Shown here: positions 1 through 64,000 of the stretch, piece after piece
How positions within the stretch are numbered: position 1 is the stretch's first letter
Layout: each line of letters starts with the position of its first letter
Source: a virus
IMG/VR virus record: IMGVR_UViG_3300017971_007887
Coordinates: 7,523-71,522 of that record
Length of the DNA: 64,000 bases
Strand: one strand, 5' to 3'
Notes under the pieces: model-generated
What the model was told of the DNA's origin: nothing
Database searches by the model: none
What the model saw: the letters and a program-made list of their open reading frames with translations, nothing else
Translations under genes and position numbers: made by a program

Positions 1-871
1 TGGCCCGGATAGCCCCCTTGAGCTTTTCCCCGTCCGCCGTGGCTATCACCCGGCGGTTGGTGTTGATCTTCATGCGCAGGTCCTGGATGTACTTCTGCTC
101 GTCCTCGGTGGGCAGGCGCATGCCTTTAGGGGGCGCCGGTCGCCGAAGCATCTCCACCAGACTCTGGTCCTTCTTCATGTCCAAGTCCCGCAGCTCCTGC
201 ACCTGCTGCTTGGACAGCTTGCCGGGCTGCACGATCAGGCTGCACTCGCAGTTGCTCAGACACCTGGTGGCACCCGCCCTGGGAGTGGTCGGCAGGTCGG
301 CCTTGGTATACGGGCTGTTGGAGGCCAGCACCAGGCAGTCAGGGCAGTGCTCCGCGTGGCCCAGCTTCCACACGAACTGGCTGTCCATCGGAGCCGCCTC
401 TACCCGAGCGTGGTCCCCTATCCCCTGCAGGGTCTGGGAATACATACCCACCCGCTGCTGCCTGGGCATCCGCAGGGTGTCGTTGTCGATATCGGTGCCG
501 AACGCCCGGGCGTACTTCATCTCCTCGGCGGTGGCCCTCTTCAGGTACTCCAGGTCTCCCTCGTCCAGAGGGCGGCCCAGGTTGGCCTTGTACACCTGGG
601 TGAAGTTGGTCTGGATGGCGTCCTGCATCCTGGTGTCGTAGGTGGCCAGGTTGATCTTGCCCGACTGCAGGTCCCCGGTGATCCCATCCAGCTGCTTGAA
701 GTACCTGCCCTGCAGAGCGCTGGTATCCGCGGCCTCCATCCGGTAGGCTCGAACACCGGCCTGGTCGTCCACCCGAGCAATGGCCCGATCCACGGAGGCC
801 AACAGTGCCGCCAGCTCCATGTCCGTCATAGCCTCCAGGGACTCCCTGGTTATATCTTGGGCTGCCCCCAT
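1..871 (-). CDS. MuF-like head morphogenesis protein (runs off window start)
   Basis: Missing from the ORF track; translated by hand from ATG 871 (preceded by GAGGAGAGG): MGAAQDITRESLEAMTDMELAA...WKLGHAEHCPDC...PRAGATRCLSNCECSL. Cys pattern is typical of MuF/gp7; lies just downstream of the portal. Confidence 0.7.
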   Translation of the reverse strand, partial: MGAAQDITRESLEAMTDMELAALLASVDRAIARVDDQAGVRAYRMEAADTSALQGRYFKQLDGITGDLQSGKINLATYDTRMQDAIQTNFTQVYKANLGRPLDEGDLEYLKRATAEEMKYARAFGTDIDNDTLRMPRQQRVGMYSQTLQGIGDHARVEAAPMDSQFVWKLGHAEHCPDCLVLASNSPYTKADLPTTPRAGATRCLSNCECSLIVQPGKLSKQQVQELRDLDMKKDQSLVEMLRRPAPPKGMRLPTEDEQKYIQDLRMKINTNRRVIATADGEKLKGAIRA

Positions 872-1125
872 CCTCTCCTCTTCCAGACCCGGACGAACTC
901 CACCCGGACCGCGCGCGCGTTGCCGCTATTGGCGTCTATCATCAGCACCGACGGGATCGCCATCAGGCAGGACCTGTCAGTCTCGTGCATCAGCCCGCAG
1001 GTGAACACCCCGTCCTCCTTGTCCCCTGCCACCACCGGGCTGGAACCCCGCCGCTCGCAGTGCAGGTCACACTCGCTGCACACCACCGGCGTGTGCTGGT
1101 TGTCGATCCTCTGTTCCTCACTCAT
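850..1125 (-). CDS. small Cys-rich hypothetical protein
   Basis: MSEEQRID start overlaps the upstream stop (ATGA); CxxCxxxC motif. Confidence 0.55.
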   Translation of the reverse strand: MSEEQRIDNQHTPVVCSECDLHCERRGSSPVVAGDKEDGVFTCGLMHETDRSCLMAIPSVLMIDANSGNARAVRVEFVRVWKRRGWGQPKI

Positions 1126-1733
1126 CGCTGCCTCCCGATTGTCTTCCCGCTGCCGTACCGCTTCAGCTTCAGGTCGGTGGACCAGTAGGCCCATCCAAGA
1201 CTGATCCTATCGTCCAGCACGTCCCTGACCACGTCCTCCAGGGTGTCGAACGGCCCAAACATGGCACCGTTCGCCCAGTTGCTCATGTGCATCCACCGGC
1301 TGCGGCTGCTGCCCTCCTGGAACACCCGGAGCACGCACACGTTGTGGCCCCCTATCCCGTCACGGCCAATCCACGGTACCGACAGCAGGCCCACCTCCAC
1401 CACGTCGTCAACCGCCCCGCTGTCACTCATGTTCTTTATGGCCTGGGCGGCCACCAGGCTGATATCATCGCAGTCGCCCGCCTTCCTACCGGCCTGGTGC
1501 CTGGTGTACGTGGCCACCGGATGGCTAATCGCATCCCACAACATCAGCCATGTGTCCCGACGCCAGCGCATGGCACCCACCATCTCCTTGACCTGGTCCA
1601 TGGAACTGAACGGGGGAAGGCGCTTGTCCAGGTGCCTGTGTTCCGCCAGGAACCGGTACACCCTGCTCCAGAAGGGGTACAGGCAGCCCCTCAGGGCCAG
1701 CCAGGTAAGCGCACGCATTACGGTCTTCTTCAC
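1122..1733 (-). CDS. transglutaminase-like / papain-fold cysteine enzyme
   Basis: GDCDD catalytic-Cys motif and downstream GGHNVC His motif. Confidence 0.6.
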   Translation of the reverse strand: MKKTVMRALTWLALRGCLYPFWSRVYRFLAEHRHLDKRLPPFSSMDQVKEMVGAMRWRRDTWLMLWDAISHPVATYTRHQAGRKAGDCDDISLVAAQAIKNMSDSGAVDDVVEVGLLSVPWIGRDGIGGHNVCVLRVFQEGSSRSRWMHMSNWANGAMFGPFDTLEDVVRDVLDDRISLGWAYWSTDLKLKRYGSGKTIGRQR

Positions 1734-1737
1734 CGGC

Positions 1738-3417
1738 TCACCCCGCGTCGCGGTACGGCTTGTTGAGCCGCTCGCTCTGAACCACCATGATCATGTCCCT
1801 GATGTTGCTCAGCTCGTTGGCCAGCTCCATGTCCCGAAGCGCGTGCTCCCTGGTGAACGGCTGACCCCCTGGTAGTTGAGGGGCAACCTGGGCAGGCTCG
1901 GGTTCGGCCCGGATAGCCACAAGGATCTCCTCGATCTCGTCCTCCGGGATCTTGATGATGTTCTGCAACAGCCACCTGGTGGGCATCCGCAGGGCCGTCT
2001 TGGCCTGCCCTGCGATCTGCCACTTCAAGGCCTCCACCGTCATCTTCATCTGCTCATCCACGAAGCTGATGGGCGGATAGATCACCTCGTACAGGCCCTT
2101 GACCGGGGGGATTGCCATCATGGTCAATTGGAAGTCGTACACGCTCCGCTGGAACGCGGCCATCTCCCGCTGGATCTTCCTGAGCATCCGGGCGAACTCG
2201 ATGTCCTGCCAGGACAAGGTGGCCTTGGCGTTCACGTCCCGTTCCACCCCCAAGTAGCTCTTGGGCACCCCGGTGGCCATGAAGATCTTGTTCTGGAAGT
2301 GCTCCACGTCCCGCAATTCCCCCAGGACCCCGGAGGCGGACAGGCGCTCCACCTTTGCCCCCTGCCCTTCAGGAGGCACGGTTATGTAGAAGTCGTTACC
2401 ATCGGGAAGAGGCCTGGACCGGCTGTCGATCTGTCCGGTGCTGCTGTCCATCACATTGCGGCGCTTCAGGTTCCTCTTGGCCTCCAGGATCAGGTTCTTG
2501 AGCTTGGCAGGAGAGGCGTTCCTGGGGGCCGGAATGCTGAACACCAGGTGGTCATCCGCCCGGTTGACTCGAGTCATCAGGACCCCGTCCTCCATAGTGC
2601 GCAGGTACCTCCACGGCTTCCTGGCGTTGAAGTAGAAGGACCGCCCATACTGGCACCCCCGTTTGTGGTTGTGCCGCAGGTGCCGCACCTGCCAGAACTT
2701 GAAGTGGATCTCCTGGTGGCTCCCTTCCCGCTTCATGGTGAACGCCTCTTCCGCCTTGAGCCGACCGAACTCGTCCTCGTTGCGGTACATGTGCTTTTGA
2801 TTGAGCCACTTGAGCCTGGTGATCAGGAACCGGTTGTCGACCACCACCTCCTCGAAGTCGTCCCCATAATGCAGCATGCCGTCGCAGATCCCGGGGATCT
2901 CGTTCTGCATGTTGGTCCGCTCGTCCACCCCTTCCAGAGCCGCCAGCACCCTGGGCACCTTACTGGCCAGCTTGTAGCTCTCCTCGTCTCCGTCCCGGCT
3001 GCTGAACACGTTGGACACCGTCACTTCCCGGGCCCTGGCCAGCTCCACACACTCGGCATCGATGTACTCGTAGTCCTGGTACCTGGCCATCCGGGTGTTG
3101 TCGATCTTCAGCTGGTCGTAGTACTCATCGCTGCGGATTCCGCCCTGGCTGCTGCCGGTGGCCCCGCCGACCTCCGAGGTACCCTCGTCGTCCGCCTGGT
3201 CGGTAACGTGTCTGCTCATCGGCCGGACGAAGGAGGCGATCCTCTGGATCAGGTTCTGCTTCCTGCGAATATCCCGGTCACTCAGCATCTCCCGCAGGTC
3301 CTCCATTCGGACCAGCGCCCGCTCCTCCTCGCTCCGGGTCTCGGGATTCACGTAGGTGTCCACCGGGTACTTCTGCCGGACTTCCCTCTCGGTAACAACG
3401 GGGCGCTTCTTGGCCAT
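1738..3417 (-). CDS. portal protein, T4 gp20-like
   Basis: 559 aa; DVEHFQNKIFMATGVPKSYLG and LSWQDIEFARMLRKIQ resemble the gp20-type C-terminal core; sits between TerL and MuF. Confidence 0.85.
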   Translation of the reverse strand: MAKKRPVVTEREVRQKYPVDTYVNPETRSEEERALVRMEDLREMLSDRDIRRKQNLIQRIASFVRPMSRHVTDQADDEGTSEVGGATGSSQGGIRSDEYYDQLKIDNTRMARYQDYEYIDAECVELARAREVTVSNVFSSRDGDEESYKLASKVPRVLAALEGVDERTNMQNEIPGICDGMLHYGDDFEEVVVDNRFLITRLKWLNQKHMYRNEDEFGRLKAEEAFTMKREGSHQEIHFKFWQVRHLRHNHKRGCQYGRSFYFNARKPWRYLRTMEDGVLMTRVNRADDHLVFSIPAPRNASPAKLKNLILEAKRNLKRRNVMDSSTGQIDSRSRPLPDGNDFYITVPPEGQGAKVERLSASGVLGELRDVEHFQNKIFMATGVPKSYLGVERDVNAKATLSWQDIEFARMLRKIQREMAAFQRSVYDFQLTMMAIPPVKGLYEVIYPPISFVDEQMKMTVEALKWQIAGQAKTALRMPTRWLLQNIIKIPEDEIEEILVAIRAEPEPAQVAPQLPGGQPFTREHALRDMELANELSNIRDMIMVVQSERLNKPYRDAG

Positions 3418-3432
3418 GTCGGTTCGCTCCTT

Positions 3433-4032
3433 TTATGGGCTGATTATGCTTCCGCCTGGCTGCCCTGGTGCGGCCGGCTGTCCTAATCCCGCTCCCTGGG
3501 GCCTGACGCTACTCATCACCATGTGCCGGGTGACCGCCAGGATGTTGGCAGTGATCACGTTGAGCCACGCGTTGTGGAAGATGTACTCCAGCTGAGTGCC
3601 CCCGGGTAGTTCCTTCTTTTCGTCCAGCATGCGGCTACTCATGGACCCGTCCGGGTACACCGACAGCACGATCTCATACTTGGGCACCTGCCGGGCAGCG
3701 ACCGCCTTCTTCTCCTTGGCGGCCAGCTTGCGGCGGTTCCTGTGGCTCCGCTCCAGCAGGTTCCACGACCCCTTGCAGCACTGGCCGAACTTGTTGCCGC
3801 TGCCGCACCCGCACTTGCTGTTGTTGGTAAGACCGCCATAGATCCGCCGGAAGTTCTTGTAGTCGTTCTCGTGGATCACCTCGGTGCTCAGGGTCTCCAG
3901 CAGCCTGCCCAGGCTGCCGTCCTGGGCCCCATGACAATTCACGATCTCGTGCCCGTGCAGCTTGTCTGTTAAACACTGTTTAACATCTCCCTCTTGGTTC
4001 TGGTCTGCCTGGACCGTCTCCTGTTCGTTCAT
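3433..4032 (-). CDS. SEC-C-like zinc-motif protein
   Basis: NSKCGCGSGNKFGQCC matches the SEC-C pattern CPCGSGKKYKxCC. Confidence 0.65.
   Translation of the reverse strand: MNEQETVQADQNQEGDVKQCLTDKLHGHEIVNCHGAQDGSLGRLLETLSTEVIHENDYKNFRRIYGGLTNNSKCGCGSGNKFGQCCKGSWNLLERSHRNRRKLAAKEKKAVAARQVPKYEIVLSVYPDGSMSSRMLDEKKELPGGTQLEYIFHNAWLNVITANILAVTRHMVMSSVRPQGAGLGQPAAPGQPGGSIISP
3969..3983. promoter_or_regulatory. palindrome TTAAAC-N3-GTTTAA, copy 1
   Basis: TTAAACACTGTTTAA, extending to 19 bp (3967-3985); inside a CDS. Confidence 0.75.
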
Positions 4033-4351
4033 CTCTGCTCCTCCGTCAATAAAGGGGGTTGGTCGGACCTGCAAGACTGCTCGTCCGATTTGCAGGATTG
4101 CCGCAGTAGCTTGGTGCACTTACGACCGTCCCAAAAAACACAAGGACCCGGGGCCTGGTCGGCGTCCGGGTATACCATTCCGTCCCTAGCCCACGACCGG
4201 GCCTCGGGACACCACCTTGCTCCATTGGGCCTGCTCATTCCGATTCCTCCGGTAAATTGCGAAGCCAGGAGCGGCTAGAGGGGTTGGACCGCTCCTGGCT
4301 GCGCGACAACAGGAGTCGGCATGGCCAGGCAGTAACCATGCGGCTCACTAG

Positions 4352-4379
4352 GTCTGCGCCACTCTCTACCCGATGTTCG
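4352..4379 (-). repeat. 28-nt imperfect direct repeat, copy B (downstream of MTase)
   Basis: Minus strand CGAACATCGGGTAGAGAGTGGCGCAGAC; 22/28 identical to 5000-5027. Confidence 0.7.
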
Positions 4380-4382
4380 ATG

Positions 4383-4964
4383 TCACTTCTTGCGCAGTAG
4401 GTGGGCCCGGTGTTTGAGCCCGTTGCACGTGAATTCCACCGTGTCAACTCGCTCCAGTAGGTCCCCCTCCAGGCGGCTTATCCACGGGTCGGTCACACAA
4501 CCCTCGCTCACGAACGAGGTGACCACCAGACCGCCCTTCTTTAGCAGCCGGTCCACCGTAACCATGAACTGGTCCCACCTGGAATCGAAGTAGGGAAGCA
4601 CCGCGGTCAAGACCAGGCAGTCGAACTTCCTGGTCCTCAACTGCAGGAAGTCCACTTGGCGGAACTCCAGCATCTCATCCAGGTCGCTGTAAGCCACCTT
4701 GGCCCGGGCAATGGCGGTCTGAGAAACGTCGATCCCCACAGTGTGCTCGGCAGCGTCGCTAAGCACGTGAGTCAGGTAGCCCTCACCACATCCCACGTCG
4801 AGCAGGCGCCTGGCCAGCCCGAACTTGGTATGGCGGGATACCAGAGCGGTGTACTGCTCTGCTCTGGCCACATGATCGTCCGTCTGGTACTTGAAGGGAT
4901 CGGGGCCGGACTGGAAGAACTCCTCCATGGCCTCCGGGGAATGGTTCTTTGGCAGGTTGCCCAT
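4383..4964 (-). CDS. class I SAM-dependent methyltransferase (NodS-like)
   Basis: LLDVGCGEG motif I, GIDVS motif II, LLKKGGLVV. Confidence 0.85.
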   Translation of the reverse strand: MGNLPKNHSPEAMEEFFQSGPDPFKYQTDDHVARAEQYTALVSRHTKFGLARRLLDVGCGEGYLTHVLSDAAEHTVGIDVSQTAIARAKVAYSDLDEMLEFRQVDFLQLRTRKFDCLVLTAVLPYFDSRWDQFMVTVDRLLKKGGLVVTSFVSEGCVTDPWISRLEGDLLERVDTVEFTCNGLKHRAHLLRKK

Positions 4965-4999
4965 CGAGCGCCTCCTTGCAGGTTCGTTTGTACCTGCAA

Positions 5000-5027
5000 G
5001 TCAGCGCCGTGCTCTACCTCATGTTCG
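5000..5027 (-). repeat. 28-nt imperfect direct repeat, copy A (upstream of MTase)
   Basis: Minus strand CGAACATGAGGTAGAGCACGGCGCTGAC, followed by hairpin TTGCAGGT-N8-ACCTGCAA and the SD. Confidence 0.7.
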
Positions 5028-5754
5028 TTATATACTCCGTCTTGTACGTGCCATTGGTTCTCCCTTTAGGCAGTCTTTTCACTAGGCCGGCCCTGAAGGT
5101 CATTATTAAGGAGGCGCGCGATCTGATATTCCCTACAGACACAAATTCCAGTGGGCTCTTCATACCACCACGCATTTTGCTTGGGCAGCCGGTGTGGCTT
5201 GGTTTTTAGGTGTTTATTAGCCATTACTTAGTCTCCTTTGGTCTTTCTCCTGAGTTTGCGCTTTCTGTATGGCAACTGGTCTTGCACCTCTCGCAAGACA
5301 GACATTGCGTCTTGCAGCTTTCTCTTGTCGGAGGGGTCAAGCCCCCAGTTTTCAGCCAATCGCCAAAGCGTTGTTCGGGCCTGTATCGCCTGAACCTGAG
5401 TGGGGGGCGTGTTGCTCATGTCTATTTCTCCTTCGGTGGGCATGGGCTCGCATTGTGTACAGAATTGGTTTCTTCCTGTGGGGGTTGGGGTTTGTCTGGC
5501 ACCATGCCGATCCCGTTTTTCCTCAATGGTCATCGCAGGAGCCCCGCAACTGCAACATGCATCTCCATCGTACCAACAGTCACAATGTCTTCCGTCTCTG
5601 CGCTCCTGGCATGCTTCGCCTGGAAGAACTTCGCAAACAGAATCTAATGCCTCTTTGATGTACTGCGGATTGAATCCTTCTGCGTTTATGACTACCCAGA
5701 GGCACTGTCTGGCCTTGTCTAGCGCTTTCCTCTGTTTCTCACAGTTTTCACAAC

Positions 5755-6819
5755 TCATTTGCTTTCTCCCTCTGGCTTCTGGCATTCGGGGCAATCAAAA
5801 TCCGCATCACTCAGGGGAACCTTGTGGTGACACCAATTGACCTTACCCGTACCCCCGCATGTCTTGCATGGGGGTTGGTCTTGGGGTTGGTCTTGGGGTT
5901 GGTCTTGGGGCTGGAGGGCTTGCTTGGCCTGGGGCAGCACCGTATCCACCAAGCTCCACCATTGCGCTTCAAGGTTGGCACCCCTCTTGATGTATTCCTC
6001 GCGCTTCATAATCTCAGCTATCAAACTAATCAATGCCTCCCGGGTCTTGCAGTTCATGACCCCTCCCCGTTTACCCTCAAGTTTTTCGCAACTGTGACAT
6101 GCCTCCAGCACCTTACGGTATCTGTCTAGTTGAAACTTCATTCTCCGTACATCGTCATAGCTCGCAGAGTACCCGTAGTCTCCCGGCTTGATTTCGTCTC
6201 CCGAATACCCCAGGGCCGCTACCCCACATCCCGCAAGCCTGACACGCTCTTGCTCTAGCTCTTTCTCAGTGGAGTGGAGTTTGGCTTCTGCTGTGTACTT
6301 TGCCGCGAGTGCGTTCAATCTCTGCTCGTTCGTTTCCTTCCATATTCTGGTGTCCATCACCTTGGCCTCACCAGCCATCACCCTGTTGAGCAAGGCCAAC
6401 TCTGCCAGGTCCTCTTTCGCCTGCGGTAAATGCTCGGCCAGCTTATCCAGGTTCGGTGTTTCCCTTGTGACCTCCAACTCCCCCTGTAGCCTTTCTACCT
6501 CTGCCTTGAGTCCCTCGATGGTTTCCTTGACAGGCCGCGCCCCATTCCAGTCGGCCTTCCCGGTGCCAGATGCCTGCAAGCACTCGTTGACAGTCGCTCG
6601 CTGCGACCGGGCTTCTGTGGCATGCGTTTGCGCCTCCAGCTTGAGTCGATCAACCAGCGCCCCTAGCCTTTCTACCTCTGCTAATAGGGCGGGGATGTCG
6701 GTGCGAGCGTGGGCTATGAATTCGGCATCCGCAATATCTGTCGCCTCTTCCCACCACCACGGTCCCGGCGTTGCCGCTTCCGCCCTTGCTCGGATCTCTT
6801 CTATTTCTTGGGGGGTCAT
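5755..6819 (-). CDS. Ead/Ea22-like mosaic coiled-coil protein
   Basis: RARAEAATPGPW...ADAEFIAHARTDIPALLAEVERL N-terminus; C-terminal CxxCxGxG. Confidence 0.6.
   Translation of the reverse strand: MTPQEIEEIRARAEAATPGPWWWEEATDIADAEFIAHARTDIPALLAEVERLGALVDRLKLEAQTHATEARSQRATVNECLQASGTGKADWNGARPVKETIEGLKAEVERLQGELEVTRETPNLDKLAEHLPQAKEDLAELALLNRVMAGEAKVMDTRIWKETNEQRLNALAAKYTAEAKLHSTEKELEQERVRLAGCGVAALGYSGDEIKPGDYGYSASYDDVRRMKFQLDRYRKVLEACHSCEKLEGKRGGVMNCKTREALISLIAEIMKREEYIKRGANLEAQWWSLVDTVLPQAKQALQPQDQPQDQPQDQPPCKTCGGTGKVNWCHHKVPLSDADFDCPECQKPEGESK
5871..5910. repeat. 12-bp tandem repeat (x3.3) encoding QPQD
   Basis: ggggttggtctt x3 plus gggg. Confidence 0.9.
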
Positions 6820-8337
6820 TTCAATATTCCCTTTTGGCAATTCTGGCGAATATGTGCCCATTTGCTGCCATCTCATCTTTGCAGTCATCACACCAGCACA
6901 AGGGGCAGTCGTCACACATCGGAACAAACTCCGCCATCAACGTATCGTTCCACCAGAAGCCGCAATCATGTTCTGTGCCTGCGTCTGTTTCTGTCACTTT
7001 TAGATGTCTGCAGGTCTGGGCCGGTTTGTCTCCACAACGGCCACACATTCGTACCGATTTTTTGGGGGTCATGATTCCTCCCTGGGTAGGGCTTGGGCTA
7101 GCTGGCAGTCAGGAGTGTGCTTCCCCCCTCGCTCAAGAAACCCGCACGCTGGGCATTTCCCATAATCACGTTCCACAGTAAGTGCTGTCATGTCTGTACC
7201 ACCCCAGCCACCAGCCCACTCCACCTCTTCCAACGCATCCCATGCAGACAAGAGGGCGTCGCAAATATCGGGAAAATTCGTTCTGTCGTGACCCCACCCC
7301 TTGAGATCTACCCTTGCGGGCTTTTACCTCTTTCCTTGTTAGCTTCATGATATCTTCTCTGGATGCAGGTAGGAATCTCGCTCAAACTCACTCACCACCC
7401 ATTCATATATTTTGACCGCCATGGCTTCGGCTCTTGCCAGTGTGGTCGAATCCGGCAGAATCGCCCAGAGCAGGTTATTGATCTGCTGCTTGGTGTCCTC
7501 CTGTATTTTGGTCTGCATGTCCTGCTCAAGAAATTCATCAAACGTCTGGTTACTGTCTGCCTTCATGATTCCTCCGGGTACTTCTTGCCGGTTCCTTGGC
7601 AGGTTGGGCATGGCCTGAAAATATATTCCGACTTCCCGCCCGAGCTACAGGTCGCCCAACCGTAGCCATCCTCTTTGTGCAAGCAATCCTTCTTGGCAAA
7701 GAGTTCACAGCGAGGCACCCCGGTTTGGGGATCCTCGTAGCATGGGTGTCGATGCTCAGATTTTATTCCATCGCCGCCCACACCACAGCATATGGAGCAG
7801 GGCACCTCCCCCTTGACCCTTGCGAGTTCTGATCGGAGCTTGTCTATTTCGTTGTTGCGAATCTCCAGTGCATCCCATAACTCCTTGACGGCAACCTCTT
7901 GTTGGCTTGCATATATTCCAGATGCAAATTTCTGATAATCCATTTCTCTATACGCATCCCTCAGTACCCGGAAGGCTCTGCGCTCTTTGCACTCCAGGCT
8001 AGATGCCGGTCTTGACTCAAACCAACGCGTTTTGCACCTGCGTTCACTCCGATCCCACCACGGGCAATCACCGCATGTCTTGGTTGCCATCTAGTCCTCG
8101 CTGTCTGCATTCTGTGATTCGTATTCATTACGAAGCACATCGTAGATTTCACACGCGATTCTTTCTGCCCGGCCAAGCGTAGTAGTGGCTGGTAGACACA
8201 CCCAAACAAGCTCGTTGATCTTCTCTTTGGTGTAGTCTGGCATGTTGTAATGACAGTCTGTGCTCTGTAGCATTTGAACATCTCTTGAATCTTTCATCCC
8301 TCAACCCTCCTGAAAAGAGATCACCCACACCCAGGGG

Positions 8338-10473
8338 CTACCCATTCCTTTCCTCCTCTTCCTTCTTCATGATCTCATACAGCCTCTCCAGATTGCCGGA
8401 CTTCAGCAACTCTCCCTTCCTGTACTCCCTCTCGCCTTTGCTCTCCTCGGGATCCCCGCGACCGGACGCGAACTGCCCGGTCTCCAGGGACTGCTGCGCG
8501 TAGGTCTCCGCCAAGAACACCGCCCGTGCGAGCGCGTCACTGGCGTCCTTCCCGTAGGGGCCCTTTATAATCTTCTCCACCGGCTGGCCGTTCCTGACCG
8601 TGCCGTCGTTGAACCTCTGCAGTCCGGCCAGCTGTTCCTCCATCGGGGGGTAAGGGTACGCACTGATCCTACGCTCGGTGTACGCCCTCTTGGTCCACTC
8701 GTACGGAACCACGCTGGTGTCCGTGCTCACGATCTCCCAGTCGAACCCCATCTTCTCCAAGGGCTGCGACAGGCTCACCCGCTCGAATGTGTCGAAGCCC
8801 ACACGGTCGACGGAGAACCCCATGTCCCGGAACACATTGACCAGATCCAACAGCGCGTCGTACGGGACCTCCCCTCCTGGGGGCGGACGGATCAGCAGGG
8901 CCAGGTCCACCCACAGCCTGGGCACCAACTCCCTGACAGCCTCCTTATTCTCATCCACCGCCGCTATCTTACCCATGCGCAACCGCTCCACGAACCCGTC
9001 CACCCCCACCACGCAGAACCCGGAGGCCGCCCCGCTGATGCTCGTGTCTATCCCGATGTACCTGGGCATATCCGGTTTGCGGATCGGCCTCCACTCTCCC
9101 TCCGGCTCCTTGGGATCCACCGGCCTGGCCAGCCTGTCCTTTATCAGGAACACACCGTCGTGGAAGTCGGTGGTCTCCTCGGTGTAAGGGTGCAGACAAA
9201 CCTCCCGCGGAACCATAGGCGGGTTCGCAGTGCGATGACAGTCCACTATCACCGACTTGTCGTCGAACAGCATGTTGGTCCCCTCGGTAGGCAGGCCGAT
9301 CACCTGCCGTATAAACATCAGGGTGTCCGCAGTCGCCTTGTCTACCCACATACCACCGGCCCGGGGACACTCCACCACCCGCTGAATCTCCTGTGGATCC
9401 GCCCCTGACGCCTCCATTAGGCGACCGTTCTTGGCGATCTCCTCGGCCACCTGCCGGTCCTCTATAACCTGGGCGGACTGAGTCCTGGTGGGAAGCACCA
9501 CCCAAAACACGTCGTCCATGTCGTACTCGTCCAGCTTAGTCTCCCACTCACTGTGCGCGTACACCTTGGCCCGACATCTGCCGGTATCCACGTCGGGGAT
9601 GGTGAGCCCCTTCTTCTCCACCTCCGTCGCCCGCTTCTCGGTGAAGCTATTGGGGACGGTCTCCCGACACAGCACCACCACCTTGCACGGGAGCGGCATT
9701 ATACCCCCTTCATCCTTGACCAGGTACCTGGTCATCATCCTGGTGGTCGCGCTGTCATACACAGTCTGCGCCTCGTCGTACCTCACCTGGCCCGGATCGG
9801 AGCGTTTGCTCTTGTCCACCACGTCGTACAGGTTGGCCTCGTCCAGAACCACAAAAATCAGGTTTTCGGACTCCGCCGCCGTCTTGCTGGCTCCCGCAAA
9901 CCTGACGAACACGTTCTTGGGCAGCCGTATCTCGTTGACCAGCCGAACAGGGTCCTCCATCGGGAAGTCCTGCTGGTTCATGAAGTACGGCGCAGACATC
10001 ATCATCTGCTTCAGCTCACGGAAGTACGCCGCCTTGGCCTTTTCCTTGGTTACATTCAAGGACATGTACAGAATCTGCGCGGTGGTGGCCATCTTGCGAA
10101 ACGCCTTCTGGGGAGTCCCGTAGCAGCCGATCAGGTGGATGCTGTACATCTCGACTGCGGCCGTAAGATACGTTTTTCCCCAACCAATGCTACCGCGCAG
10201 TATCAACTCGAATACCCGCTGCTCGTACACCTCGCAGAAGTGATCCTTTATCAGGTCGTATGCGTCATCGGCCAGGTGACCACAGAAGTACGGGTTGTCG
10301 ATCCACTCACGAGGAGACAGGGGCGTCCGGTCCTCCCTGGCGCGTTCCTCCGCCTCCCTCTGCTGCTGAACAGTGGCCAGCTTGACGGACCGATGCCGGT
10401 CCTCCCGAATCTTCAACAGGTTCAGGTGGTCGTCTTCACCAATCACCTTCCGGAACGCTTCCCAGTCAGCCAC
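8338..10473 (-). CDS. terL: terminase large subunit
   Basis: Walker A RGSIGWGKT, Walker B VVLDEA, nuclease YIGIDTS and KDASDALA; 711 aa. Confidence 0.9.
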   Translation of the reverse strand: MADWEAFRKVIGEDDHLNLLKIREDRHRSVKLATVQQQREAEERAREDRTPLSPREWIDNPYFCGHLADDAYDLIKDHFCEVYEQRVFELILRGSIGWGKTYLTAAVEMYSIHLIGCYGTPQKAFRKMATTAQILYMSLNVTKEKAKAAYFRELKQMMMSAPYFMNQQDFPMEDPVRLVNEIRLPKNVFVRFAGASKTAAESENLIFVVLDEANLYDVVDKSKRSDPGQVRYDEAQTVYDSATTRMMTRYLVKDEGGIMPLPCKVVVLCRETVPNSFTEKRATEVEKKGLTIPDVDTGRCRAKVYAHSEWETKLDEYDMDDVFWVVLPTRTQSAQVIEDRQVAEEIAKNGRLMEASGADPQEIQRVVECPRAGGMWVDKATADTLMFIRQVIGLPTEGTNMLFDDKSVIVDCHRTANPPMVPREVCLHPYTEETTDFHDGVFLIKDRLARPVDPKEPEGEWRPIRKPDMPRYIGIDTSISGAASGFCVVGVDGFVERLRMGKIAAVDENKEAVRELVPRLWVDLALLIRPPPGGEVPYDALLDLVNVFRDMGFSVDRVGFDTFERVSLSQPLEKMGFDWEIVSTDTSVVPYEWTKRAYTERRISAYPYPPMEEQLAGLQRFNDGTVRNGQPVEKIIKGPYGKDASDALARAVFLAETYAQQSLETGQFASGRGDPEESKGEREYRKGELLKSGNLERLYEIMKKEEEERNG

Positions 10474-13420
10474 TCGTTCTACCCCCGTGTTTTCCGAATG
10501 TCCATCCTATCACCCACCCAGTCGTCCCTCCCAATAACGGCCAAGTCCACGACGGTAAGCCCACATAGTATCCGAACACCACGATGCCAAAACCTGCCAA
10601 CAGTCCGACACCAACAGCCCATATAAAAAATCTGATCACTCGATCTCCTTCAGGTACTCGTAGGGATCGACCTTCCACTCCTCAATCGGCACCACTCACC
10701 ACAGCACTTGCACCGGACCCAGGCCGGCCGGTGAGACATGGTCACGTCCTTGCGCTCGTGTTTGCCAGGGGGTTTGTCGTTGCACAGATGACAGACCTTG
10801 TCGCCCTTGTTGCCTTGGAACGTCATCCGACAGTAGATGCAGTTGCATCGATACTTGCTGCTCATTCGATCTCCTTCAGGTACTTCTCGACCAGCGCCAA
10901 GATGTCCTCCATCATTTCGTGCTTCGACTCGGGCGGTGTGTAGAAATACCGCTCCAGGACACTCCGGACCCGCCGCAGCATCCTGACGTGCTCCATCGAC
11001 CTCGACACCTCGGCCTTGTGCATGACCTTCAGTGCGTCCCGCTCCTCAATACATTCGGGCATGACGCACTTGATCCCACTGTGCTTGACCGTCATCAGTT
11101 CACCAGCCATTGGATCAGGAAGCCCAGACCCGCGAACGCTGCGGCGATGCCGACGACGAGCCAGAAGGTCCTCCAGTTCTTGACGACGCTCATGGCTACC
11201 ACTCTTCCCCGAATATGGCCGACTCTACTATCCACATCGGTAACATTCCACCACCTCCCATCTGGTAAAACGCCACACAAATCGGCATCTGCTTTTCGCC
11301 ACTCATGTCTTCAGAACCAAGCCCATCTCGTTCTTGATGCCCCGGCCGTTGCAGGTCAGCTCGATGGCGACTATCCGCTGCGGCCTCTCGGTAAGGCTGG
11401 TCGTGATCACGTCGCCCACGATCAGGTGCGGGTTGCGGTCCCGGTCGGCCACGTACACATCACCCCTGCCACTGACCCTCACATGATATTTGCAGATGAC
11501 GTGATTCACTTCACCGGGCTCTCCAGCGCCCGCCTGGCCACCGCGCCCCGGTCCCTCTGTATCTTGCCGGTGACCAGCTCCTCCGTCAGCAGGTTGATCG
11601 TGATCTGGTAGTCTGCCGGGTCGGTGTAGAACGTCAACGCAGTCCTCAGACGGACCACCTCACACGTCCAACACAACCCATTCGGGATATTCCCTACACC
11701 GGGGATCACCGCCCGGTTGTGGTCGTTCAACTCGCAGCCGCACACTTCACATTCGGTTCCCATGAGAACATCCTCCCAACGTGGTACAGAACTGACAATC
11801 CTTGCAAGCCAACTTCAAGATTTCCTGCTTGCAGTCCAGCCCGTGATACTCCTTCAGGTCGGCAATCGCTTCATCGGTAGTCGTCGCGCACACCTTGCCA
11901 CCAGCACTGACCAATTCGTGCGTGTGACCCTTGCGCCTCCACTGCCTTTCCATCAATCCTCCTCAGCCAGCACAATCTTGATGCCTTCCCGGATTCCGTT
12001 GATGGTCTGTCGCCGGATACTCGGTTCTCTTACTGTGCACAAGTCACCCAGCTTCTCGTTCACCTTCTCCAGCACGCCCTCCAGCCGCTCGACCCTCGGG
12101 TGCTTCTCCTCCACGTCGGACACCTCGAACATGATGGTGCCTCCATGGCAACTTCACCGTGTACACGCGCTCGCAATACAACTCGACCGTCCGTAGGTCG
12201 TGCGTTATGGTTTGAACCCCATACCGGACGCCGAGGACCTTATAGTGACGCTGCTCGTTCCTCTTCATCAGCGTCACCACCTCGCCTATCCGTGGAACCA
12301 CGTCGGTCTCGAACCGCTCCACCTCCTCCGCCTCGCCCCACCGCCCGGACTCCTCGCTCTCCTCATAAATGGTCACGTTCACCATCAGTCCCTCCTGCTG
12401 GCCCGCTCGGCCAGCCCGAACACGATCACCACAGCGCCGCGCCTCCCAGGATGTTCAACAGCAGCTTCCACTCGTCGGCGGTCATCGTCTGAACCACCTG
12501 CGCCACCACGGCAGGCGTCTGAACCTCCACTCGGCCGGAATCACCTCGCAGAACAACCAACCGCCCAGCGACGACGGAGGCAACGGCCTCAACCCCAACC
12601 CGTCCAGCACGACGCCCTCAAGCTCTGCCGCGACGCTCACCGCCAGGAGCATCACCAGGTCCTCGCTGATCCAAGTCTCCAGCGATGCCTCCTCGACCGT
12701 CCACTTGGCGACGAGCCTGCGCCGGGTGGATGCTATCTGCCCGACCTTCACGTTCAGGGCGGTCATCGCCGCATCACCCGGTCAGTGCAGCCGTCCCGGC
12801 CGAACGGATTCTTAAAATTGTACCGACACCGACGACAGGCCTTCTTCTCGACGTGCTCCTTGGCCTGCTCCGCCACACCCTCGTACTTCCGCGAGTCCAT
12901 CACCGCCTCGTCCGCTACCCAAGCGCACACCCTTCCCACCCGACTGACCAGCTCCCACTGGTTCTTGTCGTCGTTGCGCTTCCACTTCTTCTCGAATTCG
13001 GCGGTCATCTCAGTCTCGTCACGGTTATCTGAATGAGCGGACACCACTCAGGGAACTCGTCGTCGGTCACGATGCTTCTCATGTCCAACCCAGGATAGCT
13101 GCACTCGTCATGATAGACCACATCGTCGTAATGCCTGAACGGGCAGTCCATGCACCGCTTGACAATAACCTGGGGTGTTGCTTCCTCGTTCATCTCTCCA
13201 TCCTGGCGATCAGGTCTTCCATCTTCACGATCAGCCGCATCTGGTCGGTGGACAGCACCCTGACCTCGGCGTCCACGTTCGTGAGGTCGGCGTTCTTCAG
13301 GTCCGCAGCCCTCAACGTTGGATTGCCGGTCTCGATGTAGCAGATCCGCATGTACAACCCCAACACCATCAACTCCACCTCACTCCTGGTGAACAGAAGC
13401 TCAACGGTCCGGTCAGTCAT
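10466..13420 (-). other. run of about 12 very small hypothetical ORFs
   Basis: Overlapping 55-115 aa ORFs with GTGA/ATGA junctions; some hydrophobic (10466, 11095) or Zn-finger-like (10650, 11506, 13005). Confidence 0.6.
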
Positions 13421-13422
13421 GG

Positions 13423-14985
13423 CTACCACTCCCAGTCGTCGCCGGGGATCTTCCGCACCACCTTGCCCAGCCGCCTGGGCTTGTTCGTGGCCCTCGGCAG
13501 GGACGTCCCGTCCTTGTAGCCGTGGTCGCCGGCCCTGTCTCCAGGCAGTAGTGGTGCCGTGTACTCGTAGTCTATCTTCTCGGCAGTGGGCGACACCACC
13601 TCCGTGTCCTCCAACGGCCAACGATCATGCTTGCCCGTCCGGACGCACACCTGGACCTCGTCGTCGTGGATGAACACCACCCGGCCCATCCTGCCGGTCC
13701 TCCGGTGCCTGACCCGGTCGGTGTCGTACTTCTGCATCAGGTGCGTCAACCGGTCGTGGTGGTTCTCCTGGTCTTCAATGTCGTCGGTCACCACGATCAG
13801 GTCCGTCAGCGCCGACGCGACAGGACGCCCGTCGCCCTCCCACACCACCTCAGCGCCACGGACCTCGGTCTCGTGCCGTTGCAAGCGCCTCAGCTTCTTG
13901 ATCACACCGACCCCAAACTCCGAGTACCTCTTGTGCCGCACCTTCGCACCCACCGGGTACAACAGGCCCTCCTTCTTCTGTTCGGCATGCCTCAGCCGCT
14001 TCAACGCAGACCATCCCTCAGACCCGTCCGGCCATCGCACCCTGGCGCTCGGCTTCTGCAGGTAGGTACCCAACTTGATCACCTTGCCCACTCCCAACTC
14101 TGCACCGCAGTGCACCACCTTGTCTCCTACTTCGATCTCAGGTTCCATGCCTACCTCCTGTTCCGGCAACGCTAGGTCGCCAATCATTTTCGGTTCGCCC
14201 ACCTCGGCCGTGTACTCGCCCACCACGTGCCTGCAATTGAAGCCTCCCGGTTTCTTTGGCGGCTCCGGGAACTTCGGAACGCGAGCGGCGACTATCGGCA
14301 ACGCCCACGTCTCGAAGAAGCTGGCCAGCGGCGATGGCCCGTAATCACCGTTCGTCTTGTTCACGTGCCGCTCCTTGAACTTCTCGAACTGCTCGACCTG
14401 CGCCTCGGTCGGGATCGTGTGCGGTGACGGCGACAACGGCAACTGCCATTTGCCCATACCTGACAGCGGCAGCGCCCACTTCTTGAAGTGCTCGATCAGC
14501 TGGTCGTCGTTGTCGATGATAGCTTTCTGGATCTCCTTCGCGATCGCGGCCGCCACCTTGTGCTCCTCCACAAGGGTCTTCACCGGCTCGATCTTGACCT
14601 CGCCGTCCTTGACCACCACTGCCTTCTCGTCCGGGCGCTCCGCCAGGTCCGCCTTGTTCATCCGCTCGATCTCGGCCATCGTCAGCGCGTTGGCCAGCAT
14701 GGTCTTCCCGTACCGGGAGCCTGCGGTCAACAGCGGGCGCAACTCCGCCAGCGGACTCACACCGTACACTTCCTCCGGCGTGAGCGGCACCTTGAACGGC
14801 TCGATCTGCGGCTCGATGCACGCCACGTCCTCCACCGACCACCGGTCGTGGTAGAACCGCCGCTCCCCGTCCTGCTCGATCACCCTGACCTTCAGCCAGT
14901 CGGCCTCGAACGACTGCACCAATGCCCGCCTGCTGTCCCAATGCACCACCGTCTTACCCACCATGTCCTTGCTCTTCATGATCAA
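13423..14985 (-). CDS. multi-SH3/KOW-like protein with a central stretch of virion/packaging-like motifs
   Basis: Repeats VGKTVVH, VGDKVVH..GVGKVI, VGAKVRH..FGVGVI, DRVRH..GRMGRVV; central YGVSPL, GSRYGKT, WALPIV, GGFNCRH. Confidence 0.6.
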   Translation of the reverse strand: MIMKSKDMVGKTVVHWDSRRALVQSFEADWLKVRVIEQDGERRFYHDRWSVEDVACIEPQIEPFKVPLTPEEVYGVSPLAELRPLLTAGSRYGKTMLANALTMAEIERMNKADLAERPDEKAVVVKDGEVKIEPVKTLVEEHKVAAAIAKEIQKAIIDNDDQLIEHFKKWALPLSGMGKWQLPLSPSPHTIPTEAQVEQFEKFKERHVNKTNGDYGPSPLASFFETWALPIVAARVPKFPEPPKKPGGFNCRHVVGEYTAEVGEPKMIGDLALPEQEVGMEPEIEVGDKVVHCGAELGVGKVIKLGTYLQKPSARVRWPDGSEGWSALKRLRHAEQKKEGLLYPVGAKVRHKRYSEFGVGVIKKLRRLQRHETEVRGAEVVWEGDGRPVASALTDLIVVTDDIEDQENHHDRLTHLMQKYDTDRVRHRRTGRMGRVVFIHDDEVQVCVRTGKHDRWPLEDTEVVSPTAEKIDYEYTAPLLPGDRAGDHGYKDGTSLPRATNKPRRLGKVVRKIPGDDWEW

Positions 14986-15234
14986 CCTCCAGGCTCAGTA
15001 TAGTGCAATCTTCTGGTTTATAAAACAGGTTTTTATAATGGACCGTCTATCGCCACGGACGGTCCGACGTGGGCGGCCGCCTGGACGGAGGTAGGTGCCC
15101 ATCGACCGCTGCGGGTGTTTTGGGAGAAGCGAAAGACGGGTCAGCGCCTCCCACCGAATGATCTCACCTGGTCCCAAGCCCAAGTACTCCCGCCAGGTCG
15201 CCACCGCCCGCTGGGCGAATCCTGGTCTTTCCAG

Positions 15235-15513
15235 TCAAGGTGCTCTGCGCAACTGGTCAGTCAACCACTCCTTGGTCATGCGTCGGCACCCATTGTCGTC
15301 ACAGTACCACGGCCCTGCCGTCGCGGGGCGTTCCCAAAAATGATCGTTGTTCAGGCGCTCCTTGAGCCACTTGATCCGCTCGTCTATCCGCAGGACGTGC
15401 TGCTCGATGCGGTCCAGTTGCTTCTCCTCCCTCGACTCAGTATCGAACACAAGACCCACCACGACGACAAGCGCAGCGATCACCGCAATGACGCCCGCGA
15501 AGTATTTGAACAT
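15235..15513 (-). CDS. small membrane-anchored coiled-coil protein
   Basis: N-terminal hydrophobic helix, then heptad-like segment. Confidence 0.55.
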   Translation of the reverse strand: MFKYFAGVIAVIAALVVVVGLVFDTESREEKQLDRIEQHVLRIDERIKWLKERLNNDHFWERPATAGPWYCDDNGCRRMTKEWLTDQLRRAP

Positions 15514-15578
15514 CCCAGTCCATCAACTCACTCCTTTATGGTTCTCCAGCGTCGTTTGTCCCCGGTTTTTGAAATTGT

Positions 15579-15767
15579 CTACTCTCCCTTCACCACGATG
15601 CTGCCGAACACCACCAGCATAAACACCGGGAATGCGACAGGCCACAGCAGAACCATGGCCGCCCCGATCCTATCTAGCGAAAGTATGTAGTGCCCAAGCA
15701 CCCAGCCAACAGCGGCGTACACATTCGCCGCACCGACGATCGACAGGACTGTCCAGTACCACTCCAT
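15579..15767 (-). CDS. small two-TM membrane protein
   Basis: Hydrophobic 62 aa; LLWPV motif. Confidence 0.55.
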   Translation of the reverse strand: MEWYWTVLSIVGAANVYAAVGWVLGHYILSLDRIGAAMVLLWPVAFPVFMLVVFGSIVVKGE

Positions 15768-15771
15768 ATCT

Positions 15772-15999
15772 CTATTCCTTCTTCAACGCAGCATCCAACT
15801 TCATATCCAGCAATAATTCCAAGTTGGCCAATCTATTCTCCAACGCACTTATCTTCTCAGCCATGTTCGCATTGACCGACTTCAAGGTATCAATAATACC
15901 ATCTACTTTATCCCAATACTCCCGCACCTGGACCGGTGCAGAATTATAACCTCATGTACACGGAGTATCCCAACATTTTACACAATCAGATAGTGCCAT
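15772..15999 (-). CDS. candidate selenoprotein (CxxC-x4-CxU knuckle + coiled coil), or nonsense pseudogene
   Basis: SD AGGAG, ATG 15999, MALSDCVKCWDTPCT[TGA 15954-15952]GYNSAPVQVREYW...LKKE TAG 15774-15772; the frame fills the gap between its neighbours. Confidence 0.55.
15916..15947 (-). promoter_or_regulatory. SECIS-like hairpin downstream of the in-frame UGA
   Basis: UUCUGCACC-GGUCCA-GGUGCGGGA, with further AUA/UAU pairing; the G-led loop starts at +18 after UGA. Confidence 0.5.
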
Positions 16000-16021
16000 A
16001 CCAGTCTCCTCTCATCAGGGA

Positions 16022-16663
16022 TTAATTCACCTCCAGGACCTCATCCACCTGAGCCTTGGCCTCGGCGTCTATCTGCGCCAGATCCTGCATGATGTTCTCG
16101 TAGACCTCCGCGGACTTTACCCACTTCTGAATCACCACCAGGACCCTCTGCGTGATCTCCCTGGTGTGCGTGGCCACCACGAACTTGTCCGCGATCCCCA
16201 GACCCTTCCTCTCCACATCCACACCCTTGGCCATCAACGGCACCAGCATTGCCATGACCCTCATGCCCTCCTTGACATCCATTTCCCCGCTGTCCATCTG
16301 CCTGACGATGTTGACCGCCTTCTCCATGGCCACGCCAGCCGCCCCCTGCATGGCCTGCCCGACCTTGATGTGCCTGTCGGTGGCCTCAGCTATCTGTCTC
16401 TCCCTGCGTTCGGCGGCATCGATCTCCTGTTTCTCGGCCACCCGCCGGTCCACCCGCTCCCAGTGCTCCTTACGATACCTCGACCAGTGCTCGGAAGTGC
16501 ACCGCCTCCTGATGTTGTAGACGGAGCAGCCAGCGTGCCCCTCGAATTCCTCCGCTACTTCCTGGGTTGTATAACCAGGCGGATCGGAGTAGATGAACAT
16601 CTCCCTGGGAGTCCGCCACTTGCTCCTCTTCCTTCTCTTCTTGGGTGCCCGCTTGCGTGCCAT
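16022..16663 (-). CDS. terminase small subunit (probable)
   Basis: N-terminal HTH (TTQEVAEEF..SVYNIRRR...W), helical middle, KGVDVERKGLG; starts MARKRAPKK. Confidence 0.6.
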   Translation of the reverse strand: MARKRAPKKRRKRSKWRTPREMFIYSDPPGYTTQEVAEEFEGHAGCSVYNIRRRCTSEHWSRYRKEHWERVDRRVAEKQEIDAAERRERQIAEATDRHIKVGQAMQGAAGVAMEKAVNIVRQMDSGEMDVKEGMRVMAMLVPLMAKGVDVERKGLGIADKFVVATHTREITQRVLVVIQKWVKSAEVYENIMQDLAQIDAEAKAQVDEVLEVN

Positions 16664-17083
16664 CAGTTCCCCATCTCCTCCAACTTCCGCATCTCCACGG
16701 TGCCCCTGCGGGTCACAAACCACAGTTTTCCGTCGCCATCAATCGACGGGATCCAGCCGGCCAGGCCCATTTTTCGCAGCCTCCCGAGAAAGCTTCCCGC
16801 AGGAGCAGTCCTGGCATGGCCCCACATCGCCTGGGAGAACTGCCGGGTCGTCATGTTCCCCTCCGGGCTGCACCACAGGACCCTCAACGCCTTCTGCTGC
16901 GCGACTGTCAGTATCATCTTCCACCTCCACCCGGACGGCAACCACCTTCCACAGGCGGCGCCTGTCCGGAACTATCATCTTCTCAAACATGTGGTCCGCC
17001 ACCCGCTCACTCTCGTACAGGACCAGGTTCGGGCCAAAGTAGTTCAACCTGCCGCTTCTGGACACTATCGCGTGGAAGATCAT
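16663..17083 (-). other. two small hypothetical ORFs (one winged-HTH-like)
   Basis: ORFs ending at 16739 and 16663; LTVAQQKALRVL..MTTRQFSQAMW..LGRLRKMGL. Confidence 0.45.
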
Positions 17084-17628
17084 CTCACCTCCTTGAAGCC
17101 GACGGACTCTAGCGCCGCCCGGAACATGATGTTGGCAATGTCAACCTTCTCATTATAAACTTCCAACTTCAACCTGACATCTTCATTCACTGTTGTCCCC
17201 ACCACAATATACGTATTAATGGCCTCACACCCTTCGGGTGTAATTTCCAGACAGCCAAAACTGCACATCATGACCTGCTCCACCTGACTGTCTCCAGCAC
17301 TAACCTTGCGGACCACCTTCCACTCCCTGGGCTCTGCGTTCCCGCACCCGGCGTTCCGATTAACGGTCTCCACGAAACTGCCGTCCTTCCGGCACTGCTC
17401 CTTCACCTTCTCAGCGCACTCCTCGTGGACAGATCCGCCACACAACTGGCTGTGCACCCGGACACCAGGTTTGTTGCACACCACACACACCGGCTGCCGG
17501 GTAGCCTGGCGCATGCGCTCAGGTGTGGACGGTATGGATGTCATGAAGTCCCCGGTCGACAGCTTCTCCGGAGGACTCGAGTCGAACATGTCCCTCTGCC
17601 CCTTCTTGGGCGCTCTCTTCCTGGCCAT
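17080..17628 (-). CDS. hypothetical Zn-finger protein with beta-clamp-like motif
   Basis: MARKRAPKKGQRDMFD; CVVC...CGGSVHEEC. Confidence 0.6.
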   Translation of the reverse strand: MARKRAPKKGQRDMFDSSPPEKLSTGDFMTSIPSTPERMRQATRQPVCVVCNKPGVRVHSQLCGGSVHEECAEKVKEQCRKDGSFVETVNRNAGCGNAEPREWKVVRKVSAGDSQVEQVMMCSFGCLEITPEGCEAINTYIVVGTTVNEDVRLKLEVYNEKVDIANIMFRAALESVGFKEVR

Positions 17629-17643
17629 GATTCCGCTCCTGAC

Positions 17644-18060
17644 CTAGATGGCGGGACACGTTCCGGCAGACCACAGGAACGGCATCCAGTCTACCGGCAG
17701 TTCGTCGCCCCAACCCTGGGGAATATCACAGTGCTGATTGGCCCTCTGCAACCAGTAACAGTCGGCCGCCTCGGCGCACTCGGCGTTCGTGTACCCTTGG
17801 AACCACTCGTAGTCCACGCAGTCACCTTGATCCAGCACAGGATGACCGCAGAACATAGCCCACTGTGCCGCCTCGTCGCAAAGCCTGACACACTCCGCGT
17901 AGTGGGTGTCGTAGAAGTCCTGTGGATCGCACTGACACGTCCCCTCTGGTCCCTGGGGACCCTCGATCCCGCAGCCCGCCAGCCAAAACACCAGCACTGC
18001 ACAACCGACCGCAAAGGACAGGAACAGCACTGCCTTCGTCACGAAATCGTTTCCTTTCAT
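17644..18060 (-). CDS. Cys-rich lipoprotein
   Basis: Hydrophobic leader ending in LAGC lipobox; short GPQGPEG collagen-like linker; many Cys. Confidence 0.65.
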   Translation of the reverse strand: MKGNDFVTKAVLFLSFAVGCAVLVFWLAGCGIEGPQGPEGTCQCDPQDFYDTHYAECVRLCDEAAQWAMFCGHPVLDQGDCVDYEWFQGYTNAECAEAADCYWLQRANQHCDIPQGWGDELPVDWMPFLWSAGTCPAI

Positions 18061-18063
18061 TCT

Positions 18064-18387
18064 TCACCTCCTCCTATAATACCCGTGCCATCGGTACGGG
18101 CAGGCCTTCCTGAACGACTCAGACCACATTTGATCGTGATGTTTCTTCCTATTTTCGTTGATCCTGGTGTTCATGAACTCGTCGCCATGACGCGCGTGAA
18201 GTTCGGCACATTCCGGACAATGCACCACGGTTCTGAATCCGATTATATCGTACACTTCAACCAACTTCCATCCTTCAGGCCGCGGTTGCTTCTCTATCGG
18301 CAATTTCTCCTGACCGGCATCGTGCGTCACCAACCCGCCCCTGTCGCATGCCCAGCAAAGCCAATGGGTGGTGAGCTGCTCGACCAA
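18064..18387 (-). CDS. hypothetical Zn-binding protein
   Basis: CWAC...PEGW...HCPEC. Confidence 0.5.
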   Translation of the reverse strand: MVEQLTTHWLCWACDRGGLVTHDAGQEKLPIEKQPRPEGWKLVEVYDIIGFRTVVHCPECAELHARHGDEFMNTRINENRKKHHDQMWSESFRKACPYRWHGYYRRR

Positions 18388-19017
18388 TTACTTCCTCCTG
18401 GCGACTTCCATCTGGGTCCCATGATGCGCACCGTGCATCCACACATGCCACGCGTACTCCCTAGAGTCCGTGCCGCCACCAACAAAAGACGGCCTGGGAG
18501 TTAGACCGATTACTGCGTCGGGCGGGTTCTCGTTGATCCATTGGCTCCTCTCCGGGTTGGTCCACGAGCCCCCTATCCACCAGTCCGCCCTGAGCAAAAA
18601 CGCCGCGGCAGACCCGGGCGCGTGCGAACCCTTGACAAAGCTGACCGCCCGCCACACAAACTCGTGAGATAAACTGAACGGCGGGTTACTGACGTACAGA
18701 ACCCGCTCGTCATCGTTAATCTGTTCGTGCGGCCCTCCCCGATCAAACCAAGGGGGAACGTCTTCCTCCAAATACGCTTCATTCGCTGGAGAAAACTTCG
18801 GATCCCTCTGCAGGTCCAAGAACAGGATGTGTGGTCGGCCCTTGTAAGCTCGTTGGACTCCCAAGCCAATCCTACCATCGCCAGCACCCAAGTCTACCAC
18901 CACACCAGGTCTCGGAAGCGATCTCTCCAGCCGCTTGGCCAAGATATCGATGCACCAGTGCGGGGTCGGGTAGTTGTCACTCGCCCTGCGTTTTTTAGGG
19001 GCTTTCTTGCGCGCCAT
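18388..19017 (-). CDS. DNA amino-methyltransferase (m6A-type)
   Basis: DNYPTP, VDLGAGDG SAM motif, SNPPFS catalytic motif, RPSF..GGTD..EYAW. Confidence 0.85.
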   Translation of the reverse strand: MARKKAPKKRRASDNYPTPHWCIDILAKRLERSLPRPGVVVDLGAGDGRIGLGVQRAYKGRPHILFLDLQRDPKFSPANEAYLEEDVPPWFDRGGPHEQINDDERVLYVSNPPFSLSHEFVWRAVSFVKGSHAPGSAAAFLLRADWWIGGSWTNPERSQWINENPPDAVIGLTPRPSFVGGGTDSREYAWHVWMHGAHHGTQMEVARRK

Positions 19018-19021
19018 ATCT

Positions 19022-20449
19022 CTACCTCACACTCCAATAGGGTGTACGCTCCGGGTTCTGCCGCTCCAAGCCAATATACCGGTAGACCAATTCGTTACCC
19101 ATCATCTCCGGCTTCAATGCACCCTGGAAGTAATGCAACGGACTGCGCTGCGCCGATGGATCATTCCAGATCTCCTCCAGCTTATCGGCCCAGGTGAAAT
19201 GCCGTTTCTTGTAAACATTCAGCGGGCCAGCTCCCATATTACACATAGTGCCCATCAGCGTACCATGTGCCCACTCTGGAACGATATCTTTCAAATGGAT
19301 AACACGATCCTTGTCCTTCTTCGCATCCCGGGCACGGATGAGTGCATTGGTTGCGTTCTCCCGCTCCCAGTTGCCGAACACCGGGTCATCTTCCGGAATA
19401 CCGCAGCAACATCCGTGTTGACTCAACTGCTTCCAGCACGGATCACTGACGCCCACCTGCAAGCCGTTCTCCCTGGCCCGGTCATGGATGGCATGCATGA
19501 TCTGCTCCACCCACAGGTAGCTCGGTCGAAGACAGACCTGTCCCTTGCTCATGGCCATGTACACGTCCTTGAGCGGGACTCCCAACTTCTGCTCCATACC
19601 CTCCCACTTCTTCTTCTGCGGCTTGGTAAACCGCATCGGTACAAACCCACACTCATAGCTGACTGCGTAGGCCCCGGACTCGGTGGCCCGGTCGATCAGC
19701 TCTCGCCATCCATTCGGGTGCCTCGGTGTTGCATCCGTAAGGCCTGGATACATCGGTCGGCAGCGCAGGCTGGTCTTGATGCCAAGCTCCTTCGACAGCA
19801 CCTCCATCGTCCGCAACCTGTCACTCGGTGCCGGTGCTGCTACATCCACCTTGGCCGCAAGCTCGTCGTCGATGGTGTTGATGCTAAAAGCAACCCAGAA
19901 CAAGTGCGGTGCCTTCGCCAACTCTCGCATGTAATCCGATTCCCGTAACAGCGTTCCCTTCGTGCTGATGCGCACCGGCTGGCCATACTGGGTGGCCAAG
20001 CGAATGAAATCCAGGAGCCAACCCTGCTGTCGCTCAATGTTATCACAAGGATCGTTGATACCTCCCAGCTGCACAGGGCACGGGTAACCAGCCTTGTTAC
20101 GTCGATCGTACTTGAGCGCCTTCCGGATGGACTTGCCGAACTTGCCACCTCCCTCACCGGAAAAGATAGCCTCTAACTGTCGCAAGCTCATCTGCCCGAT
20201 AGGCTTCTCCTTGGTCTTGATGTGACCAGCCAACTGCTCACTAAAGCAATAGGAACAGGCATAAGAACAGCAAGAATGCGAATCTATAGTCACCGGTAAT
20301 GCACAATCAAAACCATCCGATGTCAGCCGAATTCCACCATAAGAACGCAACTTGCCTCTCGCGTTGTTACACCTGTCACGTGTTTTGCCTTTGCAAAAAC
20401 CACACTCGTCACAGACAGCACTCCCCATCTGTTGGTAACGTGCACCCAT
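19022..20449 (-). CDS. radical SAM protein (spore-photoproduct-lyase-like)
   Basis: CSYACSYCF (CxxxCxxC), GGINDP, ISTKG, AFSINT.DD..A. Confidence 0.85.
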   Translation of the reverse strand: MGARYQQMGSAVCDECGFCKGKTRDRCNNARGKLRSYGGIRLTSDGFDCALPVTIDSHSCCSYACSYCFSEQLAGHIKTKEKPIGQMSLRQLEAIFSGEGGGKFGKSIRKALKYDRRNKAGYPCPVQLGGINDPCDNIERQQGWLLDFIRLATQYGQPVRISTKGTLLRESDYMRELAKAPHLFWVAFSINTIDDELAAKVDVAAPAPSDRLRTMEVLSKELGIKTSLRCRPMYPGLTDATPRHPNGWRELIDRATESGAYAVSYECGFVPMRFTKPQKKKWEGMEQKLGVPLKDVYMAMSKGQVCLRPSYLWVEQIMHAIHDRARENGLQVGVSDPCWKQLSQHGCCCGIPEDDPVFGNWERENATNALIRARDAKKDKDRVIHLKDIVPEWAHGTLMGTMCNMGAGPLNVYKKRHFTWADKLEEIWNDPSAQRSPLHYFQGALKPEMMGNELVYRYIGLERQNPERTPYWSVR

Positions 20450-20459
20450 CACACCACCC

Positions 20460-21107
20460 TCACTTCTTCCAACTGCGCAACATCTTGGCAAAGTCCTCTG
20501 CCTTGATTTCGTGTTCGGTGCGCATGCTACCAGCTAGTAACTCCTGCAACTCCGCGAACAGGTCATCCTTGCCGTAAAACTCCACGAAGAACCAGTTCCC
20601 ATCACCCTTCGCCGGGATAGCCGGTACATCGCTACCATCCAACTCGGGCTTCTTGAAATCGTTCAGCTTATCGAAATCCACCCGGTGCATAAGCGCATCC
20701 AAACGCACCTCGGAAAACAACTCGTTTTCCACCTTGATGGTCTTCAGTTCCTCCAACAACGACGGCAACCTCTCAGACCAACCGCCTTGGATCTCCGGGT
20801 TGTTTAGCGTGACGTTCAGCATCTTCTCATGATCCTCATCCAGATCCACCACCGACACGTCCACCTCATCAACACCCTGACGAGCCAGCACCTTCAACCG
20901 CTGATGGCCGGCCACCAGCCTACTGGTGCGTTTATTCCACACCATCGGCTCCACCAAACCAAACTCCTCCACGCTCCTGCTCAGCCCAGCCAATTCATCC
21001 TCGGTAATCGTACGCGGGTTATAATCGGCCGGTGTCAGGTCCTCCAGCTTCATGCGCTTGACCTTCAACGCGGCAACCTTCCTATCAGCTTTCTTCCTCG
21101 CCACCAT
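20460..21107 (-). CDS. ParB/Srx-like N-terminal domain protein
   Basis: PADYNPR, FGLVEPMVWN, LVAGHQRL. Confidence 0.85.
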   Translation of the reverse strand: MVARKKADRKVAALKVKRMKLEDLTPADYNPRTITEDELAGLSRSVEEFGLVEPMVWNKRTSRLVAGHQRLKVLARQGVDEVDVSVVDLDEDHEKMLNVTLNNPEIQGGWSERLPSLLEELKTIKVENELFSEVRLDALMHRVDFDKLNDFKKPELDGSDVPAIPAKGDGNWFFVEFYGKDDLFAELQELLAGSMRTEHEIKAEDFAKMLRSWKK

Positions 21108-21351
21108 TGTCTCCTTTCATTCCCAGGCACCTGCCCACGTACAACTTGGGCTCACCCTTGACCCAGATAACCTGGATCTCCCAGCCGCCCGCGTGCAGCT
21201 GCGTCATTGCAGCACCGGGTCCCCGGCTGTCCAGGGTCTGGCCCACCTGGGCCGCGAACCTCTCCGGTACCCGGTGGGCCACCAACAGGTCCCTGCATTG
21301 GTCTCCGTTGATCTTCCTGTACACCTTCACCCTTCCCATCACAACCTCCAC
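21085..21351 (-). CDS. hypothetical protein
   Basis: Compact ORF filling the operon gap. Confidence 0.45.
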   Translation of the reverse strand: MEVVMGRVKVYRKINGDQCRDLLVAHRVPERFAAQVGQTLDSRGPGAAMTQLHAGGWEIQVIWVKGEPKLYVGRCLGMKGDNGGEEES

Positions 21352-21434
21352 CCCTCTTCAAAAAATGCGGTCCCCGCATTCGACTCCACGGGGGGATTGG
21401 TATGAAATCTCACACGAGGACCGCTACCGATTTA

Positions 21435-21890
21435 CTACCTGTTCCTGACCGCCCAGTCGTACGGCAGGCTGTCCCACGGGCACCTCTCCTCATCGGGATC
21501 CGAATGATCATGAGGCACGTCCGGCATATTTAGAACCAGGGCCTCGCTGTCGCCCACGTTCTGGAACCCGTGCCACACTCCCGGGGGGAACATCACCGTG
21601 CACGGCGCCTCGTCACCGATGAAGAACTCCTTGGCACCCTCCTCCTCGGTGTACAACACCAGCTTGATCCTGCCACTGACACAGCAAATCCTGTCGGTCT
21701 GCTTCTGGTGGCGGTGCCACGCCTTGACCACACCGGGTCTTATCGTGGTGCAGTATAGCTGCCCGAACGGATGCTCGTCGTTGAAGAACTCCGGCTCGTC
21801 TCCGCGCAGGATCTCCATCAACCACCCTCGGTCGTCAAGATGCTTGGTCAGGTGCCGGACACCCACCACGTTCTTGGTTCTAGCCATCAC
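21435..21890 (-). CDS. rmlC: dTDP-4-dehydrorhamnose 3,5-epimerase-like cupin
   Basis: DDRGWLMEI, PGVVKAWHRH..Q, PPGVWHGF. Confidence 0.8.
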   Translation of the reverse strand: MMARTKNVVGVRHLTKHLDDRGWLMEILRGDEPEFFNDEHPFGQLYCTTIRPGVVKAWHRHQKQTDRICCVSGRIKLVLYTEEEGAKEFFIGDEAPCTVMFPPGVWHGFQNVGDSEALVLNMPDVPHDHSDPDEERCPWDSLPYDWAVRNR

Positions 21891-22393
21891 TGAATCAGAC
21901 CTCCGCCGGAGTTGGTGTCCTCGGTGCTACACGAGGACTTGTGGTACTTGGCCTGCAGGTCAGGGTCAGACAGCAACTCGTAATCCAACTCGACCTCGGA
22001 CTCGCAGGTCACACCCAGTACATCCTCCTCCTTGAGCCAGTAGAACGACGGCACCTTGTCGGTAAAATGAGGAGCCACCGGCTGTGGACTCTGATCCATG
22101 GTGGCGCCCTGTCTCCAGAACACATACTGCTTCTTGCCATCCTTCACAGGTTGGATCTCGCAGCCCTCACCGGACTTCAGAACCTGGGCACACAACGGTA
22201 GGTATTTGTACTTATACCCATCGGGAATCTTGATCAGGCCACGCTGCTCCATCTCCTGGGGAGCGCCAGGTCGCCAGATCAACAGCCAGCCCGGTCTGGG
22301 AACCAGCTTATCCACATCCAGCTCAGGATTGTGCCTGGCGTTGAACTGCTCGATGGCTTCGCCGCCCTGCTTCTTGTACGGTGCGTAGGTCAT
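21887..22393 (-). CDS. GroES/cpn10-like co-chaperonin
   Basis: LVPRPGWLLI...GLIKIP...AQVLKSGEG...YWLKEEDVLGV follows the cpn10 pattern. Confidence 0.65.
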   Translation of the reverse strand: MTYAPYKKQGGEAIEQFNARHNPELDVDKLVPRPGWLLIWRPGAPQEMEQRGLIKIPDGYKYKYLPLCAQVLKSGEGCEIQPVKDGKKQYVFWRQGATMDQSPQPVAPHFTDKVPSFYWLKEEDVLGVTCESEVELDYELLSDPDLQAKYHKSSCSTEDTNSGGGLIQ

Positions 22394-22794
22394 CTCTCCT
22401 CCCTCTCCTTCTCCAGGTTCGCCTGGATGTCGTTTGCCAGCTCGTCCAGTCCGTCGCGCCTGCACCAGCCAACCACCATCTCCTTCTCCTTATCGGTCAG
22501 CTCCACGTTGCGCCGGCTCCACATATGCGCGTCCTCCAGGCGCTCCAGCTCCAACTGCAGGATATCCTCCGGTGGGATCTCCCCGTCCTGGACACGCATG
22601 ACCTTCTTGGCCACCCCGGTCACGAAGTCCACAGTGCCGGGCGGCAGGTTGTTGGCCTCAATGGCGGCCTCCACACTCTTCTGGTCCAGCTCCGTCAGCA
22701 GGTACTGGCACCGCAGGAACCTCCGCTGCGGTGGCGTCAGGTCCTGGTGGGTGAGAACCTGCCCGTCACCCAGTTGCACTTTGGTTGTCGTCAT
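22390..22794 (-). CDS. hypothetical protein
   Basis: Strong SD (AGGAGAGGGAG) just after a palindrome copy. Confidence 0.6.
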   Translation of the reverse strand: MTTTKVQLGDGQVLTHQDLTPPQRRFLRCQYLLTELDQKSVEAAIEANNLPPGTVDFVTGVAKKVMRVQDGEIPPEDILQLELERLEDAHMWSRRNVELTDKEKEMVVGWCRRDGLDELANDIQANLEKEREER

Positions 22795-22806
22795 CTCCCT
22801 CTCCTG

Positions 22807-22821
22807 TTAAACAGTGTTTAA
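22807..22821. promoter_or_regulatory. palindrome copy 2
   Basis: TTAAACAGTGTTTAA; intergenic, abuts the SD. Confidence 0.8.
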
Positions 22822-22824
22822 TAA

Positions 22825-23868
22825 TCACTCCACCCTCCGGTACCCCAGAAAGTCCCTGCGGTACCGCGGGCTGGTCTTCACCCACAACCCGGCCCCCGCG
22901 AGCCGAGCCCAGTTCTCGTCCATCAGCCTGCGACCGCCGCACATCCCCGCCACGCAGTTCTCGTGGGACGTGAGAGTGCCGTCCGACCTGCCAACAACAA
23001 ACGGACCGAGGTAGAACATCACGTGCCTCACCTTTCGCCAGGTCTTGCCATAAAACACCAGGTCGCAGACCCTGGGGTTCCTGGCGTGCCGGAAATGCCT
23101 GGCCAGCTCCTGGGCCGTCATGTCCCCGAAGTTTCCGGGCAACACCTTGAACTTCTTGAGCACCTCCATGACCAGACCGCTGCAGTCCGCCCTGCCCTGG
23201 TCCACCTGCTGGCCCGCCCAGTGGTACCAGACCTGCCCGGTGTTCTCCAGAAGCCACTCCTTGGCGTCGCTCCTCCACTGGTCACCGCCTGCCATGATCC
23301 GCCTCCTCCTGATGCGCAGCCCCTTCCTGCTCAGCGCCTCGTCCAGCATGGCCACCACGTCCGGGTGACCTCCCCTCTCCAGCTTCCCTCTGGCTCCACC
23401 CAGCACCTGGGTCGTCCACGGCCTCCACCGGATCCCGAAATGCCTGCCGATGTCCCGCGATGTCTGCCTGTCCACCACGAACATCATCAGCACCAGGGTC
23501 TCCCGCCTTGTGAGCGGAAGCATTCCGGTGTACAGCTTGCGGACGGCCGCCAGGTGCCGAGCGAAAAAACGAGCCACCCCTATGGCCCGGTTCAACTCTT
23601 TCGTCGCATGCCACGGCCGGCCCTTGGGGCAGTTCAAACCCATAATCTCGGCCACGTCCGTGGGACCCTTCCCCTCCCGCACCAGCCAGAGCAACTGTCG
23701 CTCCTCCGGCCACATCATCATCATGACCTCGCGCAGGTCCTCCCATGTCAGTCTCCCGCCATCTGAATCCTCGACAGCCGGGAACTCGTCGATCTCCCAG
23801 CCGTATGCGATGGGGACCTTGCGCTCCCTGCCTGCGCCCTTCGTCCACGTGCGTCGCTCGTACCGCAT
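22825..23868 (-). CDS. tandem sigma-region-4-like HTH fused in frame to NlpC/P60 peptidase (internal start 23295)
   Basis: EERQLL..GKGPTDVAEIMG and LTRRETLVL..TSRDIGRHFG; then YHWAGQ..ADCSGLV..DLVFYG..HVMFY. Confidence 0.7.
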   Translation of the reverse strand: MRYERRTWTKGAGRERKVPIAYGWEIDEFPAVEDSDGGRLTWEDLREVMMMMWPEERQLLWLVREGKGPTDVAEIMGLNCPKGRPWHATKELNRAIGVARFFARHLAAVRKLYTGMLPLTRRETLVLMMFVVDRQTSRDIGRHFGIRWRPWTTQVLGGARGKLERGGHPDVVAMLDEALSRKGLRIRRRRIMAGGDQWRSDAKEWLLENTGQVWYHWAGQQVDQGRADCSGLVMEVLKKFKVLPGNFGDMTAQELARHFRHARNPRVCDLVFYGKTWRKVRHVMFYLGPFVVGRSDGTLTSHENCVAGMCGGRRLMDENWARLAGAGLWVKTSPRYRRDFLGYRRVE

Positions 23869-24377
23869 GGTCGCAGGTGATCATAGGGAACTACTTTTAC
23901 CTTCAGAACGTCCATCACCCAGATCGCCACCCTCGCGAAGTAGCCTTCGGCGAGGAGGTGGCCCATATACACAGCCTCCAACCCAGCGAACGGTGACCTG
24001 GCATCCGGACGAAACTCCACTCCCTGGCCCACCGACAGGCAGTGCTCGACGTGGTACCGCTCGAAGCGAACCTCGGCGTTGGTCCTTTCCACCTCCGCCT
24101 CCGTCAGTGGGCAGTAGCTCCTTCCCCTTCTCAGCACACGCGCACCCGTCGCGTCTTCGATCACAACAGGGCCGAACGGGCACTTGGCCAGCAGGTACCC
24201 CGGATACAACTCCTCCAGAACCTCCGCCCAGGCACCGTCCCTGAGTATCCTCACAACCCTTGCGGGTCTCCACAGATCCACCATCCTGCATTTGCCTCTC
24301 CTCTCCCACTGGTGCAACACAAGGTCTATGTCCTCCACCTCCAGGACATACCACCGCCTGTCAACTCTCCTGCGCAT
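23748..24377 (-). CDS. NusG/RfaH-family transcription elongation factor
   Basis: RWYVLEV, LYPGYLL (NGN domain), VGQGVEF..SPFAGLEA (KOW). Confidence 0.8.
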   Translation of the reverse strand: MRRRVDRRWYVLEVEDIDLVLHQWERRGKCRMVDLWRPARVVRILRDGAWAEVLEELYPGYLLAKCPFGPVVIEDATGARVLRRGRSYCPLTEAEVERTNAEVRFERYHVEHCLSVGQGVEFRPDARSPFAGLEAVYMGHLLAEGYFARVAIWVMDVLKVKVVPYDHLRPCGTSDARGRRAQAGSARSPSHTAGRSTSSRLSRIQMAGD

Positions 24378-24930
24378 TGGCCGCCCTGAGCCGGTCGATT
24401 ATCTGGCAACGCTCCTTGGTCTCCTTCCACTCCAAAAAAATGGTGTGCATCGCCATGCGAGCCAGCCCATACGAGTCCACTTGATTGTTGTCGACCAGCA
24501 CATCGTCGCCGACCCCCCACGACTTGTACGTGTGGTGCAGCATTACCTCTTTCTTTGCGTTACCCTTTCCGGTGACGTACTTCTTCAGTGTCTTTGGCGG
24601 CACCACCTGGAACAGGCACCTGTTCTCGCGCAGCAGCCTCCTCACCTGGCCGCCGATCTCGCCAAGCTGGTGTGCCTGGTGACCCTTGGCGAACGCGTAC
24701 CCCTCCAGAAACACCATGTCAGGATCCATCCGCTGGATCGACATCTCCACCTGAGTCGCCAGATAAATCAGCCGGTCCACCCGATCCCCCGTGTCCTGGT
24801 ACACAGGATTGAACTTGATGATGTTGCAGTTGGCGTCCATGTAACAAATCGAAAATCCCACAAGTGATGGATCAATACCAGCTGCCACAACGGTATCATC
24901 AAACTTCGGAGGTGCCTTCTTGCGCGCCAT
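24361..24930 (-). CDS. ruvC: RuvC-like Holliday junction resolvase
   Basis: GIDPS, FLEGY, LKKYVTGKGNAKKE, NNQVDSYGLA. Confidence 0.85.
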   Translation of the reverse strand: MARKKAPPKFDDTVVAAGIDPSLVGFSICYMDANCNIIKFNPVYQDTGDRVDRLIYLATQVEMSIQRMDPDMVFLEGYAFAKGHQAHQLGEIGGQVRRLLRENRCLFQVVPPKTLKKYVTGKGNAKKEVMLHHTYKSWGVGDDVLVDNNQVDSYGLARMAMHTIFLEWKETKERCQIIDRLRAANAQES

Positions 24931-24933
24931 TGG

Positions 24934-27294
24934 TCACTCCCACCCGACAGTCGAATGGGTGCCCCTGCGGGTTATAACAATATTGCGGTCCAAAGCCTCC
25001 GCGACCTCCTGCCTATGACTGACATCGAACACTTGACGGAAGCCAATGCTATTCAAACCGCGCAGCATTGTCAAGTACGTTCTCAGGTTTTCTTGGTCGA
25101 GCGACGCGCATGCCTCATCGATGGCCAACAGGGGCGCACCCAGCATCTTTGCGACGGCGATTCTCATGGCGATAGCCAGCAGTGCCTTGCCCCCGCCGCT
25201 GTCCTGATCGAACGATAGCTCCCTGGCCCCCTCCACCACACGGACGGTCATCTGGTTGGACTTCTTCCTCCCCCTCTTCTCCCCACATCCGCCGCAGTGC
25301 TTCTCGCCCTTGTCGAACGGTCGGCCGCAACCGTGGCACACGTCGGCCATCGTCCTCAGCTCGGTCTCGAAGCCGAACGACAACCGGTGGTCAGTGCCGA
25401 TCCGGGCCAGTATCGAGTTGGCCTGGGCCTCCAACTCCCGCACACCATTCTCGATCTGCATGTTGGGGATCCCTTGACGGCCTACCATCAGGCGCACGTA
25501 CCGCAGCAGAACCAGCTCCCGCTCCACCTTGCCTATCTCCTCCTCCACCCGCTCGACCGCGACCAGCGCCCTTCCCCGTATCTCCTCGCTGGCCTGCATG
25601 GACGCCAACTGACTGCGGAGGCCGCTCACCACTGCTCTGGTGACCGTGTTACCGCTCTCCAGAAGACGATTCCTGTGGGCCACCAGATCACCGACATCCT
25701 CCGGGTCGTGCTGATCCAAAAACTCCTGGGCCCTGGCCCTCTCCCGCTCCGCGTCCTCCAACACCTGCCACCTCTTGTCCACCTCGGCCTTCCTCGCGCT
25801 CAAATTCTGAAGCTGGGACTCCATATCAACCAGGGCCATCTGGTGCTTGTCGATTCTCTTCTGAATTCTGCCGGAGCTCTTGTTGATATCCTTGGTCCTG
25901 GGGCACTTGCCACTGTCCACCGGGCACACACCATCGAAGCTGCGCAGCTGTTCCCGGGCCTGCCGAATTGCACTGGTCTCAGCCCCAATCTTCATGTTGA
26001 CCTTGTCCATCTCTGCGGAAACCTCCGCTAGCTCGGTAGTGACCCTCTTCAGATCGCTGCCGACCGACTGACTCCCCTCCAATTCCACGCGCGCGGCAGC
26101 CACCCTCTTGGCCACCCCAATCCGCTCCTCGACACTGTGTAACTCCCGCTCCAGCTGAACCTGCCCGTCTATCGCCTCCTCGGCCTCTTGCAGTTCCTTG
26201 CGGGCCCTATCCATCTCCTCGGCATCCACCAGGTTGTCCTCGGCCTGCTGGCTGGACTGCTCAAGCTGAACCTGCAAGCGGTCCAGAAGCCTCTCGTGAT
26301 CCGCCTGCTCCGCTGAAACCTGCACCTCCACCTGGCCCCACACCTCCACGCCGAACCACCTGACCATGTCCTTCTGGATCTCCGCATTGGTCCGCCCCAA
26401 TAGCCCGTGCAGGTCGTCCTGCCTCACAAAGCAGGTGCGGACGAAGTCCTCCAGACCCAGACCAACCACTTTATCCTGAATGTGTCGGTCCGCCTCGCGC
26501 ACCCCGTACCTACGGCCGTTGATTATCACGGAGGACGAGTTGCCCTTCACCACCCGGTCTATCCTGACATTCTCCCCTCTATGGTCGACCAACTCGACGA
26601 AGACGCACAGGCTATCCTCACCCTGGTGAATGTACTGGTCCACCGACCTGACCTTCCTCGCAACACCGAACAGGGCGAACAGCAGCACCTCCAGGAACGC
26701 GCTCTTGCCCGCCCTGTTGGACCTGGTGATCTGCCCCTCGTACCTGCCATGCACTGCGAACACCCCCTCGTCGATCCCGTGCACCGCGAACTCGCCCTTG
26801 AACGGCTGGAAATTCTTGCCCCCAATCGCCTTGATCGTGAACGGCAAGAACTGCTCGGCTTGCCGGCCCTTTACATTGATCAGCAAACCGTCCAGTTTCC
26901 GTCGTACCTCATTCACATCGACACCGGCAGGAGCCCGCTCCTTGAGCCACATGTCGATTGCCTCCACCGGCTTGGTCCTTGCGGTCAGCTCCGGCATCCG
27001 CGCCTCGCTGGTCCCCACCACAACCATCTCGGGCCGGAACACGTGGTACGCACCGTTCTTCCTGCACCAGTCAGTCATGACATTCACCTGTGCATTGGCA
27101 ATCTCCTCATCCCCTCGATGGTGGCGCATCCTGATCTTAACCAGGGCGTCCTCAGGGGAATCCTGTAACTTCACATCCATGGAGTCTGGATCATCCGCCA
27201 TGTCCATGTCGATCTGAATCATGAGTCTTCGCGGTAGTTCCACGAACTTTCCCTTGAGGCCACTAAGCACATCCACCGCCCGCTTGCGTGCCAT
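24934..27294 (-). CDS. SbcC/Rad50-like ATPase with SbcD-like N-terminal extension
   Basis: SNRAGKS Walker A, FVRQ Q-loop, coiled coil with CPVD..CP, DSGGG signature, AIDE, SH. Confidence 0.85.
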   Translation of the reverse strand: MARKRAVDVLSGLKGKFVELPRRLMIQIDMDMADDPDSMDVKLQDSPEDALVKIRMRHHRGDEEIANAQVNVMTDWCRKNGAYHVFRPEMVVVGTSEARMPELTARTKPVEAIDMWLKERAPAGVDVNEVRRKLDGLLINVKGRQAEQFLPFTIKAIGGKNFQPFKGEFAVHGIDEGVFAVHGRYEGQITRSNRAGKSAFLEVLLFALFGVARKVRSVDQYIHQGEDSLCVFVELVDHRGENVRIDRVVKGNSSSVIINGRRYGVREADRHIQDKVVGLGLEDFVRTCFVRQDDLHGLLGRTNAEIQKDMVRWFGVEVWGQVEVQVSAEQADHERLLDRLQVQLEQSSQQAEDNLVDAEEMDRARKELQEAEEAIDGQVQLERELHSVEERIGVAKRVAAARVELEGSQSVGSDLKRVTTELAEVSAEMDKVNMKIGAETSAIRQAREQLRSFDGVCPVDSGKCPRTKDINKSSGRIQKRIDKHQMALVDMESQLQNLSARKAEVDKRWQVLEDAERERARAQEFLDQHDPEDVGDLVAHRNRLLESGNTVTRAVVSGLRSQLASMQASEEIRGRALVAVERVEEEIGKVERELVLLRYVRLMVGRQGIPNMQIENGVRELEAQANSILARIGTDHRLSFGFETELRTMADVCHGCGRPFDKGEKHCGGCGEKRGRKKSNQMTVRVVEGARELSFDQDSGGGKALLAIAMRIAVAKMLGAPLLAIDEACASLDQENLRTYLTMLRGLNSIGFRQVFDVSHRQEVAEALDRNIVITRRGTHSTVGWE

Positions 27295-27296
27295 CC

Positions 27297-28001
27297 TTAC
27301 ACCTCCATCACGTAGCAGTACCCGTGCAGCTGCTTCCGCTCACCAAAGTCCACCGCCACAGGGCTGCCGGGCATCACAATGTTCGGGTGCATCCGCTGCC
27401 GCTTGTGGATGTGCCCGTTGACCACGTCACACGGCAGCTTCCTGGCGACATCCAATGGCATCTGCAACCGGCCACCCCTGAGCATGAAGCCTTCATCGCC
27501 CACCTTGGCACCGTCCACATCCAGGTGACAGAACGCAGCCGTCACCCCCCTCTGCCTGGCCTGCTCGAACCCGGAATCGACAGCCTCCTGCGGATGCAAA
27601 GACTCATCCGGTGTCATACCAACCATCGGTAGCACCAAGTACGGGCAGAACAGCAGGGGGATCCCATCGAACGATTGAATCACCGGCGCCCTTATGATCT
27701 CCACCGGCGGGTCAAACCGCAGCTTGTCAAACGGCTGCAATGCGTCCCCCTTCATGCTCACCTCGTGGTTGCCGGTGATCCACGCGACCGGACAACCCAT
27801 CTCCTGGATGTGCTCAAACACAGTGGCGTACTCCCTAGGTCCAGGCCGCGGGGAATGGAACACGTCCCCTCCCAGTACCACCAGGTCCACGGTGCGACTC
27901 TTGTCCACCACCGTCTTGAACGCACGGACAATCTCATCGTGCCGGTCCAGGCCCTGGTGGACCAGGCCAAAATGGAAATCACTGGCGAACAAGATCTTCA
28001 C
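27297..28001 (-). CDS. SbcD/Mre11-like metallophosphoesterase
   Basis: SDFH, GGDVF, GNHE, GHIH, PGSP..DFGE. Confidence 0.9.
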   Translation of the reverse strand: MKILFASDFHFGLVHQGLDRHDEIVRAFKTVVDKSRTVDLVVLGGDVFHSPRPGPREYATVFEHIQEMGCPVAWITGNHEVSMKGDALQPFDKLRFDPPVEIIRAPVIQSFDGIPLLFCPYLVLPMVGMTPDESLHPQEAVDSGFEQARQRGVTAAFCHLDVDGAKVGDEGFMLRGGRLQMPLDVARKLPCDVVNGHIHKRQRMHPNIVMPGSPVAVDFGERKQLHGYCYVMEV

Positions 28002-29080
28002 CGCCGCACCTCCAGGTTCAGTCGTTCCACGATCTCGTCGAACAACACACTGTCCTTGACAAGGCGCAGGCGCAGGTCCTCCCAACCCCCCTTGACCTTG
28101 CGAATCATCGGATCGAACCCATCCAACCGGGGCATGGAGATCCTCACATAATCCCCGCTCTGGATAGTGTGTTTGCGTTGCCGCAGTTCAGCAATACACT
28201 CCCTCACCAGGTCCAGTCCCTTGGGCATGTCACCCTTGCCGTTGCTGGTGAAGAACGAACCCTCCTCGAACGTGGTGCCGTCGATCTTGTTATTCTCCAC
28301 CTTGTAGAAGGACTGGACCCCGACCACCTGCTTCTTCTGCTCGACCTTCTTGCAGTGGGTCACCCTGACACGCAGGCAGTTGTCGTACTTGAGCGACTGG
28401 CCACCGGGCAGCGACCACGTCTTACGACTGAACTGGTCCAGGTTCTTACGTTCCTGCAGGACCAGTACCAGGGTGCTCATGGACTCGTCTAGCTTGATTA
28501 CGATCTCCTTCATCCAGGTGCTGATCCACAGGGCCTGAATCGGGAACATCTTGTCGATGCCCTCCTTCTCGACCTTCTCCACGATGTTCTTGGGCATCAG
28601 CTTGGTGATGGTATCCACGATCTCGAAGCAGCCGGCCCTTTTCAAGATCTGCTCGTCCTTCTTGCGCGACTTCTTCTTGGACATCAGCTTGCCGATCCTG
28701 TCGTTGATGTTGTCACGCATCCCATCCAGGTTGACGGGGTAGTCCAGCTTGGCCTTGGGCACAATGGACGAGTACCATTCCTTCTCTGCCGCCCTCTCGG
28801 TGTCCTGAATGGCCACCGAGTGAAGGTTGCCGTAAGCCGACAAACCCAGGGCCATCGCGAACACCGACTTGCCGACCTGGTTTGGCCCGTGCACGATCAT
28901 GATCTTACCGCGGGCCAGGCCGCCGATTCCAGACGCCCGGTTGTACCCGGTGAGCACAGTGGGGAAGTACTCGACCTCCTCCATGTCCTCCACACGCCTG
29001 ACACTGTCGTCCGATATGGCGGCCAGTACATCCACCACCGGCCACTCTGCCTTCTTGCGAGCTGCCTTCTTGCGAGCCAT
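27998..29080 (-). CDS. RecA/UvsX-like recombinase
   Basis: GIGGLARGKI..HGPNQVGKS, IVDT, QER, PGGQSLKY; start MARKKAARKKA after AGGAG. Confidence 0.85.
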   Translation of the reverse strand: MARKKAARKKAEWPVVDVLAAISDDSVRRVEDMEEVEYFPTVLTGYNRASGIGGLARGKIMIVHGPNQVGKSVFAMALGLSAYGNLHSVAIQDTERAAEKEWYSSIVPKAKLDYPVNLDGMRDNINDRIGKLMSKKKSRKKDEQILKRAGCFEIVDTITKLMPKNIVEKVEKEGIDKMFPIQALWISTWMKEIVIKLDESMSTLVLVLQERKNLDQFSRKTWSLPGGQSLKYDNCLRVRVTHCKKVEQKKQVVGVQSFYKVENNKIDGTTFEEGSFFTSNGKGDMPKGLDLVRECIAELRQRKHTIQSGDYVRISMPRLDGFDPMIRKVKGGWEDLRLRLVKDSVLFDEIVERLNLEVRR

Positions 29081-29095
29081 TCCGATCTCCTGTCG

Positions 29096-29185
29096 AAAAA
29101 GGGGCGGAACGCGCGCGGGAGGTGGGGACATGGTCAAGCCCCATCGAACGGTGTGGTCCGCCGTCCGAAACGCGCGCGCCCGCCC
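29096..29185 (-). promoter_or_regulatory. three-way-junction RNA ending in a U-tract (attenuator/terminator-like)
   Basis: GGGCGGGCGCGCGCG pairs with CGCGCGCGUUCCGCCC, encloses two hairpins, then UUUUU. Confidence 0.55.
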
Positions 29186-29190
29186 GAGTC

Positions 29191-30291
29191 CTAGAACGGT
29201 GTGTCCAAGTTCCCGTGGTTGCAGTTGGGACAGTACCCGAACCTGCTGGGCACCACCATCTCCCCGCAGCCCGGGCACTTGATCTTCTGCTTGTTGCCGG
29301 CGGCAGGCGCAGCACTGGCAGGTGGTGGTGCACTTCCCGGCTGCGTGGCTCCGCACTCAGGGCAGAACTTGCTGCCCGCCTGGATAGGCTTCTTACACTC
29401 CACGCACACTGGATCGCCCGCTGCGTCGGACGGGGGAAGGTTGTCCGGCACCTTCGGTTCCCTGGCAGGTTCCCGACCAGCCTGCTCGGACAGGCCGGCG
29501 AAATCCAGAAACATCTCGTAGGTGATCTTGCGGCTGCACCAGGTGGACCTCAAGGCGGCCAGTACGTCGCCCTTATTGGCCGGCTTCACCATGTCGTCCA
29601 GGTTGACCCCCAGGGCCTCCTCGTCAGCCTGCATGATCTCCTGGATTTCCTTGACCAGGGGAGCCAGCCGTTGGTCCGCGTAGTATGCCTGGTACTTGTT
29701 GGCAGGCTTCTCCTTCTCGTCATACACCAATTCGAACCCGTACGGCGTCTGCATGGGGTCACCCTTGGTCTCGCCGAAGTTCTCCTGCTGTCTGGCAATG
29801 ACCCGCTTGATTGCGCCGCCCAGGCCCGCAGTGATGGTCATCACCTGCACAGGGTTCTCACCCATGTGCTCCTCCGGGTTGGAGCTGATGAACCCGACCA
29901 CGTACTCCTGCCTGGCCTTCAGGTCAGTCTTCCAGCTACCCCTACCCGCGATCTCCCCCAAGGTGTAGCTCTGCGCCTCCCTGCCACCGTCCAGGATCGT
30001 CTCGTCGGGGTCGGCCCCATCCTGCAGGGCCTTGTCGGCGAAATCCATCAACAGGCAGATCGGGCACCCCCGGCCCACACAGTTGAACATACGGTTGCGA
30101 ATCTCGACCTTCCCGGCGTCATCACCACGGGCCTCCCATTCACCGGGAATCGCCCCGTGTCGCTGGCGCTGACGGAACCCCATCTTGGGGTGCAGAAAGC
30201 CTGTCAGGCGACCCGCCTTCTTCAGGTTTGCGTACTTGCCACGCTTGAAGCCTACATTGGACATGAACTCCCTTGTGTTGTGAACGCTCAT
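29191..30291 (-). CDS. single-stranded DNA-binding protein (gp32-like) with zinc-ribbon tail
   Basis: CVGRGCPIC, GDPM..PYGFELVYD, double zinc ribbons, ends LDTPF; adjacent to RecA. Confidence 0.6.
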   Translation of the reverse strand: MSVHNTREFMSNVGFKRGKYANLKKAGRLTGFLHPKMGFRQRQRHGAIPGEWEARGDDAGKVEIRNRMFNCVGRGCPICLLMDFADKALQDGADPDETILDGGREAQSYTLGEIAGRGSWKTDLKARQEYVVGFISSNPEEHMGENPVQVMTITAGLGGAIKRVIARQQENFGETKGDPMQTPYGFELVYDEKEKPANKYQAYYADQRLAPLVKEIQEIMQADEEALGVNLDDMVKPANKGDVLAALRSTWCSRKITYEMFLDFAGLSEQAGREPAREPKVPDNLPPSDAAGDPVCVECKKPIQAGSKFCPECGATQPGSAPPPASAAPAAGNKQKIKCPGCGEMVVPSRFGYCPNCNHGNLDTPF

Positions 30292-30488
30292 CTTCTACCT
30301 CCTCCTCTGCGAATGATTTGTTCTTCCTCTAACAACTTATTATCGACCCAGTCCTTGGCCCGGTCGTACGCATCGTCATAGGATTCGCCCTGCTTGACTA
30401 CCACCTCCAGCTCCAGATCGAGCCGCACCGACTCGTAGTTGCCGATGTTGATGGTCACACCCTTTCCGAATCTCACCTTGTTTGCCAT
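30288..30488 (-). CDS. small conserved phage protein
   Basis: TINIGNYESVRLD motif. Confidence 0.65.
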   Translation of the reverse strand: MANKVRFGKGVTINIGNYESVRLDLELEVVVKQGESYDDAYDRAKDWVDNKLLEEEQIIRRGGGRR

Positions 30489-30502
30489 GTTCACTCCTCC
30501 TG

Positions 30503-30517
30503 TTAAACACCGTTTAA
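30503..30517. promoter_or_regulatory. palindrome copy 3
   Basis: TTAAACACCGTTTAA; overlaps a stop codon and abuts the SD. Confidence 0.8.
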
Positions 30518-30750
30518 GATTTCCTGGACTCCTCGTATTCGTCCAGCTTCCTCTCCAGCTCGTACACCGCGCCCACCGCCCCCTCCACCGAGTCACCCAC
30601 ATGATCACCGTACGCCTTCACCTCCCACGACAGAACGCCCTTCGCGTCCCGCTTCACCGTTACAGATGACTGCGACCGGTGCTGCACAATCTCCAGGTCT
30701 CCGTTTTTGGACATATTCCCCTCCTCTTTATCAGCCTTCTTCCTCATCAC
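30514..30750 (-). CDS. small hypothetical protein
   Basis: SSVTVKRDAKG..SWEVKAY; start is either MRKKAD or MSKNG. Confidence 0.55.
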   Translation of the reverse strand: MMRKKADKEEGNMSKNGDLEIVQHRSQSSVTVKRDAKGVLSWEVKAYGDHVGDSVEGAVGAVYELERKLDEYEESRKS

Positions 30751-31400
30751 GAACCTCCGCCCAGCACCACCTCGCGCTGGGATGTAAGCAGACGCGCCTG
30801 CGTCTGTAGCGTTCCCTTTCGGTTGCTCCACTCCTCCGCCAGCACCTTCAGGTTGCCGACAATCTCCCGGTACCGCTCCTGCTCCTCCACCAGGGCAGTC
30901 AGCTCCTTGCGCATAGAGTCGTTGGAGGCAATCTCCTCCTCCACCATGTCCTTGGTAATCTGCTTCTTCTTGACGTTGTGAGCCTCCATCCACCACTCAA
31001 TCTGCTGGGTCGCCCGCTTGGTCAGGTCGCGTTTGCGCCGGTTGAACTCTATGCGGAACAGCTCACGTTCCTTCCTGGCCTTCAGGTATATACGGGTGGC
31101 CAGCACACTACACTCGGACGCCTCGTTGATTGCCTCACTCAGCAGCATCCGGTCCCGTAGGTCCTTCTTGTCCAGCTTACCCACGGTCTTCAACCGGTCG
31201 TAGGTCGCCTGGATATCGATATTGAACTCGCGCCGGAAGAACTGCATCGAATTCATGAACGACTTGGTATCAGCTCGCGCCCTCACGGCTTCATCCCCAG
31301 TTTTTTCATCGCCCGTCGCATCTTGCGAAGCATGGGCTTGGGGGTCTTTGTCGGCGCACATCGTCGCATACGGATTCGGTGAGAACACTCTTTTTTCCAA
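30747..31400 (-). CDS. UvsY-like helical recombination mediator (tentative)
   Basis: All-helical, KQITKDMVEEEI; lies between the polymerase and SSB/RecA. Confidence 0.45.
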   Translation of the reverse strand: MEKRVFSPNPYATMCADKDPQAHASQDATGDEKTGDEAVRARADTKSFMNSMQFFRREFNIDIQATYDRLKTVGKLDKKDLRDRMLLSEAINEASECSVLATRIYLKARKERELFRIEFNRRKRDLTKRATQQIEWWMEAHNVKKKQITKDMVEEEIASNDSMRKELTALVEEQERYREIVGNLKVLAEEWSNRKGTLQTQARLLTSQREVVLGGGS

Positions 31401-31403
31401 GAT

Positions 31404-34016
31404 TCAACGCTCATCGTCCCACTCCTCTTTACCATAGTAGCACCTGTGTCCGACAGTCTGTTCCACCGCCTTCACCATGGCCGGCGTCAGCGCCACCTTC
31501 ATACCGGTGATGACAGACGTGGTCTCCTCCAGCTCGTTCATGTGAGGTACCTTGGGCTCAATCACAATGTCTAGCACCAGCGGGTGCTCACCGAGATGAC
31601 CGGCCAGTGCCTTCTTGATGTCAGCCAACTTGCCCTGGTCCTCCCTCTGCAGGGTCAGGGTCACCTTGTCGGCTCGCTTGGCGGCGAACAGCCCCTCCTG
31701 CTTGGAATTTCCCGCCTGGTACTTCAGCATGGCCTTCCAGGGTACCTGGGGAAACGCCGCGTCCAGCACCAACTGAGACGCTGGGAACACCGGTCCGGTC
31801 CAGTACAGTTCCGCGTCGTAGTTACCGTCGAAATCGTCGGCGTGAATGGCCACCTGGTGGCTACTCTTGGCGGTCTTCTCCGTGCCAATCAGAACGTACG
31901 GCACCTTCATACCGACATAAAACTCTTTCCCGTCCTTTATCATCTGCTCGGCCACCCTCACCTGGGGCTGTTTGGTCTCGTACAGATCCGGGCGCTTGTT
32001 CACCGCCTTGGTGATTGTCAGATCCGCAGGATCCGCATGTCCGCCGAACAGCAAGTCGCGCCACCTGACCACTATCTCCCGAGCCCCCTCCACGGTCGGG
32101 TCGGCGTCCTCCATCAGGTAGTCGATGATCTCCTTCTGCATCTTCTGCCGTATCGGACAGCCGTCGGTACGGATATACGCCAACCCCTTCACGTCTAGCT
32201 TTCCGGTGACCTTCATCCCGGCGTAATTCTTCTTGGACACGAACACAATCCGGGTATACTCCGCGTCCAACTCCAACCGGATGAACCCGGGCTCGCCGCC
32301 CCTCTCCGACACCCAGGCGTCTATCACGGCCGCCATCTCCTCCGCGAACGCCAGGGCGGTGTCCCGGTCGCACAACACATACACCGAGTCGGTATCCCCG
32401 TACAGAACCTTGATGCCCCGCTTCTCGGCCTCGGCGATCACAAGCTGGATGATCTGCTTGGACGTGACCGTCACCGCCTCGCCGCACTCCCGGCTGTAGT
32501 ACCGGTGGTCCGGCGAGGACAGGATGCCGAACCCGCTGTTGCCGATCACTTTGTTTGCGTCCGACCTCTGTTTGGCCCGTCGGTACTCCGCGGTCCCCTC
32601 TTTGGACTGCTCCTCAAGCTCGATGGCCCGCTGTTTGAACCGGCGCCGGTTATACATCGAGTCGGACACCATCGACGGGAACACCCCCTCCTCGTCCAAC
32701 CTAAACACCGCCCCGTTCCCGGCAACACACGTCGGAATAGCAGAGGGCTTCTCCGCTCCCAACCCCACGTACGTCTCCGGGCTGATGTTGAACGACCGGA
32801 TTACGTTCGGATACAGCGACGCGAAGTCCAGGCAGCAGACGCCCTTGTGCAGTCCGGTCACTGGCTCCTTCACGTACGCCCCCTCGATCTTCCCGTCATC
32901 AACGAACGGGTTCTCTTTGCCGTAGAAATGGAACTTGGTAGGGAACCGTTTTCCGGTTGTCGCGCCCTTACGCAGGATGTACGCATCGTTCAGGTACCCG
33001 GTGCGCAGGCTGAAGTCCGACAGGAACCGGTTGCACAGGTGGCTCAAGGTCTTCAGTCCGTCCACGTACCCGAACTTCTGCTCCAGCCTGACCATGATCT
33101 GCACGTCCCGGCTGTTGTACTGCTTGAGTAACACCTGATCCTTCTGCCACGCCTGGTACACCGCCTGGGCGGGATGGCTTCCCACCATCCCATGTCGCTT
33201 CTGCATCTCCTTGACCAGGTCCAGCTTGGGCATATCCACCAGGGCCGAACCAACCACGTCCAAGGCAAACGTGAGCTTCACCCCGGTGGCCTCCGTGTCC
33301 CTGCCATACCCGAAGTAGGGATGCCGGAACAGCTCCAACATATCCAGGAAGTTGACCATCTGCCAGCGCGGCCAGATCCTGTTGTGTTTGAACCTGGCCT
33401 TGAGCACCGGCTCGTCGTACTCGCTCCCATTCCACGCCACCAACACGTCGTGATTGGCCACCACCTCCCCGAACCGATGCAGCAACTCCTGCTCCCCGGC
33501 GTCGTCGTCGCTCCTGGCCACGATAGTATCCCCAGGATGGCAATCCTGCGACCAGTAGCTGACCGACAGGATCCTGTGCTCCTCGGAGTGACTCCAGCCC
33601 AACCGGGCATCGGTCTCCAGATCGAAGAACAGCACCTTCGGGTCCTCGCTGAACTTCACCGGTCGGTCGGTCAGGAACCTGGAGATGGGCGGCAGGTCGG
33701 CCTCCAGGGGCTCCACCCCCTTGTTGCGCATCCAGTCCACCAGGCTCCTCAGGTCGTTGCGACTGCCCACCGGATACAGCCTGACGTACCCATCACTCGA
33801 CTTCACGTCCAAAAGCTGCGAGTCCAGTTCCCGGCAACGGATCTGCCTGTACTCGTCATCGGTGAGGTAGAAATAGTTCCGGAACGGGTGTTGCTCGATC
33901 AGCTTGCGCTCGCCCTCCCAATAGGACAGGCATATGTTGCCCTGCTTGTAGTCGAACCACCCGGCGGTGTAGCCGTCCGCCCGGGTGGCCTTCTTAGGCG
34001 CACGCTTCCTGGCCAT
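31404..34016 (-). CDS. family B DNA polymerase with 3'-5' exonuclease
   Basis: FDLET, WNGSEYD, YNSRDV; DFASLYP, KVIGNSGFG, YGDTDS, KKNY; C-terminal QEGLF. Confidence 0.95.
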   Translation of the reverse strand: MARKRAPKKATRADGYTAGWFDYKQGNICLSYWEGERKLIEQHPFRNYFYLTDDEYRQIRCRELDSQLLDVKSSDGYVRLYPVGSRNDLRSLVDWMRNKGVEPLEADLPPISRFLTDRPVKFSEDPKVLFFDLETDARLGWSHSEEHRILSVSYWSQDCHPGDTIVARSDDDAGEQELLHRFGEVVANHDVLVAWNGSEYDEPVLKARFKHNRIWPRWQMVNFLDMLELFRHPYFGYGRDTEATGVKLTFALDVVGSALVDMPKLDLVKEMQKRHGMVGSHPAQAVYQAWQKDQVLLKQYNSRDVQIMVRLEQKFGYVDGLKTLSHLCNRFLSDFSLRTGYLNDAYILRKGATTGKRFPTKFHFYGKENPFVDDGKIEGAYVKEPVTGLHKGVCCLDFASLYPNVIRSFNISPETYVGLGAEKPSAIPTCVAGNGAVFRLDEEGVFPSMVSDSMYNRRRFKQRAIELEEQSKEGTAEYRRAKQRSDANKVIGNSGFGILSSPDHRYYSRECGEAVTVTSKQIIQLVIAEAEKRGIKVLYGDTDSVYVLCDRDTALAFAEEMAAVIDAWVSERGGEPGFIRLELDAEYTRIVFVSKKNYAGMKVTGKLDVKGLAYIRTDGCPIRQKMQKEIIDYLMEDADPTVEGAREIVVRWRDLLFGGHADPADLTITKAVNKRPDLYETKQPQVRVAEQMIKDGKEFYVGMKVPYVLIGTEKTAKSSHQVAIHADDFDGNYDAELYWTGPVFPASQLVLDAAFPQVPWKAMLKYQAGNSKQEGLFAAKRADKVTLTLQREDQGKLADIKKALAGHLGEHPLVLDIVIEPKVPHMNELEETTSVITGMKVALTPAMVKAVEQTVGHRCYYGKEEWDDER

Positions 34017-34047
34017 GTTTCACTCCGGAATGAGAACGAGGGATTTC

Positions 34048-34102
34048 AGGGGGACAGGCTCCCTCGGGCCTGCCTCTACGTGACACCATTGCCACACCCC
34101 CT
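34048..34102 (-). promoter_or_regulatory. three-way-junction leader upstream of the polymerase
   Basis: AGGGG/CCCCU encloses GUGGCA-AUGG-UGUCAC and GGCAGGC-N8-GCCUGUC. Confidence 0.45.
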
Positions 34103-34109
34103 ACTCAAC

Positions 34110-35144
34110 TCACTCACTGGCGAACTGGCAAAACTCCAGGGTGGCCTTGTCGCCACTGATCTCGATCTCGACCCATACGCGGTTCTCCTTGGGAACCTCC
34201 TTGTCATCCAGGCACACGTAGTACTGGGCACCCTCCTTCTTGCCACTCTTCTTCTTGTGTACCATGAATGACAGCTTGGACTTGCGGGGACGGCCCCGGC
34301 CATCTCCGTTGTCATCCTCACCGGCCACCTTCTCCCGGGCATCGTTCAACACCTTGGTCAGAGCGTCCCGGTCCAGGCCCTTGCCACCCTCGCTCTTGGG
34401 CAGCGCGGCCTTGAGCAGCTTGGGGCGCTCCTTGTCGGGCACCTTGACGATGGTCCGGCCGAGCAGGTCCAGCTTGAACACCGATAGTTTGGCGGCCTCC
34501 TCCTCGTCGAACCGCTCGGCGATCCGCACGTACATGTACGCAGTGGGACGCTTCATGGAAAGCTCCTTGTCCAGGAACGCATCCATGTCCTTGTACTTCA
34601 TCTCACGCCACTGCTCGGTCTCGCTGATCTCCACCAGATGTTGACCGATCCTCCACGCCGCCGCTCCCGTGCTGGCATCCAGACGGCGGATCTCCTCCAC
34701 CCTGTCCGTCAACGGTACCGCCGACTTTTCCGGCTCAGGCTCCTTCTTGGCAACCGCCGTTGTCTTGGTGGTGTTGGTCTTCTTGCCGGGCTTGCCAGGT
34801 TTGTCCTTGCCCTTCTTTTTGTCGGCGGTCTTGCTCTCGCCGGTGCGGTCGATGGTGTTCACCTTCTTCTTGTCACTACCACCGAACAATTTGTCGTACC
34901 CGCCGTCGCTGTTCTCGGAGCAGTCCCAGCCGCAGCGCCAGCAGTACTTGTCATCATCGCCAACGTACGTCGGCTCAGTGGGGAACTTGCAACCTCCCTC
35001 CTCCGGGTCGCACACATACTCCTGCTCCCCGACCTCTCCCCGGATGATCCGCTCCAGCGCCTTGTCGGTGACGCCCTCCGGTACTTCGATCCCCTTGTCC
35101 GCCGCGTACTGCAGCGCTACTTCCCGTCTGAATTTACCTGCCAT
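34110..35144 (-). CDS. DUF3102-like helical DNA-binding protein
   Basis: AWRIGQHLVEI...W...Y..MDAFL...TAYMYVRIA; Lys-rich linker. Confidence 0.5.
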   Translation of the reverse strand: MAGKFRREVALQYAADKGIEVPEGVTDKALERIIRGEVGEQEYVCDPEEGGCKFPTEPTYVGDDDKYCWRCGWDCSENSDGGYDKLFGGSDKKKVNTIDRTGESKTADKKKGKDKPGKPGKKTNTTKTTAVAKKEPEPEKSAVPLTDRVEEIRRLDASTGAAAWRIGQHLVEISETEQWREMKYKDMDAFLDKELSMKRPTAYMYVRIAERFDEEEAAKLSVFKLDLLGRTIVKVPDKERPKLLKAALPKSEGGKGLDRDALTKVLNDAREKVAGEDDNGDGRGRPRKSKLSFMVHKKKSGKKEGAQYYVCLDDKEVPKENRVWVEIEISGDKATLEFCQFASE

Positions 35145-36079
35145 GATCCGCCTCCTGTCTGAAAAAGTGTAACCAATTCGGCCGGCCGGAATTCGGCCGG
35201 GTCCATGCCCTTCGGCAACCTCACGATCTCAACTCTCTTTCCAGTGAACCACGCCCTGGCCTCCGTGGCCATGACGCTCCCCGCGACATCCCCCTCCCGC
35301 CAAACAAAGATGGTATCCGCCCACGACAGCTCGGACACCTGCTGCTCCGTGATCTTGCTTCCTCTGATCGCCACCGGATTGGGCAGGCCAGTCTGCCACA
35401 CCCGCAAGGCGTCCGCCCAGCCCTCCACCAAGTTGACAACCCGCTTTGACCGGTCTGCCTGATCCAACCCGAACAAGCCCCACTCCGAACCCGCGGTGTT
35501 CCCCTTGGGCGTGAGCACCTTCGGGTCGCTGTCCGAATACGACCTGGCATCCCACGCGATAAGCAACCCCTGTCGCCTGACCGGCACCCACAACCTTCCC
35601 CTCCACACCCAGTCCATCAGGCCGAACGTCCTGATCTCCTCGGCCCCGAAGCCACGGTCTGACATGTACCTCACGCACGGTGAACCTGCCTGTATGGGCT
35701 GCAATCCAATCGGTTCTCGAATTCCTGGTGGTTCGTACTGCCTGAACGTCATGTTGTATACAACATCCTCATCCTCGATGTAAACACTTTTTTTTGAGGA
35801 CCCCTTCACGAACTCCAGGGCCTCCTGGAACTCACATCCGCGGACTGTCATCACCAGATCGTACACACTGCCGCCCCAGTGACAAGAGAAGCAGTAGAAC
35901 AACCCGCTCCTATCACCGTCGTCGGCGCGAATGCCCCACGACGGATTGCTGTCGGCATGCCTGCCCGACATGCACCTGGCCACTAGTTCACCACCCCTGC
36001 GCTTGAACTGGATCTCCAGCCTGGTCAGCAGGTGCTCAACATCGACAGCTCGGCGTATCTGGTTCAGGGTTGTTGTCAC
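35117..36079 (-). CDS. DNA primase (zinc finger + TOPRIM)
   Basis: CMSGRHAD.NPS..FYCFSC, LVEGWADAL, EGDVAG, LPKGMDP. Confidence 0.9.
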   Translation of the reverse strand: MTTTLNQIRRAVDVEHLLTRLEIQFKRRGGELVARCMSGRHADSNPSWGIRADDGDRSGLFYCFSCHWGGSVYDLVMTVRGCEFQEALEFVKGSSKKSVYIEDEDVVYNMTFRQYEPPGIREPIGLQPIQAGSPCVRYMSDRGFGAEEIRTFGLMDWVWRGRLWVPVRRQGLLIAWDARSYSDSDPKVLTPKGNTAGSEWGLFGLDQADRSKRVVNLVEGWADALRVWQTGLPNPVAIRGSKITEQQVSELSWADTIFVWREGDVAGSVMATEARAWFTGKRVEIVRLPKGMDPAEFRPAELVTLFQTGGGSWQVNSDGK

Positions 36080-36705
36080 GGAAGTATCTTCACGTACTTT
36101 GCCCAGGCCACGAACAGGTTGAACCTTTCCTGACAACGTTTGTCCCCGGCTACCATCTCCCGCTCGTGGTACTCCAGATTATCGGAGCAGACCGAGATTC
36201 TCCTGTTAGCAAACTCCTCTGGTGACGTATCAGGAGCCGGGTACACCGGCGGTGTCGGCAGTACGAACTCGTTTTCGACCATCTCCAACTGCTCGACTGC
36301 GAACTTCAAAAAATTACGGAACTCCTCATCACGGGTCTTCTTGCGCCACTCCCGTAGAGTCTCCAGTGACTGTTGATATGCATCTATCTTGGGAACAAGC
36401 TCCGCCTTCCGCCGATCATATTCATCCCGGTTGGCACTACACTCGTTTTGGATCTCCTGGATCCACTGTTCCTCCGTCCTGCTCTTGAGTTCTTCCAACT
36501 CGGCGCGGTACTCATCGACGCGTTCCCGGTGGTAACTGTCTTTCTGCTCCTTCACCAACAGCTCGCGGATCTGGTCCTCTGTGAGATCCCACGGCTCCTC
36601 CCGCAGCATCACGAGCATTCCAAAATTACGCGACAGACACTCAACCAGCCACCTCTTCAGATCCCAATTCATCTCCTCCAGCTTTGCTGTATACCCAGTC
36701 GGCAT
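36076..36705 (-). CDS. conserved phage hypothetical protein
   Basis: MPTGYTA start; helical; lower GC. Confidence 0.65.
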   Translation of the reverse strand: MPTGYTAKLEEMNWDLKRWLVECLSRNFGMLVMLREEPWDLTEDQIRELLVKEQKDSYHRERVDEYRAELEELKSRTEEQWIQEIQNECSANRDEYDRRKAELVPKIDAYQQSLETLREWRKKTRDEEFRNFLKFAVEQLEMVENEFVLPTPPVYPAPDTSPEEFANRRISVCSDNLEYHEREMVAGDKRCQERFNLFVAWAKYVKILP

Positions 36706-36720
36706 TTTTCCACCTCCAGT

Positions 36721-38085
36721 TTAGAATGGTCTATCGTCAGGGGGAACAAACGAAGCTGCCTGCTCCACGTCCCCTATCTTGTCCCGGACCAGTCGGAACA
36801 CCCACGGCTCAAAGTCGGCCATCATGGTGATCCCGGCCTCCCCCACTCGCTGCTTCTCCATGCCCACTTCCACCACGTCGTCCCGCAGGTGCTTGGTGTA
36901 CATCCGCTCCCGGTGCATCAGCCAGATCACGTCGGCCACCTCCTCGTACATACCCGCGTCCTTCAGATCCCCCAGCACCGGCCGGCGGGTCCTGTCCTTG
37001 CTGCGGTCCTCCGCCTTGCGGCTCAATTGGGACAGCAGGATCCCGTGTACTTCGTACCGCTTCAGTATCGACTGTACACGCATCAACGCCCCGTTGATCC
37101 TTTGGGCCGACCAGTCCACCAGCATCCGCTGGAACAGATCCATCGCCAGGATGTCGTAGCCCCCGTCCGCCAGAATCTCCTCCAGGCGTTCCAGGGCGCT
37201 GTCGTTGGTCCACTTGCCGCCCAGGTCCACAAACGGGTTGTCCATGACCTCCAACCGATCATCCGTCCCGGCAATCTTCTTGGCCACCTTCTGGATCCTC
37301 TCCCTCTCCTCCAGGGACAGCTTATCGGGTGTCTTGATGATCCTGCTAGACTCAATCCCGGTGGAACACGACACCAGCATGTCCAGGAATCGCACCCTGC
37401 CGGACTCGAGAGGCAGCACCAGAATCCGGGGCTTCTTCCTGCGCTCCAGCTGCCGGCGCACCAGGTCCACCAGCAGGGTGGACTTGCCAGCCCCCGGTCT
37501 GCCAGCGATCACGGTTATCCTACGAGGCGCCAGTCCCTCCACCAGGTGGCGGTCGATGGACGCGAACCCAGTAGGGACGAACGGCACGTCCCCATCACAC
37601 CTGGCCTGGAACTCCTGGAGCCACTGATCAGCGGTGCCGTGGATCCCAGACCTGGCGGACACATTGCGAAGCTCCTTCAGCAGGGTGCTGGCCGCGTCTA
37701 TGCACTCGACGTGAGGCCTACCCCTGTCCTCCAGGCACTCCTGCACCTCCGGCAGCAGCTTCACCGCCCTGCGGCGGGAGGACTCCCGCTTCAGGCGCTC
37801 CAGGTATTTCTCGAACCCGTCCGCTATGCCCATGGACAGTAGCTTGTCCACGTAGTCCAGGCCGCCGAACTCCTCCTCCTCGCAGTGCACCGCGATGTTT
37901 GCCTTGTCGGGCTTGACCCCGTTCAGCTCGCACGCGCACACCGACTCGAACAGGATCCTGTGTTTGGACCCCTGGAAGTCCTCCTTGTGTAGAGAGCCGA
38001 TGGCGCGCCGTCTGCACTTGGGGCAGTTGATCATGCTGGACAGGACAACCTGCTCGTTGACAACGTCGAAAGGCGCTCTAGGCAT
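36721..38085 (-). CDS. dnaB: DnaB-like replicative helicase
   Basis: PTGFASID, IAGRPGAGKS, LSQLSR, RPVLGDLKDAG..EEVAD, KQRVG. Confidence 0.92.
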   Translation of the reverse strand: MPRAPFDVVNEQVVLSSMINCPKCRRRAIGSLHKEDFQGSKHRILFESVCACELNGVKPDKANIAVHCEEEEFGGLDYVDKLLSMGIADGFEKYLERLKRESSRRRAVKLLPEVQECLEDRGRPHVECIDAASTLLKELRNVSARSGIHGTADQWLQEFQARCDGDVPFVPTGFASIDRHLVEGLAPRRITVIAGRPGAGKSTLLVDLVRRQLERRKKPRILVLPLESGRVRFLDMLVSCSTGIESSRIIKTPDKLSLEERERIQKVAKKIAGTDDRLEVMDNPFVDLGGKWTNDSALERLEEILADGGYDILAMDLFQRMLVDWSAQRINGALMRVQSILKRYEVHGILLSQLSRKAEDRSKDRTRRPVLGDLKDAGMYEEVADVIWLMHRERMYTKHLRDDVVEVGMEKQRVGEAGITMMADFEPWVFRLVRDKIGDVEQAASFVPPDDRPF

Positions 38086-38902
38086 CACTCCCCTCCCTGG
38101 GACTCGTGACATCGATGTAGTTCTTCTCAGATTCCATGATCTGTTTAGCCAGTGCCGCCTCCTGCATGAAGCTCCTGTTGTAGTGCCACGCGCACCGGTC
38201 AGGCTGCTGCCCGGCATTCTTCTTGAACACCACGAACGCATCAATCAAACAATATTGGTTGGGCAGCTCGCCGTCCATCCCCCAGTTGACCATCTCTACC
38301 AGCAGGGGCTCGAACTGGGTGTAGTGCCTGAGCCTCTCCACCAACCACGTAGCCGACATACCCGGGTCGCGCAGGTGGGGGGTTCCCCTCCTAACATGCT
38401 CATCGCACCAGCCCAGGTTGCTCACGTGTAGGAACGCGTACCCGCCCTCCACCATCACCCGCTGCAGGTCATTGAGGTAGTAAGTGAGGCACGTCCGGTC
38501 GCAGTGCACCAGGCTGTCCCAACTGAACACGAACGACACACTGTCGTCCTTGATCTTGACCAAGTCCAGACCACCCGTATGGTAAAACCTTGCATGGGGA
38601 TCATTACAGAAACGTTCACGACAATATTCCACGCATCCCGGAATTAGATCAACTCCAATCACATCACCGTAATCAAGACTGATAGCTTGGAGATCTAACA
38701 AACAATTAGTCATTCGTCCATGACCACATCCGATCTCCAACCAATGACCTGGAGGAGGTGCCAACAATGCCAACGGTTGAATGCGCGGCTCCACCGTCAC
38801 CTGCCATAACTTGGCAGTACATCCCCATGCCTGGGACCACTCCTCCCCGTGCTCCTTCCACGGGCACTCGCTCCACATCTTCAGGTTGCCTTGGACGTTC
38901 AT
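38078..38902 (-). CDS. class I SAM-dependent methyltransferase
   Basis: LEIGCGHGR, GVDL, DSVSFVFSWDSLVH. Confidence 0.85.
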   Translation of the reverse strand: MNVQGNLKMWSECPWKEHGEEWSQAWGCTAKLWQVTVEPRIQPLALLAPPPGHWLEIGCGHGRMTNCLLDLQAISLDYGDVIGVDLIPGCVEYCRERFCNDPHARFYHTGGLDLVKIKDDSVSFVFSWDSLVHCDRTCLTYYLNDLQRVMVEGGYAFLHVSNLGWCDEHVRRGTPHLRDPGMSATWLVERLRHYTQFEPLLVEMVNWGMDGELPNQYCLIDAFVVFKKNAGQQPDRCAWHYNRSFMQEAALAKQIMESEKNYIDVTSPREGSDA

Positions 38903-38905
38903 GTT

Positions 38906-39157
38906 TCAACTCTTCAACAGATGGATCATCATACCGATCCGCCGGTACAGTATTTCCAGCGACTCCTGCAGCACATGCTCCACCATCTCATCTGGGTTAT
39001 CGTCAGTGCTATACAGGACCTCAGCGCCCATCACCAGCTGAAGTATGTTGTGGTTACCCTCCACCCGCACACCAGAGAACTCCGTGTTGTTGGTACGCTC
39101 CTCGATGTCAGCGTCCAGCAGCTGCACCAGATCCGCCAGCGAATCGAATGAAACCAT
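38906..39157 (-). CDS. hypothetical protein
   Basis: SD AGGAGGAG just after a palindrome copy. Confidence 0.55.
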   Translation of the reverse strand: MVSFDSLADLVQLLDADIEERTNNTEFSGVRVEGNHNILQLVMGAEVLYSTDDNPDEMVEHVLQESLEILYRRIGMMIHLLKS

Positions 39158-39174
39158 GCTCTCCTCCTTGCCTA

Positions 39175-39189
39175 TTAAACAGTGTTTAA
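39175..39189. promoter_or_regulatory. palindrome copy 4
   Basis: TTAAACAGTGTTTAA; intergenic. Confidence 0.8.
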
Positions 39190-39191
39190 GT

Positions 39192-39588
39192 TTAGTCATG
39201 CCCCCTGTCTCCAGGTTCTGTAATGGTCAACCCAAAACCACCATAATATCCGTTATGCTCATTGTGATTGACCAAGACAACAGTGCACTTGTCAGTGACG
39301 ATCTCAACAAAACAACATTCGTGCATCCCATACTCCTTCTCCAGATCGGGCACCTCTTTGACATCGATCTTGACGAACGTCCCACCCTCCAGTTCTCCTG
39401 GCTTGTCGTCCGTCATCATGTATCTCTCCTCGCAGCATGACTGCCCGTCGTCCCAGATTGCAATCTCCTTCCCGTCAGTAAACTTTATCCTGAATTTGTT
39501 TGCCTCTGCCAACATATTCATTCCATCCATGAGCAGTACCACCAGACAAATAATGGATCATCACCCCAAACCCCATTTGATCTGACAT
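39192..39588 (-). pseudogene. frameshifted conserved phage gene (DDGQSCCEERY family)
   Basis: SD GGAGG + ATG 39588 (MSDQMGFGVMIHYLSGG) is out of frame with the WDDGQSCCEERYM...HNGYYGGF part. Confidence 0.5.
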
Positions 39589-39616
39589 TTGTACACCTCC
39601 AGTTATAAAACTCGTT

Positions 39617-40315
39617 TTACAACCTCCGGTCCGGCCCGTCTACCGGAACACACTCACACATCTGCATCAGCCGGCTGTACAGCTTGTCCCCGTGACCACC
39701 GCCTGTGCCGTACCGCCGGATGTTGTCCGGTCGCAGGTTGGTGGTCACGATGGTGGGCGCCCCTGCCCACAGCCTGCCGTCCACGATGGTGTACAGGCAC
39801 TCCAACAACCGCTCGGTGGCCTTCTCTGCCCCCAGGTCATCCAGGATCAACACAGGTGTCGCCGATGGATCCGCCAGGTTCAAGATCGCCTCCTGGTCGT
39901 TGCGCGGAATCCTGACCGTGGGCAGGAACACCGTCAGCAGACCTGCCCCGATGAACCAGTTTGCAATGGCACACGCCAGGTGAGTCTTTCCACACCCAGT
40001 CTTGGGCCCGTACAGCATGATGCCCCTCTTGCCGTTCCACACAAGCTCGACCTGGGACACCCTGTCCTCGCCTACCAGTCCCATCTGACCGCCGAGCAAC
40101 CACTGGCTGTATGATAGGGCAGCAACGTACCCGGAGTGGTTGGCCTGCCGTCTATTGGTGTCAAACCTGGAGAACGTCATCCCCCTTCCCACAGGACCAA
40201 GATTGCTGGCCCGGTACAGTTCACCCTCCCTTGCCTTGCTTATAGGCCTCAATGTCCTTCTTGATCCAGTCGGTTCTTTCCTCCGGGTACTCCTGTCTGC
40301 CTTCTTTCTTACCAT
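39617..40315 (-). CDS. DnaC/IstB-like helicase-loader ATPase
   Basis: LYGPKTGCGKTHLA, LILDDLGAE, PTIVTTN, YSRL. Confidence 0.88.
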   Translation of the reverse strand: MVRKKADRSTRRKEPTGSRRTLRPISKAREGELYRASNLGPVGRGMTFSRFDTNRRQANHSGYVAALSYSQWLLGGQMGLVGEDRVSQVELVWNGKRGIMLYGPKTGCGKTHLACAIANWFIGAGLLTVFLPTVRIPRNDQEAILNLADPSATPVLILDDLGAEKATERLLECLYTIVDGRLWAGAPTIVTTNLRPDNIRRYGTGGGHGDKLYSRLMQMCECVPVDGPDRRL

Positions 40316-40583
40316 GTCTGCCTCCGTATTGATCGATGCCCGACACGAACACGTTCCACGGATGGTGCCTTTCCACCAGCCACCTGGAGCGGTCATCGAA
40401 GTACCTTCCGATCCGCCGCCTGATCTCGGACAGGCCGAATATCTGCAGCAGCTCCTTCAACCGGGTTCTCTGCCGGCCGGACAACCGGAGTGCCGACTGC
40501 TCTCCGTGGGTCGACAAGTACTTCGATCTATACACCCGTTCCACGATTCCGATCAACACCTTTGTCGGTGCCCTCTTTTTCAT
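40221..40583 (-). CDS. small protein resembling a replication-initiator C-terminal domain
   Basis: RLKELL..G..EI.RRI.RYF; directly upstream of the DnaC-like gene. Confidence 0.45.
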   Translation of the reverse strand: MKKRAPTKVLIGIVERVYRSKYLSTHGEQSALRLSGRQRTRLKELLQIFGLSEIRRRIGRYFDDRSRWLVERHHPWNVFVSGIDQYGGRHGKKEGRQEYPEERTDWIKKDIEAYKQGKGG

Positions 40584-40902
40584 TTCTCCCCTCTCCGTTT
40601 TTTTTTTCTTTTCCAATCTCCCGTCAGGTTTCCTTTTCCGCCAACGGGAAACTCCAATTATTTTTTTCCGGTCCCCTCCCTTACGTAGTAAGGAAAGTAA
40701 TAGGGGGTTAAGTTAATATATATAGATCTTTTAAAAAGAGGGAGACGGGAAAATAAAAATAAATTTCCTAGAATCCCTCAAACCCTACCCTCCGGTCGTG
40801 AATTCTGGCACCTGTCCTCGAAAAACCGGTTCTGGAATTATTTTTCGGTGCCTATTTTATTTTCCACCGAAAAAGATCCGGCTGCCTGTTTTTAAACACT
40901 GT
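40584..40902. other. AT-rich non-coding region, candidate replication origin
   Basis: ttaagttaatatatatagatcttttaaaa core, flanking inverted repeats, CCTTAC-GTA-GTAAGG, next to initiator/loader genes. Confidence 0.55.
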
Positions 40903-40906
40903 TTAA
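40892..40906. promoter_or_regulatory. palindrome copy 5
   Basis: TTAAACACTGTTTAA at the helicase stop / edge of the ori-like region. Confidence 0.8.
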
Positions 40907-42369
40907 CAGTCGTCCACCGACAGTACATCACAGATCGAACGCAGCTTGTTCAGGAACTCGCGCTCCCTGCGAACCCTGACCTCGTGGGTGTCGGTGTCCC
41001 TCTCCCTCGGCCACATCCTACGATCCCAGAAGTAAACCGCGGTCCCGAACTCCTTGTCGCCGTGAGGCCGGGCCGCCCTTCCAAACTGCTGAACCATCCT
41101 CCTGGGGTGCCCGTGCACAGGGCACGTAAGCAGCACGTGGGTCAAAGGGGGAATGTCCAGACCCTCGTCCGCCACGGTAGTGCCAACCCCTACCCTGCAC
41201 CTGCCGGTGCGGAGCCCGTCTATCGTATCCGCCTGCTGGTCCTTGTAGTCGTTGCCGCCGACCAGCAATCCACTGGTGTATCCGGCCCTGTCGAACCTGG
41301 CCACCCACGACCTGCAGGCCTCCACCCGGTCGTTGAGCATCAGGATCCGGGCGGACTGGTCCCGCAGGATCTGCTGTGCCCTCTTCCAGATGATCTCGTT
41401 CCTATCCTCGTCGCCGTTCAGGTTGGCCAGCATGGCGTTCCAGTCGGGAGTCACCTGGGCATCGATTGCGTCCTGATAATCCTCATCCCAGAAGTCAGTG
41501 GGCACCACCTCGATCCGTGTCGGCAGGAGGCGCCCCGCCTCCATCACCTCCTGGCGCTTGATCTCGGTGGCCAGAGGACCGAACGACTCGTAGATCATGT
41601 ACTCCAGGCCGTCCTTCCGGGTCTCGTCTGCGCTGCACCCGATCCGCCACCTGGCCGAACAGTGGTGCGTGGTGGCCTGGAACGTGTTGGCCGCCCAGTG
41701 GTGGATCTCGTCGCCAGCCAGGCACCCGAAGTCCTTCCACCAGGGGGCATCCGGCCTACGCCAGATGGTCTGTTGAACCCCGACCGTCAGGCTGCGAATC
41801 ACCGTCTGTCTGCCACCCCCTATGGTACCAGGAACCACTCCCAGGAACCTGGACGCAGCCGCTATCCACTGTTGCATGAGCGGCTTGCTGTGCACCACCA
41901 CCAGGGTCGGCTGACCTATCTCAGCTATGGCTCCCAGCAGACACACCGTCTTCCCGCTACCACACGGGCCCTTGAGCACGCCTCCACCCGCCTTCACCAG
42001 CTCCATGGCGGCCCGCTTCTGGTACGGCCTGAGCGGCTCCCTCATTCTGAACCTGACAGGGTCATGGAGCACCGTGTGGTCGTGGGGCTTGTCAATCCAT
42101 GCGCCCTCGGCCGCTAATAGATCCCTGACGGTTCCAAGGGAACCGCGCGGCAAAAGTATCCAGGGCTCCCTGACCTCGTACGACCGCAGATACCTCTCGA
42201 TCCCCTGCGGGTTCTGCTTGGTGGGCCCAGTGTAGAATCCCCGACGCTTGGCGTTCTTCCACTTGGGGTTCTCGCGCGTGAACCGCTCACGCAGCATGTT
42301 GACCAGCACAGGTCCAAGGTCGTCGATCTGCAGTGCCAGGTGCGTGTCGATTGCCGATCTGATATTCAT
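40903..42369 (-). CDS. superfamily 2 (DExH) helicase
   Basis: LRPYQ, GPCGSGKT, GDEIHH, DEGLDIP, QQFGRAAR. Confidence 0.92.
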   Translation of the reverse strand: MNIRSAIDTHLALQIDDLGPVLVNMLRERFTRENPKWKNAKRRGFYTGPTKQNPQGIERYLRSYEVREPWILLPRGSLGTVRDLLAAEGAWIDKPHDHTVLHDPVRFRMREPLRPYQKRAAMELVKAGGGVLKGPCGSGKTVCLLGAIAEIGQPTLVVVHSKPLMQQWIAAASRFLGVVPGTIGGGRQTVIRSLTVGVQQTIWRRPDAPWWKDFGCLAGDEIHHWAANTFQATTHHCSARWRIGCSADETRKDGLEYMIYESFGPLATEIKRQEVMEAGRLLPTRIEVVPTDFWDEDYQDAIDAQVTPDWNAMLANLNGDEDRNEIIWKRAQQILRDQSARILMLNDRVEACRSWVARFDRAGYTSGLLVGGNDYKDQQADTIDGLRTGRCRVGVGTTVADEGLDIPPLTHVLLTCPVHGHPRRMVQQFGRAARPHGDKEFGTAVYFWDRRMWPRERDTDTHEVRVRREREFLNKLRSICDVLSVDDC

Positions 42370-42388
42370 CCAAGTCACCTCAGGAACA

Positions 42389-42419
42389 ATTATAACCCAT
42401 ACTGGTGATACAGAGTAAA
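42389..42419 (-). promoter_or_regulatory. possible sigma70-type promoter for the replication operon
   Basis: TTTACT...TATAAT with a long 19-nt spacer, just after the terminator. Confidence 0.4.
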
Positions 42420-42421
42420 CC

Positions 42422-42462
42422 AAAAAAAAAATCCCCCAGGGGCGCGTTGCCCTGGGGGATTT
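42422..42462 (-). terminator. intrinsic terminator closing the early region
   Basis: AAAUCCCCCAGGG-loop-CCCUGGGGGAUUU followed by a long U run. Confidence 0.85.
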
Positions 42463-42465
42463 TCC

Positions 42466-42942
42466 CTACTTCATCGAACGCGTGCCGCGGCATCCTGGAT
42501 ACTTGGCGCAGCCGTAAAAACTCGGCTTCTTCTGGCCCTTCTTGGCCCGGGCCACCATCCGACCCTTGCAGACGGGGCACTCTGGAAGTGTGCTGGCCGC
42601 CTTCCAGGCCTCCCTGCACCGCTTCCGCATGTTGTCCAGGAAGCTCTTGGTGCGGTAACACCTGGACGACTTCCAAACGCCCTTCCCGGTCTCCCGGTCG
42701 ACTAAGATCACCCGGCCGGCGTCCGCGCCGCATTCCCGAGTGCCGTTCCTGGCCACCGACGTGTACGCCCGGATGACGAGACCGGTATCGGCATGCTGCC
42801 TGTTGGGATCTGATTCGACTTGGATCACCCCGCGCTCGAACACCATCTCGTTGCAGCCCGGCAGATCTACCTCCTTGAATCCCATCTCGTGGAACAGCCC
42901 TTCGACTTCCTCTCTGGTTCTTTCAACGTATCTAGTTCCCAT
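42466..42942 (-). CDS. protein with topoisomerase-type C4 zinc finger
   Basis: CPVCKGRMV...FYGCAKYPGCRGT. Confidence 0.75.
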   Translation of the reverse strand: MGTRYVERTREEVEGLFHEMGFKEVDLPGCNEMVFERGVIQVESDPNRQHADTGLVIRAYTSVARNGTRECGADAGRVILVDRETGKGVWKSSRCYRTKSFLDNMRKRCREAWKAASTLPECPVCKGRMVARAKKGQKKPSFYGCAKYPGCRGTRSMK

Positions 42943-43820
42943 TTTTTGCCTCCTTCGATGGCCAGATGTCTGACGAGCGTGTATAGAAATACCGCTTGTT
43001 CAAACACCGGAGCACCATCTCTTTCTTTCCGTGGTCGACCAGTTCCAGCTTTCGGACATGCGGTTCAGGAAATCCGTGGTCGCCATCGACCTTCCTTCTC
43101 CTGATCTCTTCCTTGCAGGTTTTGATCGCGTTCTTCTTGGAAGAAAAATACTGGCTGTGGCCGATGCCCTCTGGACAACCGTCGTCGCAATCCTTGACCC
43201 AGCACGCCTCGTAAACAATCATGGTGCACCAGATTCGTGCAAACGGCGCAGCAGTACCGCCCAGATATAACCCGGACACCTGGCCACCACGAACATGCAC
43301 AAGTCCTTCAGGTCGGTATGATCCAGGCGACACTCCATGCCCTTCTCGTACCAGTCCATCAGGAACTCCAGCGCACCGGGTACCGTTTCCGTATATGACT
43401 TGTTGAAGTTGCCAGATATGTGGCCCTGAATATGCATAACTGTGGCTTGCAGAGCATAACAGAAATCTTGCTCATCGACTGCGCCCTTGGCTTTTGCCAT
43501 GAACAATTTGTAAGCTTCGTGTTCTAACATCACGGCACCTTCTTTCCGACTTGGTATCCCCGCATTTCCAAGAACGCCGTCGCTGCGATTTCCGCGCAGT
43601 CCGGTTGGAACCTTTCCAACAAATCGAACAGCGCTTGCGGAACGCCGACTGTCCATAACTCGTTCGGCATGGCATTCATGATCTTCATCCACCAACGTGC
43701 ACAAGTGGTGATGTATGCGTCTGCCATCTCCTCGTTCTTGTACAGTCGTTTGGACTCTTTGCTAAAGTTCCTGTCGATTCTTACCATTACTGGCCTTTCC
43801 ACTTTCTTTTTCTCGGTCAT
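42932..43820 (-). other. three small early ORFs (42932-43222, 43219-43533, 43530-43820)
   Basis: Overlapping start/stop junctions; the first follows leader repeat copy 1. Confidence 0.6.
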
Positions 43821-43823
43821 TTT

Positions 43824-43890
43824 CTACCTCCCTGTTTTGCACGGGTCCATTCCCGCGATAAGACCCTGCAGGTTTTTACACCTGCAGGGC
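43824..43890 (-). repeat. two-hairpin/extended-SD leader, copy 1
   Basis: CCCUGCAGGU-GUAAAA-ACCUGCAGGG..UAU-CGCGGG-AAUGGA-CCCGUG-CAAAACAGGGAGGUAG. Confidence 0.9.
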
Positions 43891-43896
43891 AATCGT

Positions 43897-46614
43897 TTAT
43901 AACAAACCACCTTCCTGCAAAAATCTGCTCGGTGACAGCGGCCTGACCTTGCCGCCCATCAACGCGCCCCTCGGACTGGTAATCATCAGATGGTCCCGCG
44001 CCCTGGTAACGCCCACATAAAACAATCGGCGTTCCTCAGCCGGCCCGACACCATCACCCTCAAATCCATCGGCCCTGGCATGGGGAAGCACCATCTCGCA
44101 GGCACCCGCCAAGAATACCACCGGCCACTCCAGACCCTTGGCCTTGTGCAAGGTGCTGATCCACACCGCGTCCGGCTGCTCGTCGTCCTCCTTGGCCTTC
44201 CTCTTGGTGTCCAGGATGTTGTCCACGTACTCCAGCATCTCCTTGGCCGTCTTGAACCTGCCGGCCGTTCGGCACAGTTCCCGAAGGTTGCTCAGCTTGC
44301 TGTTCTCCGCGGTGTCGGTGCCCTCGTCCTTGATGATCCACTCTTCGTATCCGCTCACCTCGATCAGCTTGGCCAGCGCCTGCGGAAGCACGCTCTGCTC
44401 GGCGTCGTTCGGCTCGATGTCGTCTCGCAGATTCTGTACCAGGCTGACGAACTCCTCGACCGCTCTTTCCTGCTTGCTCCAGATGCCCAGATCGTACATC
44501 CGAACATCGGAAGCTACCTGCATGAAGTTACCCGCCGACTCCATCTTGTCGATGGTCTTCTTGCCGATGAACCGCCACGGTCGGTTGATGGCCCGTTTGG
44601 CGCTCTCCACGTCGTTCTCGTCCACGGCCACCCGCAGGTACGCCAGGATGTCGGCCACTTCTTTGCGCTTGTAAAACTCGGTGCCGCCGACTACCACGTG
44701 CGGGATTTTCTCCCGGATGCAGACTTCCTCGAACGCCCTGCTCTGCGCGTTGGTGCGATACAAGATCGCCATGTCCTTCCAATCGACTCCGTCCTCGTGA
44801 TAGGCCCGGATGCGCTCGACCACCGTCTCCGCCTCCGCGTCCATGCTTTCGCAGGACACGTACTCGACCGGATTGTTGTCCGGCCTGGTGGCCACGTTGG
44901 TCTTGGTGATCCGGTCCGGCTCGTTGCCGGTGATCACTTGGTTGGCGATCTCCAAGATCTGCGGAGTGCACCGGTAGTTGTGCTCCATGCGGAACACCCG
45001 CGCGTTGAACCGCTCCTCGAACGTCAAGGTGTACTCCGGCACGCTCCCGCGCCATTCATATATGCAGTTGTCCACCACGATGCCGTCCGCCACGTAGTTG
45101 TGATGCTCAGCCACCTCTAGGGATACGACTTCACCACTGTACTCCTCACAAAACTTCTTATGCACCGTTGTCCAACCATTGCCCGAAAGATGAACCTGCA
45201 TCATGCCAGGAATGATGTTCGCCGCGTATGCTCTAAATGTTTTGCTGCCATGTCTTCCACCCGCGCGTCCCCATTTCGATTCCTTGCTTTTGCTAGATGG
45301 TGGAAACGGCCACAATGGACAGTGCTCCTGTAATTCGAAATCATCGAACAGAACATCGACAGTGCTGATTTTTCTAACATACCTGAACAAATCAGCCAGC
45401 CGTACTTGACCCAAAACATGCTTGGTCTGCGACTTAAAGCAAGCAGTTGGGATGCGATATTGTAAAGATATTTTTTGTTCCTGCAATGCCGCATCTCCCT
45501 TATTGTCGTAAACCGAAAGTATCCAAGCAGCGTCCGCTTCTTCCAGTCGTGCACGTTGTCCCAGGTGAAATGCACCGTCCATGTTGAACATCTGGCACCA
45601 GCCCACCCTGTAGTCGTCGCCCTTTTTCATCAGGTAGCACGCCCATCGTTCGGTTTTCTTGTCCGCCCATCTGACTGGAATCTTGTGATCTGATGTCGCC
45701 CTGGTTGAACAGTGACCTGCAAGAATCGTGTACAGGTCGCCATAGTACGAACGCCGTTTGGTGCGAACAACTCTCCTGTGCCCACCCACCTTACCATTGT
45801 GAGACTGGAACACCCGAACCATGTCACCGACTTCTAAGGAACCAAGTTCGACTATTCCGTCTGCAGTTTCTACTTCGGTGTCCGGTGGCTGGCACTGGTC
45901 GTCGTCACCGACCACCAGCAAGACCTTGGCCTTCTCTGCCAAGATCTTCATCAACTCGTACTGAGCCGCGTTGCTGTCCTGGAACTCGTCCACGATCACG
46001 TGATCGAACATGCCCTGCCACTTGCCGCGGGCATGCGGGTCTTCCTGCAGATACCAAACCGCCCCGGACATCATGTCGTCGAACGTCAGCAGTCCCAGCA
46101 AGTGCCGGCACCGCTCGTACTTGCGATAGACCTCGACGTACCGATGGTCCGGGTGACTGGCGTCCTCCGGCTTGACCAGGGAGCCCTTGCAGTTGCTGAT
46201 GTACTGCTCCAGGTCGGTGATGTCGGCGTCTTCCCACTCCATGCCGAACACCCCGCTGTTCTCGACGGCTTCCTTTTTGCACCAGCCCAAGATGTCCTTG
46301 AGCACATAGTGCATCTTGTTGCCGTCCACCTTGTACTCGGCTTCGGGGCTGCCGTCGCGAACGATCTTGTATCCCAAGCTGTGCAAAGTGCGCACGTCCA
46401 CTTGGGGTATGCCGATCCGCTCCTGCATCTCCAACGCCGCGTTCTTGGTGAACGTGGTGCACAAAATCCGCTTGGCCGAGCAGCCCTCGTCCACTCGCTT
46501 CCTGACCCAGCACTCGACGGTGTGTGTCTTTCCCGAGCCCGCGACCGCGCAAACGATTGCGTTGCCCTCGGTGTGGTTCACCACTTCTTGCTGTGTCTCG
46601 TTCAGCTTTTTCAT
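43897..46614 (-). CDS. uvrD: UvrD/PcrA (SF1) helicase containing an intein
   Basis: AVAGSGKT, VDEFQD, VGDDDQ|CIYEWRG, NYRC, TLHKAKGLEW, EERRLFYVGVTRAR. Confidence 0.93.
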   Translation of the reverse strand: MKKLNETQQEVVNHTEGNAIVCAVAGSGKTHTVECWVRKRVDEGCSAKRILCTTFTKNAALEMQERIGIPQVDVRTLHSLGYKIVRDGSPEAEYKVDGNKMHYVLKDILGWCKKEAVENSGVFGMEWEDADITDLEQYISNCKGSLVKPEDASHPDHRYVEVYRKYERCRHLLGLLTFDDMMSGAVWYLQEDPHARGKWQGMFDHVIVDEFQDSNAAQYELMKILAEKAKVLLVVGDDDQCQPPDTEVETADGIVELGSLEVGDMVRVFQSHNGKVGGHRRVVRTKRRSYYGDLYTILAGHCSTRATSDHKIPVRWADKKTERWACYLMKKGDDYRVGWCQMFNMDGAFHLGQRARLEEADAAWILSVYDNKGDAALQEQKISLQYRIPTACFKSQTKHVLGQVRLADLFRYVRKISTVDVLFDDFELQEHCPLWPFPPSSKSKESKWGRAGGRHGSKTFRAYAANIIPGMMQVHLSGNGWTTVHKKFCEEYSGEVVSLEVAEHHNYVADGIVVDNCIYEWRGSVPEYTLTFEERFNARVFRMEHNYRCTPQILEIANQVITGNEPDRITKTNVATRPDNNPVEYVSCESMDAEAETVVERIRAYHEDGVDWKDMAILYRTNAQSRAFEEVCIREKIPHVVVGGTEFYKRKEVADILAYLRVAVDENDVESAKRAINRPWRFIGKKTIDKMESAGNFMQVASDVRMYDLGIWSKQERAVEEFVSLVQNLRDDIEPNDAEQSVLPQALAKLIEVSGYEEWIIKDEGTDTAENSKLSNLRELCRTAGRFKTAKEMLEYVDNILDTKRKAKEDDEQPDAVWISTLHKAKGLEWPVVFLAGACEMVLPHARADGFEGDGVGPAEERRLFYVGVTRARDHLMITSPRGALMGGKVRPLSPSRFLQEGGLL
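45067..45894 (-). mobile_element. intein (276 aa) in helicase motif III
   Basis: Starts CQPPDTEV, block B TSDH, ends HNYVADGIVVDN with +1 Cys; AT-richer than its flanks. Confidence 0.9.
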
Positions 46615-46617
46615 TTC

Positions 46618-46683
46618 CTACCTCCCTGTTTTGCCCAGGTTCATTCCTGGGATATAAACGGTCACGCCTTTTACACGTGACCG
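46618..46683 (-). repeat. leader repeat copy 2 (before UvrD)
   Basis: CGGUCACG..CGUGACCG; UAU-CCCAGG-AAUGAA-CCUGGG-CAAAACAGGGAGGUAG. Confidence 0.9.
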
Positions 46684-46689
46684 CCTTGT

Positions 46690-46965
46690 CTACGTTGCTG
46701 GATGTAACGAGCAATCGTCGCGGTGTCCCGCGCCTTCCCAGCAAAAGCACTGATCTGACAACCCGAAATCCCATGCCTCCAATGCACACACGACCGAGCT
46801 GCCGTCGTCAAACCGGAATTTGACGGGATCGTCCGTGTGATCGCCCGAGCGAATTTCTTCCGCCACGATTGCCAGCGCTTCGCACCAGTCGCGGTCTCCA
46901 ACAGACCAGCACTGGCCATCCAAGTCCTCGAAAAACTGCTTCGCAAATTTTCTTGCTTGGCTCAT
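46690..46965 (-). CDS. acidic hypothetical early protein
   Basis: ATG follows the repeat SD; FRFDDGS. Confidence 0.65.
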   Translation of the reverse strand: MSQARKFAKQFFEDLDGQCWSVGDRDWCEALAIVAEEIRSGDHTDDPVKFRFDDGSSVVCALEAWDFGLSDQCFCWEGAGHRDDCSLHPAT

Positions 46966-46967
46966 AA

Positions 46968-47095
46968 CTACCTCCCTGTTTTGGCCCTCCCCTTTTTGAA
47001 AACGACCGGGCAAGGAAGGGAGGAACCCTGCCCGGTCTTGCCCCGCCGCAACAGTGCGGCAGACTCCGGTGGCCGATGTTATCCGGCCACTCGGG
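46968..47095 (-). repeat. leader repeat copy 3 (variant with an anti-SD hairpin)
   Basis: CAAAACAGGGAGGUAG preceded by GACCGGGCAGGG-UUCCUCCCUU-CCUUGCCCGGUC. Confidence 0.75.
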
Positions 47096-47103
47096 GCTAT
47101 ACC

Positions 47104-47442
47104 TCAGTCCATGATGTAAATGACACGCGCGTTCCAGTCTTTCAACACGTTCCTGGCGGCGACGGTTGCCGATGCCCGCTTGTTCGCCTGGCCATGCGTG
47201 TAGCTAAGCCCATAACCGCGACCGTACCACCGACCACTATATCGATACCCACCAAACTGCTTGAACAAGGCATCCAGCTTCTTGCTCAGTCTAGAGCCGA
47301 GCGGACAATTCTTGCCGACCGGGATCAACACAAAATCCATGTTGCAGGTCCCACCGTCGTCAGTTTGACTGGCCGCAAAACTCGCCGCCCTGTTCGCGTT
47401 CCTGAGATCTTGGACTAACTTTTCTTCTTGTTTTTTGTCCAT
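47104..47442 (-). CDS. hypothetical early protein
   Basis: DDGGTCNMD...GQANKR motif. Confidence 0.7.
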   Translation of the reverse strand: MDKKQEEKLVQDLRNANRAASFAASQTDDGGTCNMDFVLIPVGKNCPLGSRLSKKLDALFKQFGGYRYSGRWYGRGYGLSYTHGQANKRASATVAARNVLKDWNARVIYIMD

Positions 47443-47444
47443 CA

Positions 47445-47508
47445 CTACCTCCCTGTTTTGCGCCGCTCAATTGCGGCGATATAGTCTCCCGGGATTTTAC
47501 TCCCGGAA
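47445..47508 (-). repeat. leader repeat copy 4
   Basis: CCGGGA-GUAAAA-UCCCGG; UAU-CGCCGC-AAUUGA-GCGGCG-CAAAACAGGGAGGUAG. Confidence 0.9.
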
Positions 47509-47515
47509 AACTGTC

Positions 47516-47923
47516 TTACTCCTCTTCCGGCCACTTCTCCTTGATGGCCACTGCGATGTACCTCACCGACCGGAACGGCCGCGGTTCGATCCGATCCAAC
47601 ACTTTGAATTTCAGCACCCTGGACACCGACCACTTCTTCGGTCGCCCTCCTAACGCGCGCTCCCATTCTTCCCTGGCCCGGTCGATAGCGGTCTGCGGTT
47701 TTCGATGTCGTCCCCACGCGCCCTGCCCGTATTCGTTGACTAGATGCACCTCGTATTGGATCGAGCAGTTGTTCAACATGTTGCGAACAAACCGCCGTCC
47801 ATTTTCAAATTCCAAATACTTCTCCAGGCGCCGTTCCACTGTCCAACAATTGACGCAGCGTTTCGTGCCAGTGTAGTCGGTCGGTTCTCCGCACGTCTTG
47901 CAAGGCACCTTGACCGTCATCAC
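47516..47923 (-). CDS. hypothetical Zn-finger early protein
   Basis: CKTCGEPT...TKRCVNCW. Confidence 0.6.
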   Translation of the reverse strand: MMTVKVPCKTCGEPTDYTGTKRCVNCWTVERRLEKYLEFENGRRFVRNMLNNCSIQYEVHLVNEYGQGAWGRHRKPQTAIDRAREEWERALGGRPKKWSVSRVLKFKVLDRIEPRPFRSVRYIAVAIKEKWPEEE

Positions 47924-48774
47924 ATCACCTCGTACTTCAGAATCTTCTTCTTGGGGTTGTACAACACCTTCACGTCCGGGCCGTCCTCGCCCAGTTGGGT
48001 CCGGGCGCTCAGGGTGTACCCGGCCTTCTTGTTCCTCTTGCCGGTCTCCTCTCCAAGCTGCACCAAGCCGGTCTCCCCGGCCTTCACACCCACCTGCTCG
48101 CGCTTGCGGGCCCTGGCGCTGGCCTTGACTTCCTTGGCCGGCTTGCTGACCTTCTCCACGCCGTTGACACCGGATACCTGGGCCGCCCGTTCCACCTTCT
48201 TGGGCCGTCCGGGCGACCGGGACTCGATGCCCCGTTCCGCACGCTGCTTTTTGGCCACCTGCTTCAACTCCGCGGCTGTCGCGCCGTCGGCAGCCATGCG
48301 GGTCAACTCCTTGCGGGCGTCCTCGTCGCTCGCCCGGGCGATCACGTAACTGATGCTCGGGCCGAACCTAGCGGCCATGTTGCGGTCCATCGCCCTGGCG
48401 ACCGCCATCATGTTGTACGCCGTTTGCGGCGTTCGGATCTCCTTGATGGACGCCAGGTACTTGCTGAACGACTCATGTCCGCCGTACTTCCAAAGCATCT
48501 TGTCCTGCACCTGCAGGAGCGCCTGACCGACTTCGAAAAACCGCAGCCCGATCTCCCGGGTTCCGGCCTTTACCTGCTCGGTCAGGTCTTCCAGCTCTTT
48601 CTGATTCCTGGTGTGATTTTCAGAGCCCGGGGTGTTGTCGATCACCGTGATGCGCCGTCCGGTGTCCGTCACCTCGCCGGTCTTTCCGTTGACGACTTTC
48701 AATGTGTCCTGCTCGGTGGCCGGCTTCGTTTTCATGCCCGGCTTCGATCCGTACTTCCGTTTCGCCTGTGCCAT
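47920..48774 (-). CDS. basic DUF3102-like protein
   Basis: FFEVGQALLQV..LWK..GHESFSKYL..TAYNMMAVA; similar to 34110-35144. Confidence 0.6.
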   Translation of the reverse strand: MAQAKRKYGSKPGMKTKPATEQDTLKVVNGKTGEVTDTGRRITVIDNTPGSENHTRNQKELEDLTEQVKAGTREIGLRFFEVGQALLQVQDKMLWKYGGHESFSKYLASIKEIRTPQTAYNMMAVARAMDRNMAARFGPSISYVIARASDEDARKELTRMAADGATAAELKQVAKKQRAERGIESRSPGRPKKVERAAQVSGVNGVEKVSKPAKEVKASARARKREQVGVKAGETGLVQLGEETGKRNKKAGYTLSARTQLGEDGPDVKVLYNPKKKILKYEVM

Positions 48775-48778
48775 GTTC

Positions 48779-48843
48779 CTACCTCCCTCGTTTGCCCGCT
48801 CCATTGCGGGATAACAGTTCGCAGAAGTATTCCCTCTGCGAAC
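48779..48843 (-). repeat. leader repeat copy 5
   Basis: GUUCGCAGA..UCUGCGAAC; UAU-CCCGC-AAUGGA-GCGGG-CAAACGAGGGAGGUAG. Confidence 0.9.
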
Positions 48844-48848
48844 CTGCG

Positions 48849-49401
48849 CTATTTCCTCGGAGGGGCCGGCCACACGTCGAGCAGCCCTTCCCGAATCTGC
48901 GCGCCCTCCAGGACCCAACAACCAGCGCCTACGTACACCCACGATTTACCGTCCATGATTTTCTTCTCACCAATCTTCATTTCGTCACCCTCCTGACCAC
49001 TTCTGTAGCAACCGCCTTGGACTCCTTTTCGTCCAAACCGAATTCAAAATTGATGATTCTTCCCAGGTAAAGCACCGCCCATTTTGGCGGGTCGTTGGGA
49101 TACTGTGCGATCCTGATCTTCGCCAAGGTACCCAAGAACACCGACCGTCGGGCGAAGTCTTTGACCAGCTCTGGATCCACCTGGCACCGCTTGCAGTAAC
49201 TCTCGCTCTGGTTTTTCTTTCGTCCGCAGGTGCATTTGCTTGAATTGACTGTCATGATAGTTCCTTTCGAACGGTTGATATCACGTGCCATTTAATGGCG
49301 CCAATTTTCTTCATGGTCACATCCTCATGACCGATTATTGTTTTTACGATAAAAAATTCACCAGTCTTCAACGTATAAACAATCTTTCGAAAATCGACCA
49401 T
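48849..49401 (-). other. three small early ORFs (49252-49401, 48977-49255, 48849-48980)
   Basis: Hand translation: MVDFRKIV.. (49 aa), MTVNSSKC.., MKIGEKKI.. (43 aa); ATGA overlaps. Confidence 0.55.
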
Positions 49402-49403
49402 AA

Positions 49404-49470
49404 CTACCTCCCTGTTTTGCCCGGGTTCATTCCCGGGATAGAACGGGGCCGGAATTCTATCCCGACCCCG
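49404..49470 (-). repeat. leader repeat copy 6
   Basis: CGGGGUCGGGA-UAGAA-UUCCGGCCCCG; UAU-CCCGGG-AAUGAA-CCCGGG-CAAAACAGGGAGGUAG. Confidence 0.9.
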
Positions 49471-49475
49471 CCAAC

Positions 49476-50423
49476 TCAGTCGCTTCCGTTGGTGGGCTCT
49501 TGTTCGTCGAACTTCCGATCCAAGATGTAGTCGACCGCCTTCTGGGCCCGTTGCGCCGCGCTGACGATCAGTTTAGGATCGTCCTTCAGCCGCTTGGCCC
49601 AGCTTTTGATGTATGCCGCGCTGTTGCGGTCCACCTTCGGACGGCGCAGTCCGAACTGCGCGTCCAACATGGCGGCCCCGATTTCCGCGACCAACTCTTC
49701 CTTGCTGTAATCCTCGCTGCCGAACGGGTTGATCCTGGCGTCGTAGTCGAACCGCGCACAACGTCCCGGGGTGCCGGTGCTGTGAACAGTCTCGTGCGAC
49801 CGGGTGCGGACATACTCCACGCTGCTCTTGTACTGGCTTTCGGACGGGATGGTGATCGAATCGTCGGCCGGCCGATAAAACGCCCGGTCCGAGCCTTCCT
49901 TGACCTCGATGCCCTCGCGCTTGATGTAGTCGACAAACGCCATGGTCGATTCCTTCACCGACTTGGCCAACGCCTTGCCGTTTTTCTTGGGCTTGTTTTT
50001 GGCCCGAGCCTCTTTGAGCCACTTGGGGTACTTGCTCTTGGGAACGGTCGTTTGCTCCAACGACCAGACCCGGTAGTAGAACATGGTGAAGCTCTTGCGA
50101 ACCTCGTCCGTCTCGGCGCCCTTCTCGTCCTTGACCTTGTACCCGCTGATTTTCCAAAACACCACCGGAATGGACTTCTCGCCCTTCTTGATCCGGCCGC
50201 CCGCTGCGTTGATCATCTTCCTGGTGAGCCAGGGTCCTTCCCGGCCGGTGCTCAGGGTCATCAGCCAATTGAGACCCCGGTACTCCTTGCCGTTCCACCG
50301 ATGGGTGGAAGTGCCGTTGGAAATCCACGGCTTCTCCCATGGGGGAATGTCGTCGTCTTGCATGGCCTGCACGAAAAAATCGGTCACCTTCTGATACGGA
50401 TAAGACACTTTGCCATTCTTCAT
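49476..50423 (-). CDS. ardC: ArdC-like antirestriction protein (ssDNA-binding + zincin-like)
   Basis: PPWEKPW, YRGLN, GGRIKKGEKS..VVFW, AFYRPADDSI.IP, HETVHSTG, YSKEELVAEIGAA. Confidence 0.9.
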   Translation of the reverse strand: MKNGKVSYPYQKVTDFFVQAMQDDDIPPWEKPWISNGTSTHRWNGKEYRGLNWLMTLSTGREGPWLTRKMINAAGGRIKKGEKSIPVVFWKISGYKVKDEKGAETDEVRKSFTMFYYRVWSLEQTTVPKSKYPKWLKEARAKNKPKKNGKALAKSVKESTMAFVDYIKREGIEVKEGSDRAFYRPADDSITIPSESQYKSSVEYVRTRSHETVHSTGTPGRCARFDYDARINPFGSEDYSKEELVAEIGAAMLDAQFGLRRPKVDRNSAAYIKSWAKRLKDDPKLIVSAAQRAQKAVDYILDRKFDEQEPTNGSD

Positions 50424-50425
50424 AA

Positions 50426-50490
50426 CTACCTCCCTGTTTTGCCCGCATCATTGCGGGATAGAGGCGCGACCCGGGAATTACCCGGGCCGC
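50426..50490 (-). repeat. leader repeat copy 7 (before ArdC)
   Basis: GCGGCCCGGG-UAAUU-CCCGGGUCGC; UAU-CCCGCA-AUGA-UGCGGG-CAAAACAGGGAGGUAG. Confidence 0.9.
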
Positions 50491-50499
50491 CCTGCCGGT

Positions 50500-50823
50500 C
50501 TAGTCGGGAATGGATGCCCACTTGCTGACCGAGCGCCGATAGAAGGCGCCGTTCTTTACCATCCAGTCGGCTTCCTTGCGGGCCTTGTCCATGATCTTCC
50601 GGCGCGCCACCCTCTCGTCGCCGTCGTCGCCACAGAAATGACCGATCATCAGGTTGATCAGTTCCTGCCTGATGTGCTGCAGGCTGCCGACGCAGTTCCA
50701 GTCGCCGTCGCGGCCCAGCTCCTCGGACACCTCAGCGACGACCTTCAGCAGTCCGCTGATCTCCTTGGTCGCCTCGGACACCAGGTTGATCCTCCGCTTC
50801 TCGTCCTTGTTCAGCTTCGCCAT
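50500..50823 (-). CDS. hypothetical protein, first early ORF
   Basis: DWNCVGSLQHIRQEL helical motif. Confidence 0.7.
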   Translation of the reverse strand: MAKLNKDEKRRINLVSEATKEISGLLKVVAEVSEELGRDGDWNCVGSLQHIRQELINLMIGHFCGDDGDERVARRKIMDKARKEADWMVKNGAFYRRSVSKWASIPD

Positions 50824-50827
50824 CTCG

Positions 50828-50958
50828 TACCTCCCTGTTTTGCCCTGACGTGATTGCCAGGGATAGGACCCGGTGACCCGTTACGGTCACCGAGCCAGAC
50901 ACCTACTCGTTCTGTTTTGCCCGGCGTCGCCGGGATGGTTGTAAAACTCGTTTTACAA
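50828..50958 (-). repeat. leader repeat copy 8 plus SD-less copy 9
   Basis: UAU-CCCUGGC-AAUCAC-GUCAGGG-CAAAACAGGGAGGUAC; upstream CAU-CCCGGC-GAC-GCCGGG-CAAAACAG. Confidence 0.85.
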
Positions 50959-50959
50959 T

Positions 50960-51577
50960 TTGCCCCGTCCGGGAATCGAACCCGAACAAACCCTCCAGGG
51001 GGACACAAGCCCGGACGAACCGGGCTGTTCCAACACACGTCGATAGACGTGCACGCACCATGTGACTCGACCACGTTTTTGCCCGGAGTGTGCCAGGCCG
51101 ATTCGCGTCAAGTCGATGCGATTTAAAACTAGGGAGGAGGTAGATTTCTAAATCGCCGGCTGCAACCTAAAACCGTCGGTCGGTTCGCCTCTTCGATTTC
51201 GTTCTCCAGGAATTCCCCGGCTCCCTCCTTCAAGGGTTCACCGCGCTCTTTCGAGCGGCGGTCCTGTCTAGACCGCCTCGCTTCATTCCTGGTTCCTGGT
51301 TCCCCGTGGGGTCCTGCCAGCGCCGTTCTTGCTGCCCGCTGGCACCCGGCTAGTTCGCCGGTTGGGCTGTTCGGGTCGCCCCTGCGCTCACCCTTCGATT
51401 GTCAGCCGCACCTAAAAACGCCGGTCGCGATTGCACGCAGGGCTAAGCCGCTCGTCCGGTTCGTGATGTCGGATGCTTCCGGAGTCGCCGCTGTTGGCGC
51501 TCGACGGACGGTGGGGACCGTGCCCATGACCGCTGCCGCCTTGCTTGCCCTGCCGCTCTGTGAGGTGCTTGCTCATA
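50960..51577 (-). ncRNA. candidate ~600-nt structured non-coding RNA or long leader
   Basis: No credible ORF; many hairpins; anti-SD loop hairpin at 51118-51156; internal repeat 51155-51182/51401-51427; T-loop hairpin at the 3' end; promoter upstream. Confidence 0.6.
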
Positions 51578-51582
51578 TGACC

Positions 51583-51612
51583 ATTCTACCAGGTTTACAT
51601 TGTAAACCAAGG
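51583..51612 (-). promoter_or_regulatory. extended -10 promoter with overlapping palindrome
   Basis: TTGGTT-N16-TAGAAT with TGn extension; perfect GGTTTACA-N-TGTAAACC at 51592-51608; upstream T-tract. Confidence 0.6.
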
Positions 51613-51798
51613 AAAATTCCGACAAAAAAACTAAGTAATTGCGGTCAGTTGTATGAATATTTTGGACGAGGGGTTGTTCCGTCTGTGGGACGCCTGCGAC
51701 GACTGTGGTCACCCTGGCTGCCAGGGACGATTGTGGTCTGCCTGTGGTCCTCCTAGCATCCGTTGTGTGGTGCGCCACAGCTCGCTGGCAACCCAGGC

Positions 51799-52038
51799 CT
51801 ACCGGCCTGGCCGGCCAAAAAATCCTACAACCTGGTTGAGCCGCCGTAGGTTTTCTGTGGATGGAGCGGTGCTGCCGCGCAACCACTTGCCGACTGCCAC
51901 CCGACTGGTATGGACAGCCCGAGCGACGCCGGCCAAGCTACCGAGCAGATGCACCGCGCAGCGCACCAGCATTTCCACCTGACCGACCGGCATGCGCTTC
52001 TGCTGGCCATCATCGTCTTCATAGATCACTGCAGCCAT
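51799..52038 (-). CDS. Cro/XRE-type HTH regulator
   Basis: SLAGVARAVHTSRVAVGKWLRGSTAPS.ENLRRL. Confidence 0.75.
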   Translation of the reverse strand: MAAVIYEDDDGQQKRMPVGQVEMLVRCAVHLLGSLAGVARAVHTSRVAVGKWLRGSTAPSTENLRRLNQVVGFFGRPGR

Positions 52039-52098
52039 CTCTGCCTCCCTTCCCCACCGGAGGCCAGGATGCCACAGTCAGGTTACAAATGTAAAGAG

Positions 52099-52464
52099 CT
52101 ACTTCTTGGTCAGCAGAACGACACCACCACCCACGAGTACGCCTGCAACCAGAGCGGTCGCGGCGATCAGAATCACAGTACCGGTGGACCAGGTCTCAGA
52201 GTTGACCTGGTGCTTGCCCCTGCACAGGTCCAGATCCTTTCGGCACCGGGCCTCGCTGCGGCCCGCCTCGAGAACCCGCTCCATCTGCTCCCGAGTGAAG
52301 CAGCCCTTCTCACCAGGCTCACACCACTTCTTGCGGACTAACGAAGGCGGCCCCGGCGTGGTGCCTTCACCACCGTGCTCCTCTACCGGGGCCGGTTTCC
52401 TTTCCTGTCCGCTAGCCGGTGCCACCATCAGCACGGTAGCGATCAAGCATGTCAAGAATCTCAT
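52099..52464 (-). CDS. exported protein with C-terminal TM (spanin-like position)
   Basis: Signal peptide, Cys-containing middle, C-terminal hydrophobic helix; overlaps the 3' end of the upstream gene. Confidence 0.5.
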   Translation of the reverse strand: MRFLTCLIATVLMVAPASGQERKPAPVEEHGGEGTTPGPPSLVRKKWCEPGEKGCFTREQMERVLEAGRSEARCRKDLDLCRGKHQVNSETWSTGTVILIAATALVAGVLVGGGVVLLTKK

Positions 52465-52660
52465 CGTGCAGCTCCTCATCGCTCAGGGCGCGGATCTCCT
52501 CCCGGTCGTTCAGCCTGGCGATTACGTCCAGGGCTGCGTCGCGCTCCGCCCTGAACCTGGCCTTGTCCCTGCGCTCCTTGACCACCCACAGGACCAGGAC
52601 GGTGCCGCCCACCAGGACGGCCCCCGCGATCACGACCACCAGCAGGTTCTGCCAGGCCAT
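52412..52660 (-). CDS. N-terminal TM + coiled coil (i-spanin-like)
   Basis: MAWQNLLVVVIAGAVLVGG..; RAERDAAL. Confidence 0.5.
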   Translation of the reverse strand: MAWQNLLVVVIAGAVLVGGTVLVLWVVKERRDKARFRAERDAALDVIARLNDREEIRALSDEELHDEILDMLDRYRADGGTG

Positions 52661-53112
52661 CACCCGCTCGCCTTGCGGATCTTCCTGGCCTCCACCTTGT
52701 CGGCGAACTTGGCCCGGCTCTCCTTGCTGAAGATCAGCTTGCCGAACGCGCTCCACATCAGGGTCGCCGGTCCAGAGGCAGTGAACGACTGGTAGATCGC
52801 AACACCCACGTCAACATCCGGCTTGGCCAACTCCACAGCGCAACTGCACAAGACTCCCACGACAGGCGCCAGGAATGCCAACCACAGCGGTTCCTTGACG
52901 ATGAACCTGGCGATGGCCCACACCGCAAGCATGATGGCGGTGGCCCCCACAACCCACCAGTCGCCCCCCTGGAACGCGCTGGCCAGGAACGCCAAAACAC
53001 CGCCAAGGTTCTCGTCGGGATCCAAGCTGGTCTCCTGCGCGATCACCGCCACCGAGTACATCAGCACCCACAACCCAGTCAGCATCAGCATCAGCCTCTT
53101 TATTTCCTTCAT
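52660..53112 (-). CDS. multi-TM holin-like protein
   Basis: Three to four hydrophobic segments, basic C-terminus; follows the tail genes. Confidence 0.55.
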   Translation of the reverse strand: MKEIKRLMLMLTGLWVLMYSVAVIAQETSLDPDENLGGVLAFLASAFQGGDWWVVGATAIMLAVWAIARFIVKEPLWLAFLAPVVGVLCSCAVELAKPDVDVGVAIYQSFTASGPATLMWSAFGKLIFSKESRAKFADKVEARKIRKASG

Positions 53113-53123
53113 CACTGCCTCCT

Positions 53124-55448
53124 TTATGGCCCGTTCAGGATCGGGCTGCTGTAAACATTCCACGTGTAGGGCGCGTTCGGCCCGCTGGCGATATCCGGCG
53201 TCAGAGTCGCCCCGACTGCGTCATTGAAGTCGATGTAGCACATCGGGTACGTGTCTGGATCGCAAATCTCGTAAGGTTTGATTGCGTTGTCCAGGATCTG
53301 CTGCAGCTGGCCACCGGTGTATCTATAACCCTTCACCCATAGCGCCCAGTATATGCGACCCTTGTAGAACTGCTGCGCGTAATCGGGTGCACTAGAATGC
53401 CCGTGGGCGGCAATCCTGACGCGGGACGAGCTGTCGTCTGTGACTGAGCCGAAGCAGAACGAGTAGGTGTTGATCGCCTGCGGGGTGTCGTCGTATATGC
53501 TACGGTACGACGAGTCTATGCTGTTCTTGAACCTGCCGGCGAGCACTGTGTCTATGAACGGGTGCGCCATGTCCCCGGTCTCTGCGTTCTGTAACCCGAA
53601 CGCTCCGCGCCAGACTCCGAACCCGACCGGCCTGCTGTTGCCCGCCGGGAACGTCCCGTGGTGCGTGGTGTACAGCTTCCAGGAGTTGTTCCCGCCCGGG
53701 TAGCCATCCTTGGTGTAGAGGCCATACGTACTGACAGCCGCGACTCCAGACGCTTCCTGCCTGACGCCGACTATCACCGAGCACTCACCCTCGTCGATCT
53801 CGAAGTCCTGGTTGCTCGCCAACCACAGGTGGTCGTCCACCCCGTCGAACCACCACCAGTCGGCCCATGGATCCTCTATGACCTCGGCCGAAAGGACCAC
53901 CGGGGCTATCGGCTTGTATACCTCACTGTAGTCGTCGATGCTCACCAGGTCCAGCACCATGTCGCTGCCTGTGCCGCGCCGGATACCGATCACCTTGAAC
54001 AGGGAGTCCCAGTTTTGGAACTCGTCCTCCACCCTCACGGTGGCCCACAGGGGAACGTTCACCGCACCCAGGTTGACCCGATAGCTGACGAACACACGCA
54101 TTCGGCTGTAAGTCTCGACGTACCAGTCCATCAACCAGGCAGCACCGTCATCGCTGTTCAGATCCCCCGCGTCCACGTCGCCCATAGCGCGCCGGCCGTA
54201 CCTTTCCTCCGACCTGCGGCAATCCTGGTTGTTGGAGGAGGTCTTCTCCAGGACGGATATCTTGCCGCCCCTGAGGCTGCTGCGGTTGTACCTGATCACG
54301 AACTCGTTGAACACGTCCGACCGCTTGGTTTCGGTCGGCCCGGATACGCACTCCTGGATACTACCGTCCGCGAACGACAGGTGGTGCATCACGTCCCGAT
54401 CCCACGTCAACGGCTTGAACTCGTACTTCCTGCCCCGCGGGATCATGCCGATGGGCAGCATTCGCAGGACACGGTCGATCAGGACTTTCAGTACCCCGCC
54501 CCTGGAAGACCTTGAGTTGAACACCATGCCCAGGTCTACTTTGGGCATGGCCAGCTTCACCTGCTTCAGCGACGACAGGTCGAACACATCGTCGTTGTTG
54601 GCGAAGAACGTGAGCAGGTACCGAATCACCGACTCGACATCGGTATTTGCGTGACCGGTCACGTCGGCGGTCACCTCCGCAGTGGCCGCGTTGTCGTTGG
54701 TGGTCACCCGGTGGTAGACGTTCCCCTCCGCGTCGGTCTGCCTGGTCTGCGCGGACACCGTCAACGCAGTGTCCTGATCGTACACCTCGGACACCTGGGC
54801 CCCTCCGGCGTACTCGTCCATAGGGTCGCCCATGGCCAGGAACACGTTACCCGCGATGGCACCGTCGATGTTGAGCACGGGCGACTTCTTGCAGCTTCCA
54901 ATCACAATGGGGTACGGCTTGCCAACATGGTCGTCGATCAGATTCGGTATCTTGGTCTGGTCGGCCACCACCGGGGGGAACCGCTGCTCGCCCTCCAGGC
55001 GGGTGTCCTCCACCCTGAAGTCGACGGTCTTCTCCTGTTCGTTATACGTGGGGTCCTGCAGCCGGCCGCGCAGAAGGTGGAACGCCTGGTCGAAGGTGAA
55101 ATCCCTGCCGATGATGTGCCAGTACACGTCCACCCTGATGTCCTGCAGTAGCAGCCCCGTTCTTCTCATCTCGGGGATTGGAAACCGCTCGGACATCACC
55201 GTGAACTTCATGTCCTGCACGCTCGGCTGTCGACCGAATACGTCCACCTTCTCCTTGTGCACCGGGTCGTTCATGATGGCCCCGTGGAACCTCATCCACG
55301 GGCCGTCGGCGGCGGACTGCACATCCACGTCGATGGTGCTGAAGCAGTACCGGTTGCCGCCGGCGTTGATGTCCACCAGGATGCACGCGCGCGCGTTGCG
55401 GTCGTCGGCCAGGCCCTGCCAGCCGTTCTTTTTTACATAGAAGCTCAA
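53124..55448 (-). CDS. tail tip / hub protein with C-terminal LamG-like domain
   Basis: GKPYPIVIG, NEFVIRY...SEERYG; WFDGVDD...FYKGRIY; position after the TMP. Confidence 0.65.
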   Translation of the reverse strand: MSFYVKKNGWQGLADDRNARACILVDINAGGNRYCFSTIDVDVQSAADGPWMRFHGAIMNDPVHKEKVDVFGRQPSVQDMKFTVMSERFPIPEMRRTGLLLQDIRVDVYWHIIGRDFTFDQAFHLLRGRLQDPTYNEQEKTVDFRVEDTRLEGEQRFPPVVADQTKIPNLIDDHVGKPYPIVIGSCKKSPVLNIDGAIAGNVFLAMGDPMDEYAGGAQVSEVYDQDTALTVSAQTRQTDAEGNVYHRVTTNDNAATAEVTADVTGHANTDVESVIRYLLTFFANNDDVFDLSSLKQVKLAMPKVDLGMVFNSRSSRGGVLKVLIDRVLRMLPIGMIPRGRKYEFKPLTWDRDVMHHLSFADGSIQECVSGPTETKRSDVFNEFVIRYNRSSLRGGKISVLEKTSSNNQDCRRSEERYGRRAMGDVDAGDLNSDDGAAWLMDWYVETYSRMRVFVSYRVNLGAVNVPLWATVRVEDEFQNWDSLFKVIGIRRGTGSDMVLDLVSIDDYSEVYKPIAPVVLSAEVIEDPWADWWWFDGVDDHLWLASNQDFEIDEGECSVIVGVRQEASGVAAVSTYGLYTKDGYPGGNNSWKLYTTHHGTFPAGNSRPVGFGVWRGAFGLQNAETGDMAHPFIDTVLAGRFKNSIDSSYRSIYDDTPQAINTYSFCFGSVTDDSSSRVRIAAHGHSSAPDYAQQFYKGRIYWALWVKGYRYTGGQLQQILDNAIKPYEICDPDTYPMCYIDFNDAVGATLTPDIASGPNAPYTWNVYSSPILNGP

Positions 55449-58400
55449 AGCACTTCCTCAAGCTTTATGGACTGCTCCCACATGGACCTGTGCCAATCCA
55501 CCGCGGTGGCGACCAGCACCTGGCTCTCAACCGAGTAGCAGAGTCGGCTCTGGTCCGCGCTACCCATGCGCCTGACAAGGATCGGCTCGTGAAACACATT
55601 GTCGCTGTCCTCCACCAGACCAGCGTCGTCGTCGATCCACACCATCGGGTGCACGCTCTGCCGCAGGAACCTCCACAGCTGGGACGGGTCGGTGATGCCC
55701 ATGCCCCTGTCGAAGTGACCAGTGTACTTGACGTTCACCACGCGCTTCTCCTGGCCCATCTCGTCCACTGACTGGACGCCCGAGCGGCCTGCCGTCACCT
55801 TGACGTTGGGGATGGTCGTGATGGTCGATTCCCACGCATCATCCTTGAGGTCGTAGGTGCGCCCGATCACCAGGCTGCCCAGTCGCAGCTGCGCCTCCGT
55901 GGGACTCGCGTACTGGGATGCGATAGTCAGGCGCAGGCGCTCGTACGACTGCATGGACGCGAACTCGAAGAAGAACCGGTCGGTGAAGATCACAAAGCTG
56001 TCGGTGGCGCCCGCGCCTGCGGTCTCCACGTCCTCCTCAAGGAACAGAGTATCCGTGTTGTTGCCCAGGATCCTGTACGTCCGGTTGGCCAGGGAGCCGG
56101 TGGTGAACCGGACGTAGTACTTCCGGTAATCATCCGACGCGAACTGCTCCGGGATCATGTCCTCGTAAGGGGACATGGTCATGGTAACTGCGTTCTGGTC
56201 GATACTGGTCACGCTGCGAAGGATCATGTAGGCCAGCTGGGTGCCACCATCGCTGTCGAACAGCGTAGACCAACCCCCGCCACCCGCATCCCCGCCCTCC
56301 AGCTTGCAGTGCAGCCAGTTCCTGCCGAACACCGCGAACGCGTTGAAGTTGTACTTCATGTCCGCACTGTTGATGTCCTCGCCCCGCTCCCACTCGAACA
56401 CCTGGGCGGAGCTAGGGGGGCTATCTTCAATCGGCTCCTGCCACCGGATGCTCGGGCTGTCCACGAACACATTATCCGCCTCGTAATGCGCGCCGGTGCG
56501 CAGGTCCCAGTCGTCGTTCAGCCTGGCGAATTCCCCCTCCCACTTGCACCCGAAGCCCTGCATGATGCCCACCGGATTGAAGTGGCACTTGCGCCCCCGC
56601 AGATCCTCGTCGAAGTCCCAGTCGATGTCTACACACCCCTCTCCGTAGGCAAACGACCTCCAGTCGCTGGCCGCCGCGCCGGCCGCAACGTACATTCCCC
56701 ACCTGACCTCGTCGTTGTCTGCCGCGTACGCGTCCTCCTGGAGCGCATCGTAGGTCAGCACCAACTCCATGTGGGCAATCTCCCGGTAGTCCCCGGACGG
56801 CGCGCGGTACACCCTGACCTGGTTCTCGAACGCCAGAACCACGTAGTAGTTCCAATCGGTGGTTGCCCAGTTGGTTGGTGTGAACGTGTCCACCGTGCTG
56901 GCCCCGTTGACATCGTACAACCCAAGGCCGGTGGTGCTGACGGTCACGTAGAACTCCACGTCCTTGTTGGACGGCCCAGAACACAGGATCACCTTGACCC
57001 GGCCGGCGTTGGAGGAGCTGGTGACCGCCTTCACTTCGAACGAACACATCATCCCCGTGTCGTACGAGTCGTTGGCCAGCGCCCGGTTGTAGTTCAGATT
57101 ATCGCCGACGCCGCCCGCGGTGATCGCCAGCTCTCCGAACTCGCCATCAAAGGCCAATGCAGCCGCGCCCGCGCCCGCCTGCACTCGAGTCCATATGTTC
57201 AGGTTAGGGTCAGGGTCGGTAGTGGACGGGTATGCATGTGCGGTCCAGATGCGCAGCCACAGGTCCAGAGTCGGGTACATCTGGATACCAGTCCACATGG
57301 ACGCCCGGTGGATCATGATTTTGTAATAGTCGCTGACCCCGTGGGTGTCATGGTACAGCACCGCCACGTCTATGAAGCAGCTGTCGTGGAACTCACGGGC
57401 GCATACACCAGAGCTGTCGCAGCCGTCCGAGTCAGCGCAGCCGAAGTTGAAATTGTTTTTGCCATCCCAGCCGCTCACCTTTGGGTTGTCCTCGGTCTCC
57501 TGGTAGACGTGGAACACCTCGAACGGCGACACCCCGGCGGCGTCCTCGATGCTGTACATGTGCCATGTACCGTCGTACTCTTGCATGATGGTGCAGTTGG
57601 CGTCGCACACCTGCCCGGTGTTCGTGCTGGTGGTCGCCCAGTTCCAGCCGTCCCGGCTCTCGTCCACGTACACCAGGGCATTGGTCCTGAACGCAATGTA
57701 CAGCATACCGTCCTGGCCCCTGCATAGGTCCATGTTCGGCTGGGTCGCGGGCGCCGCGCTGTAGATCGTGGAGCCGGAGGAAGACCACGTGTATCCCCCG
57801 TCGTCAGACACCCTGGAGAACACGTCAGTGGTCCCTCCACCCCCGTTACTGCGGCCGTAGCACACCACCAGGCGCGAGCCGATCCTGTCGATCGCACACG
57901 ACCACGTGTCCGATGACAGACCCGTTATGTTGGCGATGGCCGTCCAGTTGGAACCCTGATCGAACGACTTGAAGAAGTGCAGCTGGTCATCGTCGCTGAT
58001 CACCACCACGATGGACCCGTCGTCCAGTTCCACCGCATCCACACTAGGCACGTTGGTGGCGGTGATCGCAAGGTCGGACTGCAGGCTGTTGTCCCTCCAC
58101 TGGTAACACATATCCCCACTGCCCAGCTGGTCGTGATCCTGGTACACCCTCATCTCCCAGGTGTGCACCTGGACCGAGGTGCCGCTCTGCCTCACCGCAA
58201 ACAACATCCCCTCCACCCCGTAGTTGGTTCCCCTGTCCTGCCACTTCCGCAGCCTGATCATCTTGGGCGAGTAGTAAGGGGTGGTGTTGTCCACCGCCAG
58301 AAGGCTCTGGTTGTATACAGGAATGTTGGCCCACTCCGCGCCCATGCGGTTGTACTCGTCGCAGATCTCGTCGTCGTCCTCGTCCTCCAGGAACTCTAGT

Positions 58401-58633
58401 AGCAGGGAGAATCGGGCGCCCTCATCCGGGTACTGATTGCGGTAGTTGCCGGCCTCCTCCACCTCCGCGTTCATGGCCTGCCGGCTGCGCACCCGATCGC
58501 CCACCCCGTAGAACCCGGTGGGCCCGAAGTTACCGCTGTTCGGCTCCGCGATCTTCAGCACGTGTTGGTCTCCCACCGGCTGGATCTCCAGCTGGTCGGC
58601 CAGCACCACCCTGTCGGCCAGTATCCTTCTCAT
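55445..58633 (-). CDS. large tail protein with Asp-box (BNR) propeller
   Basis: KSFDQGSNW, VSDDGGYTW, ESRDGWNW; C-terminus LRLGSLVIGR...GRSG resembles distal-tail proteins. Confidence 0.65.
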   Translation of the reverse strand: MRRILADRVVLADQLEIQPVGDQHVLKIAEPNSGNFGPTGFYGVGDRVRSRQAMNAEVEEAGNYRNQYPDEGARFSLLLEFLEDEDDDEICDEYNRMGAEWANIPVYNQSLLAVDNTTPYYSPKMIRLRKWQDRGTNYGVEGMLFAVRQSGTSVQVHTWEMRVYQDHDQLGSGDMCYQWRDNSLQSDLAITATNVPSVDAVELDDGSIVVVISDDDQLHFFKSFDQGSNWTAIANITGLSSDTWSCAIDRIGSRLVVCYGRSNGGGGTTDVFSRVSDDGGYTWSSSGSTIYSAAPATQPNMDLCRGQDGMLYIAFRTNALVYVDESRDGWNWATTSTNTGQVCDANCTIMQEYDGTWHMYSIEDAAGVSPFEVFHVYQETEDNPKVSGWDGKNNFNFGCADSDGCDSSGVCAREFHDSCFIDVAVLYHDTHGVSDYYKIMIHRASMWTGIQMYPTLDLWLRIWTAHAYPSTTDPDPNLNIWTRVQAGAGAAALAFDGEFGELAITAGGVGDNLNYNRALANDSYDTGMMCSFEVKAVTSSSNAGRVKVILCSGPSNKDVEFYVTVSTTGLGLYDVNGASTVDTFTPTNWATTDWNYYVVLAFENQVRVYRAPSGDYREIAHMELVLTYDALQEDAYAADNDEVRWGMYVAAGAAASDWRSFAYGEGCVDIDWDFDEDLRGRKCHFNPVGIMQGFGCKWEGEFARLNDDWDLRTGAHYEADNVFVDSPSIRWQEPIEDSPPSSAQVFEWERGEDINSADMKYNFNAFAVFGRNWLHCKLEGGDAGGGGWSTLFDSDGGTQLAYMILRSVTSIDQNAVTMTMSPYEDMIPEQFASDDYRKYYVRFTTGSLANRTYRILGNNTDTLFLEEDVETAGAGATDSFVIFTDRFFFEFASMQSYERLRLTIASQYASPTEAQLRLGSLVIGRTYDLKDDAWESTITTIPNVKVTAGRSGVQSVDEMGQEKRVVNVKYTGHFDRGMGITDPSQLWRFLRQSVHPMVWIDDDAGLVEDSDNVFHEPILVRRMGSADQSRLCYSVESQVLVATAVDWHRSMWEQSIKLEEVL

Positions 58634-61380
58634 CTCGCGTACTCCAGCCCGGTGACATTGCCACCTTGGATAATCTGGTTCATGCGCCCGGTCCCCTTCC
58701 GGATGCTGTTGGACTGCATGCCGTCGACCACCTTCTCCGTGTCCTCCGACATCATGTGGTCGATGCGCAGGTTGTTGATTATCGTGTTGCCTCCGATTCC
58801 CTGACCACGATTAATCGCGTCGATCCCAGCCCTTCCACCTAGCGCCGACATGACCTCCTTGCGGATCACACCCTCCCCGGCCTCCAGTATGGTCGGCACC
58901 TCGTTGGCACCCAGACGTGGCTGCACGAACATGCCGGTGTGAGCCCTCAGGGCGTTACTGAAGTCAGCAAACCCCTTGGACATGCCACCCATCTGTTCCA
59001 CAAACCCACCACCGTGGAACAGGGAAGCAATGAAACCTCCCACTGCCCCGATGCCAGCGCCGAGTGCGGTTCCCACACCAGGAATCACAGATCCGATGGC
59101 AGCACCGAGCCCTGCACCCGTCAGGGTCCCACCGATCATTCCGCCGCCCGTGCCGCCAATCCCAAACGACAGTACCTCACTCAGGGCCTGGTACACCGAC
59201 TTGGCGATGGCATGCACGATCAGCGGGATGTTCTTGATGATGGCCGATATGATCTTGGGCAGGTTGGTGATGAACGAGTCTATGATCTTGGGGATGCCCT
59301 CCTCCGCCAGGTAGATCAGCGCGTCATCCAGGTTGTCCGCGAGACTCTCCCAGAACTCCACCGCCCCGTCCACCAGGCCCTGGACCGCCTCCTTGCCGTC
59401 CGCCAGGGCGGACACCAGGGTCCCAGCCCAGTTGAACAGCATGGCCCCGGCCTTCTCCATGAACCCGGTGGCCACCTTGGACAGGAAACCCTTGTCCTCC
59501 TCCCCGGGCTTCACCTCAAACTCCGCGTACCGTCTCTTCTCCTCTTCAGTCTCCAACTCGGCCCCGCCTACCTTGGCGCCCAGCGCCTTCAGCAGCGACG
59601 CAGTCCTGCCGGTGGTCTGGAACTTGAACATGTCGGGCATCTTCCGCTTTATGCTCTCGAACACCTCGTCCCACTTCTTCTCGAACTCGGTGAACCACTG
59701 GCTGATGCCGGACATCATGGAGACAGCGGACTCCTTGGCGACCTTGTCGGCCGCCTCGGCCTGGCGCTTGTAGAACTCGTCGACCGCACTGCCCATCATG
59801 TCCAGTGAGTCCATAAACAGCGCCTGGCGCTTGCGAAGCTCCCTTTCGTAGTCCTTGGTCCGCTTCGTGCCCGTCTTCGTGCCCGTCTTCGTGCCTGGCT
59901 TTCCCTTCTTGGCAGGCTCTCCCTCGACTGGTCCTGTCACCATAGCAAGACCAGTGCCGATCCCCTCGGCGGTGGACTCCGCCATGGCCTTCTTCCATGT
60001 CTGGAAGAACACGCCCGTCTTGGACTGCTTGTACGCCTCGCCTTCCATGGTGGTCACCACACGGGCAATCACCTCGCTCCCGAGGTGGGAGCTCTCCTTG
60101 GCCAGCTGGTACAGCTTACCGAAACCCTCCACCGCGAATGCAATGGCCTTTAGAACGAACCCGGCCGCCTTGGCGATGGCCATGAATCCGCCGACGATCT
60201 CCTTCTGGTTGTTCTTCACGTAATCGCCGAAGTCCTGTAGAGCGTCAAGCACGTGGGGCATCACCTGCTCGCCGATCTCAATCAACAGGACGTTCAGTTT
60301 GTTCCAGAACATCTTGGTCTGCTCGTCGAAAGTCGCGGCCATCTTCTGGTACGCAACCTCCGTCGCGCCAGTGGCCACCTGCATCTCCTCCAAAGAGGAG
60401 CGGAACTTGTCGATCCCGCTGCTAGCCAGAACGGACAGGCCGGTGATGGCTTCCTGCTCGATGCCCAACTTCTGCAGCGCGATGGTGTCCCCCTGGGTGA
60501 CCTCGTTCAGCTTCTCCAGAACCCCCACCAGACCGTCCCGCTTCAGGATGTCGCTGGCTGCTTCCCCGAACGCCGCATCCAACTCCTTGCTGCCCTTGGC
60601 CGCAACCCTCATGATCGCATTCAGGGACGTGAACGCCCGGGCTGATGGGACACCACCAGCGGTCATGGCGGCCATCGCAGCATTGACCTCTTGGAACGTC
60701 ACGCCGGCACCGGCGGCCGCGGAGGCCACTGTGCCCATACCCGCCGCCAGGTCGTTGAAGGTCAGCTTCCCGAGCTTGACAGACTTGAACAAGATGTCGC
60801 TGAAGTGAGTGGCCTGATCCGCCCCCTGTTGATAGGCGTTCAGGGAGGTGGTAAGCAGGTCCACCGCGCTGAACACGTCGCTCACGCCCGCCACACTGGC
60901 CTTCTGGGCGGCCTCCAGGAGCTTCATGGCACCGGCCGCGTCCTCGGTTCCCTTGGTACCGGCGGAGATGACCTGGTACAGGCCCTTGCTTAGCTCGTTG
61001 GCGGCCGAGCTGCTGCGGCTGGCCAGATCCTTGATGGCCTTGTCGAACTTCTTCATCTGGGCGGGCGCATCCTTGCCCAACAGGGTGCTCACCTCGGCCA
61101 TGCTCTTCTGGAACTCGTTGGCAGCCTTCACCCCCTTGTACATGACACCCACGAAGCCGGCGGTACCCATGAGGGCACCCCACTTCTTGGCAAATCCCAA
61201 GATGGCCTTGTCCGCGCGCTTGAACGCACCCCTGATCTTGGCGACCGTCTTGTTGCCAGCCTTCCCGGTCTCCTTGAGCTGATTCTCCGTGTCCTCCAAA
61301 TTCTTTATCAGGTCGCTGAACACCTTGTCGGTGTTCCCCTTCAGGGCCTTCATCTGGAGTATGAGATCAGCCTTGGCCAT
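58630..61380 (-). CDS. tape measure protein (TP901-type)
   Basis: FQKSMAEVSTL, GLYQVISAG, DILFKSVKLGKLTF.DLA; C-terminal FHGGG, HTG..EVPTILEAGEGV. Confidence 0.93.
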   Translation of the reverse strand: MAKADLILQMKALKGNTDKVFSDLIKNLEDTENQLKETGKAGNKTVAKIRGAFKRADKAILGFAKKWGALMGTAGFVGVMYKGVKAANEFQKSMAEVSTLLGKDAPAQMKKFDKAIKDLASRSSSAANELSKGLYQVISAGTKGTEDAAGAMKLLEAAQKASVAGVSDVFSAVDLLTTSLNAYQQGADQATHFSDILFKSVKLGKLTFNDLAAGMGTVASAAAGAGVTFQEVNAAMAAMTAGGVPSARAFTSLNAIMRVAAKGSKELDAAFGEAASDILKRDGLVGVLEKLNEVTQGDTIALQKLGIEQEAITGLSVLASSGIDKFRSSLEEMQVATGATEVAYQKMAATFDEQTKMFWNKLNVLLIEIGEQVMPHVLDALQDFGDYVKNNQKEIVGGFMAIAKAAGFVLKAIAFAVEGFGKLYQLAKESSHLGSEVIARVVTTMEGEAYKQSKTGVFFQTWKKAMAESTAEGIGTGLAMVTGPVEGEPAKKGKPGTKTGTKTGTKRTKDYERELRKRQALFMDSLDMMGSAVDEFYKRQAEAADKVAKESAVSMMSGISQWFTEFEKKWDEVFESIKRKMPDMFKFQTTGRTASLLKALGAKVGGAELETEEEKRRYAEFEVKPGEEDKGFLSKVATGFMEKAGAMLFNWAGTLVSALADGKEAVQGLVDGAVEFWESLADNLDDALIYLAEEGIPKIIDSFITNLPKIISAIIKNIPLIVHAIAKSVYQALSEVLSFGIGGTGGGMIGGTLTGAGLGAAIGSVIPGVGTALGAGIGAVGGFIASLFHGGGFVEQMGGMSKGFADFSNALRAHTGMFVQPRLGANEVPTILEAGEGVIRKEVMSALGGRAGIDAINRGQGIGGNTIINNLRIDHMMSEDTEKVVDGMQSNSIRKGTGRMNQIIQGGNVTGLEYAR

Positions 61381-61386
61381 CCTGAA

Positions 61387-61815
61387 CTACCTCCCGGGAA
61401 ACCTTCCCATGGCGAACGCCGACATCACCTGGCCCATGGGGGCGTCCATGCTCACTACTCTGTAGCCGGGCTTCGGCCTGAACCACGACGGCAACCCGGA
61501 GGCACCAGGGGTCGACTTTTCATGGGCCCCCTCGGCCCTCTGACCGGCAACCTGCGGTCCTGCAGTCGCGGCAGCTGTACCGGCCTTGCCCCCTCCCAGC
61601 GACCTGGCCACCAGGTTGAGGATCAGCGTCTTGTCCTTCATATACACGGCCACCGCGTGCATCAGTTGCCTCACCGTCATGTCGTTGGCAACGTCTTCCT
61701 CCGCCATGCCCCTGGTGTTAGCCACCAGAGTGATGGCATCCATCAGGGTGTAGCCGTCGCCTCCGCCCCCGTCGCCGCCTGCTGCCCCTGCGACACGAGG
61801 GCCATGTATTTTTTT
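61387..61815 (-). CDS. tail assembly chaperone GT extension (-1 frame)
   Basis: Open -1 frame from the slippery site to just before the TMP; EDVANDMTVRQL. Confidence 0.75.
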   Translation of the reverse strand, partial: KKIHGPRVAGAAGGDGGGGDGYTLMDAITLVANTRGMAEEDVANDMTVRQLMHAVAVYMKDKTLILNLVARSLGGGKAGTAAATAGPQVAGQRAEGAHEKSTPGASGLPSWFRPKPGYRVVSMDAPMGQVMSAFAMGRFPGR

Positions 61816-62336
61816 GCCAGCTCGCCGAACTGGTTGACCTCCAGGAAGGCCTCCATCATCACCGCCTCCTGGTGGACCGACAGGTTGTCCTGTATCCACT
61901 CGAATAGCTCGGGGCTATGCTTGAAGTGGTGCGCCGGATGGGGCACCACCTTATCGTCCTTGCCGCGATTCTCCGGAACGTCCAGCACCACGCAGGCCAG
62001 CAGGGTCAAATCTCCCTGCAAGAGCGCCAGGATCTTGTCCTGCAGCCTGGTCAGGATCGTGAAAATGTTCACGTCCTCCCCCACCGCCTCCTCCAGGCGC
62101 TTCTCCAGATCCTCCCTGGCGATGTCCTTCCCTGCCAGCTCCTTGAGCACCTGACCCCGTCTCTGACCCGCATCCATCAGCGGTTGGAACAGCTGGGCCA
62201 GGTCCAGCCCGGCCCCCAGGATGCTGGCTACCGCGTCCCTCTTCGCGGCCGCCAGCTCCTTGACAACCATCTTCCTGTCGCCGACCTGAATCTCCACACG
62301 ATTCGGCGCCCATGCCTCGTACGTCTTGATCTCCAT
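61743..62336 (-). CDS. tail assembly chaperone G
   Basis: Between major tail and TMP; GCA AAA AAA TAC near its end. Confidence 0.8.
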   Translation of the reverse strand: MEIKTYEAWAPNRVEIQVGDRKMVVKELAAAKRDAVASILGAGLDLAQLFQPLMDAGQRRGQVLKELAGKDIAREDLEKRLEEAVGEDVNIFTILTRLQDKILALLQGDLTLLACVVLDVPENRGKDDKVVPHPAHHFKHSPELFEWIQDNLSVHQEAVMMEAFLEVNQFGELAKKYMALVSQGQQAATGAEATATP

Positions 62337-62355
62337 TTGCCTGGCCTCTCTCCTG

Positions 62356-62370
62356 TTAAACACTGTTTAA
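62356..62370. promoter_or_regulatory. palindrome copy 6
   Basis: TTAAACACTGTTTAA; upstream of the tail chaperone. Confidence 0.8.
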
Positions 62371-62406
62371 AAAGGGCGGCGGCCGGTTGCGAGCCAGGCC
62401 GCCGCG
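62367..62406 (-). terminator. terminator after the major tail gene
   Basis: GCGGCGGCC..GGCCGCCGC-CC-UUUUU. Confidence 0.6.
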
Positions 62407-62437
62407 GTTGCCCGGTGGCTCCTCCGGGATGTCGCTC

Positions 62438-62983
62438 TTATGCGGGTGCTGGCGACCAGATGTACCCCAGCGGGTTGGTGGCGTCGCCACCGTAGTCCCC
62501 GTCGGTGTCATCGATCCCGGTCGCCTCGAACGGGCTGCCCTGCGCCTCGGTACCTCCCCCCAACTGGAACAGCGACGTGGTCATGCACTTCCAGATGCAG
62601 AACTCGATCGCAACGTTGTCGGAGCAGCGATGTCTGCGGCCCCTCAAGGTGTAGAAGTAATTCGTGCCCATCGCTCCGATGTACACGTAGCTGTCCGTGT
62701 TGGCCAGGGTCTGCCCGACCAGAAGGCTGACGTTCCGGCGGTGGATTTCCTCCAACACACCGCTGAACTTCATACCTGTCCGGATCGGGCAGATGTGGTC
62801 GACCTTCTTGGGCAGACTGGTGTCCTCGTGCATGTAGTACTCGCGCGAGACCTCCAGCACGCCCTCGGGGCAGTTCCCAAGCTGGTAGTTCACACCGCCG
62901 GCGCGGGCGACAATCTCACTCCATTCGCCGACAAGGTACGAGCCCTCGTCGATCCCGCCCTGCTTGGTGAATCCATTCCACAT
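62438..62983 (-). CDS. major tail (tube) protein
   Basis: 181 aa, beta-rich (QLGNCPEGVLEV, MKFSGVLEEI..NVSL); upstream of the chaperones. Confidence 0.7.
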   Translation of the reverse strand: MWNGFTKQGGIDEGSYLVGEWSEIVARAGGVNYQLGNCPEGVLEVSREYYMHEDTSLPKKVDHICPIRTGMKFSGVLEEIHRRNVSLLVGQTLANTDSYVYIGAMGTNYFYTLRGRRHRCSDNVAIEFCIWKCMTTSLFQLGGGTEAQGSPFEATGIDDTDGDYGGDATNPLGYIWSPAPA

Positions 62984-63000
62984 GTTGGTGCCTCCTCCTC

Positions 63001-63510
63001 TTAGTCGTAGTAGGAGAACGCCCTGCTAGCGTCCTCCAGCATGCGGAGCCTGTAGACCAGGCTCCTCCTGGCGACGCCGTCCTCGATCCCCAGGAACTGA
63101 TCGCCCTCTGGTTCTCGGAACGTCCCGTCGCTATTCTGGACCATCAGCTTCGCTCCCGATATCACGGTTGGACTTGCCGGAGTGGAGAAATCGTAAACCT
63201 GGATGCAGTTGGTGTGCATGGCGGCTATCAGCTTCTGCACCGTGTCACGTAAGGTGCTTAGCAGCCTGTCGCCACTCGGTTGTTTCCCACGAACGCGCGA
63301 GTACACGTCCAACTGCAGCATAGTCTCCCCTTTTCGGCCCGCTCCATACGACAGAAAAGTGATGTCAACCCACAGGTTCAAAGCGGACACGTCGAAGGTC
63401 TGGTCCTGATAGTTCACGTCGATAGAATGGGGCGTGGCGAAGTTGTCCTTGATGTGCTTCTGGATGGACAACTCGTGGTTGTTCGCCTTCCTGCGCTCTG
63501 GAATCGCCAT
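63001..63510 (-). CDS. tail terminator / completion protein (probable)
   Basis: Synteny and size; LQLDVYS. Confidence 0.5.
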   Translation of the reverse strand: MAIPERRKANNHELSIQKHIKDNFATPHSIDVNYQDQTFDVSALNLWVDITFLSYGAGRKGETMLQLDVYSRVRGKQPSGDRLLSTLRDTVQKLIAAMHTNCIQVYDFSTPASPTVISGAKLMVQNSDGTFREPEGDQFLGIEDGVARRSLVYRLRMLEDASRAFSYYD

Positions 63511-63511
63511 T

Positions 63512-64000
63512 CTACCCGCTCCATTCCTTCTCGATCTTCCGCTTCCACTTCATGTTCATCGCGTCCATTATCCTGGGCAACCGAGCCTTGGTCAGTCGAA
63601 TCATCCCGTACGGCTTGGTGCCCGGGTGGTCCACCCTCTTGGTAAACACCGTCTCACCGGTGCTAGAGGTGAACACCAGCACGCTGGACCCGGTCTTCCT
63701 GCCAATCCTGGCACCAGATCTGCCCTGCTTGCGGCCGAACACAACTCGGCCCGGCGTGATCACGTGGGCCCGGCTGCCGTACTCCAAGATATCCAGAACG
63801 GTGTACGGCCCGCTGCCGCCCTCACCCACCACAGCCCTCTTCTTGCGGCGGCCGGCGGAGTCGGTGGCGAACTTGTTGTACACCACGGTGGTCACAGGCA
63901 CCCGGTCCTTCCCGGAGCGCCCGATGGTCCTGGTGGTCCAGCCGTCTGCCAGGTGCTGGCCGGACTCCTTCTTGCCCTTGGATCTGGGGGTCAGCAGGGA
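63512..64000 (-). CDS. HK97 gp10-like tail/neck protein (start outside window)
   Basis: TP..GQHLADGW, LEYGSRAH, VDHPGTKP. Confidence 0.75.
   Translation of the reverse strand, partial: SLLTPRSKGKKESGQHLADGWTTRTIGRSGKDRVPVTTVVYNKFATDSAGRRKKRAVVGEGGSGPYTVLDILEYGSRAHVITPGRVVFGRKQGRSGARIGRKTGSSVLVFTSSTGETVFTKRVDHPGTKPYGMIRLTKARLPRIMDAMNMKWKRKIEKEWSG

Follow-up and report, generated by a model that had tools for sequence, protein, structure and literature searches.

What is the function of about 600 nt of viral DNA (50960-51577) that lack a credible open reading frame and lie ahead of a set of early genes sharing a ribosome-binding leader? The original prediction saw in this stretch a long structured RNA, i.e. 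a separate first transcript of the phage, which would shut off the eight early leaders and/or sequester Shine-Dalgarno (SD) sequences of the host. We analysed the stretch within a window of 64,000 nt (IMGVR_UViG_3300017971_007887, positions 7,523 to 71,522), to which all coordinates refer. Quite possibly, the stretch is a long 5' leader that heads the early operon and contains an antisense element; a stand-alone riboregulator acting in trans is less supported than this reading. The features of the region are compiled in Table 1.

A non-coding stretch continuous with the first early gene

The roughly 750 nt between the promoter and the AUG of the first early gene (gene 1) at 50823 do not show a coding signal. 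The codon-usage log-odds were negative in every frame from 51577 to 50824, with scores of -0.23 for a 54-aa ORF and of -0.43 and -0.49 for the 52-aa ORFs (-0.485 for the one at 50903-51061), on a scale on which true genes average +0.40 and off-frames -0.73; none of the three small ORFs compared with PHROG had a match. The lack of a credible ORF, which had been claimed for about 600 nt, was thus confirmed, as was the extended -10 promoter ahead of the stretch. Its element TGGTAGAAT at 51583-51591 on the minus strand is the sole match to the pattern TGNTANAAT (TGnTAnAAT) on both strands of the 64 kb. Since 1.75 such matches are expected by chance, the position of the promoter is informative, whereas the count is not. 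By eye, TTGGTT is found 16 nt upstream of the extended -10, at 51610-51605; a simple sigma-70 scan did not list the promoter at 51583-51591.

No terminator-like site was found on the minus strand between 51577 and 50824, from which we conclude that the stretch is continuous with gene 1. The idea of a separate first transcript is not supported: the stretch runs into gene 1, the antisense element and its targets would reside on the same transcript, and the element is predicted to fold onto the SD and AUG of gene 1 in cis. The position and uniqueness of the promoter, the lack of a coding signal and the lack of a terminator-like site before gene 1 all argue for a long 5' leader.

Table 1 Features of the predicted early leader and its surroundings, listed from upstream to downstream on the transcribed strand.
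Feature	Position	Strand	Basis
79-aa helix-turn-helix (HTH) protein gene, directly upstream	51799..52038	-	Pfam HTH_3, E 2.6e-5, above cut-off
ACCACAR repeat cluster; candidate protein-binding array (activator or replication initiator)	51685..51780	-	direct-repeat families D1, D3, D7
Predicted early promoter: TTGGTT, 16 nt, TGgTAGAAT; predicted start near 51576	51583..51610	-	pattern search; spacing read from sequence
5' leader part, G-rich; carries 54-aa ORF 51412-51576, AUG coinciding with predicted +1	51362..51576	-	z about 0 to +1
87-nt four-way junction: 8-bp closing helix and three hairpins, one with GAAA tetraloop	51206..51292	-	-43.6 kcal/mol, z -5.30
Anti-leader hairpin: 11-bp A/U-rich stem, 17-nt loop AUCUACCUCCUCCCUAG	51118..51156	-	inverted repeat I19; -9.1 kcal/mol, z -5.18
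Anti-leader core	51125..51145	-	768-nt fold and unique near reverse complement
Degenerate forward leader module: H2-like hairpin GCCUGG/CCGGGC, then SD-less CAAAAAC	51070..51098	-	hairpin P 1.00; repeat D12
Three to four hairpins	50965..51056	-	z -2.78
A/U-rich palindromic hairpin UUGUAAAAC-GA-GUUUUACAA, no U-run behind	50939..50958	-	P 0.90; not terminator-like in scan
SD-less leader-module copy: H2-like hairpin and GCAAAACAG, no SD after	50905..50934	-	repeat D2
Full leader module of gene 1: H1 (50895-50868), H2 (50862-50843), CAAAACAGGGAGGUA (50842-50828)	50824..50895	-	repeat comparison and folding
First early gene (107 aa, without known family), likely target in cis	50500..50823	-	codon score +0.54

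An inverted near-copy of the repeated leader

The leader AAAACAGGGAGGTA is present in seven exact copies, all located on the minus strand between 43825 and 50841. Together with two near copies, which are encoded on the same strand, it is found 2-5 nt before an ATG; one of the near copies, at 10480, precedes a GTG at 7 nt. The window thus contains an asymmetric extended SD repeat, in a single orientation, ahead of the starts of non-structural genes, which corresponds to the layout of the start-associated sequences (SAS) discussed below.

The hairpin 51156-51118, on which the original prediction was built, is indeed present; its stem consists of 11 contiguous pairs, one of them G-U, and its loop comprises 17 nt. 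Its loop and 3' flank comprise the sequence CTCCTCCCTAGTTTT at 51139-51125 (termed anti-leader here), which differs from the exact reverse complement of the leader by one insertion and one deletion. On the minus strand, this is the sole match to the reverse complement at an edit distance of up to 3, and simulated sequences yielded only four matches at an edit distance of up to 2 in 150 x 64 kb, i.e. 0.027 per 64 kb. The claimed complementarity between the loop and the repeated leader is therefore substantiated beyond chance. The additional claim that the loop mimics the 16S tail is weakened, as such a resemblance follows from the loop being anti-SD.

CCUCC is scarce on the transcribed strand (34 occurrences vs 322 on the opposite strand), and only two hairpins with stems of at least 11 bp expose it in their loop on the transcribed strand, both of them in early non-coding RNA; a second anti-SD loop is located in another early module (47037-47004). 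Both this rarity and the uniqueness of the anti-leader within edit distance 3 argue for an antisense element in the leader. The motif CCUCCUCCC lies in the unpaired apical loop of the local 11-bp hairpin, which is weak and improbable when the whole leader is folded. Since the anti-leader is a near-mirror of the shared ribosome-binding leader, it may damp the translation of early genes by base pairing.

Predicted pairing in cis with gene 1

In a 768-nt fold, 51137-51125 pairs with AAAACAGGGAGG of gene 1 (50841-50830, P 0.76-0.99), and the start codon is covered by pairing of 51145-51142 with AGAU (50825-50822, P 0.84-0.89). The complementarity to the ribosome binding region of gene 1 amounts to 12 pairs with one bulge and four further pairs over the AUG, and the predicted pairing spans about 290 nt across several hairpins. 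The predicted pairing of the SD in the native sequence (0.999) was reached, at a level of at least 0.99, by one of 40 controls with shuffled upstream sequences, and freeing the initiation region of gene 1 costs 7.7 kcal/mol, the highest value among the eight leaders. These results count in favour of the proposed antisense leader. Against it stand the observations that shuffled upstream sequences still paired the gene 1 SD at a mean of 0.71, with four of 40 attaining 0.95, that the SD stayed 0.82-0.88 paired via a second C-rich tract (51002-50998) when the anti-leader alone was scrambled, and that, even in the absence of an anti-leader, the SD of gene 2 is predicted to be masked almost as strongly (0.82-0.96, at a cost of 7.3). 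In addition, long-range pairs from single-sequence folds are unreliable, no relative that could show conservation was found in any of the collections searched, and co-transcriptional folding would favour the local hairpin. After these lukewarm controls, the folding-based evidence was retained, but with a lower weight.

We propose the following scenario in conditional terms only. The RNA polymerase of the host would read an untranslated leader of about 750 nt from the single extended -10 promoter at 51583-51610, which overlaps an operator palindrome that is probably bound by the adjacent HTH protein. The 3' two thirds of the leader would fold into stable hairpins, and 51145-51125, the inverted near-copy of the leader core, would most likely serve as an antisense (anti-SD) element on the transcript of its own targets. 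Its first partner would be the SD and AUG of gene 1 in cis, with the seven other identical leaders as possible further partners. Such pairing would delay or damp early-gene translation, and the weak local hairpin 51156-51118 would constitute an alternative state with a freer SD. A functional pairing would mean that the early-gene set is under the control of one short antisense element via a shared structured ribosome-binding leader, resulting in an RNA-only timing of the phage programme; otherwise, the stretch would be an ordinary long leader made of decayed repeats.

Local structure and degenerate leader modules

The description as a long structured RNA applies to the 3' part of about 400 nt (about 51361-50965), to which structure is confined and where the sliding z goes down to -4.9, but not to the 5' part of about 230 nt, which folded no better than shuffles; for 51350-51600, z was about 0 to +1. 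Structure is most pronounced not at the anti-leader hairpin, but at the four-way junction (51292-51206): none of 200 shuffles was as stable, the MFE frequency was 0.38 and the plus strand reached a z of -3.88. The assignment to the minus strand had been based on the single G-U pair of the anti-leader hairpin, which is a thin argument; it is backed by the lower z on the minus strand, and the better folding of the sub-domains on this strand is in line with a transcribed leader.

In part, the 3' region consists of degenerate versions of the leader module found between the genes, and the AUG of the non-coding-scoring 52-aa ORF at 50903-51061 comes after the CAAAAAC of the degenerate module at 51098-51070. 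These features also fit a different explanation, according to which the stretch is a leader or spacer made up of early genes and leader modules in decay. The inverted copy would then have arisen as a by-product when repeats recombined, without an antisense role, and any function would reside in other structured parts (e.g. in RNA stability or in a four-way junction that binds protein). We regard this as unlikely overall. Two forward SD-less modules (51098-51070 and 50934-50905), ORF remnants starting at module-like distances, unremarkable energy ranks and folding controls, and the prominence of the junction over the anti-leader hairpin all speak in its favour; that the inverted copy could be a recombination relic among repeated modules likewise weakens the antisense reading. 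Against decay alone stand the placement of the inverted copy right at the apex of a hairpin, with CCUCC being otherwise avoided on this strand, the second anti-SD loop at 47037-47004 and the conservation of the same layout in K1 mycobacteriophages.

Predicted pairing with all eight leaders

Binding of the loop region was predicted to be favourable for all eight leaders, with dG_bind values of -8.6 to -13.6 kcal/mol. The native loop surpassed the mean of scrambled loops by only about 1 to 4 kcal, however, and for four of the eight leaders (g2, g4, g6, g8) the native loop bound less tightly than the best single scramble. Among the non-overlapping sites of the 64-kb strand, the anti-leader site ranked 2nd to 32nd by hybridisation energy, which also counts against the antisense leader. 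Of the originally predicted loop-leader pairing, the complementarity is real and unlikely to be due to chance at the sequence level, and the predicted binding is favourable throughout, but the energetic margin over scrambles is small.

The favourable binding could also serve a discrete, stable RNA of about 620 nt, which would be released from the start of the early transcript (e.g. if the latter were processed between modules or at the T-loop hairpin) and whose C-rich loop would shut off the eight leaders in trans, and perhaps host SDs. We consider such an RNA clearly improbable. In its favour, six of the eight leaders carry GGAGGUAG, the match to the loop CUACCUCC, which the local hairpin exposes in full, and the stretch occupies the position of a 'gene' ahead of an SD-less module. 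Furthermore, the last hairpin (50989-50965) shows the exact tRNA T-arm consensus GGUUCGAUUCC spanning stem and loop, with GGTTCGANTCC occurring once in the window vs 0.12 expected, and a passage of PMC11143913 names the precursor of the C4 antisense RNA of phages P1 and P7 as an RNase P substrate. A released RNA is at odds with the lack of a terminator-like site and of a tRNA-like fold by ARAGORN, with the small gain over scrambled loops, and with a weak hairpin that is outcompeted in the full fold. In addition, the shut-off of eight leaders or the sequestering of host SDs faces a stoichiometry problem, as there is one anti-leader per transcript for eight leaders, unless the RNA accumulates.

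With a similarly low probability, the stretch could be a stand-alone regulatory RNA that is cut from the early transcript with the T-loop hairpin as processing signal, that serves as a trans-acting timer or off-switch of the eight-gene early regulon, and that forms, together with the hairpin of K1 phages described below, an undescribed recurrent class of 'anti-leader' RNAs; phages would then address a whole gene set through its common ribosome-binding leader.

With respect to the T-arm hairpin, no 5' partner for its ACGGGGC strand was apparent by eye, ARAGORN detected no tRNA or tmRNA gene in the window and the 7.6 kb beside it, and the T-arm 23-mer had no exact match in 185,579 genomes. An origin as attP site or tRNA fragment was rejected at this stringency, since the record also lacks an integrase (PF00589).

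Comparison with described systems

The original prediction could not match the locus to a described system, which is too strong a statement, since the C4 RNA of P1/P7 and the start-associated sequences of Cluster K mycobacteriophages are close analogues. C4 covers the icd ribosome binding site. The position of the stretch, upstream of its putative target in a predicted operon, would fit that of C4, and the stretch is complementary to the ribosome binding region of gene 1. In contrast, C4 is a short processed RNA, whereas the predicted leader comprises 750 nt; the target motif is repeated before eight genes here; and C4 is part of temperate-phage immunity, while no integrase was found in this record. 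A passage of PMC8198154 describes C4, encoded in the immI operon (c4-icd-ant), as an antisense RNA at the operon head that acts on the same transcript, at a binding site located downstream.

The SAS and ESAS of Cluster K resemble the repeats of our window in that an asymmetric extended SD motif recurs a few bases before the starts of non-structural genes, often behind an inverted repeat. Phage Anaya harbors 16 forward SAS copies and one inverted copy, the latter being located in an unannotated gap of 385 nt (Anaya 59682-60066), in the 10-nt apical loop of a hairpin. This apical loop is kept in seven of the 16 Cluster K phages examined, and the hairpin is conserved in subcluster K1; the pair count for K1 refers to the alignment of the seven phages with the inverted motif, leaving out the nine without it. 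K1 phages thus offer an independent analogue of a conserved hairpin that displays an inverted start-associated sequence, which supports the leader reading. No earlier description of this hairpin was found in the literature searched; inverted sites of Adephagia, Angelica and CrimD are listed in Figure S3 of PMC3203893. The function of SAS/ESAS was still called unclear in passages published in 2024 and 2025 (PMC11373665, PMC12699233), and the lone inverted SAS in a conserved loop turns this puzzle, which dates from 2011, into a concrete testable hypothesis; K1 phages are amenable to engineering in a harmless laboratory host. The likeness is one of analogy rather than membership, since there is no sequence similarity between the SAS consensus GGGATAGGAGCCC and the present motif AAAACAGGGAGGTAG. 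ESAS repeats were judged to be non-covarying as RNA and said to hold promoters, whereas the hairpins described here covary by eye. Moreover, the element of Anaya lies near the right genome end and not at the head of an early operon, and the host groups differ.

Masking in cis would also resemble the situation in MS2, whose maturation gene has a 5' leader with an anti-SD sequence that acts in cis by long-distance pairing. Common to both would be a complementary sequence further upstream in the untranslated leader that covers the SD at equilibrium, and translation would then depend on folding kinetics or opening. The present pairing differs in its distance of about 290 nt and in being predicted with weak controls, and the motif that would be masked is common to seven further genes. 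RNAIII and RsaE/RoxS act in trans as discrete RNAs, each with a terminator of its own and multiple C-rich motifs. They share with the stretch a C-rich apical loop complementary to SD sequences, but here neither a terminator nor an Rfam match was found, and there is one clear loop and a second C-rich tract.

Search for known RNA families and relatives

A comparison of the whole window with Rfam 15 (including GOLLD, ROOL, tmRNA, C4 and RsaE) did not yield a match at the gathering thresholds; families such as GOLLD, ROOL or tmRNA, to which the stretch might have belonged, are thus not represented. With permissive filters, the best of four matches in 50700-51750 scored 16 bits vs a cut-off of 40 (E 1.7 to 9.2). 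The region 50800-51700 had no blastn match in 50,697 phage records, and IMG/VR did not contain relatives of the 107-aa protein of gene 1, of the 774-aa tail protein or of the polymerase, whose identity to cultured phages did not exceed 27% among the 15 matches listed. With the HTH protein, two weak IMG/VR loci were retrieved (43% over 30 residues). An alignment of ArdC led to 61 IMG/VR loci, all with at most 41% identity except for two that matched in part (43% and 52% over about 100-130 residues). In none of the 61 was the stretch recognised by blastn or nhmmer, nor was there a comparable repeated SD leader. Two further IMG/VR scans returned 2 and 24 loci sharing the seed only, and most of the 24 look like coding sequence. 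The leader 17-mer had one match in IMG/VR, 55 single matches in metagenomes and 34 single matches in genomes, with no locus carrying more than one copy. No RNA run containing the stretch was found. Contigs with the stretch or parts of it were present in four DNA runs with 0 differences, so that natural variation could not be used.

Upstream DNA and remaining coding potential

The promoter spacer contains a perfect palindrome, GGTTTACAATGTAAACC (51608-51592), with GTTTACNNNGTAAAC being the sole occurrence in the window when two mismatches are allowed, and a related half-palindrome lies at 52081-52095 in front of the gene for the 79-aa HTH protein. This protein is a candidate regulator acting on the promoter palindrome. 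Further upstream, three of the 21 ACCACAR sites of the window fall within 46 nt (51703-51748), and an A+T-rich tract (about 51665-51611) separates this cluster from the promoter.

Such features raise the question of whether the region works mainly as DNA. It would then be a terminal or control region separating the late from the early modules (an origin of replication, a packaging site or the end injected first), and its repeats and palindromes would be protein sites. Its location between tail/lysis genes and early genes, the ACCACAR cluster with the A+T-rich tract just upstream, and palindromes at 51608-51592, 52095-52081 and 50958-50939 are compatible with such a role. We nevertheless consider it quite improbable, because most of these features fall outside the stretch, upstream of 51577, the minus strand is the more strongly structured one and has G-U pairs, the cumulative GC skew does not turn here, and Logan contigs from two runs span 50603-54000 unbroken.

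A function in encoding small proteins, namely a leaderless 54-aa peptide from the predicted +1 (51576), whose AUG is located 7 nt past the -10 hexamer as read from the sequence, and/or a 52-aa peptide (51061-50903) behind a weak SD, which starts at a module-like distance from CAAAAAC, is highly improbable in view of the negative codon scores, the lack of a family match and the course of the 52-aa ORF across the most structured RNA.

The 107-aa product of gene 1 had no match in Pfam or PHROG and matched only itself among 5.8 billion proteins; it is encoded on three contigs, the longest of which comprises 91,869 bases.

Position and coding potential of the untranslated stretch

The window spans positions 7523-71522 of an IMG/VR record of 71.5 kb that carries a 'provirus' flag, and all its confident genes are located on the minus strand. 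We found no tyrosine integrase in the record and no tRNA or tmRNA in the window or the flanking record sequence. From these absences and the gene order we conclude that the ~750-nt untranslated stretch between the predicted early promoter and gene 1 marks the junction of the late and early modules of a one-strand phage genome. The largest region in which no minus-strand ORF reaches a positive codon score is located elsewhere, at 4965-7344, where G+C is lower (0.53-0.55) and the genes are possibly foreign or differently biased.

Features in and around the untranslated stretch, in minus-strand order.
Feature	Position	Strand	Remarks
Tape-measure protein (PF10145), two very large tail proteins		minus	first in gene order
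Small membrane ORFs		minus	after the tail genes
79-aa HTH_3 protein	51799-52038	minus	directly precedes the stretch
ACCACAR repeat cluster	51685-51780	minus	3 exact copies and variants, then A+T-rich tract near promoter
Four-way junction, 87 nt, GAAA tetraloop arm	51206-51292	minus	-43.6 kcal/mol, z -5.30
3' block	51056-50965		z -2.78 (minus), -3.21 (plus); terminal hairpin with exact T-arm consensus
A/U-rich hairpin, GTTTAC/GTAAAC-type palindrome	50939-50958		3' end of the stretch
107-aa orphan gene (gene 1)	50500-50823	minus	directly after the stretch
ArdC-like protein, UvrD-like helicase		minus	next after gene 1
Helicases, DnaB, family B polymerase, UvsX-like, SbcC-like, large terminase, portal		minus	end of gene order

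The extended -10 promoter named in the original prediction was recovered as TGGTAGAAT at 51583-51591(-), the only match to TGNTANAAT when both strands of the window were scanned, with TTGGTT located 16 nt upstream and the perfect palindrome GGTTTACAATGTAAACC (51592-51608) occupying the spacer. Before the HTH gene there is a related half-palindrome (52081-52095), and a third GTTTAC/GTAAAC-based palindrome lies at the 3' end of the stretch; the 79-aa HTH protein probably uses all three as operators. Three of the window's 21 ACCACAR sites are located within 46 nt upstream of the early promoter, beside an A+T-rich tract, and this cluster could represent activator sites or an origin-like array.

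From the predicted transcript start (~51576) to the gene 1 AUG at 50823, codon log-odds gave no coding signal in any frame. The ORFs of 54, 52, 52 and 87 aa scored between -0.23 and -0.49 (true genes: mean +0.40, 5th percentile -0.10; off-frames: mean -0.73) and none of three small ORFs tested matched a PHROG, in agreement with the claim that no credible ORF is present. The AUG of the 54-aa ORF lies 7 nt past the -10 hexamer (51574-51591(-)), resembling a leaderless mRNA; its score of -0.23 argues against a real gene.

RNA structure of the stretch

The region had also been described as a long structured RNA, which applies to 51000-51350, where sliding windows gave minus-strand z values of -3.2 to -4.9 versus plus-strand values of -1.5 to -2.1, but not to 51350-51600 (z ~0 to +1); 641 nt folded whole gave z -2.4, with the signal unevenly spread. 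The best-defined predicted fold is the four-way junction, whose stability was equalled by 0 of 200 shuffles (plus strand z -3.88). The proposed comparison with Rfam placed the stretch in no family and returned no match for the junction. The exact T-arm consensus occurs once in the window versus 0.12 times expected.

An inverted copy of the early leader

The leader AAAACAGGGAGGTA, the Shine-Dalgarno (SD)-bearing motif repeated before the eight early genes, is present in seven exact copies, only on the minus strand (43825-50841; shuffles give 0.39), and every copy is preceded by two hairpins, whose stem sequences vary while pairing is preserved. The 3' half of the stretch contains two forward, SD-less hairpin-plus-CAAAAC modules (51098-51070, 50934-50905) and an inverted leader core, and therefore looks built from the same intergenic repeat family. 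This core, the anti-leader, is located in the loop region of hairpin 51156-51118, which is present as predicted, with a stem of 11 contiguous pairs closing a 17-nt loop; its z of -5.18 against shuffles of its own A/U-rich sequence is accompanied by an absolute stability of -9.1 kcal/mol, which is weak.

Except for one insertion and one deletion, CTCCTCCCTAGTTTT (51139-51125) is the reverse complement of the 15-nt leader, and it is the sole site at an edit distance of ≤3 on the 64-kb minus strand. First-order Markov sequences yielded four sites at a distance of ≤2 in 150 x 64 kb, i.e. 0.027 per window, so that the complementarity noted originally exceeds chance as far as the sequence is concerned. 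Duplex energies make a much weaker case: compared with the other non-overlapping 36-nt sites on this strand, the anti-leader ranked 19th, 18th, 32nd, 31st, 31st, 27th, 2nd and 3rd for the eight initiation regions, and 9th and 4th with the core leader alone.

Anti-SD words are strongly avoided in the phage RNAs, with 34 copies of CCUCC/CCTCC on the transcribed (minus) strand of the window versus 322 on the plus strand. Five distinct hairpins with a stem of at least 7 bp display CCUCC in a loop on the transcribed strand, the longest stems being 11 bp (51156-51118) and 12 bp (47037-47004, in another early module). The latter hairpin, before the sixth early leader, shows UUCCUCCCUU as a second anti-SD loop.

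Folding of the stretch together with the gene 1 start (51577-50810) predicted pairing of 51137-51125 with AAAACAGGGAGG (50841-50830; probabilities 0.76-0.99) and of 51145-51142 with AGAU over the start codon (0.84-0.89), largely displacing the local hairpin. Controls temper this prediction: the SDs of the other seven leaders were predicted paired at 0.17-0.96; shuffling the upstream 711 nt left the gene 1 SD paired at a mean of 0.71 (≥0.95 in 4/40 and 0.99 in 1/40); and after scrambling of the anti-leader alone it was still 0.82-0.88 paired, via a second C-rich tract (51002-50998). Freeing the initiation region would cost 7.7 kcal/mol for gene 1 and 2.5-7.3 kcal/mol for the other leaders, and forcing the local hairpin 5.2 kcal/mol. 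In trans, a 66-nt segment containing the hairpin was predicted to bind every one of the eight leader segments, at -8.6 to -13.6 kcal/mol (means with the loop scrambled: -6.4 to -10.6 kcal/mol).

A parallel in Cluster K mycobacteriophages

In Cluster K mycobacteriophages, 13-19 non-structural genes are preceded by 13-bp start-associated sequences, the function of which has been described as unknown (PMC3203893) and, in 2024 (PMC11373665) and 2025 (PMC12699233), still as unclear. The right 36 kb of Anaya holds 16 forward copies and one inverted copy, the latter displayed by a two-tier hairpin in its apical loop of 10 nt (record 59840-59912), within a 385-nt unannotated gap conserved in 182 Cluster K records. 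Among 16 phages (Anaya and 15 chosen from a spread list), seven harbor the inverted motif in this loop with ≤2 mismatches, and it is absent within 3 mismatches from the stretches fetched for the other nine. In the K1 alignment of these seven phages (six distinct rows), 98% of cells pair, versus 34-48% in slid controls, with both-sided changes at 2 of 17 pairs, which gives modest support, from few sequences, for conserved pairing. The literature searched contained no description of this hairpin, in which subcluster K1 mycobacteriophages display their single inverted start-associated sequence. The relation to our phage is analogy, not homology. It does show that the same layout, a repeated start-associated leader with one inverted copy exposed in the loop of a hairpin, occurs more than once among unrelated phages.

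Interpretation

The simplest reading, which we favor tentatively, is that the stretch is a long untranslated early-operon leader with an embedded antisense element; this would target the shared leader, starting with that of gene 1 in cis. We infer every functional step from a single sequence. Somewhat less probable is a leader that consists of decayed modules and lacks an antisense role, which agrees with the lukewarm energy controls but leaves unexplained both the placement of the inverted copy in a loop, on a CCUCC-avoiding strand, and the recurrence in K1 phages. The stand-alone riboregulator of the original prediction, silencing the eight early leaders in trans, appears unlikely, since a scan of 51577-50824 found no terminator-like site on the minus strand, there is no sign of processing, and it faces a stoichiometry problem. 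DNA-level roles are more unlikely still, being a better fit to what lies upstream of 51577 than to the stretch, and small encoded proteins, disfavored by their codon scores, are highly improbable.

Phage MS2 has a cis anti-SD leader, and the early-operon leader favored here would work alike, by the predicted pairing. It would also be arranged similarly to C4 of P1 and P7, an antisense RNA heading its own operon (PMC8198154, PMC11143913). Unlike in the known cases, the putative target is a structured leader common to eight genes, the candidate antisense element repeats that leader in inverted orientation, and it lies within a 750-nt leader bearing a well-folded junction.

No relatives were found in the phage records, IMG/VR, and metagenome and genome collections searched, and no RNA runs are listed as carrying the stretch. 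Two DNA runs carry it with 0 differences, and two further DNA runs contain a 166-172-nt piece.
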